Assembly: GCA_973895155.1 (NCBI GenBank)
Contig: OZ316899.1
Span: 15,589,974 to 15,653,973 of the forward strand
DNA length: 64,000 nucleotides
Direction: 5' to 3'
Source: Marsupella aquatica
Lineage: Eukaryota > Plantae > Marchantiophyta
This document shows positions 1 through 64,000 of the stretch, piece by piece. Both the position numbers and the translations under genes were made by a program. The notes beneath the pieces were generated by a model, which ran no database searches, was not told the origin of the DNA, and saw nothing but the letters and a program-made list of their open reading frames with translations. Each line of letters starts with the position of its first letter. Position 1 is the first letter of the stretch.

Positions 1-1184
1 ATCCTGCCGAGAGAATCCCGGGTGAGCAGCATGAGGCCCATCTTTCATGAAGTTGTCATGTCTCTCGGTAAATCGTTGACCAGGATCCACCCAATGACCG
101 GCCCTGCCTTCAGCATCCCTGTGCGTCGGGAGGCCCCCTAAGGGCGCATCCCGGCCGCCATGACCAGAGAGACCACTCCGGGAGGAAGACATCCATGAAG
201 ACCCACCCACAGGAGCAGTGTTGCGCGTAGGGAGAGAGAGCCTTTACGGATTGACAAGTAGAGTCAATTGAAAGAGCAGTAGTCCTTACAGGATCGAGTG
301 TAACTCAAAAGCACGTAGTCACTTAAATTGTCATAATCAAAGATTAGCAAGGTCAAGTGCTCACCCGCGTAAGAATGAAAACAACGTTCAACAGATGTTT
401 CAGAGAAAATGATTCTCCACAAAAAAGCGCTATAACGGCCCCGGATTCCAAAGGGTGTGCATCCTATATCATCCCTCGCCCATAATCCTGGTACCAAAAC
501 AGTATCTATAGATGAAGTTCCGATGCAAAAGCGTAAGCAATCGGTCCAGAGCCTAGAAGGGAAGAAGCCAGGACCTCGAAAACCATAGAGCTACTTGCAA
601 AAGTTTGTTCCAGCTCTAAACCTAATCAGTGAACGCGTAATCAACATTAGTGAATCATTCATAGTAAAAAGGGGAATCTACCATGAGTAAAAACCAATCT
701 CCAATTGGAGAGAAAGCAAAGGAAGACTATATCAAAATAGTAAGAGCAATCAATCCTTTCAAACATTTTAGAGTCACCCAGTAACAAGTTCTACAGCTCC
801 GCCAGTTCCTATCAACTCAACAGTTTCCGATCTAGTGCCTTTCCTTTTATGGTTGATCCGGGGAGGACTTAGCATGGGGAGACTTGTGGGCAATGAGATG
901 TGGCACTAGCAAAGACAAGGAGCCAAGCTGGTGACACACACTAAAGACTTAGGCAAGCTGAGAGCTGGTTGGGTCAAGAAAAAAGGGGCCGGACTCAAGG
1001 TCGATCATCCAGGCTCCCGAATGGTGTCGTGATAATTCACTTATTCATCATGAAATCATTACCACTAAGTATATTATTAAGTATATAGGTTAGATTTATA
1101 TTTTGTTACAGGGTAACTAAATAGTTTGACTATTAAAAATAAAATTAAAAATTTTTATTAATTTTTTTTTTTAAATAGTTTCAC

Positions 1185-1700
1185 TATTACTTTTGTGCAT
1201 GTAAGGTAAGCAACTATGCAAACCACAAGATGCGTGCACAAATTGTTTGGATGCATGTGCAAATTATTTTATTTGCATGCAATAGTCATTTTATGTGCAT
1301 GGAAGGTGATCAAATGTGCAAGCCACAAGGTGCATGCACAAATTGTTTTAGATGCATGCAAATTATTTTATTTGCATGCATTAGTTGTTTTATGTGCATG
1401 CAAGGTGAGAAAATGTGCAAGCCACAAGGTGCATGCACAAATTGTTTTAGATGCATGCAAATTGTTTTATTGCATGCATTAGTTGTTTTATGCGCATACA
1501 AGGTGAACAAATGTGCAAGCCACAAGGTGCATGAATGCACAAATTGTTTTAGATGCATGCAAATTGTTTTATTTACATGCATTAGTTGTTTTATGCGCAT
1601 GCAAGGTGAACAAATGTGCAAGCCACAAGGTGCATGCATGCACAAATTGTTTTAGGTGCATGTATTAGTTGTTGTACTTGCATGCATTATTTGTTTTAAT
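1185..1700. repeat. Tandem repeat, ~99-bp unit, ~5 copies, rich in TGCA/ATGCAT
   Basis: The motif (g/a)ccacaaggtgcatgcacaaattgtttt recurs at about 1222, 1322, 1421, 1519 and 1622. The overlapping Cys-rich ORFs are repeat artefacts. Confidence 0.9.
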
Positions 1701-2989
1701 TACAATAGTACTAGCACACATTCCTACGTTGGATGTGTGCCACTTGGCTTTCATCCAAGCGTTTGGGCGTAATCCATGCCCTCTTGGATTCAATATAAAT
1801 AAAGTGGTGAGGGAAACTCTCTCCTCATTCCCACATTTTAATAATGTTCGCATCGAAGCGATCCTCTTTTCTTCTCTCATATTTTTCTTCTATTCTTTGC
1901 TTTATATACATAGTAGTGAGACATTCTTTGGCCTGGATAGCAAAGGAATGAGCGATAGACTTATAGATGGGACCTTAGGGAACAAGGTCTTTTTGGGAAC
2001 TTAGGGGTGGGGCATCCTTTGGCTTGGATAGCAAAGGAATAAGAGAGTCATTATGAATCCAGGAGGGAGAGATATCCCTAATCTTCCCTTTCGTAACCCA
2101 TTTTTGTTTAAAGTCCATCTTTTAGACAAACCATCCATGAGATAACATTTAACTTATCACTTTGGAGCTCAATTTGCAGCTGCTGTTATGAGTTCTAATG
2201 AGCCAATAATATACCCAGTAGTGTCTTACCGAGAGGAGTGAGAGTGCATTATCTTGGTCCTTTATTGAAGTCATGGATCTAAATAGGAGTCCAAATGACA
2301 TTCATATTTCATTTTTTCTTTGAGATATTAGGGTCATATGTCGTAGAAAAATTAGTTTCTGAGATCTATTGGTCCGCAAGTATGGTGAAGTATGATTTAA
2401 TAGTATATTAGTTTTACCTAAATCTTTCATAATACCCACTACCCTTCTTACAAGAGTTATCATTTTAGTTTTAGTGTAGAACTTATGGGCATGCAAGGTT
2501 GACTTCATAAGAGCCAATATGCTCTTACCAGAAAACAGGTCACTCGGACAACAAACTTTGAGTTCCGAGGGCTTGAGTGTGAGCTCTTCTTGGGCCCAAG
2601 GCCAATGGAGTTGACGCCAAGGGCAACGGACGCTTGGGGCGTGAGTTATGGCCCAACCCGGGTTTGACCGATCTGGGACCCCAAGCGGCAATGAGACTTG
2701 AGGGCATAGGCATGAGCACTGGGTCGGCCCGATCACAACGGGCTAAGGCACTTTGCTTGCGGATGCCTAATGAGAAAGTTATGGGCATTGCCAGTGGGTG
2801 GCACGCCCACTATGCGCGATAGGATCCGGGTTGGAGGCCAAATGTTTAGGGACCAAAGTTGGTCCGGGGGTGGCAGGTCTCCAGAAGCATATATGAGGGG
2901 AGTGGTGTCTCCCTGGGGGCCAAGGGCGAGTTGAAGTCGTGAGCCGCGGCGGTCGCGACACTAAGGGAAAGAGCCAAACAAAATGACGA

Positions 2990-3772
2990 TATCTTCTCAA
3001 CTAGAAGTCCATTGAAGGACTTCTTGGGTGCGTTGGAAAGCTCTCAGATGGGTCTGGGGGTGCCATGGGTTCTCGAGGTTTGCGGGTGTTAGCTTGCCCA
3101 CTGGCCAAATCCTGTCGAAGAGGAGCCAAGCTGCGTTCAGTATCCCAAGGGAGCTTGCGTTGGGGAGGCAAGGCCAAGTAGGCGTGGAGGTTGAGTTCCA
3201 AGGGTGATCCGCCCTAGACCATCAGGGGGGCAAACTAGGAGTTGGTTGCTAGAGTCGAGGGCATTCTGGTCCCGGTGTGTTGGGACAAGTTTGGGACAGG
3301 CTTTAGGACAAGCTACGCTATTTGGGCCATGAGCATGTCATGAGGTCGAGGCGGTCAGTTGGTGATGGATAGGTACAAGGGGGAACCTGGGCCGCGCCCA
3401 AGGAATGAGTTGTTCTGGACAAACAGTGGACGTGGGTTCTAGTTCCAGCTTATGACATTAGGAGGACCTATCGCTGACCTATTTAACAACGTCTGTTGAG
3501 CTTGAGTTAGGATGCTAGACTTGGCGAGTTCTAGATCTTGAAGGGTTACTTACCGAGGAGCTTGGTTGGTTGTGCAGACAATGAGGACCGTTGAGTAGCG
3601 GTCGTGTTGGAGAGCAAGTGCGTCTTTGTATGGGAGGGGCCGTTGGCGGTGCAAGGGGCACTAGGTTGCTTGCTCAAGGTATTTCGTGGAGGCGTTTGGG
3701 CACTAGGGGCACTTAGGCATGAGTGTTGGGATTGGTGAGGGCGTTGGGTGGTAAGGTCCACCACTACTATGT
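2990..3772. repeat. Dispersed repeat, inverted homologue of 32577-33300 (probable retroelement fragment)
   Basis: The minus-strand translations here (ELNLHAYLALPPQRKLPW; VVDLTTQRPHQSQHS) match the plus-strand ORFs at 33089 (ELNLHTYLALPPQHKLPW) and 32577 (VVDLATQHPHQSQHS). Confidence 0.8.
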
Positions 3773-5369
3773 ACATTATAACTCCTCTTTTGCAGATGTA
3801 AATTTCTACCTACAACGATGTTCCAGTCGACAATGAGTGTTTCAGTGCGCATACCTGGCATGGGGTTCTAAGGGACCTGTGGTAGGTGCGCCAACTACTC
3901 CCAAAGACCCTTGTTGGATACGTGCATTCCTACTTCCTTATCTAAGTTGTGGTCATAAGGATTGTCCTCCTCATCTTCCGACAAGGCTATGCCTTGAGAC
4001 CCATCTTCTTCTAGGTTCCACTCTGGGTCCAAAAACCCACAGTTGGGGTTTGGGTTCACCCACTCCTCAGGGGCCTGTTCGCAAGTTCCTTTGTGGGGTT
4101 CTCAAGCTCTTTGTTCATCCGGACCCTAATTATTGACACCTAGATTTGTGTTCTCCCTTGTATGGGATCTGTTGTTTTTGTTGTTATCTTCACCTGTCCT
4201 AGGGTTTGGATGCCTAGTGTTAGGACTTTGGTTCCTGACAATTTCCCTAGACTGCTGCACCCCTTCATGGTGGGGATTTGCAGGACCACCAATGGAGCTC
4301 TCCTCTCTGGTGGACCTCTCCATTTCCCCATGAGTGTTCAATGCTTCCTGATGTGCTGCCATCCCAGATCCCACATGAGCTCTAGTGTAACCAGTTGTCC
4401 GTATCTTATTGCTCATTGTGCTAAGATAATTCCTTCCAAATCCACTTCTTTCATATGGATTAGTTATGTAATCCTGTCTACTCATGCTTTTGAAAACCCT
4501 TCAACTGAAACACTCCCGCACGACAACCATTTTTGGGCCGCCATAGCCAAAAGTTTTGTCTTCCAGACCCTTTCATTGTTTTCTACTCACCGCCATTGCT
4601 TTTACGGTGTGGATTCATTGAGACTATGTACTATGAAAGATTGGCCTTGATCGAGTCAATTGTCCCATAAAAATAGAAGGAGGATGTGGACATTGACAAG
4701 GAATTGATTGAAGTCATAAACTTGGAAGAGAGAGAAAGGAGGACGTTCAACCATTAGTTGGGCAATTAATGTATTGATTGGTGAAGGAAAAGGAGAAGGA
4801 CTTTTAGTGACCGGTAATTGCAAGGCAAAATTGGCGTTTAATACACACCAAGCGAAGTATGAATCTGGAATGGGCAAGGCTCCATCTCAACCTTCTTCAA
4901 GCTCAATCCTTGCATAGCTGCCTTCCCCACCATGAAAGGTTGTGCACCTTCTCCTTTACTTACCAATGAAAGGTTGTAACCGTCATAAGTAGGATATAAC
5001 AATAGGGTTTGAGATTCAGTTAGAAGTTAGAAGTTTTGGTTAGAGTTTGGGCGCTTATGAACTGGCCTTGGCAACCACTGGTTATGACTTGTGGTGTTTT
5101 TGCAGTTTGGACCAGGTTGAAGCTCAGTGGCACTTCATGCATAGGAATCTGGTGTTAGTTTAGCCCTACCCTCCTTAGTCTGCCAAGGATTTTGTTTGAG
5201 TGTTCCCTACTTGTTCATGAGTAGTTTTTAGGGAAGTGATTGTCATGACTTTGATGTTGTATTTGAGGGAATTTGATTGACACTGACAGATTCAACGTGT
5301 CTCAATGAGATTTGTACTCATTGGAAACTGTGTTGGTGACATGAGTAACTAAATATTGAGAGCAAAGAT

Positions 5370-8300
5370 TGTGATACCATGGCTATGTCCAAAGGAATTC
5401 AAAAGTTAATTTTTTTGAAATTTTTCTATCATTACCGGGTTAAAGGAACCTATTACGCCCGAAAATGGCCATAAAAAGTAGTTTTAAGTACAAAATCCGG
5501 AACTATCCGGATAGCACTCTTTTTGGAACTTGAAAAACATTGATACAGCCGCACCATGAGAGAAGGCGTACCAGAATGAAGATAAAACCATAAGTTCAAC
5601 ATCCGTCCGGATACTCAAAGTTGGCTCCTGAGTTCTTAAGGTATTGTTTGGGATGCAATCTACACACCAAAATGCTGCAGAAATCTTTAGTCTGAACTAT
5701 TGGAGAGAATAGAGTCGGACGAGGCTGCCAATTTGAGGCATTAGTTGTGAGGAACTGGTTACGAGGGAAGTGGTGATCGTTTGCTTGAGTGGGGAAGAGA
5801 CGACGCAACTTCTATGTTCCGGATTTGAGATTTGTGATAGGAATTCTGGAATTTTACTAGGGTTTGGAATTCATTTTCATTCTCTCCATTGCCCATCATG
5901 GTGAAGAGAAAGGATCCGGACTTCTCCCCGGGAAAATCCGGAATCCAGACATTATCGAAGAGGTCTACAAAGGAGCAAACAGTCATTGTCAACAAGAAGC
6001 CATTGCGATCGAAGATACCATCAGATCAAGAGAGGAGGGATCGATTACAGGAGAATCTAGAAATGATGGGCTATGCAAAGTTGATGGAGTTTCCTTGGGG
6101 TTACCAGAGTGCCGTATTCATCAAGGAGATCCGAAACCGTTCCACCCTAATTTTGGAATTTCCGGATTCCATTTGAGCCAAACCAGAAAAATTGACTACG
6201 GCTGTTATCTCCTCCCTGTTGGATGTGCCCTTGAAGGGAGAAGGCTTTCTGACCTCGAAGAATGACTTTGCTGAAAATTACTTTGACGGAGAGGTCGATC
6301 CAAAAGATGGTTGGAAGGTGTCTCACTGCTGTAATGAGGAGTTTTTTTATATTCTGTCCTTTCTGCTACCAATTCTCTCCCCTGCCAAGCCTCAACGAGT
6401 TACAATCCGGATGGGAACACGATTGCTGCTTCTTACATAGGAGAGAAGAAAATTTCATGGGCAAAACTTTTGGAGGAAGTTATCGCTAAGGAGGTCCGGA
6501 ATCTTTATTTGAAGACCCCTACATTGCTTTCTTGCTATCTGGCCAATATTTACCCGATGGACCAGATAGATGAAGAAGCGGAGGAGTACAAAACCCAAGC
6601 GATGGTGGCCCAACTTGGAGATCCAGATCAACCACACTCCAAGGCTACCGACTCAAAGGAAGAAGCACCAGTTGAGATCCGGATTCCTAAGGCTAGAAAG
6701 GGATTAGTGCAGAGTCCAAAACCGGAACCAGTTCAAGATCCGAAACCTGTCCGAAGACTGGAAAGTAGAGGGAGCCTTCCGGGTGTGACACCAAGTTCCA
6801 AGTGGACTACCTCAGCTGTGGTCGAAAACCAGATGAATTATCATCTTGACGATCCGAGATGGGTGGTGGAATAATATGATCTTTGCTTGCGGCATTCCCA
6901 ACTATTCCGTTAGCGTATTTCATTTAATGAATCACGCCTGCTTCAAAGCACTTTGTCCGGACATTTGTGGAGAGTGCAACCGGAAAAGGCTAAACAACTT
7001 GAGGATCTTGTCGGGAAAGTGGCTGAGATGCTGAACTGCAGTCTGGTTGTCATCATTTTTACTTTGGATATGGTGATTAAAAGTCAGGCCAAGAAGAGGA
7101 TCTGGGACTTGGAAGACCAAGTAGACAAGGACAAAAGGAAGATTGATTCCTTGGTTGATCAATTGGATGTGGCCCAGAAGAAGTTGGAAGACCATCTCCA
7201 GATCTGGAAGCTTCTGAATGGAGCAATCACCAGTGTTTGGGAAGCTATTAATGTACCAACCTTGGACTTGTTGGAAGCCACCCTGATTGATAAGTACTTA
7301 GCAACTGCCAACCCAGACATTCTTGCTAAGGTTATTGAGTGTAATAACAGGTTTGCCAAGAAGATCACGGGGGATTTTGATCAAATGGAGAAGGTGATTC
7401 TAGATGCAAAGTCCATGTTGACCCCTTCCAGAATCCGGAATGTCCCCAATGATTCCTGATGCAACCAAAGTAGGAGGCACTCCACCCGGATTTGAGAAGG
7501 TTAAGTTTCATTTTCCGGTTGTTTCTCCTTCGACAATCAGTACTCCATCAAGTTCTTCTTTGGATTTGCAGGAACCAGAAACTACCCCTAGTTTAGGGAC
7601 ACCATCAAGACAAGTCAATGCTAGACGTGAGTCGGGTAGAGTAGAGTTAGAGGATAGTACCCCAGAAGATTAGTAGTTTTTAGATTAGTTAGTTAGTTAG
7701 CATTTTTGGATCCGGTTAGCATCCATCTCCGGATTTTGAAGTCCAAACCGGAAGTGCATTTTTGGATCTTTCCTTATTGTCACTTTCGGATTTTGAATGA
7801 TAGTTGCTTTTTCTTCCATGAAAACCGGAAATGACATTTTGATACCTTTTGAGATCTTTTCCTCTTTCTCTTTAGCGTCTTAAGTAGGATGACAATTACA
7901 TTTCTTTTCAATCCTCAGTTTCTGTTGGAAGCATTGAAGCTCCTCCTCAGGTGCTCATGCTGAGCCTCAACCTGTTGTGAGTAGAACTGAAGACTCCTTC
8001 TCCTGTTGAGAAGTTAATACTTAGACAATTTGAGATCATACTTGGAAATTGGATTTTGATTTGAATTGCTTAATATGTGGATTCTTGGTTGCATTGGACT
8101 CCTGCTACTTTCAGTAGTTGAAATGAAATGTTTCCTTGCCATATATGAGCAACCATCTAAATTTGATTGAGAAGTTATTAATTTGAATTGACAATCTGGA
8201 AATTTTTGTGTGAGAATTAACCAATTCAGGCATTCTAGTACCGTTGTCACTTGTTGACCTGAAAAAATTATTGGTTTGATAACTAGATCTCCATTTCAAT

Positions 8301-8692
8301 TTCTAGTTAATGTAGGATGTCTATCTAAATTTGGCCACATTGTGAGCTCTATTGCATTCTGAATCTTAAAAAGCTAGGATCCTGTTGATCTATTGGGGAT
8401 CGTCATTTTCCATCATCTCTTCCCATAAGCCAATTGAAAGGACATTTTTACTCATCTTTTTCCACACCTTTCTTTAATTGTTAGTTTTATTCATTGATTG
8501 CCATTAATCCTAGAGCACTCCTTGGCAAGGATATGCCTAATGAACATCCTATTTCTTCTTTTTAGTAACAATTTTCTTCTCATTAACTCTTCAAGGGAAC
8601 GAATTCAAGTCCTTAGATATTAAATTGTTATTTAACATTGTGACCACTCTACCACACGCTTTTTAATTCCTTTGAACAGCCATGGTATCACA
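5370..8692 (+). mobile_element. 3.3-kb TG...CA element with ~35-bp TIRs and 5-bp TSD AAGAT, carrying a PMD-like ORF (giant solo LTR or non-autonomous TIR cassette)
   Basis: Left end TGTGATACCATGGCTATGTCCAAAGGAATTCAAAAG; right end reverse complement TGTGATACCATGGCTGTTCAAAGGAATTAAAAAG. AAGAT lies at 5365-5369 and 8693-8697. Confidence 0.9.
5889..7673 (+). pseudogene. Plant-mobile-domain-like transposon protein with C-terminal coiled coil, disrupted
   Basis: ORFs 5889, 6192, 6470, 6953 and 7440 join via stops and frameshifts. Motifs: GYAKLMEFPW, LLPILSPAKPQRVTI, LLEEVIAKEV..PTLLSCYLANIY, then a heptad-rich IWDLEDQVDKDKRKIDSLVDQL. Confidence 0.65.
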
Positions 8693-11261
8693 AAGATTGA
8701 ATGATGAAAGTGTTATGCATGATCAAGAGATTCCTTTGAGAGAATGATGAGATTGAGTGAGTCAATTTGAGTAAGGAGACAAAGAAAACAAATCTAGGTT
8801 ACTGGGATGCCACCTTCCATTGGGAATTGAACAAGAATTGAAAAGTTAAGCTGGTCAATCACTGATCGCAAGGTGGAAGTTGAAAAATCAAGTGAGACTG
8901 ATTGCTCTGAGGCAAGTAATCTGAGAGTCAGTCAGAGTAAGAGAATTGTGGAATTGTTGTGCAAATTTGCCCAAGGCAATTTAAACAACAAGCAATGAAA
9001 TGTTAAGTTGGTCAATCGTTGGCCGCATGAATGTATGTGAATGAACTCACTCCTAATGAGTACTTTGAGGCAAATGCCTTGAGAATCTAACAAGACAAGC
9101 AACTCATGAGGAGAGGACTCTGGTTGAAGTTTGTGTGTTTTGAACATGACATCTTGGTCATAATACACCTCCACCATAACAGGGCAATCGTTGAATTGAC
9201 ATTCCTATTGCGGATATCAGTTCACAGTCTACTCTACTACATGAAAAAAGTTTGATCACCAATTGGTAGATAGATGAGGCAATTGGGCCTAATTCTCTAT
9301 TGGGACAATTTTTGAAGGATAATGTTGAAAATAGGAAGAAAATAGGAGCTCTACTCAGTCCTCCTTTCAATATGCTCACAAGTGCGGATGAGCAACTGGG
9401 AGAGCCCCACTCCCCCTTATGCCCTTGAACTTGCCTCAACCGTCCCAACAACATTACTCCTAATCACATCACCAGTGTATTGACAGGGGTTTGCTCTTGA
9501 TGATGGTTCACTTCCAATGATGATCGGGCCAAAGCCGTAGCTCCCCTCATGCTTGATAGTGACTACCACTACATAAGGGTCATTGTAAGCATGCGAGGAA
9601 ACAGTAAAAAAAATCCTTGCACGAGCAATTTTTTCTCATATGACCCCTAATTTTTCTATATCCAACTTACTTGTTAACAACAGCCTGGTTGATAACATAC
9701 ATTTTTCTGACTCCTCTTTTTGCTAGCAAACTAGCTACTGGAGTAGCCATATGGAGTCATAAAAAAACACAAATATATAAAAAGTAGAAAACGCAAAAGA
9801 AATTTAAAATCACTTGTGTCTGGCTAACAAAATTCCTGTTTGCTCGCATTATACAATATCTCACTACATAGCTCTATAATCATGATGTGCTTCAAGTGTT
9901 TTGCTTACATTTTTGCACTCCTAATGCATTAACCGAGGTATTCTATGTTGCGAGCAAACAAGAGTTTTGCTAGCGAGGCAAACAGGCTAGCAAGGCAACT
10001 TTCTAGGTACCTTTAGGGTAGATGAGGCGGATTCCCAAGTAAGATTGTGGATAAATTTATTGTGAAACAGTTATGAGTAAGGGAAATGCAGATACTTGAA
10101 TATCCACAACCCGGAAACTTGAGATCTTCACAACACTGAACTGAATGACAAGGCATCATCAATGTCAACAAAACCAGTTCTGAAAACCTTTCACAATCCA
10201 CCTTTAATAGAACTTTGTAATGACAAATATGTTTGCGAATGAGATTGCATCTAAAATTGACCATTAGTCATTGAGAATCCTTTGATTCCAAATCATCTGC
10301 CCGATCATTTGAGGCATTACTAGGATTGCTACTCGACTCCCTATCAGTCTCCTCAGCTAAATTGTCAACATACTGGGCTACAGTACCATCATCTATGAAC
10401 TGAGGGCAGTAAAGGGCTTTTCGAGCACCCCTCACTGACCGCACACCTTTCCCCTCCCAAGCCAAAACGACGGGTGCTTCATCAACCTCCTTTGCAGACT
10501 TTTCGGCATAGTAAGGAAGCGCAAATCCCTTCTCAGGGGTCACAAGAAAATGATGCTCAATTTCTTTTTGAAGACGGAATATCTCCTCCAAAAACCAATC
10601 CGAACGCCTATCACTGAAGAAATCACTAGCATCGGATCAATACTACGATCCAAAAATTCTACAAATAATAGAAAAACACCGAATACGGAGTTTTGCATCA
10701 AAGGCCAAGTACTTTACTCCAGGTCAAATTCATCCTTCTTGTCTGAAGGTCCTCCCTGATCATCTCCTGGGATGGTGAACTCATCCTCCGATCCTTCATC
10801 ATTGGGGTCCTCTTTCTTTGGATCTGCAGCCCCTTTCAACTTCTAGGCATGTCTATCCAACACATTTGCCAGATTTTATTGAGCACACGAATGAAGTATG
10901 TCTCGATCTTCAACACCCACAACAAATCTCCCTGCGTATTCCCCAGCGGCAAAAGCACTTCCATCGCCAATAGTCCAATCAATGACAATGTCTTTTGGCA
11001 AAGTAAGGATCTCCATTACGGCTTGCATGAACCCAACTGACAATCTATTGGAACCTGCGAAAGCCGCCCTGGGACTGGGATCAGTTTTTGGGTAGCAAAC
11101 ATTCAACATCGATTTATGACGGGCATCCTTAGAAGAAGTCAATGGAACATATCCAGTATGTTTTGGGACTTTTGCTGAGAATTCCACCTTGCAGAAGACA
11201 TCCATAATGAGAGTAACTACCTGAATTGAAAACAAGAATTTGTCATAAATGGGTACTTTTG

Positions 11262-11279
11262 GTTAGCGAGCTTGCTAGC
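11262..11279. promoter_or_regulatory. 18-bp palindrome GTTAGCGA-GC-TTGCTAGC in intron
   Basis: Variant of the consensus GYTAGCGA-NN-TCGCTARC, inside intron 11221-11324. Function is inferred only. Confidence 0.6.
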
Positions 11280-13459
11280 AAAAATTGCACAAAAAATATT
11301 GAGGAATTTAATAGAATATCTTACCTCTATGTCCATATTTGTTTGATACAAAGGAGATGAAAGCAAAATTGAATACTGTCGGACATGTTTGAATTTGTTC
11401 TTCTGCTCAACGACAATTTTTTGTGTCTCATATGGTTATAGTCAAAGTTGTGAAGAACTGCAACATAACCATCATTGACAAGCATTGGACGCATGACTCC
11501 AAAGAAATAATATGGTAATTTCTCACTCCAAACATTCCACTTCGGGACCTCCCGGTCTGTGATACTCATTCTATGACCCGTGGGAAGGAAAATGAAACCC
11601 AAGTGAGCACCAATCCCAGAGTACGGTTTGCCGTTGATTATCATTGGATTTGGGTGTTCGCTCAATTTGCTCATTGCAGACAACCACTGATCTGCATCGC
11701 CCATCCAAGGAGGTCTTACTTTCCTCTGGCTAATTGGGTTTGCAATTTTAGTGAGATTGCTTTTTGCCAAGAAATGTCTATCACCGCCCTTCTTAAGACC
11801 ACACATTTGTGCTACTCCTTGAGCGATGCATGCTTCCTCCTCATTCGAGTCGAAGAGAATTTGCACATTGCGCTTCCTCTTTAAACGCTTGATTGAACCA
11901 AGGTCTACAACAAATTTTGTTGTGACCTCAACATCAGGAGACTTGGGTTCTTCTCCATCATTGGCCCCACTCTTCAAACTCCCGGAGGCTGCTGCCTTTC
12001 TCTTCTTTGAAAAACATGTTCATGTCAAACAGGTCACTCAGACAAAATTACTCTGAGTGCAGTATGAAAATAAGAGGAGAAAAGAACTTACTTTGCTTGC
12101 CAGACAAGATTGAACCATCTTTAGACAAGTCCTTCACCGGCACCTTCCAAGGTCTCCTCGATCAACTCCGGTCAACAATGGGAGCCACACCAATAATAGC
12201 TTTCTCCATTGCCTCACATCCGCCAGCCTCTGCTTTTGCAGGAGCTAATTTGGACTCCGTAATGTAAGACTCTAGTATCAAGTCTTGATTTATCATATGA
12301 AAGGCTGCCTTCTCTGCAGTGTCAAATGTCACTGCCCATTTGTCTGATGCCATGGACAGTGAAGGATTTCCCACTCACTCATCTTCCTTGGAGCCTCCAC
12401 TCCCTCACATGGGTACATCGAGTACTCTCTGTATTTAACAGAGGTTGGATCCTCTTTCACCCCTGCTATCCAAGGCAAGAAGCAAGCAGGATAGGACCAC
12501 CAATATGTTTTGTCAGCAACTTATCTATCCACAAAAAAACAATACGTATATCTCTTCGCCCTCCTCCAAAAAAGTGAGATGTCAATCTTCTCACCCGACT
12601 TTGGTGGCCAAATCTGTTTGAAAAAATGAGTTTTCACTCTTGTTTGGAAATCTTCAAAGTCCTCCTCTATGTCAAGGATCAGCAATGGCTTTGTCTTCTC
12701 AGACAAAGTAAGGATCCTCGCATCTGGAACAGTTGGGATCAAATCTGAAATAATCTTAGACATGAGTGAAGAACAAATTGACTCGACCTGCTCCCATACA
12801 GCCCATCGGTGAAGCCAAAGTTTTGTTTTGGTGTCAGAGAATTGACCGGGTGGAAGAAATTCTTGCAAAGCTCAAGTCTGCATTGTGCTTCAAGGAGTAC
12901 ACATCTCAGCTGGGGTGTCAATGAAGAGACACCAGTAAATAGTCTCGCACGATCGAGACCACACGACACATTCCCGCTTCCTTTGTCGTCTATTTGTTGG
13001 GCCTCCTTCCTCTCATGTTCGTAGTAGTTGTGCATCTCAACACACTTCTGGAAAAAGTCACCAAACTCAGGAGTCAGAAGAGGTCCAATCTTTGGCACCT
13101 TCACATTCCAATCTGCTAGTTGTTCCTTCATCATGTCTCTCATAGCCATGTCTTGCGCAACTTTAGAAAACGGTTCTCCTTGCGCTTCTTTCAATTGGAA
13201 CTTCTTCTTCAAATCTTTAGTCTGCGCTGCAATATTAGCAACAGACAAAATGTACATGCAGGCATCGAGTGTCATGTTCTTCGAATACCAAGCCGGTTTC
13301 CTGATATTTGCCATCTTTTGCTGGAAAAGTTTGTAGTTGTCTCCATCAATGATCTTTGTGTACAGAAAGATCATTGTTGAGCACCTTATGGACTCGCTCA
13401 GCTTCAAGCACCCAAGAATTCTCAACGTGACATTCAGTCAACCTGAACCAAAGAAACAG

Positions 13460-13477
13460 GTTAGCGAGATCGCTAAC
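13460..13477. promoter_or_regulatory. 18-bp palindrome GTTAGCGA-GA-TCGCTAAC in intron
   Basis: Perfect 8-bp arms with a 2-bp spacer, inside intron 13443-13534. Confidence 0.65.
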
Positions 13478-14631
13478 AAGAGGAATTGAAAGAATGTTTT
13501 TTTCAATTCACTGCTTGAAGGAATAGAAACAAACCTATTCAACGCATGCATGGCCGACTCAATCTGCACGAATGAGTTCTTGTCATCCTTGAAAATTTGG
13601 CAAACAACTCAAGGATGGTACTTGACATCATGTGGATTCTCGTCCGCAAGTTGCATCCACGAGTAGAGACGATGATTTCCATCAAAAACATAGAACATTT
13701 TGTCTTTCAAAATTTTGAAAGCCTTGTGAGAATCACATTCCCTCTCGAATTTGTCAATCTGAAGAATCCATGTGTCATCCCACGACTCCCTAATCACATC
13801 GTCGCACATCTAGACATGGCCCTGTTTGTCCATCATTTGGACATAAATTGAGGTGCATCCTCAATGTATCCCTTGTCCAGAATTCATTCTTGAGGGTCTC
13901 AATTGCAGTCGAGTTTGTCTGCAAGGACCAAACAATCTACATATTTTGCATTCTGCAAAGCGGAATCCTTGGAGGAGCGAGGGGGAATCCAAATTCATCA
14001 GCTCCAAAAGGGAAAAGATGGCGATTGATGACAACAGAATAGGGTTTTGAAGCGCCAGGTTGAAACGTAGGATTCACAACATCCACTTGGTTCACCATCT
14101 TTGGTCTCTTTGGTGTTTTCAATCTCGCCTTGAGCGCCTTCTTGTTTGCAGTAGACCTTGTCTCCCTTCGGCTTGACTCGACTGACTTGAACAATCCTAT
14201 TGATGACAAGCTCTTGGGTGAAGACAATGGCTCCATCAGCGGGCCAGTAACATGATAAGGGTATGAACAGGTCAAGGATGAGGGCAACACGCTTTGAGAA
14301 CGTAAAGAAACCCGAGAAACCCGAGAATCAATCATCCAGTCAAGGACAGAATTGTACCCGCCTTTGTTGCTTTCACCTGAATGCAATGCCCGGTCGCAAA
14401 AAGAGATGCAGATATTCTGTACGATGCTCTTCACAATCATTTTTTAGACACCGTCAGGGATACATGTACTTCCAAAAATATGATCAACCAAACTCACAAT
14501 TGAAGCAAAAGTATCGAATAACATAGAGACAAAAGTCCTTTACTCCACCGTACCGTTGACATCAAGGTACCCGTTGACCAATTCCAATAAATATAAATGG
14601 TCATAATGGTCACATATGAGAAACTATTTTT

Positions 14632-14649
14632 GCTAGCGACATCGCTAGC
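14632..14649. promoter_or_regulatory. 18-bp palindrome GCTAGCGA-CA-TCGCTAGC
   Basis: Perfect 8-bp arms, located between the two divergent genes. Confidence 0.65.
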
Positions 14650-14726
14650 CAAAAAATGGTTCTTAATTTGACCAAGTCAGAGAGGGTGTTTTATATGTTT
14701 TGAAAGCATTTTATGTGGTTGATTGA

Positions 14727-14744
14727 GCTAGCGATCTCGCTAGC
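14727..14744. promoter_or_regulatory. 18-bp palindrome GCTAGCGA-TC-TCGCTAGC
   Basis: Perfect 8-bp arms, 95 bp downstream of the previous copy. Confidence 0.65.
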
Positions 14745-15509
14745 TTTAACATTCCATATATAGTTCCATATAAGACAAAACAATGGTCAAGTAACGGGAA
14801 GATGGGTCATTTATTAAATAAATACGTTGAGTCAAACACCTACATGAGAACGTTTTCTCATATGTATATGGAGAAATAGGAGTGCGACGTATCTCACAAG
14901 TGAGGAGTGTTGTAGACTGTCATGTCCAAAACTATCAACATGTCTTCTCTAGGATCCAAGGTTGTAATCGAGAGAAAGAAGACCGGTGATGTTGTTGTTC
15001 TAGGTGTTCCAAAGAATAATGTTATCTTTGTCAAGGAGTCTTTCCTGTTATTGAGGTTTGGGCTTTTGGGCTTTTATCTGGAAGTTGTTCCTTCTTTATT
15101 CTAGGAATGGGTCTGGAAATCATGAGGTGCCGGATAATGGTTCAAGAATATTGTGACGCCGCCGGTACGGTGAATAATGAGTAATTCGGTCTAAACCGCG
15201 CTTAGCACGTGCGTTAGGGGTATCTTAGGCCACTATTATTAGCATAACGATAGTATTTAGGTAGCCATTATGAGTAGGAAATCATTAGTCAATAAGGGGA
15301 ATTCATGTTTGGACTGGCGGCGTGTCGCCATTTGCACGCCCGGGTTGCGAGCGTGGAGGGCCCCCCCCTCGGGTCCGTATAACAAACTTAGGGAAGTGGC
15401 CACTGACACGCGCTGACTCAAACCGGCGGAGTGGCCGGTACACTACAAGCGTGAACGGTTCAGCCTATAAGCAACGAGGAGACGTAGGGTGATTGACGAG
15501 CCCTCAAGG

Positions 15510-15518
15510 TATAAAAGG
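15510..15518 (+). promoter_or_regulatory. TATA box of the element-internal ORF
   Basis: TATAAAAGG ~100 bp upstream of ATG 15617. It is conserved in copy 2 (ccttTATAcc on the plus strand near 31172-31180). Confidence 0.55.
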
Positions 15519-15616
15519 GAGCCGACCCTTTGTAGTGCACCAGTCCATCAGTCCACGCGCCAGCTTTGACCCCAGCCCTCTCGTTCTCTCTTAGTCGCCA
15601 CTGCTATCTCCTCTGA

Positions 15617-18144
15617 ATGTCGCACACGATCCTCTCCAGTTCGGCCATTCGATTCTGGACGCAGTTCCTATCTACCGGAAGACACTTGGCCGACTCATTG
15701 AAACACGCCAACCCGTGCCGATATGAAATTGAACGCGAGTACAAGAGAGCCATCCGCCTAGCAGGACGACACCACTATATCCTTAACTTTGACTACCCAT
15801 CTTAGAGCGAGCTTTACCGACCAGCAGAGGTATCTGGGTACTTCTTCAACGGAGACAAATATATCGGTTTCTGGGAAGCATTGCTTTGGCTTTCGGATGA
15901 GGTCTTCAATATCCCGGGTACGATCGACTTGCAACGGCATCACTTCGACCACATCCCTGCTCAGGTTCAGGCTATCATCAACAGCGAGTCCAGCACTACC
16001 CGTTTGACAAGGCCGTCTGCACTTGCTTCGGAGAACTTCTACCAGCACCTGCAGAGCTTCATGGGAACTAGACCCTCAACCGCTGGCGCCGACCCAGTCG
16101 ACCCCATACCCGTACCCGCACCAATGCAAACTCGGGCTCAGCTTCAGTCTCAGCCTCAGCCTAGCCAACCCACAACGCCGATCGCCCCGCCAGTACAAGT
16201 ACGCTCCGTCATCAATATTGTGGACCTTAGCGACGACGACGAGGCTACCCCACCCTTGCTCAGGCGGCCCAGAGGAGCGAACACTCAGGGGGCCGACACT
16301 ACATTGTCCCCTCCCCATGTCCGGATCCAAGGAGCGGCTCCAGCAGACAACACGGTGACCGTGGCCGCCCCGGGCCCAATACTAACGGCGGTAGCACTAC
16401 CTATGCCCAATCGAGAGGATGGGGAGGTGTCACCCTCCCCGAGCCAGTCACGAGGGAAGAAGAGGAAGGAAACCGCTGCTGCATCCGGGTTACCAATGGC
16501 CACGGTAGCCGCGGCCAAGGTGACAATGCACCGCATGGGGGAAAACGTGCATAAAAACATCCTCCATCCCAAACATGTGGTGTACCTGAAAACTCAGGGA
16601 TTTGAGCACCTCGCCTCTCTCCCCTGGAACACTTGCAGGTACTACGGGGAGGACATGACGGAATTTGTCAAGAATTATGACGATGCATGTCAACATAATC
16701 GGCTGCAGGGAAGGAATATGTCCCTCACGGAAGAACGGCTCAAGATGATCTTCGGGTTACCCGAAGGTGACCACCAAGTTGAATCACGGGCTCCCGGGGG
16801 CAAGGGAGCCAAGTATCAATCCTTGAGTTTTCCCTCCAAGGGATCAGTGGACAACGGGTTCGTGATGAGGACCTGCCTCATCCCCAAGATAGTTGAGCGA
16901 CTAGAGTTCCAAAGGTACGCCCTACACATGATGGAACCCCGGGGGGAGATCTCCGTTGCCCAGGTTATCCAGGTCGAGAACTATCGACCTAGGAAGTGGG
17001 CATCGTACTTCGCTAAGAAATTCCATGAAGAGATGGAGCGGCGAAGAAAGACGCTATACATTGGCGGGAAGGCGTATTTCGCTAGCCACATCGAGATCAT
17101 TCTCGAGTGGTACACTCGGTTTGATCGACGAACCCTTCCCCGTGTCAACGTAACAAAGCTGGTCCCAGCTAGGTGGGTTTTCCCGGCCTTGGAGAGACGG
17201 CCCCAACACGAGGCCCGAAGTCCAGCGGCCACGCAGGCTTCACCCACCCCACCTCCACAAGTAGCTGTAGCCGTGGCCAAGGAGGTATCGGATGGGTCGG
17301 TAATCGCAACCGTAGATGCGATCAACCAGGCCGGGCAAGTACAAAAGTTGGGACAGCGAAGGCCTTACTCAAGCCCGGGTCTCCCAAAGACCCACCGGTG
17401 GCTATTCCGGAGGACCGAACATTGCTGCAGGAGGATACTCCAACCCCTTCCAACACTACGTCCCCAGGGCTGGATGTCACTGCCCCAGCCCCCGCGCGTG
17501 TTGACGTATGCCCGTGCCCAACTCCGGACAGGCACAACCTGGACCACCCGAAACTCTTCGTACCGGGTACATTTCTGAACGGGCTTATGGGAGATTTCTC
17601 TCATCAAATTTCCCGGGATACCGGGGAGTTCATGGCCCGAAAGGTAGACTATTTCTTCAATCAGGAGTTGGTTGACGCAGTAAAGGCAGGTCGGGCCTAG
17701 TCAGAGGCCCTTCAGAGGATAGAGCGGTACCGGGTGGAGTCTGTATACTTAAAGAATGAAGTTGCGGCTCAAGAGGCTGAGCTTCTACAACTACGACCCA
17801 AAGTTGCAGCCGCCGATGAGTTGTTAGCGAAGGCGCATGCCCTTACCGCCCTAGCCGAACAGGCCAAAGCTGGGAACGAGGCCGAGATTGCATGACTCCG
17901 GAACCAGATTGACAGTTTGAAGAATCAAACTATCATCTGGCAGAAAGACCTGGAGGAGGCCAAAGAACGGGCCCAGCGGGACACTGCGGAGATAGCCACG
18001 CTACAAGCCGAAGTGGCGCGGCTCCAAACCGAAGCTGAGAAGCAGGACCAGTTGGCGGGCAAGCTGACAAGCGACCCCCAGCAACTGGAGGAGGCATGCC
18101 AGGAGGCAGCAGAGGAAATGGACGGGGCGGCCCTTAGTATTTAG
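15617..18144 (+). pseudogene. ~850-aa protein: N-terminal domain, Pro-rich linker, PMD/transposon-like domain, coiled coil
   Basis: ORFs 15617 and 15881 are in the same frame across a TAG (CAG in copy 2). One frameshift at ~17350 and stops at 17698 and ~17893. Core motif GFEHLASLPWN..EFVKNYD..LTEERLKMIFGLPEG..WASYFAKKFHEEM. Confidence 0.8.
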
Positions 18145-19362
18145 GTCACCCCTCGGTAGAGGCAGGGGGATTTTTTTAGTCTCGGTATTGGACATCCGCG
18201 GTATGTGCGAGGAGTCCCGACCTCTGGGAGTGAAAGAGTACCAAGGGGAGGGTGTAAGACTAAGCTTGCTGGGCGAGTGCGGAGCCGGGCTCCGTTGTAG
18301 TGTACACCCTCGGCCTCGGACCTTTTCAATCCAGAGCATTCGGGTCAACTAAGTGTACGCGTATGTCTCTTATGGAGTAAAATCCCTTCCCGTTATTTCC
18401 TTCGTGTAAATCGAGATTTTATGCTTGTGCGTATGTATGTGTGTGAATCTCGTGTATAGGTGCCAACGCTTGGCCGAACGGACTACCCAAGTAGTGCACG
18501 GGGTGCAGCTTGCGTGTACATGGTTGCGAGCCCGGGTTGAGCACCCATATCATCAAAATCCGGATGGAAGGCGGACAATACGAAGGCTTAGAAGCCCTTA
18601 AGCCAGGGTCGATCCTGCTATCGATTGAGGTACGTTCCGGCGGCGGAACACAAATCATACCTAGGAGGTGTTCGTATATGATGATAGGCACACTTAGCGC
18701 TATTTTACGTAAGTTGGGTGCATTCCGTGCCTCCCTCCCCTGCCCGAACCCTCATTTTGACAAAGGAGGTGCCTGTTTAAGCCAAAGCCCGGAGTAAGGA
18801 CAAGGCTGACGACGTGACAAATATTGCCAGAGAGAGTTTGGGACCTGAAGTGTGGTTCAGTTGTAGAGATAGTCTCATGTAAGGATGACATTGCATATAT
18901 CAATGTTTTAGATCTAGACTCGCTAACTCCGCCGACGTTACCTGTACCCAAAATTATCAACATCTCCCCTAAGAATGTTGGTTGGGATCTCTTTTTTGTA
19001 TCCACAAAGTCTTCTGAAAAAGCCCTTTTTGAAGTTGTGAGTCATAACGAGTTTCAATCTCAGCCAGTTCTACATAGAGTAAGTGCATATGATGCCTTCC
19101 TCAATATTACTGGGTCAAGCAAGTTGGCAAATTTCCATAGGGGAAACGATTGGAAGGAGATTCAAGTGCAGACTTTGCCCACTTCATACAATGGGAACTG
19201 CGTTTTTGAGCTTCCTCTAGTCGAAGGTCAATTTTGTCAAGGATATGGTCTTCAGGACATGGATAGGGATAATGATGGCTACCCTTGGAGAGGCTTGTCA
19301 CAACTTCAGCTAATCTGAAACCCCGCAACCACTGGTTTGTGTCAAAAGTAAGATGTGCGGGT

Positions 19363-19837
19363 TGTCATGACCATACGTAGCGTGCTAGACTATGTAGTGT
19401 GCTAGCGGAGTCCATACCTTAGATGGGCCGTAGTGCCTAGTTAGGAGTCTGGTTCCATGGTAGAGGGTTAGAGGGGGTGCCCTGTTGAGGGTGACTCCTC
19501 TAGTAGGACCCGCCCTCAGGGTTGGAGGGTATAGTGTGGAGAGGCTCAAAGGACGGTTAGTTCTTTGAGTTGAGCCTTTGGCGTTGGGAGAGCCTTGGTA
19601 GTGATTGGAGCTCCTTGGCTATGGTGTCCCGTTAGCTTTGACCTAGATTCTCCATTGCGGAGTGGGTTTGGCTTGACTGTGTGTGTTCTTACGTGTTTTA
19701 TGACAGTATGTCTTTCACGGATTTCAGTTGCGGTACACTGTCTTGTATTTGTGTATGCTCTTGTCCATGTTATGCATGTGTGTGAGTATGGCATGACCAG
19801 CGATGTATGTTGTATGACGATGTGGATTTGCATGACA
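19363..19837. mobile_element. 475-bp LTR (TGTCATG...CATGACA) without matching TSD
   Basis: Perfect 7-bp terminal inverted repeat. The flanks CGGGT and CCCCT differ. It interrupts the transposase-like ORF exactly. Confidence 0.7.
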
Positions 19838-21403
19838 CCCCTGATTTCATCTATCCACGGTTAGATTAGATATTCAGCGACTGGAGACATCCAAACAATT
19901 GACAATTTGGAAGAAGTAAGATGTGCTTAGACATCCTTGCCTCTCTACTCTCGCACTTTGACACGGAAACTTAGGACTGCTTTGTTGCAGATGTTCCGAG
20001 AGGGAAGATTGAATTTGAGACGCCCTAGTAGTAGTAGAGCCAAGGCTAGAAAGAGCTAAGGAGAGTAAGAGGACGGCCCCCTTCTATTTTGGCTTCTTTC
20101 GGGTGATTCTGTTCCAGTGTGCTATAAAGCCCATTTCAATTAATCTAAAAAAAAATCAATTAATTGAAAAATACCTCATGGCCTTTTGGTATACATGCCC
20201 CCATTTGCTTGTAGACGGGCTACCATAGTATCCTTGGATTCTGCCTTGTTGGGAGTCTGTTTCCACGCTTCACTGTCCGTATACGCGCGACTCTCGTGTA
20301 GAGCCTTAAATAAATCTTTAGTGTGAAAGCGATATCAAAAAATAATTTTACAATGAAGCCGGAACATGGCAAGCGACTGGACACGGACGACTTGTTCCCG
20401 GTGCACACTTGGCCACGCGTTTGGACTAACACAATAAAGTTTTCCGTGAAAGCACACTTAGGGGGTGAGTTCACGGGGTGAAAAGCAGGTTTATGATTTA
20501 CATAGGGTGAGTTAGCATTTGACAGCGGTACTCAAATACACCAGAGTAAAATCCAGGGTGAAAACGGGAAAATGATCTTCGCGGGTGGCAAAGCCTAAGT
20601 CACCCTGTAATCTTCATGTGGGCAGCCACATTGAGCTTTGGAAAGGGAGAGCAGCAACGCCAGGTTGAGGTCGTGGAGAGGGAGAGCGCATCATCGAGCT
20701 TGGAGAGGGAGAGTGCAAGGTCTTTCACTAGCAGGGGTGCAACTAGCAGTGGACAACAGCGATTAGAGCTTTGTGTAGGAAGCAATTTTGATTAGCAATA
20801 GCAGCGATTTAGATCAGCGATTATAGCAGTGAGTAGCGAGCAGTGTCAGAAATGCTCACACTATGGAAAGTGTGAGGGGATGTCAAAAATGCTCACGGAT
20901 TATTAGCTATAGGATTTCACCTTGAGTTTTGACAAAAATGTCTTTTTATGCTCTACTTTCACGATAACTACTCTTTTAGAATTACAGGGTGAGTGGCCCA
21001 TCTTTTCATGGGCTACTTTTACAGAAAACTCTATTATAGACGCATCCGTTCCCAACTTCTATGGCCTCTGTGTCCTCTGTATCCTGTATACACTCTATAC
21101 CCTCGGATTTCTGCATCCTCTGTATCCTCTTCCAACTCCAAAACCCAGGTTTTCTTATGATGCAAGTTTGGCTATTCGGTTCATCAACTAATTCCTACAT
21201 GGAAGCTGGCCCCCTGTCTCATTGGCAAACCCAGAGCTGAGTTGCTTGCTCCCCCGCTTTGAACCCTGTGATTCTGATTCTTCTTCGCGGTAGCTGAAGG
21301 AAGGCAAATATGATACTTCTACACGGTGGTCCACAGAACAATTCCAAGCCACACAATGTACTATGATTCCCAAAACTCGAACTGTCAAAGTCTACATCAA
21401 TAT

Positions 21404-22519
21404 TCAGACAATCAATTTCCTAAATAGGCTCACAACAATTCTTCTCCTAGCGGAATCCATGTCCTGAGCCGTGAAATAAAAAACCATGTCTAAACTACGG
21501 TACTCAGCAAATTTCATGACAAATACGCCACAATTGTAGCTGTCGGATTGGCAAGGAATGTCCTTGCGTGCGTGCCTGGGCCACTCACGAGCCCAAAGGT
21601 GCTTCTGATTTTTGGTTCTCAATTCGTCGTCCATGTATTTTGCCAGGTTTTTCAGAACATCCGGCTCTTCACCATGAAGGGAATCCAGATACTCTAGGCA
21701 TTTCTCGTTCTTGTCAATGACGACCAATGCCCAATGGCTTCCGCCGTTGACGTGAATAGGGACAAAAATACAATCACAATCAAGCAAGAAATACGTCAAT
21801 TTTGAGGTCCATGACTCCACCGCCGCATAATTATAACCATTCTTTGTGAGTACCGAGTAGAACCAGGTATCAAAGAAATGGCACTTGAAGACTCTCATCC
21901 CTGATCTGTCTTCCATCGCTTTGATGAGACCAAAATACGCGTTCATAACCTCGGAAGTTATCCATTCTCCTAGAGAGAGGCATCTCATTTCTTTCCGGGT
22001 TATGACGCAACCATTAGCGGTGCTGACTAAAACTGCATCTTCATCCAAGTCAGGGCTCAGGCAGAAGTATATGATGCCGTCGTCGTCCACCTGGTCCGAT
22101 GGAGGGTTTTCTTTTGGTGACTCATTGACAGTAGTAATGGATTTAGTTTTTTGGACCCGGGCGCCTCTTTGAATCGTAGGCTCAACGATAGTGCTATCTG
22201 ATACTCCTCCTGGATGATGAACATGAGCTGCGACAACGGACTCTTGACCCCAAACTGGGGTGCTATTATTATTATCATTGGAAAGACAATAACGTGGACG
22301 ATCGATATCGCGGATGATCGATACTTGCGAGTCTCTTAACAAGGACTGTCCGGATAATAGCCCAGCCAACACTACTGCCCCGTCAAACGACTGAGGCACG
22401 GGGCGGTCATGACCGGCTTGCACTGCACACGAGAGCAAAGGCAGAACTGCTGCCAAACTCCCCCGCACGTCTGTGTCTCCTTGGGGGTATAGCGACGGAG
22501 ACAGGAAACAGGTAAACAA
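21404..22519 (-). CDS. Ulp1/SENP-type SUMO protease (peptidase C48), transposon-associated; true start or splice site uncertain
   Basis: WITSEVMNAYF, HFFDTWFY, IFVPIHVNGGSHWALVVID, YLDSL, QSDSYNCGVF. The His-Asp-Gln-Cys catalytic residues are intact in an open 371-codon frame. Confidence 0.9.
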   Translation of the reverse strand: MFTCFLSPSLYPQGDTDVRGSLAAVLPLLSCAVQAGHDRPVPQSFDGAVVLAGLLSGQSLLRDSQVSIIRDIDRPRYCLSNDNNNSTPVWGQESVVAAHVHHPGGVSDSTIVEPTIQRGARVQKTKSITTVNESPKENPPSDQVDDDGIIYFCLSPDLDEDAVLVSTANGCVITRKEMRCLSLGEWITSEVMNAYFGLIKAMEDRSGMRVFKCHFFDTWFYSVLTKNGYNYAAVESWTSKLTYFLLDCDCIFVPIHVNGGSHWALVVIDKNEKCLEYLDSLHGEEPDVLKNLAKYMDDELRTKNQKHLWAREWPRHARKDIPCQSDSYNCGVFVMKFAEYRSLDMVFYFTAQDMDSARRRIVVSLFRKLIV

Positions 22520-22810
22520 GAATTTTTTTTCCTGTTTTTAATATGCTGTTACCAGGAAAAAATCACTGTTACCAGGAAAAATGACAATTTAAAAATGTCT
22601 CCTAAAACATGTTATTTCCAAAAAAAATTAACAATGCAACATTTTTGGCTAGCTTTCGGCGCTAGCAAAAAAAACTGGTCGACCAAAAATAATAATAATA
22701 AATTCTCAACAAAAAAATTTGAAAAAATTCAAAAAAAATTTCCACTCATTTTCCTGTTACCAGTTTTTTTTCCTGTTACCAGTTTCTGTTATTAAATCAT
22801 GTTTCCTGTT
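22500..22810. repeat. Cluster of CTGTTACCAG / TTTCCTGTT motifs and one GCTAGC-N7-GCTAGC palindrome
   Basis: CTGTTACCAG at 22546, 22566, 22754 and 22773. GCTAGCTTTCGGCGCTAGC at 22648-22666. Confidence 0.75.
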
Positions 22811-25800
22811 TGCTGTCTTTTGTAAACACCTCCTCCTTGGAGACCCTTGTCCACAGCGCTGTCCATTCGCATACTCGCAGATAGTGACCACTGGCTGCCC
22901 TGGCATTCAGATCTTGTGTGGAGCAGCCCGGTGGTCTCCACAATGACTTTGCAAAGCTCGACACCTTGTCGAGAGACTTCATGTTCTCAGCATACGCCGT
23001 GAGGTCCATGACGTCCTCCCTGGCGGAGCAAAATTAGAAGCACTTGCGTTCCAAGAGTAGTGCATGCTTCAGAACCTGCCCCCCTATAAAGAAATCGAGC
23101 ACTATTTCCTCTTTTTTCAAGAAAGCTTCTATTATAGCTCGGATTATTCGCCCGGGCTTGATATTGGTAGTGAAGGAGCGGCCGCTGGGCGATCTGAACG
23201 GAACCCAATTTTCCAGCCTAACTTTCATCGCCGCTTGTTTGATGCTAGCCATCTCCCCATTGGGACGGTCCGTCGATTGTTCCTTGCTTGCCTTGCGGAG
23301 CTCCACTCGGTCTCCGTCTTCGAAGCTGAAATGGCCGGTGAAATTCTTGAAATGCGCTTCCCAATCCGGTTTCCTGTCTTGGGAAACACCGAGAAAAATC
23401 ACAGTTTCCACCACACCTCTCATGTGCTGCCGCGGGAGAAGCTCAAAGGCATTCTTGAAATAGGTGCCATATTCAAGATGGGCATTATAGTTATCGGGGA
23501 GACATCGCGCCGCCTCAATGATCCATGCTAGAAGTATTCCCGGATGCACAAAAAAGATGACCTTCAATGACTCGTTGGCCGGAACATTGACGACAATTTT
23601 CAGAAAATTCAATATTTTTGATTGTGTCCACGTATTGCCCCGGTGTGTGTCAAGTCCACGATCGCAAGAGATGCCACAATACTCTCACTACAGCTAGAGC
23701 AATCGAACGCTGGCTCGGCCAAAGCGAGAAAATTTCCAGTGTAGAAAATTCTGTAGGGATCCATCCTCAACCGAATATGTCCACCAAACTTCTTCAGATA
23801 CAGATTTTGTAGCCTATTTTTCAAAGCCTCCGACATGTCGGCCCTCTCGAACACCTTCACCAGGCTCCTAAAATATCCGGCATCGACCAATGCGCAACAA
23901 TGATCAAGTTCGTCATTCGTAAAATCAAACGTCCGAATGATGTCCGCCCAGAGAGCACCGGCCGAAAACAATTGGTCATAGTTTGCACGATAGAATCGCA
24001 GGATTGCGCATTTCAGTTTGTCCATATACTTTGCCTTTGCTGCCAGGTCGGACATGGTCGGCATATCAGTTAAAGCGTGTTTCTTTCTAATCAACAACGC
24101 ATCACCCGAAAGGACTTTCATTAAGATGTCGGTGATGTCGGATTCCCGCGTGCCCTCGAACACTTGGAACGTACTTCCGTTTAACCTCTTCGCTTCCTTT
24201 GGTTTGTAAGTAACCTCTCCAATGTTGTCGGGGAAATGTCCTTTCAACCAACTGTTGCAAACCGCTCTCCACAATTTGTACAGGTCTTCCGAGGTGAATA
24301 GGATCCAGTTGTACTCGTTGATGGTACTCATTTGCAGCGTGAGTTTTGCAAGCGCCTCGTACTCCTGATCATTATCAATCATAAATATGTGAATCAAAGA
24401 ATTACACACGTTGCGTACACTACATACCCTGCATACCCGTTCACTAAAACACTTAAAAATGTAGTCATGATTTTCTTCCCACCCATCATATAAATAAACA
24501 CAAATCCTCCATATACTACCTAGAATTCGGTGGACTTTCGCCCAGAAGGAAGTGGACGAGCTGGACGATCCATTTCGCTGTACTGCAACCGGGCGTGCTC
24601 CACCTGATCAATGAATGGAGACAAAAACCTGTGTGCTTCGGATTGCATGTTGTTTGCATGGGAAATCTCCACCAGAACTTGGGCAGGGGTCGAACCCTTC
24701 AGGATTTGAGCCCGTCGATATTTCAGTAACTTGGCGGTTTGCATCAACGCCGGTTGGGTTTGCGCACTCCTAATTATCCTCTTTGTAGCCATTGCTGAGT
24801 GTTGTCCACTGATTGCAAAATATTTAAATTTGGACAACTTTTCGGAATCAGAATCAGAAACAGATAGGTCGATGAGTTTGTAAGCCCCGTCGATGCCAAT
24901 GCTGTAGGCAACCAGATCTACAGGTAGTGGCTCTTGACCACTAATCATGAGTAATCATGAGTTTGACGAGGTGATTGACATGATCATCATTCAATAAACA
25001 CTCGTTCATCTTGGTTGGGGGAGTGTGGATATTGTCCACTGGAACCGTGCAAAGCGTAGATAGTCCAAAGGAATACCAACACTTGTACAACTGCAAAGTC
25101 CTCTCTGCATTTTCGAGACGAGAACGATCAACCAACAATATTGAACTATCATCCACATTCAGCTCGATGGTGTTGATCGACACCCTTTTCTTCTTCTCGA
25201 CCCTGCTCATGTCCCCTTCCTCTGTCTTTGTTTTCGCTCCACATGCTTGTTCAATGTTCTCCCCTTTGCTTCTTTTCCCCGTTTTTTTGGCATCGCCTGA
25301 GGTTCCTGTTTTCCCGATGCCTCCCCTTTTTGTGCTTCCTTTCCTTCTTCCCTGGTTGTTGCTGCTGCTCTCTCTCTCGTGATGACCTTTCTTTCGGCTG
25401 CTTTCTAGACGTCTCATTCTCCGGCCCGGTCTTTGTTTGGGGTTCCTTGTCTTCGCTCCTTTCAACTTGCTGCCTCTCTCACGTGCTTGGCACCGTCAAT
25501 TGTTTATCGTCCCTATTTCTCTTTTTGCGATTTTTGAACTGATCCGACCGTAATACCACTTCAAGCATTTCTTGCGGCACACTGCATGTACCTTCCACAC
25601 CCTCATTACCCCCAAATCTGCCTGAATGAGATGGATGACAAGGTTCCAGCTTCCTCGTTTTTGGCCCTGATTCGGACAAATGTCTAGCTTGATGAAGAAC
25701 TGGATGCTTACGGATCCAAGTTTTTACATAATCGCGATTGAATTTGTTTGTGAAAATTACAGCTTTGTCGATAGTTATCCTCTCGCGAAGCTCATCGTCA

Positions 25801-26078
25801 CCTATGGTACGCGCCATGATGTGTGCCACCTCTCTAGTTTGGGACAAGAAAAGTCCATGCCTGTGATTCAATAAGAAGTTTACCCTTCCAAGCCTGTACA
25901 GTATATAATCACAACATATGTCACGATCTTCATCCATGAACGACTCACAAGTGGGATCAAAGAATCCGTGCGATGTGATGTTCATCCAGACATCGTAGGG
26001 TTCAAGGCAATGTGCACAGCAGAATCTTCCAGCAAGTGCGACAAATTGCTTGAAACTCAAACCTTCAAGATCCTCCAC
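22797..26078 (-). pseudogene. Second, divergent ParB-like + N4/N6 methyltransferase-like fusion gene
   Basis: ORFs 25479, 24941, 24520, 23609, 23034 and 22797 chain together. ParB-like KYFAISGQHSAMA..LVEISHANN; phase-0 GT-AG intron 24365-24519; MTase-like IKPGRIIRAIIEAFLKKEEIVLDFFIGGQVLKHALLLERKCF. A 10-bp duplication at 24942-24961 causes one frameshift. Confidence 0.7.
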
Positions 26079-27603
26079 CGTTATGATGAGCTGCCTCTCT
26101 CATGGCCGCCACTTAGGATCGGCAGTTACATAGCAGTCCGCGACAACACCAAAAGTGACCCAACATTTCTGCTCCTTCTTGGTTGCTATGCCTTGAAGGA
26201 CACACTACCACACGCCTGTCACTTGCATCAATTCAAAAGACCACGATGGAACCGATTTAGAGATACGGGCATATCCCTTCACTTTAGGTGTCTGTAGCGA
26301 TAGATGGCTCAAATTGCAGAGAAGCGATTCAACTCCTACGATTGAGCAACAAGCGAAGTATTTACATTTTAGCACCACAAGAACTTGGACGAAGGCGTTT
26401 TGACAAGCCATCTAGAAACATTGATGACTCTAAAGGATAGCAGAGATGCAAACAAATGCAAAATGAGCCATTTCAAACACTAAATCCTAAAGCCATTCTT
26501 GTTGCCGATGATTGCCACAATGAAATACAGTGTGCAAATATGACATAGACAACCCTAATGGGTGAGAGCTGCCTCGGCGGAACGGAAGAAAGGCTGACAA
26601 CCCTAAAACATCGCGCGTTGTATATCTTCTCATTTGCATCGCCGCCCATGGTTCTCTACAAAAGAAGTCGCATATCCTACCAGAGAGTCGCGTAGGGTAA
26701 ATGACAGATGGGGGTTTTAAGACCCTACCTTCCAATTGGATGAAAGCTTTGGTTGCCAATGCCAGAGCATCCAACGCTGGTAGAGTTGTTGTCATTCATT
26801 CACGTGATCTCCCTATTCACTGGCAAGGGTGCAGAGAGAGCACAGACACGGGCGACGGCACCACGGTAGGGAGCAAGCCACAGGAAATCCACCAAAGGAT
26901 GCTGTTTAAGTAGTGTTGTTTCTTACTGTAGGGGTGGGCAAACCGTAAAGTGTGGCCGACGGTTAGGTCTTTTGTGCAGCAGAGGCTAGGATGCTCCTGA
27001 TGACTGCTACCAGACTAGCAATCCACAACCCTGCAGGCTCCATCCATCTTGGATCGCCATCGTACTCTCAATGCCCTCTTAATGCCGAGCCTTGCTTCCC
27101 ATCTGCTTCACGTATGATCTCTCATGAATGACGGCCGAGGATAAGTTACTCCTCAGGTGCCGCCTCCCAATTTTCAAGATCCAAGTACCATCAGTACTGT
27201 TCAAGGCTCCTACTACTGTCCCTGTCACTACCTAAAGCAGCGAGCCCAAAGTAAGTACCACGAAGCGGCAAGTAACTCAGCATGAAAATCCAAGGCACGA
27301 GCCATCAACAGGGCATCAGCCATCATCATTAATTTCAAGGTTTAAGAGCCTGGGGGATCTCATTGTTCGCTCATGTCTGATTAAGAACCTCATGGATCTC
27401 ATTGACAGCCATCTGAAGTTGATGTGCCTTCTCCAAGTGGTCACCATTTTTTAAAACATAGAATACCTTCTTATAACGTGCTATAAAAAAGAAGTAACCC
27501 AATAAACAGAAAGACATAACACCAAAAGTGGACAGAACATAGCCTAAACCCTATGGGACTGTAATATGAATGATAAGCTCCCCCCCACATATCTTACACC
27601 ACT

Positions 27604-30600
27604 TGTCACGCCGTCAGCCTAGGCCTTAACCCGGGCTTCGGCTTAGACAGGCACATCCTTTGTTAAAATGAGGGTTTGGGCAGGGAGAGAGCCACAGAAT
27701 GCACCTAGCTCACATAAACTAGCACTAAGTGCGCCTATTGTCATATACGGACACCTCGTAGGTATGGTTTGTGTTCCGCCACCGGAATGTACCTCAATCG
27801 ATAGCAAGATCGACCCCGGCTTACGGGCTTCTAAGCCTTTGTGTTGTCCACCTTTGATCCGGATTTGATGGTATGGGTACTCAACCCGGGCTCGCAACCA
27901 CTCACCCGCAAGCTGCACCCCGTGCACGACTTGCGTAGTGCGTTCGGCCAAGCGTTGGCACCTATACACGAGATTCACACATATACATACGCACAAGCAT
28001 ACAATCTACATAGGAGACATATGCGTACACTTAGTTGACCCGAAAGCTCTGGAATGAACAGGTTTGAGGCTAAGGGTGTACACTACAACGGAGCCTGGCT
28101 GCGCACTTGCCCAACGAGCTTAGTCCTACACCCTCCCCTTGGTACTCTTTCACTCCCAGAGGTCGGGACTCCCCGCACATACCGCGGATGTCCAACACTG
28201 AGACTAAAAATCCCCCCCCCCTTGCCTCTACCGAGGGGTGCACTAAATACTAAGGGCTGAGGAACGGAGTGCCCTCGCGCCCAAAGTTTCGCTAACTAAC
28301 GTCCTAACCAAGCTGGTTGTCAGGCCGGAAAATGGCTTGTCTTATTAGAAGATCCTAATCTACGCAGGTTGTACAGCATGGCAGTGCTGCTTTAACTAAG
28401 GCAGGTGCTTGTCCCTGTAGCCTAATTTAACTACTCCTACTCTATTTTAATTGTACTCTACCGCTAATGCCTGGCACGCTTGCCAAAGCCGCTTGAGTGG
28501 GAGCGGCTATCCCGCTGCCTTCTGAGCCTGTCGGCGTCCTGCTTGAGTAGCTGGACCTGGTCCAGCATAGATTCATTCTCCCACTTTGCCGCGTCTGCCT
28601 CTTCCGCGGCCTCCTGGCATGCCTCTTCCAGTTGCTGGGTGTCGCTCGTCAGCTTATCCACCAACTGGGCCTGTTTCGTGACTTCTCCTTGAAGCCGCGC
28701 CACCTCTACCTTCAGGGTGTCAATCTCGGCTGTGTCCCACTAAGACCTGGAGTCAGCTTCCTCCAGATCCTTTTGCCAACTGACGGCTTGCCCCTGCAAA
28801 CCATCAATCTTGGTCCGGAGCCGCGCAATCTTGGCGTCCTTTCCGAGCCCGGCCTGTACTGCTAACGCTGCTTGGGCCCTAGCCTCGGCAACCTGGTCCT
28901 CCGTGGCCGTTACCTGAGGCCGTAGTTGCTGGAGTTCAGCCTCCAGGGTTGCCACTTCGTCCTTCAGGTAGGCAGACTCAAACCGATATCGCTCTATTCT
29001 CTGCGCTGTCTCTGCCTGCGCATGTCCTCCCCTTACTGCCGCAACCAACTCCTGGTTGAAGAAGTAGGCCACCATCTGGGCCATGTATTCCCTGGTGTCC
29101 CGAGAGATCTGTTGCAAGAAATCTCCCAACAACCCGTTCAGAAATGTGCCCAGCGCAAAGAGTTCCGGGTGGTCTAGACTGTGTCCCTCTGGATTCGAGC
29201 ACGGGCAGACTCCAACCCGTGCGGGAGTAGGAGTGGACACATCCAGCCCTTGAGGTAAGTTGGTCGAAGGGGCTGGTTCCACTGGAGGTGGGAGGTTCTC
29301 CTGCACCACCGCGGGGGGTGGCGGAATACCCTCGGCTATCGTGGCATTTGCTTCGGGTGCGGCTTCATCCGGCCCGGCTTCGATTGCATTGTCCCAATTG
29401 ATCGCATCTAAGGTCGCGATAATGTCAATGGGTATGCCTGGTGGGGTGGCAGCGGCTGGTTACGGGGCCGGGGTAGTAGGACTTGCAGCCACCAGACTTT
29501 GGGCCTCGGGCTGCGGTCGCCTCACCTGGGCTGGGAACACCCATTTTGGCGAGGTCAGCTCGGGCTCGTTGAGACGCGGGAGGCTCCGGCGGTCAAAACG
29601 AGCGTACCACTCGATGATGATTTTGATGTGGCTAGCAAAGTACGCCCTTCCGCCAAGGTACAAAGTCTTCCTTCTCCGCTCCATGTCCTCATGGAACTTC
29701 TTGACGAAGAAGGACGCCCACTTCCTGGGCCAATAATCCTCTTCCTGCATGACCTGAGCGGCCGATATTTCTCCTCTGGGTTCCATCATGTGGAGGGCAT
29801 ACCGCTGGAACTCCGGGCATTTTGCTACCTCCAGGATGAGGCACGTCCTTATTAAGAACCCATTGTCCACTACCCCCTCGGCCGGGAAGCTAGATGACTG
29901 GTATTTAGCTCCCTTGCCCCCAGGAGCCCACGATTCTACCCGGTTTATCCCCTCGGGTAAACCAAAAATCATCTTCAGACGTGCCTCATTGAGACACATC
30001 ACTCTCCCGTGCGCTCGGGTTTGTTGATGGGCCTCGTCGAAGTTCTGAATGAACTCCGTCATATCTTGCCCGTAGTACCTGCTTCCGTTCCAAGGGAGAG
30101 AGGCGAGGTGCTCAAACCCTTGGGTCTTTAGATAGCATGCATGCTTGGGGTGGAGGATGTTCTTGTGAACGTTGTCCCCCATGCGATGCATGGTCAGCTT
30201 GGCTACCGCAACCGTGGCCCAAGGCAACCCAGATACGGTTGCGGGCTCCTTCCTCTTCCTACCCCGAGACTGATTCCCGGGGTGACTAGAAGAGGGGGAC
30301 ATCTCTCCATCCTCTTGGTCGGGTGGTGGTAGCGCGACTGCCGTGAGTATTGGTGCCAAAGCCGCTAGAGTTACCGTGTTATCCTCTCGGGCTTGCTGGA
30401 GTGGTGTTGGGTTGTTTGGCGCTTGTTGAGTCGTACCCCGCGGCCGTCAATTCAAAGGAGGGTGAGCCTCCTCGTCTTTGGAGCTAATATTTACCGCATT
30501 CACCACGGATCGTACTCGGAGAGGCGGTGGGACCGGTGGTGGGGACCGGCTCGGCTGAGGCCGAGGAGGTGTAGGCACGGGTACAGGCACGGGTTGGCCG

Positions 30601-31546
30601 GCACTGGTCGTTGATGGTAGAGTTGCCATGAAGTTCTGTAGGTGCCGATGGAGGTTCTCCAAAGCAAGTGAAGATGGCCCTGTCGACCGGGCAGTGTTGA
30701 ACTTGCTGTTGATGATAGCCCGGACCCGAGCGGGGATGTGGTCAAAGTGGTGCCGCTGCAAGTCGATTGTGCCCGGGATATTGAAGACCTTGTCCGGAAG
30801 CGGAAGCAATGCCTCCCAGAAGCTGATGTATTTGCCTCCATCGAAGAAGTACCCTGATACTTCTTCGGGTCGGTAAAGCTCGCTCTGGGACGAGTAATTA
30901 AAGTTAAGGAGATAGTGGTGTTGTCCTGCTAGGCGGATGGCTCTCTCATACTCGCGTTCAATCTCGTATCGGCGCGGGGTTGGCATGTTTCAATGAGTCG
31001 GCCAAGTGCCCTCCGATAGACAGGCACTGAGTCCAAAATCGTATGACCAAACTAGAAAGGATCGTGTGCAACATTCAGAGGAGATAGCAGGTGACTAAGG
31101 GAAAGCGAGAGAGCCGGGGTCAAAGCTGGCGCGTGGACTGAAGAACTGGTGCACTGCAAAGGATCGGCCCCCTTTATACCCTGAGAGCTTGCCGACCGCC
31201 TGACGCCTCCTCGTTGCTTATAGGCCGAGCCTTTCATGCTCGTAGTGTACCGGCCCCTTCGCCGGTCCGGGTCAGCTTGTGTTAGTGGCCGCCTCCTGGA
31301 GTTTGTTATACGGACCCGAGGGAGGGGGAAAGGGGGCCCATTACACGCTGGCAACCCGGGCGTGCGAATGGCGACCAGTCGCCAGCCCGAACATGAATTC
31401 CCCTTATTGACTAAGGATTTCCTAGTCATAATGGCTACCTAAATACTATCATTATGCTAATAATAACTGCCTAAGATACCCATAACGCATGTGCTAAGGG
31501 CGGTTAGACCGAATCACTCATTACCCGCCATACCGGCGGTGTCACA
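27604..31546 (-). mobile_element. 3943-bp TG...CA element (giant solo-LTR-like), 5-bp TSD CCACT, copy 2
   Basis: Plus strand reads TGTCACG...GGTGTCACA. CCACT lies at 27599-27603 and 31547-31551. Homologous end to end with 15152-18819, and retains ~330 bp (about 28260-28590) that copy 1 has lost. Confidence 0.92.
28464..31074 (-). pseudogene. Paralogue of the 15617-18144 PMD-like/coiled-coil protein
   Basis: ORFs 30447, 29460, 28740 and 28464 align with copy 1 (IDLQRHHFDHIP; KLTMHRMGDNVHKNILHPKH; GTFLNGLLGDF; QQLEEACQEAAEE). Confidence 0.8.
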
Positions 31547-32576
31547 CCACTTGGGGGTGGGGGGGTGGTGGGGTATAGGTTGGTGGAGCAAGCGCATTCT
31601 CTCCTCCTCATTCTTCACCGATGCTCTCCTTCACTATGTTTCTTAATCGGTGGTATCTCGTTGGTGTAGCGTGTGATCGAGTGTTACACATTTGCTGCAT
31701 AGCCTGAGTTTAATTGGAGTGGGCATGAATGGCCATAAAATGATGTCCAAAATCATCGCGCATAAAATCATTTTCATTCCATCTTGACCACCCTAAAAGG
31801 TTGAAAATAGCGGATGCAAAGAATGTAATTACTTCTCAACAGTTATAAGAAAAAATAATCCCCAATGGGATTCTAATGGGTATAATCCTTATTCTGAGCT
31901 CATCTGAGACCGCAATATGTGACTCATTTTGGCTCAAGTGACTTCATTGTGACTCAACGTGACGTGAGCCGGGCTGTGACCCTTGGTGTTGCAAAAGTTG
32001 AGACCAAAAAACAAAAGTCACTATTGATACTAGACATTGCGACTTGCTTCAATGATACCCATTTGTGACTGATCTGTGACTCCATTATGGAGTCCAGCCT
32101 TGTTGATACGTGACTGGAATGTGACTTTAATTAGTCACAGGGTAAGAATTTAGGGAAGTTGTAACCATGACTGAATGGATTATAGCAATTGTGTAAGAGT
32201 TCATAAGGAGAGATAGTCAATTCAAGAGCACTCCACATTACAATACATAGAAACCCTAAATCATCACTTTAGAAATATATAACATATTAAATACAAGAAA
32301 TAAATAGAGCATGAATGACATCCACATGAAACAAAGCATGATATAAGGAGGTCCTACATAAAACATTCATAAGAATTCAACAGAATCACAATATCGCTGA
32401 AAGATGATGATCAATTCAATTACAATGGAACAATTTACAATGTCGTCAACGTAATTCAGAGAAAGCAGGAACTTGTAAACTGAAAATTGTTTGAAATAAT
32501 TGAAAGCAAATGCATGTTACTATCAATTATCAAGCATGATAATGCATTGCTTCTTGAATTCTAAAATCTACAAAGC

Positions 32577-33300
32577 ATGACAGTGGTGGACCTTGCCACC
32601 CAGCACCCTCACCAATCCCAGCACTCACGCCTCCACGGAATACCTCGAGCAAGCATCCTAGGGCCCCTTGCACCACCAGTGGCCCCTCCTACACGACCGC
32701 TACACAACGGTCCTCACTGTCTGCACAAGCAAACAAGCACCTTGGTAAGAAACGGTCCTCAAGATCTTGAACTCGCCAAGTCTAGCATCCTAACTCAAGC
32801 TCAACAGACATTGGTAAATAGGTCAGCAATAGGTCCTCCCGATGCCATAAGCGGGAACCATAATCCACACCCACTGTTCGTCCAGAATAGCTCCTTCCTT
32901 GGCCGTAGCCCGGGTTCCCCCTCGTACCTATCCATCACCAACTGACCGCCCTGACCCCAGGACATGCTCATGGCCCAAATAGCATAGCTTGTCCTAAAGC
33001 TTGTCCCAACAAGTAGGGACCAGAATGGCCCCGACTCTAGCAACCAACTCCCAATTTGCCTCACTAATGGCCTAGGGACCGAGCACTCTTGGAACTCAAC
33101 CTCCACACCTACTTGGCCTTGCCTCCCCAACACAAGCTCCCTTGGGAGACTGAACACAGTTTGGCTGCTGTTCGGCAAGATTTGGCAAGCAAGCAAGTTA
33201 ACACCCGCAAACCCCAAGAACCCATGGTGCCCCCAGACCCAGCTGAGCTCAGGAGGGCTACAGCTTTCCAACGGACCAAAGAAGTCCTCCAAGAAGTTGT
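32577..33300. repeat. Dispersed repeat, inverted homologue of 2990-3772
   Basis: Near-identical translated segments to 2990-3772, with internal deletions. Confidence 0.8.
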
Positions 33301-35018
33301 CATTTTGTGGTCGAGGCATTTGGTCTGCATACAATCAAGATACTCAAGGCCCTAACCCTTCAATAACAAAATTTTTAATCAGAACGGAAAAAGATGTTCA
33401 AATCCTCTTTTTTCTAAAATTCTCACGCATTTTTTAAACACAAATCGAGATGTTTGTTTCAGTCAGCATAGAAGGAATAGGTTGTGTGTACTTCTTACTT
33501 AGGTACGTTAGGCGCGATATTAATTAGGAACTTATTACATTATGGGACCCAAAAATGCCTCCAATAGTTTTTCTTCACAATGTACTGTGCAGATCATTTG
33601 TATCGTGCCCAGAGTTATATTGTGGTTTGACACACCTAGTAGCGCGCCGTGATGAGAATTATGCGGGTAGCTATGTGTTTCATGCCGGGTGGAGGTTGTA
33701 TCACCTGAAATTCGGCAATTGCATGTGGTGTTGCATCATCTACTACCGAGGCCGAGTACACGCCTGCCTGTGAGGCAACTAAGGCACTAATCTGGCTACA
33801 AAGATGGAGAGCCGTGGTGTTTTTATGGTAGTCAAAGTGCATTGCACTTGGCAAAGACACACCGTGTTCCACGCCAGGACAGAGCATGTTGACATTTGTT
33901 ACAACTTCACTTCATCCGTGATGCAATTGACAAATTTGCGTCGACAAGGAAAACACAGCGGAGTTTAGAGCTACGGTAGCTGGTGTGTGGATATGATTAA
34001 TCTTAGATATTTTACATCACTCATTGTGCAAATTGGACTGAAAGTGGAGATGGTTAGGATTTCACTCGACTTCCCCAATACGGAAGTTTGGACATTCATT
34101 GGAGACTAGGAAAGGATCCACTAACTTTCGACCCACTCAGCTTAGCATCCCTCACTTGGAGGGTAGACCAAGGTTATCCATTGGATGTGTGTCATTGGTT
34201 TAGAGACCGACCAAGTGTACTCTCATCTACACATTTATTAAACTTACATACACAAGGTGGAATCCTCAAGTTACAATCATAGATAACACACAACACAGTA
34301 CGCACACAATGAACGAGGATGTCAATTGGATCCACGATCTCTCTGTACTTGCCCGACATTCATCGTCCCCCTGTTCCACCAAAAGACCATGCTAAACATG
34401 CTACTCCTACCCAATGACGCAATTCCACTCCAGTGGCCTGAGGTAGATGATCCCACCCGCACAATTCCCCAAACTCCACCCGCACAATTCGCACGGCCCC
34501 TAAACCCTAAATTCCCAGCCAGCTCTTCCGACGCTCTTACCCGCTCGCTGCAAGCTCCTTGGGGATATAAATTTCTTCACCTATAACTAGCAACAACCTC
34601 CTTGGGAAGTTCTTCACCTATTTAACTAGGAACTACTACTAAAGTCTAAAAATTGCAGAGTATTCTTTGTTACCGTCCAGTCACGCCTAATGTGCGGTAT
34701 TATTACTTTGTGAGAAATTTACTCATTAAAGCGAACTAAACACTTTCACTAACGACAAGCAACGCTTATGCAATTTACCTACTTCGGTTCTTTCTTTTAT
34801 TTCTTTACTTAATTTTACATTCTTCGCCTAAGTATACATCTCCATCAAGCTCCGAGTCTCCTTCATCCAACGTGACCCAATTGACCCTTCGACCTGAGTT
34901 TCCTTGGGGGACCGGAGCTCAACCCCGGCTTCACATTATTCTTGACTGACAGACGTTGACCAAGTACTCGGCCAATCCCTTGGTGATATTCTTCCAAAAC
35001 TGCCTTCCCCCTTGTACT

Positions 35019-37006
35019 TCACCCATTGGGTCTGCCGATGAACTTATGCAGCTGTTTCAATTGGGTGTCCGCCTGCGATTTCAGATGTTCAACATCTCCA
35101 CTCAATCTCTCGGCTTCGTTCCCCGCCTCATTTCTCTCTTCCGTCCTGCACGCTAACTCGACCTCAGTCTCCTTCAATTGAGCCTTAGCTTCCTTCAAGT
35201 GATCTTCAAGCCATTTATTCTCGGCCGCAGCTTCCTTCAATTGATCTTCAAACAATTTCTTCTCGGCCAGCATCTTAACGATCCTCAGCTTTGACTCCAG
35301 CTCTTCCTTAACCACAACAGCAACCAAGTCAGCCACCTCACCACTAGGGGAAAATATTGTGTTTGTCTTTGACTCCTTAAGTTTATTAAACATATTACCG
35401 TCGAATTCAACGATCCTAAGGTATTCCATCGACGAGGGTTGGATCGTATGAATTGCACAAACTACTCGCTCCTCATCCCGGACCCTTGCCGGAAACTTGA
35501 AGTGCTTGCTTGGAACCTTCATTTTGGATTGCCATGGACCCCCTGGCATTCTCCCTCCAAATTCACAATGGCACCCTAAACACTCTTGGTACGCTTCTTC
35601 GGACCCCTTACCACTAGTAGGAAAAGCGGGCTCTTGTAGCGTCGGCTCCGACATGGCTGAATGCCGTTGCCGGACTTTGCCTTGGTTCTACACCTTTATT
35701 CCCTGTATCCCAAAGTCCTCATTCGACGTCTCCCCACGCAATTCCCGATATCATACTCGATCGGTGACCTGGAACTTGCCTCAACAGCGCCGCCTCTTCT
35801 TGCACCTCTTGCTTTGGCTTCGAGCCCATGCCCTGTTGTACTACCACCTTCCTTCTGCCCCTGTTTATTTGCCCTTGTGCATTGCCGACTAACAGGTTCA
35901 TCCACTTCAGCTTGCGTTGGTGAACTACCACTCGGACATGATTCTTTCTCAGGCACCCAGTCATCTGGACTAAGCACCTCCAGGAGTGGCTTCTTAAAAT
36001 CCTCGGCGCTTGTTGCTACCAACGGAGAAGATGTATTCTCCTCTTGCTCAGCTGGTGTCGTCTGCAATCTGCTGGCTGCTATCTCATCTACCATACCGCT
36101 TATTCCCAAAATCTCCCTCCGACCATACTTGCATATCATCGGCAAATGATATGATAGCTTGGAAACAGCTCCCGAAAGAGCTCCATCCGCTATAACCTTG
36201 CGGTTAGAATTTAACTCGTCCATTCAATAGTTTCCTATAAAGAAACCCACAGTAATCTCTAACCTCCCCTAGATTCTGTCCTAAAAGCACCTGGTTCTTA
36301 CCTATCTCAGTTTGACTGTTGGTAAACCACAATGTAACCCGAAGGAAATCCAACAATTCCCAAAACTGCTTGTTGGTGCACTGAGTTTGAAAGAACCCGT
36401 TCATTTTTGGTGGCCCTTCAAAGTTGTCCCTTTTCTATCTTAGCCACCACCCGTTGTTTGATTTTGTTAGTTTGACCTTGCCGTAAGCCAAACACCTCTG
36501 ACACTACCCGCATGTTCAATACAAATTCCCGGCCATAGACACGAGTCACTTTTTTGGCAGGATCCCAATTACCTATGAACTCCATCAACTCCCGCTGGCT
36601 TGCATCGTTTTGTAGCCAGGGTAATCTGATAAAATCTTCTAACCCTGAATCGTTCATTAAACTGGGGTCACGCTTATCTGTACATAATGCCTTGAACACA
36701 TTGTCCTCCCGAGGAAACGAAAGCCACTGCTTGTCGGGTACCGCATCAATCCACTCATTCCGCTCCAGCTTTTCGGGTGTTGTCAATGCAATGACCTCGG
36801 CTTCACACTCGTCAACCTCGTCCGCTTCCTCTTCACGCCCACCTCGTGCATCTTGAGCCCTCCTACCACACCCGCCTTTTGCGCTAGACGTTGGTTTGAT
36901 GTTCTCCTCGTCTTCTTCCCATGCTATTCCGGCGACCCCACTTCACTCTCTGCTTCCCGTTTCTTCCCCGCTATTGCAGCCGCGGCACAAGCCATGTTTG
37001 TCTTCA
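35019..37006 (-). pseudogene. PMD-like + coiled-coil transposon protein, third family
   Basis: SGLEDFIRLPW..ELMEFIGNWD..RVYGREFVLNMRVVSEVFGL (ORF 36418), continued by ORFs 36204, 35696 and 35019 (coiled coil KLFEDQLKEAAAENKWLEDHLKEA). Confidence 0.7.
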
Positions 37007-38256
37007 TTATTAGTATTGTTGCTGGATGTTATGAGTCCTCAACTCCGACAACCGTAAACATTTCGACAACGGCGTGGTGTGATACCAATCATGCTCCACG
37101 CAACGATACATGCTGCTCTGCTTCATGCTTTGCAGTCGTCCGTCGTCAAACAACAACTCTTCCAACAGATCGATAAGTGGTTTACCCCACGAAAACAAGT
37201 TGGATATATGTGGAGCTTTAGGGTTTGGAGATCCCCAAAGTCGCGGTTTACCCTAAACTCCCGGCTGTTTCTTGCTAGCTATAGCCCTTCCGGCTCTTGC
37301 GCCTCACGAGTAGCAACAAGCTGCCCCGCGGATTGATTAGAGGAAGACTCTAAAAATCGAACGCCTTGGTCACTTTACGCTTTGCCACGACTGGCCTCCT
37401 AGACAACCCTAAACACTGGTACACCCACCCCTCGACCGTGTGTTGCTGTGTGGTGCTACCCATTTTATTGTTTTTGCAATACAAGAAACCAAAATGAAAA
37501 CTCTTTTGTGGGAGTTTGGTTGATTGTGTGAGCTCGTTTTTTGGCCGAGGACTGGGCCGGCGACGGATGTTTTAGTTAAACGCCAGGCACGTTGCAGCGT
37601 TCACCACCGTACATTATCCTACATGAAACACACCTGAGAAAGGATGAATAATTTGTATTGAGCTTTGGGGTTAGGACACCCACTATGGTCATTATTACCA
37701 ACATGTTTAATGGCAACTATGACGTTTAATGGCATAGTAGGTAGGTCAAACAATGCTGACCGTACGAGGACGAGGATTCCTCCAACGCACTAGAAGTCAC
37801 GCCCCATGTTACTAAACTTCTCAGTAGAAGAATTCATATTGGAAATTACACTTTGGAATAGGGGGTTGTTCATTTGGAAGGACCTTTCACTTTTTCCATA
37901 AACCCTTCAACCGTACCTAAACACAGTGGCGTTATGGTCAAAATAGCAAGAACAAAATCAATGGAAACATATGTATTACGCCAAAGTCTTTTGTAAGTAG
38001 CATAAGGACGACAAATGGAAATGGGTGCAATAGTATCATGCAAGTGGAATAGCTGCAATTTCCATAATTCATTTGTAATTTCTGAAGAGAGCGCACCAAA
38101 AGCACGCAATTGGAGAAAAAAGAGGAACTCGCAGACACATGGCCCCCACTTTGCCCATTGAACAATGAACTGACCCACCAGGCGGTGTGTACTGAAAATC
38201 ATGAAGCCGAGCATGCATCGTTTGCATGGGCTAAGGCCATAAACCATAACTAATAA

Positions 38257-39310
38257 TGAAGACAAAAATGCTACGGCTGCAATAGCAGGGAAGGAACGGG
38301 AAGCAAAGAATGGGTCAGCCAAACGGCTTACACAAGAATAGTCGGATGGTATCAAAACGACGTCTAGTGGGGAAAGGGCTGGGTGTGGTAGGAGGGCTCC
38401 GGATGCACGAGGTGGGCGTACACAGGCGGAGGCTTCCGACTGAAGCGGTGGTCAATCGTCATGGCATTAGCAACGCCCCCAAAACTCCTGGAGGGCAAGG
38501 AGTGGATTTGATGTGGTACCCAACAAGCAGTGGCTTACGTTTCCTTATAATGTGTTCAAGGCATTATGTACAGGTAAGTGTGAACCCAATTTAATGAATG
38601 CTTCACTGTTAGAAGATTTTTCATGAGATTACCTTGGCTTCAAAACAATGCATGCCAGCAGGAGTTGATGGAGTTTGTAAGTAATTGGGATCCAGTCAGA
38701 AAAGTGACTTATATCTACTGCCAAGAATTTGTATTGGACAAGCGGGTAGTGTCAGAGGTGTTCGACTTACGGCCAGGTAGAACCGACCAAATTGAACAAC
38801 GGATGCTGGCTAAGATAGAAAAGTGGGATGACTTTGAAGGGCCACCTAAAGCAAACAGAATTTTTGGATTTCCTTCTGGTTACACTCTGGTCTGCGGACA
38901 GTTGAACAAACATAGGTAAGAACCAAGTGCTCTTAGGGCAGAATGTAGGGGAGCGAAGAGATTACCGTGGGTTTTCTTTACAAGAAACTATTGGATGAGA
39001 TACATTCTAGTCACAATGTCAATGCAGTTGGAGCTGTTTCCAAGCTATGTATCATATCATTTGCCGATGATAGCAAGGATGGTCGGAGGGGGATTTTGGG
39101 GATGGTATCATGGTAGGACACGCCCAAACCAAAACAAACTGAACGGCAGAGAGGGCTGGAGCGGTTTATGGTCGGCCTACCAAGAAAGAAGACTCGGAAA
39201 AAATCAGTGGGAAGGGCATATGTCGTCTCGCCGCCGCAGACCAAAAGCACCTGAAGGCCTAAACAAACACCAAAACATAACAACCCCAACACTGGAATGG
39301 ACTAATAATT
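38257..39310 (+). pseudogene. More decayed head-to-head copy of the 35019-37006 gene
   Basis: Shared start atgaagacaaa..gcggctgcaatagc.ggaag, and RLPWLQNNACQQELMEFVSNWDP..EFVLDKRVVSEVF; VSYHLPMI. Confidence 0.7.
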
Positions 39311-41000
39311 GATTAACATCACCGGGAAGAAGTTTAGGCATCAGCACCTTCATCAAACTCGGGCCTCCCATTCTTGTATAATGGCGTCCAAAATTTCTCC
39401 TTTTGTAGCCTTCATCTCGGCCACCTCCTGTAACCTGAATCAACTGCAACATTTTTTTACTCACTTGTGAGTGAAATTGTTTGGGATGAGTCCCTCAAAG
39501 AGACCTCCCCAACCCAAAAATTCCATGCTTAGTACACTTCCCTATTTCGTACCATTGCGAGCATCGTGTCACACACATGACATTCGCATTTGCCTACCCC
39601 ATGGTGAAGAGGCACAAGACCGGAATTGGAGAGATGACACATGCGCAAGAACACTAAGCGCCAACTCCACTAACTCTTCGGAGGAATTGGGAAGGACGAA
39701 TTGACTTGGTTGTGTGGGCGTGGAACCCACGTTCTTGCACGAGTTTGACCGGCAATTCCAGACGGCAACCAGGATTATCCATCCAAGCCTATTCCAGGCT
39801 AACCCTAAACTAGCAACAACAGCACCCTAAACCCGGGCGTACTATCGTCTCTTTGATTCTAGTGTCCCGCCTCTGGATGTATTTGCCATCGCCAACAACA
39901 CAACACAACACTAAAGACTTGGTGGGTCTCTCAGCCCCGTGACCCAGTACCAGTCGCGCTGAACAACACCAGCATCAATCTCTCCAATCATGGTCAGTAC
40001 TGAACTAGAACTTTGAAAGCTCCATTCAACCGATGGCAGCAGGGTGTTGCTTGGCGATGTGCACGTGCCTTGCGTACGTACTTTGCATACTCCCTCCATT
40101 GATTGTTGTCAGCTCCCATAATCAAATCAACACGCAATTGAACCAACCTTTCCCAGGTATGGACGGCACATGCCTAAATAAAAATAAATCATGTTCGTCA
40201 TTGCCGAAGAACCACGACAATGCTGCTCAACTTAACCTGGGAGTTCATTCTCATAGTCAATAACAAGACACCAGATTATGAGGAGTAGACATGGCGACTG
40301 CATCAACTTGGCAAAATGGACGTTCAGAGCGAGTGAGCGACTCCTGAACTCCAGGGCAAATTAAATAAGTGGGTCTTTCCCCCAAAAAGTTGCCAAGTAG
40401 CTATGTAGCAATAAAATTAGTCAAAACCAGTATATTTGTGTAACAAGAGATGTCCTCTCTGGAAAGCAGGATTCCACAAAGTTTTGTTTTTGTTAGCTCC
40501 GCAACAACAATCTCATTAACATGAGCAATGCTCTGTAAAATAAACAAAGATTTGGGCTAGTCTTAAAGCCATTTCCCCAGTGGCAATTGTTTCCTTGGTT
40601 GATGAGTCATTTTGTTGCTTGCTTCACACCCTTCTCGCGGGGACTAAACATAAAAGAATATTTATGAGGAAATTAAGTTCATTTGGTTTCCCAACTTTCA
40701 GCACACCTACTTGAGCCGCTATGAGTAATATTTGAAGCACCCAATGTACTCAAAGTTTCCTCTACAATAAGGCCAGACAAGGTATGTAAGGACCTAAATG
40801 CACCTTACATTTAATATTTTTTATTGAGGCTTTGTTACACTTACATATGCAATTCTGCAAGACAAATGAGGTCACGCAAAGGCAGAGCGCTGGCGATGGG
40901 CACTGCTAGTTGCATGCTACTAAATGGTGACCGAATTGGCCAAATCCTCCTCACCCTCGAACAATTGGGAAATAGTGGTGAAGGCAGTGGTTGTTCATGG

Positions 41001-41064
41001 TATGTATGTATGTATGTATGTATGTATGTATGTATGTATGTATGTATGTATGTATGTATGTATG
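41001..41064. repeat. (TATG)16 microsatellite
   Basis: Direct read. Confidence 0.97.
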
Positions 41065-41965
41065 CTGGATGCAATGATAAACGATGGGAATAATGTCGTG
41101 CAATCCGTGAATGTGTCTGTACCAATTGGGAAGAATGGAGGGAGCCTTGAAAACATTGAGGTATTTTTCCTGTACAACGCGTACATAGCTGCACAATCCA
41201 GGTGGTTGTTCGGTCTGTCTCGCTATGTTACTTATTTCTATTATTAATTTGGGTCTCTCCTAAACTTTGATGCACCCTAAACCCTAAACGTCAACGATGG
41301 TCGCCGTTTGATGCGACACACCCCAAAACCATAAACTTCAAAGGCTGTTTGCTTTTCTTCCGTCCGACAGAATGTAGTGCTCAAATTGCAATCGGCCGCC
41401 AGTGTGACCGCCGCATTCCACCTAACCAAGCCCTGTTGGGCAAGTGAGTTTCCGGTCCGGTTTCAGGATTAACAGACTAAGGTAACCACCAAGCAATAAG
41501 CCTTACAGCTTTTGCGGAATTGCTTTTGCCATTTTTTCTACATGACATTCTTGTAGAGAAAAGAATAGACGGCACCAGCTCACATTACAGAGTAGAACAA
41601 CAACCTCCCCTTGACAGTTGAGCAAAGTTAGGAGGCAAAAGCCATTCTAAATGTGCCACGGTTGAATTTTCCAATCATTATTGTATTTTCCGTGCGTCTA
41701 TGTCCACGGGCAGAAGCAGCCACTCGCTCACCGCGCTGTAATAATCATGCCATCATATCGCTTTCACCTAGACCCTCAGGCCGGCCACACCCCGGTCTGG
41801 TTCCACCATTACCCTAAACTTGCCCTCAATCTGACTACAATGAACGAGGTGTATAAGAGTACTATACTATATTCTGTAATGAGTGATTTTCCACTTTGTT
41901 CTTTCGCAGGATGTGAACGCCTTGTGTTTCAAAAAACAATTTAGATCCATGTTTAGGGTTTCATA

Positions 41966-42835
41966 TAGCCCGATGCCCGTGCGTTGCACGAAAGATGTTG
42001 AGGTGATTAAAACATGCTGGGATGAGAAAAAGATGCCAAGATGATAAAAGATGTCATGAGAAAAATGATATTGAACCGACAAAAGATGTGATGTGAGCTT
42101 CAATTTAGGCAGGATAATACAATTTTTTATAATGTTTGATTTGTATTATGTAAACCCATTGCCCGTGTGCTGCACAATTGTCATTACAGCCATTTTAATT
42201 TTGCAATCAATTATCATTGTGACCATTTCATTGTTGTGGCCATTTCATGTTTGGGGGGCCATTGTGCGCTTGGTCAATATGGTTATTGCAAAAAAGAATT
42301 TAGGATTCGGCGTTATTGTAAGTTGAAAGAAATATTGCATAGAGAGTAAGAAAAAGTAGGAAATATAGTTCAATCTCCCCTCAATAGCCTCTTTTCCACT
42401 TCATATAAATAATATCTTTTCAACTCAAAAAAGTCTAATTTGTATTGTCCCCTTTCCTATAAGTTTACTTTGGGGTGAATGGGGTAAGCATGTGTCCAAA
42501 AGTGATGTGGGGTCTACTTAGATTTTCTTGTTAGACCCACCTACCCATTATAGCCACATGTCACTCACATTCAATTTCCAATACTCTTCATATTGGAATC
42601 AATTTAATGGATATCAGTGCCATAGTCCAGGTGTGGGTGGAAGCACGTGTTTGCCCCAAGCTATAGTAGCACATCCATTATTCTTCTCACCAGATCTCAT
42701 GGACGGGAATATTTAAGTTTTAAATCCAAGGGTCATAATAAGTACCCTCCAAAACTGCAATTTGTAAGCAGACGATAAGTAAAAAAAACAAAACGGGATT
42801 GTGTATTATAGCAAATAGATAGATAGATAGATAGA
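41966..42835 (-). mobile_element. Non-autonomous Helitron, ~870 bp
   Basis: Minus-strand 5' TCTATCTATC..., 3' hairpin region CGTGCAACGCACGGGC followed by a degenerate CTA(G). Inserted at A|T. Body is homologous to 50136-52875. Confidence 0.8.
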
Positions 42836-45749
42836 TAGTGCCCCCGACTCGACCCTCGCGTAGGCAGATTCTAGGTTGTATGGTGTACTTTAAGTTATTG
42901 CCGAAGGGGTGGAGCATAGGGAAGCAGCAAACCCAAGCCAAGATTATGTATCCGGACTAGTCTTCTCCCTTGATGAGTGCCTATGGCTCCCGACCACTCG
43001 AAGAAACGCAACATAAACCTGATTCGCACCGGGATGTCATACCATATCATCTCACAATTGTCCAGACGAATGGCCCTCTTGTTGATCCCAGCTACAAGCA
43101 AAATAATACGAAGGGTTTCTAACCCCATAGCTTCATTGACCTCAATAATCAATACTTTCACTAACTCTGGAATATTATAGTCCACCCTAAATTTTGATAG
43201 TGTACTTTTGGGAAATTGTATGCTTTTTAGATAAGGCTTTTCTTCCAGATACTTCAGCACCAATTTTGGAAACCCTAAACCCTACACCTTTTGAGACATA
43301 ACATAAGAAAAGGGGCTAAGGTCCACAGGGGATTCCTTGAAGTACGTCGTTAACTTCATCAGAATGAGTTTTTTTTTAGAGAGAGACCAGCCACGAAAAG
43401 CCACACCACAAGGGAGAACCCTAAACCCTAAACCCTAAGCCATTTTATCGATGCCTAGATTGAGCACATGGAACTCCGCTTTGCTGAACAAGTACTTCCA
43501 CAATCCGTTTAGCAAAGACCATCTGAAAAGCACAAGCCACCTAACCAGGCCCTAGTACATTGTTGTGCATACAAGAATTCTACATGTCTTGTTGTCAGGG
43601 AGGAGTATGATAGACAGAGGACTTTGCACAGGCCGTTCATCCGCACTCGAGAGCGAGTCGCTCTCTTTCACCAACACACGCGATAGGAGAAGGCATCATG
43701 AAAACAAAGGCTCCTCTATACTCTCTCCTCCCATACCACATGCAGAGGGAGAAAGAATCGAGTGAAAAGAGGCTCTTTTCTGCCGAAGACCAAGTCGCTC
43801 TAGAGATGGACGGGCAAGGAACAAGGGGATTGCAAATGAAAGAGCACCAACATCCAATTTACATAGACACTTGAACACATAAAGATGAGCTTGGGATGTT
43901 CATAGGAAACATATGTGCCTAACAAGAATCCTGGTTGATGTTGGCGTAGGCATCCCTGAAACCAACCTCCCATGCTCAGAAAAACCCAAGCCTCCGAGGC
44001 AAACAACATTAAGGCGGAAAATGCAAGCACTTTTGGTTTGCACCTACACACAAATGCACACTATCAACTAACAAATTCCTACACGATGATTGCATCCGCA
44101 CCAGAAAAACCTCCAAAAACACCTCCGACAGCTGACTCAATAATGCCTCAATCATTCCAGGATGATGGCATCCACTGGTCGGTGTCCGCATTATCACTAT
44201 CCAGAAATTCTTTAGACCACTCTCTGAGCTTCGTTTCTTCTTCAAAGGTCCGTAATACTCTGCCAAATGCTCTTTTTTCTCATGACGCCTAATCTTTTGA
44301 CATTCCTCCCGATGGTTCCTCTTTCGTTGCTCCTCCGCTACCTTTGAAGGCTTCTTTTGTTTCTCTTTCTTTTCCTCCCCCACCTCTAGTCCTTGGTCTT
44401 GTCACGAATAACCACAGTTTGGTTGCTAAGAGGAGGAATGGTTGTTATTTTTGCAGCATCTCCAGAGTCAAAACTATCGGACTCTGCCTATAATGCACTA
44501 GTACTCTTCTCTGCATGCAACGCCAAAGAGCTCTTCACTCGTCTCCCAGGTGCCATCATGAAAGTTTAGGAAAATCACAACGATCCAAAATGGTTGCCAA
44601 GCGCTCAAGGAGAGATCAAAAGCGCATTGATCAAAAGCAGACTTTAAACCTTTAACCTCCGTCATGCAGCCAATTGAGCTCATCCTAGCCGAATCCCGTG
44701 ACCCGGCGCCAACCCATCATCTTGGCCACAACGGACACCAGCCAAAGGTCGACATGCACGCCATTGCAGTCAATGTGACATTGAGTACAAGTACACACCT
44801 TTCACTTTCAGAAGGTCAAAATGATGGGCCTAGTGCTAGGTAGTCCCTACACAAGCCTCGTGCGGTAAATGATTGGAACCAACCAGCTCCAACCATCCCC
44901 TCAACACAAATTGAGGGTCGCCCATTGTACTCCCATAGTCCTGAACCCGACAATTAGCAAATTTAGGCTTCATGTGACCGCCCTGTGTTTCAAAACGCAA
45001 TTTAGATCCGTCATATGTATGATATGACATAGGTCATGATAGTGCCCTAACATGACCCTCGCGTAGGCAGGTTCTAGGTTGTATGGTATACCCTAAGTAA
45101 TACCCGTGTAAACTTGCCCTCAATCTGACTGTCATGAAAGAGGCGCACAAGAGTCTCGCGATGTCTGCCGTCAGGTCACTGTGAAGCGGATTGATGTGAG
45201 CCCCCCTATGTTTCAAAAATCATTTGGATCCGTGACATAGGTGAATGAGACTAATGTTTTCAGTGTCCTAATATTGACACTCGAGGTCGGACAAAACAAT
45301 TCCCCAAAGGATACAATTAACAATGCTGCTGCCTGTCGAAATCTCTGTATGCTGCTGCTGCGTCGACAACATGCTGCTGGACCTCGCCCTCGAGTTCCAT
45401 ATGTGGATTCCAAGCAAAAACAGGGTGTGACTTCAGCTTTGCAACCCTCGAAGTTTGTTTTAGGGGTACCTTGTATTTTACAGTTACAGTTCATGGGCCG
45501 CATCTCCAATAAACTCTATCGAATGAAAACCATCTTTTTTTATGAAGGGCGGTTTGTCTGTCAACCTCTAAATTTTTTTAATATAACACACCACCAAATA
45601 GCCAACACCCTAAACTCTCACCTACCACCACAAAAACTCAACCTCACAAAGCTAAATGCTAACTCTAAAACCTAACCCCCATCCTGCAGATATAGGGTTT
45701 TAGGGTCTAAACCCTATAACATATACTATGTAGTCTACACTATGAATTT

Positions 45750-45975
45750 GCCTCATGCCTGTGGGTTGACGAAAGATGTAAGGGAGAAAATCAAATGAGC
45801 AAAGCTGTCAAGGAGACAAACAAAAAACTATGAGGAGAGAAAAAGATGTCGAGGGGAGAAAATATTTCGAGGACAGAAAAGGTGCCGAGGTGAACAAAAC
45901 ATGTTGAGGGGAGCAAAACATGTTGAGAATAGAAAATGATGCCAATATTATTGAGAGCAAAAGATGTCAAAGTCA
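45750..45975 (-). mobile_element. Degenerate Helitron 3' fragment, same family
   Basis: atgcctgtgggttgacgaaagatg resembles atgcccgtgcgttgcacgaaagatg, followed by the family's gagaaaagatg minirepeats. Confidence 0.5.
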
Positions 45976-46287
45976 AAGAAGCGTTTAGGGAAGTCATTCA
46001 CAGAAAGTGTTGTCGGGAGAAAATGTTTCAAAATGGGAGTTTGTTGAAGAGAAAGCGTTGTGGTTGTGGAACATTGCGGGTTAAGGTTTAGGGTTTCAAC
46101 CCTAAATTAGTTTTGTCAATCAAACCAATTGCCAAGAAAAAGTTGTCATTTAGGGTTTAGGGTTTCAAAAGTTGTTCAATGAGTGAACCTCAATTCATCT
46201 CAAGTCAATCTATTCAATTGAAAACCCATGCCAAAAAGTACTCTATCAACTGACTATAGCTTAGCCAACATTTGTGTACTCTAGCTA

Positions 46288-47413
46288 CACTCTTTTACAG
46301 TATTTAGTCTCACACACTCTAATTACTGTGAGGGTATGTTTGAGGTAAGTGACGGTAATTAGGGTGTGTGACACTAAATAATATGGTGTGACACGAATTG
46401 TGGTCACAAGTCAAATAGTGTCACACACATTTAAAGTTAATAGTTAAAAGTTGCTTATAAGAAATTAAAAAATGCGCACAATATTTTATTACAGTTTACA
46501 AATTTTACTACTCAAACATTGAGGGAACTTCATAAACTTATAACTCCTTCCATGTACCCTAAACCCTAAACCCTAAACCCCAAATATTGAGCAAACTTCA
46601 GATATTTATAACTCCTCCTAACATTTGCAGTTTGGGGTTCCTGAACCACATTGAGCAAACAAGATCTGTTTGCTTCACTTCCATCATCAACTATGAATAG
46701 CTCATGTTGTCTCACTTAAGCTACAAACTAACAATCTTTTCAATCTCCTACAATCTGTCCCCTGTGTGTCATCCTTGCAAGACGGCGTACAGCCCCAGCC
46801 CCAAGAGAAGAGGGTTGAGCTGGCTCCTCACCTGGTTCACCAATATCAGGAGCCACTTCAACAGTAGCATCAATGTCAAGCCCAACTCGACTCCCTTAAA
46901 AATTCACTTGCGCAAAACTTTGCTATGATATTCTGAAGCTCAGATGTAACTAAGTTGATTTTTCAGACTACAAACCATTGACATTTAGGGCCAAACCCTA
47001 AACCCTAAATTTTGTGCATAAGACATGTCATGTCTGTCAACAGAACTGTTCACCTCAGCTAGAGTCCCTTGCCAATGTCAAAAATCAATGTTTGCCCTCG
47101 TGTTTGCCTGGATTTATGAATTTCCCAGATGTGCCCCGTGTCCCAGTCCCCACATGTTTTGGGTCTTCATTTAACATTTTTTTAAATGCAGCAAGGATAA
47201 CTTTGGAGTGAGAGCAGTTTAGGTTAATAACACTGTCACCTCTTATTATCAATATTTTTCAATATATTAATTTATTTTCCAAAATTAAGGGTGGCGGTAA
47301 ATAGTGTCAAATCAAGAGCTACCCCCTAATTTGTGTGTGTGTGTGTGTGTGTGTGTGACGCTAATTGTTAGCGACAATAATTGTTTCGTGACACTAAATA
47401 CTGTAAAGAAGTG
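46288..47413. mobile_element. Non-autonomous TIR element (MITE-like), CAC...GTG ends, TA flanks
   Basis: Left CACTCTTTTACAGTATTTAGTCTCAC versus right reverse complement CACTTCTTTACAGTATTTAGTGTCAC. TA on both sides. Contains AAACCCT repeats and (TG)13 at 47332-47357. Confidence 0.75.
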
Positions 47414-47909
47414 TAGCACATATATGTCACTTTGTCACATATACTTTACGTATCCTACTATTTATATTGTGGGCACCTTTTCAACTGATCCAAGAGTCCC
47501 TACATTTTCCTATACATCATTCTTAGGGTAAAGCAATGTACCCTCCCTTTTCCCATTTTGTAAACGGGCGACAAGAGGGATTTGGCGGGATCCCTTATTG
47601 TAGTTGTACTGATGATTGTTTAACGTACAGGATCTATTCCCCGGGTGGACTCGCTTTCTGTCTGATGTACTTACTAGATGATTGCAGGATTGTGTGGGCG
47701 CAACAAAGCGATATTGTAGACCCTTTGTGATTGTTATTTTCGCTTGTTTTTCTTATATCCGCAAACTCTCATTTCAAGAGATGAATAATCAACAAAAGAA
47801 CAGTGTGATCAATTGGACGGCAAAAATATCATTCATGCTTTTCCTCGGCCTGTAACCTGGATACGGCACCCCACACCTCGTGGTGGCATAGCACATTATA
47901 GGGATACTA

Positions 47910-48330
47910 CTAGCCCGATGACTGTGAGTTGCACAAAAGATGTTGATGTGAGGAAAAGATTGTCAAGATGGAAAATGATATCAATGAGAGAAAAAAGATT
48001 TCGACGGGAGAAAAACATGTCGAGGTGAGAAAAAGATGTCGTGGTGAGAAACGACGACAAGGTGAGGAAAGAAGCAAAGACGAGTCAAAGAAGTTCAGGA
48101 GAGAAAAATGGTCAAGGGTGAAGGAAACATGTCGTGGTGATTATAAAGATGTCGTGGCGATATAAAGATGTCAAGGTGAGAGAAAGACGGTGATATAAAA
48201 AATATATAAGATATGGAGGTGATAAAAAGGTGTTCAAGCGAGGAAAAAAGGTCAAGGTGAGAAAAGATACCGAGGAGACAAATTAAGAAATGTCCAGGAG
48301 AGAAAAGATGTAGAGGGGAGAAAAAATTAT
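47910..48330 (-). mobile_element. Helitron 3' end with ~20-bp minirepeat array
   Basis: Minus strand ...gtgcaactcacagtcatcggg-CTAG|T, with repeated gagaaaagatgtcgaggt units. Confidence 0.65.
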
Positions 48331-49331
48331 ACATTTAGTTATTTATAATCAAGTTTCTATATTGGGTGGATTTAGGGTGGATCTAAATTAAACTTCGATA
48401 CATACCCTCAATTGTAGCTTGGGAAGGCATTTACTTTACATCGTGTGTATGGATAGATCTGACAAGGTAAGATTGATTCCCATTTTTGGAAACAACTATA
48501 CCCTATTTCTGGTGGTGATAGGGTATTCTACACACCTTCCCCCCTCTCATGACATCAAAGAGAAAATTGGAATTTAGCTTTTTGATAAATAAATATTCTT
48601 CACAATTATACACACTCATTTTAGCTGTATAGGGTGGAGAGTATTACCAATTATACTTCCTTCAAGTAATACAAATGCCTTTAACATGCAACGAGTAAAC
48701 CCTAAAACCCTATTAAATATTCATGTCTGACAAATTAACTTTGTTGTTGTTAATTTGTGCACTCACAATTATTATCACTTATTGTCTAGCTTGTCTCCTT
48801 TGGTTACACTGATTTCTAGGTGATCCAAGGTGGGAGACTGGGAGTAAACTATAACATAAATCCAATGCTCAGCCATGAGAGATGTGCTTAGTAGACCCCC
48901 TTCTGGAAAAATCTTTCTTAATCAACCCCCTGCTTACTTTTCCCCAGTCTGGACCATTGATAGACATTTCAATTTCAGATCTGGACCATTCATAGACCTC
49001 AGGGGGTCGATCATTAGGGAATTGTTCCCAGCAAATCTCATTAGGTAAAGGGACGGTTTTGTTTTCAGTTTTGGCCGGATTAAGTATTTTAGTTGAAGAT
49101 AGATAGGTGATTTTGCACAAAAGTACATATATATTGAATAAAAACGTTTTCAAGTTTGAAAGTGGAAGCGATGGGATGTTATTTCTAAAAGTGTTTCCAT
49201 TTGGGAATTCTTGGTGATAGAAAAGTGGTCAAAAGGCAACAAAAACAACTTGATTTCATCAAAATAACTTTAAAGAATGAGTTGGGGGAAGGAAGGAGAG
49301 GTCGAATTTGCGCTGCATGCAAACCACCCCT

Positions 49332-49376
49332 GAAACCCTAAACCCACCCCTAAACCCTAAACCCTATCCCCTAAAA
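49332..49376. repeat. Interstitial plant telomere-like (AAACCCT)n motifs; further clusters near 41275, 43418, 46150, 46558 and 46993
   Basis: Degenerate AAACCCT/TTTAGGG runs of 2-5 units. Confidence 0.8.
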
Positions 49377-50135
49377 CGGAAATCCCAAAACTTTGTGGTC
49401 CAAAAGGAGTGCATTGTACCAAGTGAAGTGATATCCGAGCACTTGTTCAAATTTTAGGCAGGGAAGAGTGCAGAAGTTGTTGAAGCAAGAAATCAATGAG
49501 AAAAAAAATTGAAAAAATGAGTTGTGGGTGGAGAGGAGAGGTACCGGTAGAAGTCGTGTGGCAGGGTAGGTTTTCTCTCTCATCCCCATCCCCCACCCCA
49601 CATATCGCTGTCCCCGACTGCATTGTTATTGCAAGGTTGTGGGAGAAAAACAAAAAGTCTGGAAAAAATATGTGATTCAACCTCCCTAAACCCTAAACTA
49701 TTAAACCTTTTTTTTCTACCTAGGATAAATGAGAAATTTCCTAATTAAACCATTTAGGCTAGGAATACCCAATGCCAGGTCTCTTGTCTTTAAAGATACA
49801 TATGTCTTACTTGTAAAGCGCAAAATGCAAGCTAGAGTTGGGGCCTAGGTTTCTAGAGTGAAGCCCTAACTCCATGGCTCATATTCTGGACGGAAAATTC
49901 ATGACTACTAGCCCCGACTACCCGTTCTTTGAACGTAAATAGAAGGGAGTACAATATAAATGACACCAAAAATAGTCCTTATTCACATTCTTTGAGATTA
50001 ATGAAATAAATAAATAAAACATCATCCATGTCATCATTTTAATAATTATCCATAACAAACCATACTCTTTTCTATGCACATCCCTCTTTCCATGCACATA
50101 TGTTATGGTGGGGGACCATAGAGTACATTTTTTAA

Positions 50136-52875
50136 TCTATCTATCGATCTATCGATCTATCTACCTATCTACTCACTATAATATACAATCCCGCCCTTTT
50201 TTACTTCTCATCTGCTTACAAAATGCAGTTTTGGAGGGAACTCATTAATATGACCCTTGGATATAGATATAGCATGCTCATCCTGGAACATGCTTTATTT
50301 TTTGTCTTGTAGTGATGTGAAAGTAAATAAAATATGAGAGCATAGAAGTGCTGTTATATAAGTAAAGTGTCTGCCAAGAAAAGCACAGTGACCAAGAAAA
50401 GGTACAGTCAAACGATGCTACAATATGTGCACTTAACTCAGGGTGCCTTATGAATGACACTCCTTTCAATAAAAACCCTAAACCTAGGAAAGAAAAACAT
50501 GAGGAAAACTTAAGAGGCTATGCATTCATTGTTCTTCATCATCATTTCTCTCACTCGTGGTGGCGGAGACTTTGGTTTCATCTCTAAGAAAACACATACT
50601 GTGAAAGGGGGCTGCCAAAATAAGTTCAAAACACTCTAGAATACCTAAAACTAAAGGGGTCTAAAAATTAATTTTAAATGTATAGAATACAAAGGCTACC
50701 CCTTGATAAGGCAGATTAAAATGAAAATACATGACACAAAAATCTGAATAAGACAAAATCTGAAATGTGCATTCTCTTCATCTGCTTTCAAAATGCAGTT
50801 TTGGAGGGAACTCATTAATATGACCCTTGGATTTAAGGCCTAAATATTCCTGTCCATGAGATTGGGTGCAAGGAAGAATAAAGACTCTCTCCTAGCTTGG
50901 AACACGGATGCGCTTTCACCCACACCTAGACTATTGCACTAACATCCATAAAAGGATTCTAATATCAAAGTGACTGGAAATTCAATGTGAGTTGACCTGT
51001 GGCTATAATGGATAGGTGGATCTAACAAGAAAATCTAGGTAGAGTCACATAACTTTTGGACACATGTTTGTCGCATTCAATTAAAGTATACATATAGAAA
51101 AAGAACAATACAAATTAGAGGTTTTAGTTCAAAAGACATAATTCATAGGAAAGTGGAAAAAAGGCTATTGAGGGGAGAACTAAATTAATTTATTATTTTT
51201 CTATTCTCTCTATGAGGAATTTCTTCAAACTTACATTATTTAACACTAAATCCTAATGCATTTTTGCAATAACCATATTGACCAAGGACACAAATGAATG
51301 GCCCCACACATAAAAACGGCCACAACAAGGACAATGAGTTTATTAACTAGACATCTTTTATCGCCTCAATATCTTTAAGGTTCTCTCCTTGATATCTTTC
51401 CTCACCTCGACATCTTTTCTCTCTTGATATCTTTTATCACCTCAAACATCTTTTTTCATCTCAACAGCTTTCATCTTTTTTCATCTCAACATTTTTTTCT
51501 CTCCTTAACATCTTTTTTCTTCTCAATGCCTTTCGCTTGGACTTTCTATTCAGAGATTCACTTTTTCTTGTTTGTTACCTAAAAGTCACTCAAGTTTTTA
51601 CGTACATTAACTGTCCTAGTTACTGGCATTATGAGAATCTTTCTTCTACAACTATAGTACAGTATCCCGCCAGATTTCGTCCTTCGTCCCCTTATGAAAT
51701 GCAGTCTTGGCTGGAATCATCCCTGGCCATTGATCTTTTTTGAGGTCTTTGCATCACCGTTGGTCATGAAAACGAGAGGTACTTGAGGTATTTATTAGCC
51801 CTCTGCAGGGCAGCTGCATACCTTCCTCTCTTGAAAGGGCGGTGGAAGCCCTGATATGCCACACACTGACACACACCTGACATCCTCAGCACTTTATTCT
51901 AGAATAGTTGTATTGTACTAGAAAGTACAATAATTATGGCTGGTACCAGATTGTCCTTTTTTGTTCTCCCATTGGGAATACCAGGGTACAATAATATTAT
52001 AATAATTCGGAGCTACGCAAACTAAGATGAGGGGGAAGGTAGACAGGAAATTGGCCGAGAGGAAAAAAATGGGGGAAGGGGGAATATAGAGGAAAAAAGA
52101 CAGAAATTGAGTAAATGGAGAACAATTTCAAAAAGAAAGACACAATGGGAAATTAAAGAAAAGACAAATAATTATAAAGCACTATGCAAAGATGAGAGGG
52201 AGAGTAGCAAGAACTTGGCCAGCAAGGTAAACTAAGGGAAGTGGAAGAGTTAAAAGGTGTGAAAAAAAGGGAAGTGGAAAAAAGCAGAATAATCTTGCAT
52301 ATTTCTGTATCATGTTTTTAATAGCAGTATTTAAAATAAGTATTAATAATTTTGAATTTCATTTTAATAAAAGTTGATTTATGGCATACTTTCTTTTACG
52401 TAATGATTGACATCTTTTCTCCGTGATATCCCTTGCATAACATTGTATTTTATGTAGTGACATTTTTTTACGCAACAACATCTTTTTTTGCAACGCATAT
52501 GGAACAAATTTGACTACATTTTCTGTGTTTGCTTTACAACTTACCCTAAACTTTGCCATCTTTGTCTCCTCTCAACATCTTTTGGGCAATAAACAGACAT
52601 TTTTTGTGTCCTTTACCTTACCGCAACATCTTTCCATAAACCCTCAACATTGGTTCATTGTGTTCGCATCTTTTTTTCACCTTGCCATCGTTTCTCTCCT
52701 CTACATCTTTTTCTCACTTCCATTTCTTTTTCTCCCGTTGACACCTTTTCTCACCTCAACATCTTTCCTCTCCTGGACATCTTGCCCTCCAGCCCTCGCC
52801 TTGGATTCTATGTCTCTCCTCAACATCTTGCACTCACCTAAAAATGTTTTGTGCAACGCACGGGCATGGGGCTAG
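50136..52875 (+). mobile_element. Composite non-autonomous Helitron, 2.74 kb
   Basis: A|TCTATCTATC at 50135/50136; GTGCAACGCACGGGC..CTAG|T at the 3' end (52872-52876). Internal ~60-bp duplication (about 50203-50262 and 50775-50832) and extra segments absent from the 870-bp copy. Confidence 0.85.
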
Positions 52876-53769
52876 TATCTCTTAATGCCCTCCAATGACC
52901 AGGACATTACCCTATTTGTGTTCCACCATCTACTCCTATATGAATCCAGCGATCTCAATTATAATTCACGCCTTTTCATTGTCGTACACACACGACTGCT
53001 CATGAATCGCAGGATCCACTCACGCCGGGGACTGGGACCGATCCACTCACGCTTGGACTGGGACCTGCGGAGCGGAGGTTTTATTAATCATGATTGGGTA
53101 CGGTTGCTTTTCTTTTAGGCCTGAGCGAAGGTTCGGGAAGGACACAAAAGGGTATCGAAGGAGCGGGCCACTTCCCACTGCTCTTTCTTATATTCTTGCC
53201 ATTTTGCGAAAGCTCTCTTGTCCTTCTGCGAAAACGCTTGCATCAGCAACTCCACAAACTCACGCGTTCTATCGATCATATTGCTAACGATTGTGGCAGA
53301 ATTTCACTCGTTGAGCTTGCCCATGTCCAGCATGGCCATCTAGTTCAGGAATTCCTTTTGTCTCCCAGGGAAGTCACATTGCCGCAACGCTAGCCTTGGA
53401 AGTGGGAAATCTAGAAAGAGTTGGGACGAGCCATCCGTGGTGTCGCTAAAAAACATTGCAACAAAGATCTCCAACCTCTCCTTCGAGCAGAGATATACAC
53501 AACACAAACTGTTCTTTGACGGAAGTAAATGTCTAGACATCTGGGAAGCTTTCCTTGGGCTCCAGGACCACATCTTCAGAACTACTCCAGGGGTTGATTG
53601 ATTTGACCCGCCACCACATTGATCACGTGCCCATGATCGGTCCCATCAGCTAGGGCACAAGGGACTCATGGCGTCAGGAGTTGGAGGGCCATCACAACGA
53701 CGGCAGCCGCAACCCGGGAATGAAGCCGTGGCCACGGTTCCAGTAGTAGTGGCATCGCCGCCACCCGTA

Positions 53770-54347
53770 GGCCCTCACTCTTTGTATATTATACAATCAT
53801 ACCTGTGAGCCTCCCCTACACAGGTACCCATTCTTATTAATTTTTCTCCTATAGAGATTATCCTTGCTTTTTATAAAAACCAAAAATTTCCTCTTATTAA
53901 AGTATCTTCAGTGTATTACAAAAGGGAGTTTTGGGCAATAATAATTATCCTTCATATATTACAATTTCACTCCACACACCCGGTCCATCCCCCCAGGATC
54001 GCCCCCAATCCTCCCTTCAAATTGTTTTTGGCTTAGCATAGCTGCCAGTATTACTATTTTAATCTATGAAGGAGATATGGATACTGTAAGGATAATACAC
54101 GTGTATCAATTATAATTTGACACGTGTACCAACAATATGATGTCGCGTGTTGCTACCTATTGATTTACCCTTTTGCAAAAGTAAGAAGGATGTCATTTCA
54201 AGGGATCTTGCAAAATTACAAAGTGGTTTTGGTATATATGCGGAGGTTGCGGAATTGTAAGCGAATTATAAAAATTACCGCCGAAGGGATAAAAATGACC
54301 CTTGAACGGTTCTCACGTCCTCCCCGTATTAGAAAGGAGTGGGGGCC
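53770..54347. mobile_element. AT-rich MITE with GGCCC-type TIRs (PIF/Harbinger-like)
   Basis: Left GGCCCTCACTCTTT, right reverse complement GGCCCCCACTCCTTT. It interrupts a GC-rich coding linker. TSD not clean. Confidence 0.6.
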
Positions 54348-56111
54348 CAGGGGCCGCCACCAGCCCCGATGTTACCCTTGAGCAGTGGGCAGCAACAACA
54401 ACAACAACAACGGGCGCCGCCGCCCAGGGCAACACCACCACCAGTTGAGCCACCATACCTGAGTTCTGACAAGGAGTCCATTCCTCTCAATAGACGACCC
54501 TCTCGCCAACCCACCCAAGCACAAATCCGAGTAGCGGCGGCCCAGGTAGACCAGACGCAGGGCCAGGCTTGCCAGACATCGACACCAATGGTTGTCACCT
54601 TGCCCACATAGCCCGCCCAATCAGATAGTAGGGAGGATCGGGATTCCGGATTATCACACCCGACCGATCATTCCGAAAGCCGAAACTGGAACCGCAAGAG
54701 GAAGGAGCCAACGGTGTCATTGGCCCACTTACCCATGGAGGTAGCCCGATTGATGCTACATCGGATGGGAGAAAACCTCCACCGGAAGATCCTCCATACC
54801 GCGCATGACGCCTACATCCGGGCACAGGGATTTGAGCACCTTGTGACCCTGCCCTGGAACACGAGCCGCTACTACACTAAGGACTTTGCACACTTCATCA
54901 CCAACTACAACGCAATGCAGGAAACTACAAGAGTGGAAGGACGCCTGATGTCCTTATCGGAAAATAGATTGTGGAGGATCTTTGGCTTACCCGAAGGCAC
55001 GGACAAGGTGGAGTCCAGTGCCCCCGGGAGGAAAGGGGGCAAGGTATCACTCCTCCAATTTTCCACCAGATGGGCACATCGACAACAGCTTCCTCAATCG
55101 GACGTGCCTCAGGCCGGAGATTGCAGAGCGCCTGGAGTTCCAGAGATACGCCATCCACCTGATGGAGCCGCGATGAGATATCTCTGCTGCACAGGTAATT
55201 CAAGTGGAGAATTACAGGCCAAGGAGGTGGGCTTCCTACTTCGCAAGGAGGTTCCACGAGGAGATGCTCCGGCTGCAGAATACCTTCCACATCGGGGGCA
55301 AGGCACATATGGCCAGCCACATCAAGATCATCCTCCATTGGTATGCCCGATTCGATCGAGGAGGTTTAGGGTGCAATGTGATGGAAATCATTGATCATCC
55401 ATTCTTTCTGTCCGACCAATGGCCCTAGCCCGAAGCAAGGAGCCTGGTAGACACGCCGGACAACATGAGACCGAACCTGGTGGCCGACTTGGTTGCCATG
55501 GATGCCCAGGGCCAGGCCATAGCCGCAATCATGGGGATTTGGGATCTTGTAACAACCATGGATCCAGAGCCGGCCCTCAAAGCCAAGCACTCTTCCCCGG
55601 TTGACATGACCCCGGAGCAAGCCGGTTTCTCACGTTGACCAAGGCAAGATTTGTAGGGCCAAGTTCCTTGTCAGGATCCACAGTCAATTGCGGCCAAGTT
55701 TCTCATCGCCTTGCTGGGGAATGTAACCAAGAATGTCTGCCGCGAGATGGGTTCGCTCATGACGGACATCTTCACTGTAACCAAAGACGAGTACCAAACT
55801 TCCCAATGTTAGAGGGAGGATGCGGAAAACTGATGCTACACTAAGACTACCAAGGCGATCCAAGCACATTTTAAAGAGGCCAATGACAAAATAAATGAGT
55901 ATGTGGCTTTGTCATTCATCACGACCGCGGACAAGGATGCGGAGATAGCTCGGCTTCGGACCCAGATCTACAAACTAGAGGGTCAGGAGCACAAATAGCG
56001 GATGGACATGATCAAGGAAGAAGCCACGACAGGGGTCGACGCTCTCAAGGCCGAGGTTGATTGCCTTAGGAGAGAGGTCACCGAGAAAGGCCACCTAACG
56101 GACATGCTACA

Positions 56112-57844
56112 TTTTTTACCTAAAGTATCATGGGTCTTCTCGATTGGAAATGGCCCAGTTTGATGAGCACTTGACTGACTCTGTCTACTTCCAACCTATT
56201 CTGGCAATGATGTTGCTGCAAGGTGATGTAGAAGTGGAGGATCCTGACCTAGTCCTGGCCTACTTTGTGCTTACTTTTCTCATGTAGAGTAAGAAATCAA
56301 CTTCTTGGCAGAACAACTACATCCCTAAGGAACCTAAGGTTATGCTGGTTTCAACCAGCACATTGGCTGATAAGCAGAGAATCTGGGATAATGTCACCAC
56401 TCACACTCTGGGCAAGTTCAACCAGTAATTTAAGGATGTTTGCTGGAAAATTCGACCTTTCTACTCAAAGATGATGAGAACTGAGGATTTCATGGCCTAT
56501 TATTCCCAAGTTCATGCTGCTACCTGCAATCACTATGATGTGATTGGAATTTATAGGGAGGCACTCTGAATAGACTCTTGTTATTTGATGAGGAGAATGC
56601 CTATGATGTATCCAGATAGGCAACTGGTTTGTTTGCCCTATTCTCGAGGTTCACCACAACAGGCTGAGCTCATGGAGGTTATCCAATCTGGCACTGTTGC
56701 TTTTGTGGAGCTTCTCGAAATCAACGACATTTGACACCGAGACTAAGGCAGAAGTCCTAAGTGTTTTTAGTTAGTTTAGAGTAATGCATCTTGTCCAATT
56801 TTTAGAAATATGCTCTAGAGCTTTAAAAGTCATGAAACCTTTTCAGGATGTAGTTTGTACTTAGGAAAGCCTTCTGGAAAAATTTGAGGCTTTTCTGAGC
56901 TACGAGTAGGAAGTTAAAAATAGTTGAATTTGCCAAGTTTTTACTTTTGTTGCAATTACGAGTTACGACTTAGTTAGACTTTTACGAGTTTAAGAGTTTA
57001 CTAGTTCACAGCTTTTACTAGTTTACGAGTTTACACTTAGCCAGATTTCCAGCTTTTCACTTACTGAATCGTCATTTTAACTTTTTGAGAGTTATGAAGA
57101 GGCATGTCTCTTTGACCCTGTGACCTCTCACTCGGTAGATTTTTACTATAAGATAACTCTACCACTAGTGTAGTTGATGGTTAAGTTGTGCATTTTTGCC
57201 TCTCCCTCTTGTTAAGTCTATTGATTCTAAATCAGGCTTAATAACAGGAGAGACTTACCTCCTTCTTGTGTTTCTACACTTATCATAAACACAAGAAGTA
57301 AAATTGCATTTGTAAGAAATCTTTGGAGCTTGTGATGACAGATTCCTCCTTGGTGACTCATTACAAATTCCTAAGTTCTTAAAGTTAACTCGTTGAGTTT
57401 ATCTGAGTACCACTTAGAAAGAAAGGATAAGACATGTTGATGTCATTTTAAAAGGTACTCTAGTAAGCAGTTTAGATCTGAAAAGCAAACGTGGATTTGA
57501 ATCCTTAAGTCTTTTCATTTTGACTTATGTTTAAGGAGCAACCTTGGTCAATTCCAGACTCCCTTAGCATACTTTAAGATATTTTCCTTTGTGTTTTGTT
57601 AATCATTCTCTTTTCATTAATTTATGGTTATACAATGTTGAGTTACCATTAAAAACTACTCACCGCTGTGGAGCGATCTTCAAAATACCTTAGTAAAGTA
57701 ATCAAACTTGATTACTATGTGTGGAAAACATCTTAAGTCTATTATTATTGTTTAAATCTATCAAACCAACCCCATCTTGTTCTTTACGGGAACGAATACT
57801 GAGTTTGAAAACCTTTAAATGTATTTTTGGTTCTTCATAGCAAA
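56112..57844. mobile_element. ~1.7-kb insertion of unknown type (LTR-like composition)
   Basis: Splits the coiled-coil region. CTACA lies on both sides (56107-56111 and 57845-57849), but the termini are not canonical. Confidence 0.4.
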
Positions 57845-58431
57845 CTACAGCGACAGAGGAGGTCAACATCATGCAGCGGGAGTTTAACTCCTTGAACCAC
57901 CAGATCCGGGTCCTCCGGAAGGACAATGATCGCCTGTGGGGTCATCGGATAGAGTTTGGGAGGGACTAGCAAGCGGGATTCACGGAAGGTGGAAGCGACG
58001 ATGTCCAGGGGACACTGGCTAGGATTAGGTTGGGATTACACCGCTGGCTTCGCTGGGGCCGCAGGTATTAGTGTTCCGACTATCAAATCCTGCCATTTTA
58101 ATTATGCTTCATTTTGTAAACATTGCAGTTACAATCGTTTTTGGGACGCTAGGAGATCGGTACCTATAGGCTTTTCTACCATTAGTTGCTAGTTTCAATG
58201 TTCACACGCAATGCGATAATCAGATAGTTCAACATTTGGTTACGCAGCTTGTTTTCCAACCATGTAGTTACAATGAAGAGAATTTTGCAAGTGTCTATAT
58301 CTCTGTGAAAGCCTGTGATGAGGAACGGAATGAGGAGAGTAAACCCGACCCGGGCGGCCCACGCCAGTGATATACTGGGTGCCAAACTGTAATCCTAAAG
58401 CATAAGTTTCAGACGCCCTAGTCAGTACCCC

Positions 58432-58470
<39 letters not shown>
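58432..58470. repeat. (TAG)13 microsatellite
   Basis: Direct read. Confidence 0.95.
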
Positions 58471-58472
<2 letters not shown>

Positions 58473-58739
58473 AGGAGGCAAAGGTTGAGACGGGCCACGA
58501 GCATGAATGGTCATGGGTTTAGCATGGGTTACGACTACCCCGCCCACTAAACCCTATGCGACACTCGCGTGGGGGCATTGTTGCCACGGTTAGGTTTTTC
58601 GCTGATTTCCACAATTTCCTGGTTACTGAGAGTCTAGGGGGGCGGGCCGGGCTGTGAATGGTCAGTGTATCGCCTTCATCAGCTGGCAACGCCCTATCAG
58701 ATTCCCAGGGCGGGAAGACGTCCTTGTGTGTACTAAACT

Positions 58740-61700
58740 ATAGCTTGTTTTGCATTGAACACGAGTCTCTGGTCGGCAACAAGGATAGAGCAAGCTCTCT
58801 TCATTCTTCCGATGATGGTTTCATCCTCATCACAGCTGCCACCACCCGCACAAAATTGTTCAGCATTCTCTCCACGTCCATTGAAAGTAGCCAAGGCTCA
58901 AATTTACTATCATCCATTGGCATGTCAGGAAACAGCTGCCTGAGTCAACTGCGCGAGACGTCATTCCTATATGCATGCCAGATTAGAATTTGTATCCTCT
59001 CCGGACAGATCGTTGCAGGTGCTGCTCCCGGATTCCCACTTCTGCACCTGGGTTTGGTAGATTTTATCAAACGGAAAGAAGCACTTGAAGCAAGCATTGA
59101 CGTTCTTGACTCTTCACATTATAGTTGGAAACCCGATGGCGATTGGACAGACACCGCAGGCATAACCCTCTCATTACGCCACACTCCCTTATTGCATGAT
59201 TTGCAGGGCTATGCGAGTCCTCCCAACACAGGAGACATCGCCTCCCATCACCCCCATGCCAGCGAACATACTCAAGATCGATGATATCGTTTTGCTGTTT
59301 GCCTCTATCCTTATGCTCTCCAGTCTCGGAATATATACATCCTGAACAACTGCTGCGTCTGGCCTTGTGTGTGAGTGGTGTCTCGGGTGATTGCCTCCAC
59401 TTTGGCTTGGCGTGGTAGCCGCGGCTTCCAGGCACATGTCGCATGCCAAGCTGCCGGGAAGCAGGGCACAAACCTGTGCCTTCCCATCCATCTCAAGGAG
59501 AAGGTTGTATCGCTGCCAATGGTACTGTTTGCGATCCATTGGTGCGCAATCTTCATGCTCTCCTGGTTGACTCCTTCGATTTGCACGGATGGCGCGGACA
59601 ATGCCCAGGAACAATAGTCCTTGCGCAGAACCACCACGCACACTCCGGGCCGGCCGTCCGGTCCACATCTGCCCGACTCTTGGTGGTAGTCTTCCAACCC
59701 ATAAAAGCCTCCCTGATGCACGACCAAACGAATGCTGGGACAGTTTTATCCGCAAGCAATCACTATGGTCGCCACCATGACTTTAGGCATGCCCGCCTCC
59801 CAACTTCGTAGCTTGCTAAGTCTATCTGCCTTCACAATGTCCGAGGTTAAGAAGCAGCTTTGGACATGATGTTGTCGTAGAGTTGGATCCAAATCCACAG
59901 CTTCATTCTTTGTCATAGTGTATACCAGGGATCTGTCCTCTATGCCGGGGGTGGCCACCCAATTGCGTACAAGTTCCACCATTTTCAAATCCAGCCTGGC
60001 CTCATCCTCCACAACTCTATACTCAAGGTTGGGTCGTGTTGTACAGGACCAAATCACCTTCCATGGACTCCCAACTTCCCCCATAACGCCGCTTCCTTGC
60101 GGGGTGGTAGAGAGGCCGTCAATCCAATCAGCTGACAATGCAGTCGGGAAAGCCAGAGAAGCAGTGCCATGGACTGATGACGGTAGGGACACAACACCGT
60201 ATGCACCTCGTCTATGATGATTGAATGCAATTTTCCGGCACAAATGAGTTGTCTGGCCCAACTTTGGAAACTCTCTTGGATGGCAATCTTGACAGGGACA
60301 AACACGAGCGGAGGCGCCTTTACCACAGGGATACAACTCACCCTAAACTCCAAACATTCAAAGCCTGCGGCCCTGCACTCCGCCATCTGAGTGTGGATCA
60401 ACACATACAGAGGAACGACGACAACCACCGTCCTTCCGCTACTCCGAGCGGCTGCCATGAAAACGGCCGATTTCTCGGAACCCGCGGGTAGGATGGCTAC
60501 AAATTCTGCATGTTGTCCACCGCTGCAACAATAGCAATTGCCTCCTCACGCAACTTCCAATCCTTGTGACCAAGGCTGTGAATTGCAATCCGTGCTTCAT
60601 ACATCACAGCAGCATCCAGGCCCTCCAATTCATCACTGTGATCAGTGCTTGATCCATCATCACATTTGTGAAGGATCCGGATTTGCTTTGAGGGCGGAGC
60701 AAACTCAACTTTACACCTGGGCGAGGCAGGACCACCGCCGCGCCCGGCCGCAGCTTAGGCTCAGGCTCGGCCTTTGGGTGTCACCTAAGGTCTTTTGGCA
60801 GCCTCAGTAGACGGTGAAGCTTCTTTGTGACAAACCTAAAGTTCCTCCACCCATGTCAATCCACAACTCTCAAATCCTGGCTATTCTGTGCATAGTTATG
60901 GCCAGCGGTGGACACCGAGTGGCCTGTGGATGCATCCAACCCCTCATTAGCCAATGATATCTGGAGCTGGAACCGAATGGGCTTGGAAAAGAACGTTATA
61001 ATGTGCCAATGAGGCCTAATCCCAAACGGGGCCTTAAATCGTTTCAGGAACTCCCTCTCCACACTTGCACTCACATGCCGTGTTGAACGCCTTTTTCCGG
61101 TTTCAACAAACCAACAATCCGCGTACACCGCTGCTTCCTCTCCACCCCACAATTGACTCGCAACAAACACCTGCACAGGCCTCACCACGCTAAGGAATTG
61201 GAGGAAGGCTACCCTCAGACATAGGGGTAAGAACCAAACGATGTGCTTCGAGCGTCTTTGACCACACGTTTTGTTATATGTTTGGTGTATCACCAAGGTC
61301 CCTTCTGCCCATAGGAACGTCCGTTGGTTGGTTGTGGTGTTGCGGATCAAGAAACTGTTGTACTCCGCTGCCCTAGCTGGCTGACCCGATGTAAAATGCA
61401 GCAGCCAAGTGAGTCGATCGTTCAATCTATTGGCGGTGGCCAGCCATTCGCGCAGGGCCTTCTTGTTCCACATCTGGATGCCGTTCTCGTCGTAGCGATG
61501 GAAAAAATGCGATGATCTCATGTCATCGGAGAACAGGTGCTGGTGAAAATCGTGCATGTGCTTGTGGAATGGGTTTCTTTCTTGGGTGAGGAACGAGTAT
61601 CCGTTCCTATCTTTGTTGAGCTTGTCCACAATTACGCTGCCCCCGGGTACCAACAGTCGCTCCAACCAATTCCGTGTCCAGACCCAGAAGAAACTTGTTC

Positions 61701-63575
61701 CCGCATGAGGACGGTGCATTCACTAATCATTGCCATCACCATTTCTCTATAGCCGTCCAGTGTGATGGGATAACCGCTCACTTTGCATTCGGTGTAACCG
61801 GGCTTGGACGCAACGAGATTCGGCCTTTTAGGCTTTTCTCCGACGAGGGAGCAGATAAGGGTCTGCCAAGAAGAAATATAGCCGAATGATGTCTCTATTA
61901 GCCTGGGTTTATCTTCCACGTACGCGAGAATTGTTCTTGCATCTTCGACAACCAGGTCATCGGCTGCTGCTCGATTCCAAAGAGTGCAACATAACTCCAT
62001 TTTGATCGCCGCTCGGCACCAGAATTTCATCATTGACAGCATTGGGGTGACAAATGTGGATTCCTTCCATGCATAACCACTGGAGAGCGCGCACGCTTTG
62101 AGCGAGGACAGGATCAAAAACTGCAAAAAACAATTGTCCATCAATTTCCGGGCTACCACCTTCGTCGGATGTGGGGGATCCACAAACCGAGCAACAGGTT
62201 GTGTAGGATAGTGTAGTCAAAGTGGTCCGGGTCTATGGGACCCTCTGGAAGGGACTCCAACTGGATCTTTAGGGCTTGGAGAAGGACCTTCAAGCGGTTG
62301 GGAGCCTTCACAACAAGGACCACATGGGAGCTTGGAGGATCACATGCAGAGAGAATTAAAGCGAACAGGAAATTTGTCATGACCGAGCAATACTTCTCTA
62401 TCATGGACTCCTTGAGGAACTCGGTGAATCCCTGTGGGGAGTCAGGGCTCACAACCAATGTCCTCACTCTAAAATCCGCCTCGACCAAGACTTTTTGCAC
62501 CAGCGTGGCATACAAGAGCACAACATCCGGGACCCGTGCATATCGGGAACCTTCCCGGTGAGCCAAACGCATCAGACCACTGATATCGTTGTATGTTGAA
62601 TTCTCTGGTATGAGTCCTGCCGCAACATTCACCCATCCAGTGGCTCACAGCCACGCGGATAGCTCTCGAGGGGGAGGATCGTTCTGTGCAGGGAGCATCA
62701 GCTCCATCTCAAGAATTGCCTTGGACAGCGTGGACTTCAGGCTTTGCTTGCTACCTCAGGCTCGGTCGGCTGGACATCGGACTGCAAAGTACTTCTTCCC
62801 GACACCTTGAACAAGACATTGAACACTACTACTATGACACATGGTCATGTCGGTAGCTTTGGGATGCACTCGTATCGGGTGATTACGCATAGTCTTCTTA
62901 CTTGCGCTGTGGTAGGTAGTGCAAAAGGGGCACGAGTAGCCTCTGCGGACAACGATATGGGAGACTAGGGAGACTAATCCTCGAATGCAATGATCCCATA
63001 TTGCATTGGGGGGTTAATTGCATCCTTGCGATGGCCTGTGACAGCTGTTGCTCATCTTGTTGGCCCCATAAGCTTCATCCCCCATTTCTACGGAGGGGCG
63101 CAAAATCCTTCCAGACATGCTTGCGAACCGTCCTCACGCTAGAACCGTCCAAGATCACATTGCAGGTAACGCACAAGAGCAATGCCATGCCCTTGTACTT
63201 CACCATAGACAAATCTGCTCGACTTAACACCTCTGGGGTGTCCACAAATTCCGAGATTGTCGCCACCCGGGGACTTTCATTACTGGGAACCGAATCACCC
63301 GAATTGCCTACTGGGACCAATGCACGACTATGGGTTGTACCTTGGATGTGTTCTCTGGCATAATGGTTCCGCAAGCGGTCCGGTCGATGGAAGCGAGACA
63401 AGCAAGAATGGTGAGGGCACGGCCAGTCACGAGCTACGGATATGCGGACTGAAGATCTCGTGCCATCGGCCTTGACGACACTGCAAATTGGCTGATGAAC
63501 TACTCTCCTATGAGCAGCTCTTTGAGAAATAGTAACAAACTCAAACCCAGGACACCCATCGCACAGGAAAGTCAT
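58740..63575 (-). pseudogene. C2H2 Zn fingers + DUF3505-like + tyrosine-recombinase-like domain + RecQ-type SF2 helicase (telomere-linked-helicase-like), frameshifted
   Basis: N-terminal CDGC..HRRVVH and CPHHSC..HYAREH. Middle HFTSGQPARAAE..YNKT..GIRPHWHII..TGHSVSTAGHNYA. Helicase motifs LPAGSEKS (I), VVVVPL (Ia), IIIDEVH (II), LTASLPP (III), VMVAT (V), YHQESGRCGPDG (VI), followed by Cys clusters. Confidence 0.8.
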
Positions 63576-63703
63576 CGTAATGTCTGCGAGAGAATGAACG
63601 GGCTAGGTATAGGGTGGCCAAAAATATCAATCAGCTCCAATTGAGCATGATAATGTCGCACCCATGACCACTTTTTCTTGGATGAGACTGAGGAGGGCGC
63701 CAA

Positions 63704-63854
63704 CTTGTCATCTGAGAGCAATGGCAGACACAACCATTCCCTTTACACCCCGACTAGCTTGTCATCCGAGAGCTATGGCAGACCAACCATAATTCCCTTC
63801 ATACCTCCGACTAGCTTGTCATTCGGGAGCTATGGCAGACTCAACCATTCCCTC
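63704..63854. repeat. Tandem repeat, 54-57-bp unit, ~2.7 copies, upstream of the helicase gene
   Basis: cttgtcat.cg.gagc.atggcagac begins at 63704, 63758 and 63815. Confidence 0.85.
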
Positions 63855-64000
63855 AGTCTATACCAAACCCTTATTTTGTTGGTCATCTCTGCTCCCCCCC
63901 CAAATCCTCTACATCCTTTCACTTATACCCTCACGGTGTACAGGCTTTACTAACTGAATACAATAGGCCCGCCAGGTACAGTAGCTTTTGATCGGCCCTC

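Follow-up and report, generated by a model that had tools for sequence, protein, structure and literature searches.

A methylase-like accessory gene and its dyad-symmetric palindromes in a liverwort-type DNA transposon: a putative counterpart of the VANDAL/VANC system

To our knowledge, transposon factors that recognise their own element have been documented in detail mainly for the VANDALs of Arabidopsis. There, the motifs of VANC21 occupy introns together with intergenic and terminal non-coding sequence, and they co-evolve with their element (PMC5735166). Prokaryote-type amino-methylase folds have also been acquired by eukaryotes: MpDN4MT1a/b of Marchantia, likewise a liverwort, keep a TSPPY catalytic motif and methylate DNA (bioRxiv 10.1101/2021.02.12.428880), and bdelloid N4CMT is reported to deposit 4mC (PMC8885841). 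In phages and plasmids, ParB_N-N6_N4 fusions such as gp24 and gp25 of Acidithiobacillus phage AcaML1 carry an N-terminal G-x-H/G-R motif followed by a beta-class methylase, while bacterial ParB-parS systems have multiple dyad-symmetric sites of ~16-18 bp near the gene of the protein. Finally, METTL14 and DNMT3L are catalytically dead methyltransferase paralogues that serve as nucleic-acid-binding or scaffold subunits.

The element described here, found in a 64-kb stretch of DNA analysed as a whole (the window), resembles VANDAL21 in combining a transposon-encoded accessory protein with a short motif that is confined, at high density, to the element's introns and to its intergenic and terminal non-coding sequence and that varies between related element lineages, and the original prediction was apt in drawing this comparison. 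It differs in that the protein has a prokaryotic methylase fold and that no known VANC-type domain was found in it, Pfam scans of all exons returning no family apart from weak methylase matches. The VANC motif is 9 bp long, oriented and in tandem arrays, whereas the motif here is an 18-24 bp palindrome, and binding and hypomethylation have been shown for VANC and are candidate activities here. The methylase part is homologous to that of the phage and plasmid fusions, but in the phage enzymes the catalytic motif is still DPPY or SPPY and ParB_N is significant in Pfam, while the eukaryotic proteins show LP(T/N)G and an inserted middle region of ~400 aa, are encoded with introns, and lack detectable ParB_N homology. 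Multiple dyad-symmetric sites close to a gene whose product is their putative partner recall ParB-parS; unlike that system, tens of sites run through the introns of a eukaryotic transposon, and the protein has no supported ParB fold, HTH or GERR patch. MpDN4MT1a/b and N4CMT, by contrast, belong to the host and are not carried by transposons with cognate palindromes. As in METTL14 and DNMT3L, the fold and partly the cofactor pocket are retained, the catalytic motif is degenerate and selection persists, but those proteins work with an active partner enzyme, and we know of no active paralogue for the liverwort accessory-gene family.

The element and its relatives

A representative-library search returned only 37 matches, the named ones from Calypogeia fissa. 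Collinear counterparts of the accessory gene occur at four loci of C. fissa and on five contigs from metagenomes or read assemblies; full-length collinearity was seen with L001 and L002, L003-L005, L018 and L019 share the exon set, and L020 and L021 have parts of the gene. Dispersed copies with different flanks (four C. fissa loci, each on a different contig, plus the window copy) support the prediction that the gene is borne by a multi-copy mobile element. Intact relatives contain two head-to-head genes, one transposase-like (~700 aa) and the other the multi-exon accessory gene, whose protein, estimated at ~1,000-1,300 aa from the summed exon lengths of relatives, comprises in order an N-terminal DGNHR domain, the ~400-aa middle region, a beta-class N6/N4 methylase fold and a conserved tail. 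Judged by this comparison, window 9716-14744 and a remnant at 19016-19398 together represent a bryophyte (liverwort-type) family of DNA transposons, in a copy that is dead and interrupted (Table 1).

In the window, the accessory gene is a minus-strand, intron-containing pseudogene, with homology to intact relatives spanning 14161 to 10337. This agrees with the predicted spliced gene with DGNHR near its N-terminus and a beta-class methylase-like C-terminus. Its predicted pseudogenisation is likewise evident from four in-frame stops and several frame changes, and the window copy is non-functional.

The head-to-head transposase of the original prediction, a 565-aa ORF at 15881-17578, was rejected as such. 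It is situated inside an unrelated 3.7-kb insertion with TG...CA ends, a second copy of which occupies 27603-31546 (target duplication AGTGG), and it has no Pfam match and no homologue outside the window. The relatives' partner gene corresponds instead to the fragment on the far side of this insertion, which separates it from the accessory gene. An intact partner ORF of 726 aa (L003:3222-5402, minus strand) had no Pfam or PDB sequence match. Its AlphaFold model is poor (pLDDT 53), with the IS256-family ISCth4 transposase as third Foldseek match (E 0.03), and an FMADNA...FH pattern is weakly suggestive of a MULE/IS256-type DDE transposase. A cysteine/histidine-rich region, read by eye, is one that we take to be a possible zinc finger, as in Mutator-type transposases; it could be a DNA-binding finger, making the partner an equally possible palindrome binder. 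Mutator-like elements carry terminal inverted repeats and a 9-11 bp target duplication; at the ends of the present element, in copies that are 67-80% identical, the palindromes alone recur on both sides, and neither a further terminal repeat nor a target duplication was definable.

Table 1. Features of the element copy and its interrupting insertion in the 64-kb window
Feature	Position	Strand	Details
Degenerate palindrome, element 3' end	9716..9733		GCTAG-ttt-GCTAGC within TTTGCTAGCAAA; position matches relatives' 3'-end site clusters
Palindrome with widened spacer, 3' of gene	9969..9991		GCTAGC-11 nt-GCTAGC
Last exon, conserved C-terminal tail	10337..10621	-	tblastn to L018 and L005 exon 5; collinear with L001, L002
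Exon, C-terminal half of methylase-like domain	10882..11253	-	SAM loop (motif I) 10951-10986, VIDWTIGDGSAF; GVEDRD 10900-10917
18-bp palindrome, intron splitting methylase-like domain	11262..11279		motif search
Exon, N-terminal half of methylase-like domain	11310..11965	-	LPTG 11576-11587; frame change near 11430
Middle region	12165..13441	-	~400 aa in intact relatives; without known domain; stop 12521-23; frame changes near 13400-13350, 12850, 12350
18-bp palindrome, intron after DGNHR exon	13460..13477		motif search
N-terminal domain exon(s)	13537..14161	-	IPLCRM 13949-13966; DGNHR 13669-13683; stops 13937-39, 13810-12, 13609-11; frame change near 13850
Exact 18-bp palindrome, 5' intergenic (promoter-side)	14632..14649		motif search
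Exact 18-bp palindrome, 5' intergenic	14727..14744		motif search
Unrelated insertion, ~3.7 kb	about 15150..18820	+	TG...CA ends; 5-bp target duplication AATAT
Transposase-like partner remnant	19016..19398	+	residues about 115-240 of ~700 (~125 residues); head-to-head with accessory gene

The accessory protein

Alignment of the family profile with five phage N6_N4 methylases (hhalign probability 95.8%, E 6.7e-9, 241 columns) yielded a region that runs from motif IV to motif I, the beta-class order. Sub-threshold Pfam, PHROG and NCBIfam matches repeatedly landed on one profile segment, the same as this region, and the phage tblastn matches of the family are almost all methylases. The window exon at 10882-11253, which holds the domain's C-terminal half, matched Pfam PF01555 at E 0.033 and NCBIfam PRK13699 at E 0.007. 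None of the methylase-like sequences scored reached the PF01555 gathering threshold of 26.7 bits, the best scores being 24.4 bits (a second related gene in the window, itself also degenerate), 23.5 (P0015) and 14.6 (the window exon). On the strength of these profile comparisons, we regard the homology of the accessory C-terminus to prokaryotic beta-class N6/N4 methylases as real.

The catalytic (D/N/S)PP(Y/F/W) position reads LP(T/N)(G/S) in 22/22 aligned rows covering the motif, with the LPTG of the window copy at the place of DPPY, and there the first proline alone is nearly invariant across the family. The SAM loop is retained, D-W-T/S-x-G-E/D-G aligning to phage DPFxGSG, and a conserved G-L/V-E-D aligns to the acidic E that follows the loop in the phage enzymes. 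Because LP(T/N)G substitutes for the catalytic DPPY in all members, amino-methylation by the accessory protein is unlikely, and the 4mC or 6mA deposition that had been proposed is not supported. Comparison of C. fissa copies gave dN/dS values of 0.08-0.16 in the N-terminal, middle and methylase regions and of 0.07 in the transposase-like gene, which are rough because synonymous sites are close to saturation; by this measure, the parts of the accessory protein are shown to have evolved under purifying selection.

The N-terminal domain is defined by DGNHRL, conserved in almost all members (one C. fissa copy has DDNHR and another DGNHC), before which an IPLCRL strand and a helix stand in the family alignment. 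ParB N-domains have a strand, a helix and then a G-x-x-R-type motif, and hhalign yields one short local match in this register; weak DGQHR-domain matches were also seen in two members (E 0.05 and 0.2). However, when the N-terminal profile was aligned to the ParB_N domains of ten phage proteins, hhalign gave a probability of 1% (E 0.05), ParB_N (PF02195) had no Pfam match in the accessory protein, the PDB profile search was empty, tblastn gave no support, and PADLOC, PHROG and NCBIfam searches of the N-terminal region returned nothing below E 0.04. The domain carries ~45 inserted residues relative to phage ParB_N, and the AlphaFold model for the ParB_N fold test was too poor to use (pLDDT 51). 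An HTH domain was not found in the protein, and its GNHR motif differs from the arginine patch of CTP-binding ParB, which is GERR. Homology to ParB is not supported statistically, and the motif is its only basis. Thus, of the two folds that the original prediction had put forward for profile and structure search, the methylase was recovered and ParB was not, and the profile, HMM and fold tests of the accessory protein offered nothing in favour of the predicted CTP-driven clamp that loads and slides. A Pfam scan of the middle region returned no match, and no DNA-binding domain was identified in the accessory protein, with Pfam scans of all exons giving weak methylase matches only.

Palindromes in the window and in relatives

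The palindromes of the window form an 18-bp family, GCTAGCGA-nn-TCGCTAGC, with four sites and two degenerate ones. The search against GCTAGCGAnnTCGCTAGC permitted 3 mismatches, and all four sites are within 2 of it; 0.08 were expected, and 0/100 shuffles reached four. As predicted, the family is restricted to the non-coding DNA of the element, with 6/6 element palindromes in introns or flanking sequence, and a single further related site was found elsewhere in the window (22648-22666). The sole perfect 18-bp palindrome of the window, at 13704-13721, is coding and unrelated to the family.

The same introns hold sites across copies, both the intron within the methylase-like domain (L001 11275, L002 11585, L003 10469) and the one after the DGNHR exon (L001 8761, L002 9304, L003 7902, L004 8757). 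Site counts are 21, 11, 23, 15 and 20 for L001 to L005, respectively. Where measured, 75/76 sites fall outside coding sequence that is conserved across species (binomial 6e-15), and ~110 kb of flanks of the five loci contained no site. The dyad-symmetric core, CTARCGR-NN-YCGYTAG, is present in 6 to 23 copies per element, located at element ends and in the divergent promoter, introns and 3' region. Six lineages display five distinct symmetric consensus variants, with forms such as TAGCGA/TCGCTA, TAACGA/TCGTTA, TAACGG/CCGTTA and TAGCGG/CCGCTA, and in each lineage both arms are altered together; the window core is that of C. fissa, and the flanks alone differ. The arms are fixed and the two central bases freely variable, which fits recognition of two half-sites. 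Gene and sites thus occur together in other copies, with lineage-specific variants, as the original prediction had suggested checking. These comparisons support the palindromes as cognate to the element and as co-evolving with it in its non-coding DNA; their pairing with the gene is real and appears undescribed within the literature searched.

Candidate functions of the palindromes

We see about an even chance that the element has a means of self-recognition resembling VANDAL/VANC, assembled around a prokaryotic methylase that has lost catalysis, with the accessory protein as putative binder. The palindromes would be docking points for a dimeric element-encoded protein, for which we favour the accessory protein over the transposase-like partner, and either the dead methylase domain or the middle region would read them. 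Acting without DNA methylation, the accessory protein may label the element as 'self' over its full length, in the manner of VANC on VANDAL21, so that silencing is countered or the element promotes its own transcription and transposition. More tentatively, a captured phage-type methylase might have lost catalysis and become a dimeric reader that covers the element's promoter, introns and ends. Protein and site would co-evolve within each lineage, providing a lineage-private 'self' code against silencing or for activation.

It is possible, at well below an even chance, that the palindromes are instead transposase binding sites and that the accessory protein is otherwise employed, e.g., as a SAM-binding decoy or host-chromatin interactor. 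Subterminal and internal repeats bind transposase in many DNA transposons, and here both ends of the element and the stretch between the genes hold clusters of sites, and the partner has a cysteine/histidine-rich region that may be a zinc finger; a 2026 preprint also reports sequence-specific activation of transcription by the AtMu1 transposase. However, the sites extend beyond the ends to fill the accessory-gene introns and promoter region, a distribution closer to VANC targets than to classical terminal transposase sites.

We consider it improbable that the palindromes work through nucleic-acid structure (cruciforms in DNA, hairpins in pre-mRNA or introns) or as host transcription-factor sites. 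Many sites are intronic, and the two arms co-vary within sites (columns 7/22: C-G 32, T-A 22, T-G 8, C-A 4; Fisher 2e-7), but this co-variation is largely inherited, because whether a site is C-G or T-A depends on its position and is common to related copies. Moreover, with no spacer the stems reach 10-12 bp at most, sites also occur in the promoter and in untranscribed-looking ends, and free central bases between fixed arms fit two half-sites. The least probable reading, and a very doubtful one, is an active ParB-type CTP clamp fused to an active amino-methyltransferase, which would be loaded at the palindromes and then slide along the element, leaving 4mC or 6mA behind: phage fusions of this kind exist and the sites are parS-like in their symmetry, but the catalytic tetrapeptide is gone in all members and the ParB_N searches argue against it.

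The finding points to a second, unrelated solution to self-recognition in an early-diverging plant lineage, with, as its ingredients, a prokaryotic methylase fold that has no catalytic motif and is under purifying selection, and a palindrome whose arms change together between lineages. Such genes should not be annotated as 4mC/6mA methylases. A few natural protein/site pairs make the evolution of a self-recognition code directly testable, and the same pairs bear on whether dead methylases can act as sequence-specific DNA readers in eukaryotes.

The broken accessory gene and its palindromes

The window holds eukaryotic DNA, with spliceosomal introns, and its plant-type CCCTAAA repeats and liverwort relatives show that it is not of human origin. 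The accessory gene is a multi-exon gene on the minus strand. Comparison with intact relatives revealed in-frame stops and frame shifts, confirming the original prediction of a spliced, pseudogenised gene with a DGNHR motif near its N-terminus. Because this copy is clearly broken, interest lies in the family. Searches with the gene were run piecewise, using single exons or stop-free pieces as queries.

The palindromes follow the pattern GCTAGCGA-nn-TCGCTAGC. A search with a tolerance of three mismatches identified four sites no more than two mismatches from this pattern, compared to 0.08 expected, and four or more sites were present in none of 100 shuffles. Two degenerate palindromes were also observed. 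Each of the six sites falls within an intron or in non-coding sequence next to the gene, as originally noted. The other 59 kb of the window contains one related site, GCTAGCGCCGAAAGCTAGC. The sole perfect 18-bp palindrome in the window was rejected as a family member, given that it is coding and unique.

Features of the window and of the C. fissa loci L001 and L003
Feature	Position	Strand	Remark
Accessory gene	~14161 to 10337	minus	multi-exon
DGNHR motif	13669-13683	minus	accessory gene
Methylase-like SAM loop	10951-10986	minus	accessory gene
In-frame stops	13937-39, 13810-12, 13609-11, 12521-23		accessory gene
Frame shifts	near 13850, 13400-13350, 12850, 12350, 11430		accessory gene
Palindromes, <=2 mismatches	11262, 13460, 14632, 14727
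Degenerate palindromes	9969-9991, 9716-9733
Perfect 18-bp palindrome	13704-13721		rejected
Related site	22648-22666		GCTAGCGCCGAAAGCTAGC
3.7-kb unit	~15150-18820	plus	TG start, CA end, 5-bp duplication AATAT
565-aa ORF	15881-17578	plus	inside 3.7-kb unit
3.7-kb unit, second copy	27603-31546		inverted, flanking duplication AGTGG
3.7-kb unit, third copy	54759-55362		partial
Partner remnant	19016-19398		residues ~115-240
Second, divergent gene	23034-26078, with 21404-22519	minus
SGQHS motif	24796-24810		second gene
IVDLTHTG	23639-23662		second gene
CTGTTACCAGGAAAAA cluster	22546-22821		five copies
CCCTAAA blocks	34498, 43419, 46557, 49348, 49684		2-3 units
Tandem array	1191-1698		~5 units of ~100 bp
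Inverted-repeat pair	3012-3765/32582-33292		brackets entire studied region
Inverted-repeat pair	36102-37014/38249-39103
Inverted-repeat pair	42224-42838/50149-51336
Intact partner gene	L003:3222-5402	minus	~700 aa
Third conserved ORF	L003:1483-3063, L001:2495-3889	minus	~460-526 aa

Elsewhere in the window is a second gene, built along broadly similar lines but very divergent. It shows no BLAST similarity to the first, and has an SGQHS motif, a methylase-like C-terminus (Pfam PF01555, E 3e-5, 24.4 bits) and, by eye, IVDLTHTG at the position expected for the catalytic motif. A Ulp1-protease ORF comes after it (PF02902, E 6e-36), and between the two, copies of CTGTTACCAGGAAAAA in both orientations surround the lone related palindrome; CTGTTACCAGGAAAAA may be a motif of the second gene's own element. 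The window additionally contains a tandem array with units 75-90% identical, a 15-kb stretch with five short interstitial blocks of CCCTAAA, the plant telomere repeat, the sequence after each block being unrelated, and three more long inverted-repeat pairs (74-82% identity) that are probably other transposon copies.

Relatives, mobility and the partner gene

In an all-against-all HMMER search, the 216-aa exon matched only 37 proteins, mostly fragments, and the named matches among these were each an "unnamed protein product" of the liverwort Calypogeia fissa. Two C. fissa loci, L001 and L002, are collinear with window positions 14161-10337 along the whole gene. The same accessory exon set is present in two further C. 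fissa loci (L003 and L004), in the metagenome contig L005 and in L018/L019, and parts of the gene occur in L020 and L021 (L018-L021 being other metagenome or read-assembly contigs). All accessory exons are stop-free in L005 and L018. The four scattered C. fissa copies, each on a different contig, show that the element is mobile. A search for terminal inverted repeats yielded the palindromes themselves as its sole result, and element ends and target duplications are not definable from the diverged copies.

Between C. fissa copies, dN/dS was 0.08-0.16 for the N-terminal, middle and methylase-like parts of the accessory protein and 0.07 for the partner gene, values that are rough because synonymous sites are near saturation. 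These rough values notwithstanding, purifying selection acted on the accessory protein during diversification of the family. A further contig, L046 (Logan SRR18067352), shares 68-70% identity with the window exons, is ~270 bp shorter over the stretch containing the window intron 12165-11965, and has no palindromes. This is what would be expected of a spliced transcript and hints that a relative may be expressed.

The ORF originally taken as the head-to-head, transposase-like partner proved to be a 565-aa ORF with no Pfam match and no homologue outside the window, and was rejected as the transposase because it sits within an insertion. The 3.7-kb unit that carries it is recognizable as an insertion from its TG...CA ends, 5-bp duplications and further copies, and resembles a solo LTR. 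The ORF in this repeat is 72% identical between copies, with no detectable homologue, which is unusual for a solo-LTR-like unit. The head-to-head partner in C. fissa is a ~700-aa gene, intact in L003 and with relatives P0045-P0049. Only a remnant of it is kept in the window, ~200 bp past the end of the insertion, and the ORF containing this remnant begins just four bases beyond the insertion.

The partner gene looks transposase-like. Inspection by eye shows a region rich in cysteine and histidine, and a D...D spacing around FMADNA. Its AlphaFold2 model (pLDDT 53, too poor for trust) gave a weak Foldseek match to an IS256-family transposase (E 0.03), with no Foldseek match significant; a profile search of the PDB with the transposase alignment was empty or random, and tblastn against plasmids and phages returned noise only. 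In P0046, a transposase-like protein of this group, ~90 N-terminal residues (residues ~20-100) were modelled with moderate confidence, the rest being unreliable, and match ubiquitin-like/UBX domains (Foldseek probability 0.96-1.0, small-domain matches). C. fissa elements also have a third conserved ORF, without a Pfam match, downstream of the transposase-like gene, with a palindrome cluster between the two. VANDAL elements carry three genes, and given this third ORF the family may, by analogy, also have three.

Association of the palindromes with the gene family

The association between palindrome and gene is the strongest result. Every related locus is palindrome-rich, confirming that the palindrome co-occurs with the gene in other copies. 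Across L001-L004 and the window, 75 of the 76 sites fall outside cross-species-conserved coding sequence (binomial 6e-15), although such sequence accounts for 32-61% of the spans. No sites were found in ~110 kb of DNA flanking these five copies, an absence that led us to reject a genome-wide repeat. Clusters of sites occur at the two element ends, in the divergent promoter, in the gap between the partner and the third ORF, and in introns that correspond from copy to copy.

Palindrome sites and consensus by locus
Locus	Sites	Consensus
L001	21	C. fissa: ATTGYTAGCGAG/CTCGCTARCAAT
L002	11	as L001
L003	23	as L001
L004	15	as L001
L005	20	ATTACTAACGAY/RTCGTTAGTAAT
L018	14	TTGYTAACGG-nn-CCGTTARCAA
L020	15	AGGCTAACGG-nn-CCGTTAGCCT
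L021	6	AGGCTAGCGG-CG-CCGCTAGCCT
Window		TTTGGCTAGCGA-nn-TCGCTAGCAAA

The palindrome differs from lineage to lineage but is symmetric in each: between lineages the arms change jointly, and the central base pair positions, two in number, are free to vary. Among C. fissa sites a C-G/T-A column pair co-varies (Fisher 2e-7), a co-variation that is largely inherited, since the C-G and T-A site types are positional and common to related copies. When metagenomes were scanned for palindrome pairs at a distance of 55-85 nt, the 24 contigs recovered (L022-L045, JGI metagenome) were uninformative on the association: all were arrays of a 12-bp tandem repeat, (CCGCTAGCGRNN)n, and none carried genes of the family; the CTAGCG core that these arrays share with the palindrome is probably coincidental.

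The accessory protein and proposed recognition of the palindromes

Single-sequence searches gave recurrent but sub-threshold matches to PF01555 and phage methylase families, on the same C-terminal segment, and phage tblastn matches to the methylase-like domain were nearly all methylases. PDB profile searches with the methylase-like alignment were empty or random. Five genuine phage N6_N4 methylases, two of them with ParB_N, were aligned for comparison with the family alignment A2. The hhalign probability was 95.8% (E 6.7e-9) over 241 columns, and along the match motif IV precedes motif I, the beta-class order. Given this match and motif order, the predicted beta-class methylase fold holds. The SAM loop and the acidic residue after it are retained in the family, but the phage DPPY aligns with LP(T/N)G in 22 of the 22 aligned rows covering the motif, with the first proline the only nearly invariant residue in these rows. 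Amino-methyltransferases hold the flipped base through the first and the aromatic residue of this tetrapeptide. Since leucine and glycine replace these base-holding residues, 6mA or 4mC synthesis by such a protein, as originally proposed, is very unlikely.

The N-terminal domain has a conserved motif order (IPLCRL, helix, strand, ~45-residue insert, then MFxVxDGNHRL) that recalls ParB_N, making ParB/Srx a possible lead, short of a finding. Homology to ParB was supported by none of the tests applied: there was no significant match in Pfam, NCBIfam, PHROG or PADLOC, DGQHR models matched weakly (E 0.05 and 0.2), a PDB profile search was empty, the AlphaFold2 model (pLDDT 51) was too poor for trust, hhalign against ten phage ParB_N domains gave a probability of 1% (E 0.05), and tblastn against plasmids and phages returned noise only. 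A sliding ParB clamp is likewise without support, as no HTH domain was found in the accessory protein, which has GNHR where CTP-binding ParB has a GERR patch.

By ancestry, the closest known systems are fusions of ParB_N to N6_N4 methylases in phages. Eukaryotes also have active amino-methylases that came from prokaryotes, among them Marchantia MpDN4MT1a/b, with TSPPY (bioRxiv 10.1101/2021.02.12.428880), and one from bdelloid rotifers (PMC8885841). Adenine methylases of eukaryotes were surveyed in 2015, and that work mentions clades linked to ParB in haptophytes, chlorophytes and chytrids but nothing like the accessory-gene family (PMC4738411); no description of this family was found in the literature searched. 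In behaviour, the family most resembles VANDAL/VANC: the VANC motif of VANDAL21 is similarly placed, in introns, intergenic and terminal non-coding DNA, and similarly co-evolves with the element (PMC5735166).

The analysis shows a transposon family whose accessory protein, kept under selection, carries a methylase fold lacking the catalytic motif, and whose non-coding DNA holds cognate dyad-symmetric sites throughout that co-evolve with the element. We infer that the palindromes would be bound by an element-encoded protein acting as a dimer. The main rival to the accessory protein in this role is the transposase, which may be the binder instead. The originally proposed clamp that loads at the palindromes and methylates the element is unlikely, and a purely structural role, with the palindromes forming hairpins, is less likely still because the stems are short and sites also occur in the promoter and ends. 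We favor the accessory protein as the putative palindrome binder, which would make the family, by analogy with VANC, a system in which the element recognizes itself.

Follow-up and report, generated by a model that had tools for sequence, protein, structure and literature searches.

Extra open reading frames have been described in plant non-chromovirus Ty3/gypsy retrotransposons, among them Athila ORF1 (PF03078, Transposase_32 PF20167), the PMD of Ogre (PF10536) and Transposase_28 of Retand (PMC6317226, PMC7264820, PMC11728184). For plant LTR elements, PMC6317226 gives a share of 93.4 % with 5-bp target-site duplications (TSDs), and for non-chromoviruses an LTR length of up to about 5 kb. Anti-silencing proteins are known from the VANDAL family of Mutator-like DNA transposons as VANC21 and VANC6 (PDB 9LNJ/9LNK; PMC5735166). 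Both VANC and the Athila domain are predicted to oligomerise via coiled coils (PMC13547354).

In a stretch of 64,000 nucleotides from Marsupella aquatica, here called the window, an insertion of 3.7 kb was analysed (copy A, Table 1). We read it, with a probability of about 0.6, as an integrase-type insertion, likely a solo LTR, that holds a decayed gene with a predicted VANC/PMD fold.

Boundaries and anatomy of the insertion

An initial annotation of this DNA had described TG...CA ends with short imperfect inverted repeats and a perfect 5-bp TSD, the marks of an LTR-retrotransposon integrase. These marks hold in two copies: the inverted repeats match at 6 of 7 bp in copy A and at 5 of 7 bp in copy B, and copy B is flanked by a TSD of its own, AGTGG. 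Taken alone the signature is weak, since such pairs are frequent in shuffled windows as well (69 pairs of TG..CA ends, TSD and inverted repeats in the window versus 31-44 in five shuffles). The boundaries of copy A are solid because the ends of copy B are homologous, its TSD is different, and a contig of run X2 represents the empty site, joining 15146 to 18820 and omitting 3673 bases, i.e., the element and one TSD. The annotated TATA box was found again, and together with the pyrimidine-rich patch it forms a candidate promoter.

Table 1 Features of the insertion and its relatives in the window
Feature	Position	Strand	Basis or remark
Copy A	15152..18819	+	3668-bp TG...CA unit, likely solo LTR
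Left TSD AATAT	15147..15151	.	letters and empty-site contig
Right TSD AATAT	18820..18824	.	letters
5' terminal inverted repeat TGTGACG, att-like end	15152..15158	+	resembles RIRE8/Retrosat2 LTR ends
3' terminal inverted repeat CGTGACA	18813..18819	+	inverted match to TGTGACG
TATA box TATAAAAG	15510..15517	+	kept in copy B; candidate promoter
Pyrimidine-rich patch, 3' of TATA box	about 15571-15595	+	part of candidate promoter
Decayed accessory ORF, about 840 codons	15617..18144	+	alignment with copy B
Conserved N-terminal domain	15719..16075	+	dN/dS 0.29; common to P0036, P0048, P0039
Core domain, predicted VANC21-like (PMD/DUF1985-type) fold	16511..17200	+	dN/dS 0.08; model
C-terminal region, predicted coiled coil	17440..18144	+	dN/dS 0.18
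PPT-like purine run, then TG	18243..18262	+	560 bp from copy A 3' end
Copy B	27604..31546	-	3943 bp, own TSD AGTGG, ends homologous to copy A
Copy C	53503..56100	+	divergent, interrupted relative of copy A/B ORF

Equally borne out was the reported lack of a primer binding site (PBS), gag, pol and an internal LTR pair. Neither a PBS nor a polypurine tract (PPT) was present at the flanks of the unit, none of 104 stop-free frames (8.7-34.5 kb) matched gag or pol families, Pfam revealed no gag domain in the frames of the unit, and a Ty3 pol query had no tblastn match anywhere in the window. Terminal direct repeats, which the annotation might have missed, were absent by self-BLAST at word 7, and local alignments of the 5' against the 3' part of the unit scored at or near shuffle level. 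A transposase of the MuDR type was found neither in the unit nor in the 104 nearby frames, and tRNA genes were not found. A purine-rich consensus before 15152 was rejected as PPT: the agreement among 6 contigs of run X5 was 0.51, with a random range of 0.43-0.52. The purine run at 18243..18262 inside the unit is kept in copy B and might be a relic of an older LTR start, a weak indication, as one other such run lies within the ORF of copy A.

Decay, selection and predicted fold of the reading frame

The frame occupies two thirds of the unit and, in the two-copy alignment, is free of introns. A complete gene of ~850 aa, as annotated, is not present in copy A: the frame is interrupted by stops at 15803, 17698 and 17893 and shifted near 17330-17440, an ATG is missing where the frame of copy B starts, and about 330 bp that contain the ORF end and the 3' UTR in copy B are lost. 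At this 3' gap, contigs of two runs continue with B-like sequence. The frame of copy B (840 codons, 30986-28464) has three internal stops and no frameshift. Both copies are pseudogenes, and copy A holds no expressible complete gene; being dead, it has its value as a representative of the family. Of the proposal that a gene sits inside the LTR and stays expressible in the solo LTR, the location is what the evidence leans to, while the expressibility does not apply to copy A.

Past purifying selection acted on the frame before copy A decayed. The dN/dS between the copies was 0.08-0.29 across the regions of the frame, far below the value near 1 of a never selected ORF. For the core it was 0.08 (95 % 0.04-0.14, 229 codons), in comparison to 1.5 and 2.2 in the shifted frames. 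The structure model of the N-terminal domain had a pLDDT of 45 and presented no reliable fold, and the C-terminal region obtained only coiled-coil matches in Pfam, all sub-threshold.

The core, free of stops in copy A over 16511-17200, was modelled with a pLDDT of 88.9 and is predicted to have a VANC21-like (VANC/PMD) fold. Among 48,161 chains only VANC21 exceeded Z 5 (Z 8.3, rmsd 4.1, 200 aligned residues; next 2.5), and Foldseek ranked VANC21 first (probability 0.94, TM 0.50, E 0.026). This match is modest: E is 0.026, rmsd 4.1-6.1 and identity 9-11 %, and a Z of 8 is near the caution line of the tool. A viral fold library gave no match at E<=0.001. As the VANC-type fold is also that of MAIN/MAIL host proteins and of further TE proteins, it is no proof of anti-silencing. 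The motifs of VANC21 and VANC6 were absent from the unit, and clear tandem motif arrays of the VANDAL type were not seen in it, exact 7-9-mers not being over-represented. GTAGTGYAC is one word that recurs in the non-coding DNA of the family. A degenerate 9-mer occurred four times in the non-coding ends of copy A (in none of 60 shuffles at k=9); its P was 0.33 at k=8 and 0.2 at k=10, and it was not the top motif in copy B.

Family size and relatives of the protein

Copy B, about 9 kb from copy A, was absent from the initial annotation. Element ends of copy C were looked for and not found. The family of copies A and B is of high copy number with many divergent copies: 7,697 contigs of run X1 match a 4.3-kb stretch, 4,297 of these at less than 95 % likeness. 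The likeness between copies A and B is 84-91 % at either end but falls to about 55-74 % in between; inside the frame, dS climbs from 0.40 to 1.4-1.9. Such alike ends with a diverged middle indicate a chimera, a pattern that template switching would give. Loose ends past the 3' end of the unit had no common sequence in run X1 (7 contigs, agreement 0.48, random ~0.46) or run X2 (8 contigs, 0.47, random ~0.45), and run X6 had no contig on this end. As agreement was near random, three or more ends sharing a PBS are unlikely among the contig ends listed, up to two are possible, and contig assembly can conceal a PBS junction that is shared. Another family, at 5370-8692 of the window, likewise has the anatomy of a single unit, with a perfect 12-bp inverted repeat; the core-domain HMM had no significant match to it.

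Thirty-four relatives of the protein were obtained at E<=1e-3, P0002 among them. P0036 (906 aa), a member of the P0002 cluster, has the same three parts as the protein of copies A and B. All named relatives derive from the liverwort Calypogeia fissa and are labelled 'unnamed protein product'. In one gene model of C. fissa, P0050, a Ty3 reverse transcriptase-RNase H-integrase is followed by the C-terminal portion of a distantly related protein; the model is a prediction, belongs to a distant family and may contain a false join. A tree of 28 core rows placed A and B beside P0036 on a branch without starred support and is uninformative on the origin. Word-index protein searches yielded nothing with a single query, nothing among longer proteins and four proteins with a profile. 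In the metagenome scan none of 104 pattern matches was confirmed; with the alignment of a relative 3 of 61 matched, all over 26 residues at E 2e-4, and were taken as chance. Matches to DUF1985, PMD, ATHILA and Transposase_32 were missing among the Pfam families listed for 27 aligned members, DUF1985 or DUF287 sequence-level domains were found neither in the Pfam results of the window frames nor among the families listed for these members, and PF03078 and PF20167 had no HMM match in the copy A/B frame or the relatives searched. The Atlas connected the homologue P0010 to Transposase_32 and ATHILA clusters (0.84 and 0.83), a feature lead under 0.9.

Origin, alternatives and comparison with known systems

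The unit is probably the solo LTR of a Ty3/gypsy family. A full-length element, each of its two LTRs carrying the gene, would have inserted by its own integrase, leaving the 5-bp TSD, and LTR-LTR recombination would then have deleted gag-pol, so that a single LTR with promoter and gene remained. A PBS, a PPT or a paired copy for this family was not seen among the window copies and contig ends listed. The gene may have arisen as an Athila-type 3' extra ORF that was absorbed into U3 as plus-strand priming shifted upstream, an origin we rate slightly below an even chance; the alternative, a position in R/U5 downstream of the main LTR promoter, is less likely. By its predicted fold the gene product may be a DNA-binding anti-silencing factor, the anti-silencing role as such falling just short of even odds. 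The protein of active copies would form oligomers via its coiled coil and bind a short motif in the non-coding DNA of its own family, lowering silencing there. With the gene inside the solo LTR, leftover end-repeats would carry the likely counter-silencing gene of the family; its retention as an LTR-encoded anti-silencing gene in each solo LTR is a tentative proposal.

A gene-bearing solo LTR may instead encode a factor of the Athila/PMD type with another task, e.g., chromatin tethering, nuclear import or help with particles or integration. The Atlas lead, the nuclear roles proposed for extra ORFs of otherwise unknown function in the literature, the host MAIN/MAIL members among PMD-fold proteins and the lack of clear motif arrays in the unit agree with such a task. 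We consider it less likely, since the sole solved structure matched is that of an anti-silencing protein bound to DNA, the core has a basic composition (33 K/R versus 24 D/E in 210 aa), and PMD-C proteins are likewise described to counter Polycomb silencing via DNA motifs. Improbable is a stand-alone, non-autonomous cassette without full-length parent, inserted whole by a DDE integrase or transposase acting in trans. In the window, each of the two whole copies stands alone between perfect TSDs, the second family is likewise single with its perfect 12-bp repeat, and the 3' loose ends listed share no PBS, all as expected for a cassette; however, solo LTRs commonly exceed full elements (2.6 to 1 for Retrosat2 according to PMC3485330), a shared PBS junction may be masked in assembled contigs, inverted repeats of merely 5-6 of 7 bp are LTR-like, and an independent retro cycle would lack both a PBS and terminal repeats. 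Still less probable is that a cassette of promoter and VANC-fold anti-silencing gene, with a borrowed Ty3 integrase, spreads by shielding the family that donates the enzyme. The probability is negligible for an element of the TRIM, LARD or TR-GAG-like kind, or for TG..CA ends and a TSD that frame a host gene fragment by chance. The signature does arise 31-44 times per shuffled window, but these readings are refuted by the alignment of copies A and B together with the empty site: copy B has identical boundaries, terminal direct repeats are absent, the interior is not non-coding as in TRIM or LARD but holds a selected, non-gag ORF without gag domain, and very many divergent copies with an intron-free frame argue against a host gene fragment.

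Solo-LTR formation is a way of plant genomes to disarm retrotransposons, since genes are removed. If the preferred reading of a gene-bearing solo LTR is true, an LTR-borne accessory gene survives this process and is doubled per full element. A VANC-like fold in an LTR gene would make the function of plant Ty3 extra ORFs, long open, directly testable, and sequence-specific anti-silencing would then reach bryophyte retrotransposons, beyond eudicot DNA transposons. Annotation pipelines take LTRs as non-coding and would label gene-bearing units as host genes, as the 'unnamed protein product' entries of the relatives illustrate.

The plant Ty3 extra ORFs (eORF/aORF) are alike in the long accessory frame with globular core and coiled coil and in purifying selection, further in the Atlas lead to Transposase_32/ATHILA and in a related protein that a gene model puts behind a Ty3 pol. 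Theirs are internal, between the LTRs (in Athila between pol and 3' LTR), whereas the frame of the unit, without Pfam match, lies inside the TSD-bounded TG..CA ends in both copies. VANC21 and VANC6 share the predicted core fold (Z 8.3, 200 residues), the coiled coil and the encoding by a TE; identity is about 10 %, a DUF1985 match is lacking, and the activity of the unit's protein is putative. In contrast to VANDAL, the unit has retro-type ends with a 5-bp TSD, and lacks a MuDR transposase, the VANC21/VANC6 motifs and clear tandem motif arrays. The rice Ty3 elements Retrosat2, RIRE3 and RIRE8, as far as described in PMC3485330, have LTRs >3 kb, many solo LTRs and an extra ORF, and the 10-bp LTR ends of RIRE8/Retrosat2 share nearly the same terminal words (TGTCACACCC...GGGCGTGACA) with the unit; their ORF0 is described upstream of gag-pol and not within the LTR. 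MMTV sag encodes an unrelated protein, the superantigen of a mammalian retrovirus, but presents the same arrangement, a whole protein gene in the LTR with its own U3 promoter (PMC9412291); in the unit, the frame takes up two thirds of the length, in U3 or R/U5.

Boundaries and insertion site of the unit

Copy A is a gene-bearing TG...CA unit. Its terminal signature is common by itself, with 69 TG...CA/TSD-type pairs in the window vs. 31-44 in five shuffles. Two independent facts fixed the boundaries: the end-to-end alignment with copy B, a second copy with its own TSD, and a contig of the public sequencing run X2 that joins 15146 to 18820, omitting the element and one TSD. The TG...CA ends and the 5-bp duplication of the initial annotation were thereby confirmed. 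Copy A sits within another repeat. The reading frame of that repeat has no Pfam match, runs continuously across the empty site and is interrupted by the insertion. Terminal direct repeats, which might have been missed at first inspection, were absent from both copies. The reported lack of gag and pol held as well: none of 104 stop-free frames (at least 62 aa, 8.7-34.5 kb, copies A and B excluded) matched a gag/pol family, only two matched any family (Peptidase_C48 and N6_N4_Mtase), and tblastn for Ty3 pol across the whole window found nothing.

Positions of the two copies and of other elements in the window
Feature	Position	Strand	Observation
Copy A	15152-18819	+	TGTGACG at start, CGTGACA at end; AATAT on both sides
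Core domain of copy A	16511-17200	+	
Copy B	31546-27604	-	3943 bp; TSD AGTGG
Flank repeat of copy A	14900-15151, 18820-19320		
Second gene-bearing TG...CA unit	5370-8692	+	Different family; perfect 12-bp inverted ends; TSD AAGAT; decayed frame ~5899-7459, coiled coil at its end
Two further core-domain relatives	36657-35019, 38608-38835	-, +	Very divergent, decayed; form 74 % inverted pair 36102-37014 / 39103-38249; ends not found
Fragmented ORF clusters	21404-25985, 10876-13374	-, -	Ulp1 protease (Peptidase_C48, E 9e-37); N6_N4_Mtase-like pieces (E 2e-5, 0.03); likely remnants of DNA transposons with a methylase-like gene
RecQ-like helicase pieces	59700-63600	-	DEAD E 2.5e-6, Helicase_C E 0.003; unknown ORFs adjoining; presumably similar to fungal telomere-linked helicases
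Telomere-type words and AG-rich repeats	41200-53000		Scattered CCCTAAA and 19-bp repeats, both in long inverted pairs (42224-42775 / 51336-50778); might represent nested non-autonomous DNA elements
Separate 750-bp repeat	3012-3765, 33292-32582		Two inverted copies, 79 %

Decay and former selection of the reading frame

The initial annotation had described a complete gene of ~850 aa. The feature is real and its length stands, with a frame of ~840 codons, but the gene of copy A is not complete. Stops are present at 15803, 17698 and 17893 and a frameshift near 17330-17440, the start codon is missing where the frame of copy B begins, and ~330 bp are lost at 18128, a segment that includes the frame's end in copy B and in contigs of the runs X1 and X5. 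Differences from the other copies were mostly of the cytosine-deamination type. In copy B, three internal stops interrupt a frame of 840 codons.

Between the copies, the core had a dN/dS of 0.08 (95 %: 0.04-0.14; 229 codons), the N-terminal domain one of 0.29 and the C-terminal part one of 0.18, far from the value near 1 that had been proposed as the mark of an unselected ORF; shifted-frame controls gave 1.5 and 2.2. These low values relative to the shifted frames show that the ORF was under selection during the family's active period. Similarity is higher at the ends (84-91 % identity) than in the middle (~55-74 %), and inside the frame dS rises abruptly, from 0.40 to 1.4-1.9; the two sequences point to a recombination between subfamilies.

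Fold of the core domain

The core domain matched no Pfam family. With the homologue P0010 as query, the Atlas returned a Transposase_32 cluster (0.84) and an ATHILA cluster (0.83), as a lead only. For a core model from 27 sequences (pLDDT 88.9, pTM 0.84), VANC21, the anti-silencing protein of VANDAL DNA transposons, alone exceeded Z 5 among 48,161 solved chains (Z 8.3, rmsd 4.1, 200 aligned; next-best chain Z 2.5) and ranked first in Foldseek (E 0.026, prob 0.94, TM 0.50). According to PMC5735166, VANC21 lowers methylation and binds to arrays of a nine-base motif in the non-coding DNA of its own transposon. The VANC-type fold is common to the MAIN/MAIL PMD proteins, and retrotransposons encode PMD-A proteins. 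For an accessory protein of a retrotransposon, a VANC-like fold is thus no novelty in itself, and the fold alone shows no function. VANC21 and VANC6 motifs were absent from the unit and no exact k-mer was enriched; the non-coding ends of copy A contain four occurrences of a degenerate 9-mer, with mixed significance. The second gene-bearing unit contains ATCCGGA 14 times (reached in 1/100 shuffles), and this 7-mer is a stronger candidate for a target motif than any word of copy A.

Family, host and nature of the unit

The family is large and divergent. Six of the seven sequencing runs listed contain part of the stretch, none recorded as RNA. In four runs, 375 to 11,142 contigs per run align to the stretch with copy A; summed depth in X1 was 13,000-383,000 over the element vs. 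91 for a contig on the outer left flank, figures that do not represent copy number. HMMER retrieved 34 relatives at E<=1e-3 from 1.84 billion representatives. Ten were inspected by name: five are an 'unnamed protein product' of Calypogeia fissa, four are Logan-only, and the remaining one has JGI/ENA/NCBI members, hypothetical or nameless. Since five of the ten come from C. fissa, we infer a liverwort host. The relative P0036 (906 aa) carries N-domain, core and coiled coil as in the ORF of copy A. The C. fissa gene model P0050 has the Ty3 order of RT, RNase H and integrase, and after these comes a stretch that belongs to a distant relative (its C-terminal part); this predicted join would link the family to Ty3 elements and is compatible with an internal ORF or one in the 3' LTR.

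Beyond the 3' end, seven X1 contigs (agreement 0.48; random ~0.46) and eight X2 contigs (0.47; random ~0.45) share no sequence, thus many insertion sites are represented. A common PBS was absent after the 3' end among the listed X1 and X2 contigs, where a sharing minority is possible and unitigs can hide the junction. We regard copy A as a solo LTR with a probability of about three in four, rather than as a stand-alone unit. The interpretation given in the initial annotation is supported in part. An older short LTR may have gained an upstream extra ORF and promoter as U3, which would fit a TATA-like word near 18675 and an internal purine run with TG that lies 560 bp short of the 3' end; this origin is offered as a hypothesis, because purine runs with TG arise by chance too.

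RIRE8/Retrosat2 have long LTRs, with 2.6 solo LTRs for each full element (PMC3485330), and the terminal words of these LTRs closely match the ends of copy A. TSDs of 5 bp and LTRs of up to ~5 kb are normal in plant elements, according to PMC6317226. The components, solo-LTR-type ends and a predicted PMD/VANC-fold accessory ORF, are known ones. For the gene placement inside an LTR-type unit, no description was found for plants, nor of ORFs inside plant or liverwort LTRs in the literature listings, which covered open-access articles without supplements. Extra ORFs of plant elements are placed in the internal region in PMC7264820, PMC6317226 and PMC11728184, and the sole phrase match for an LTR-internal ORF was MMTV sag (PMC9412291).
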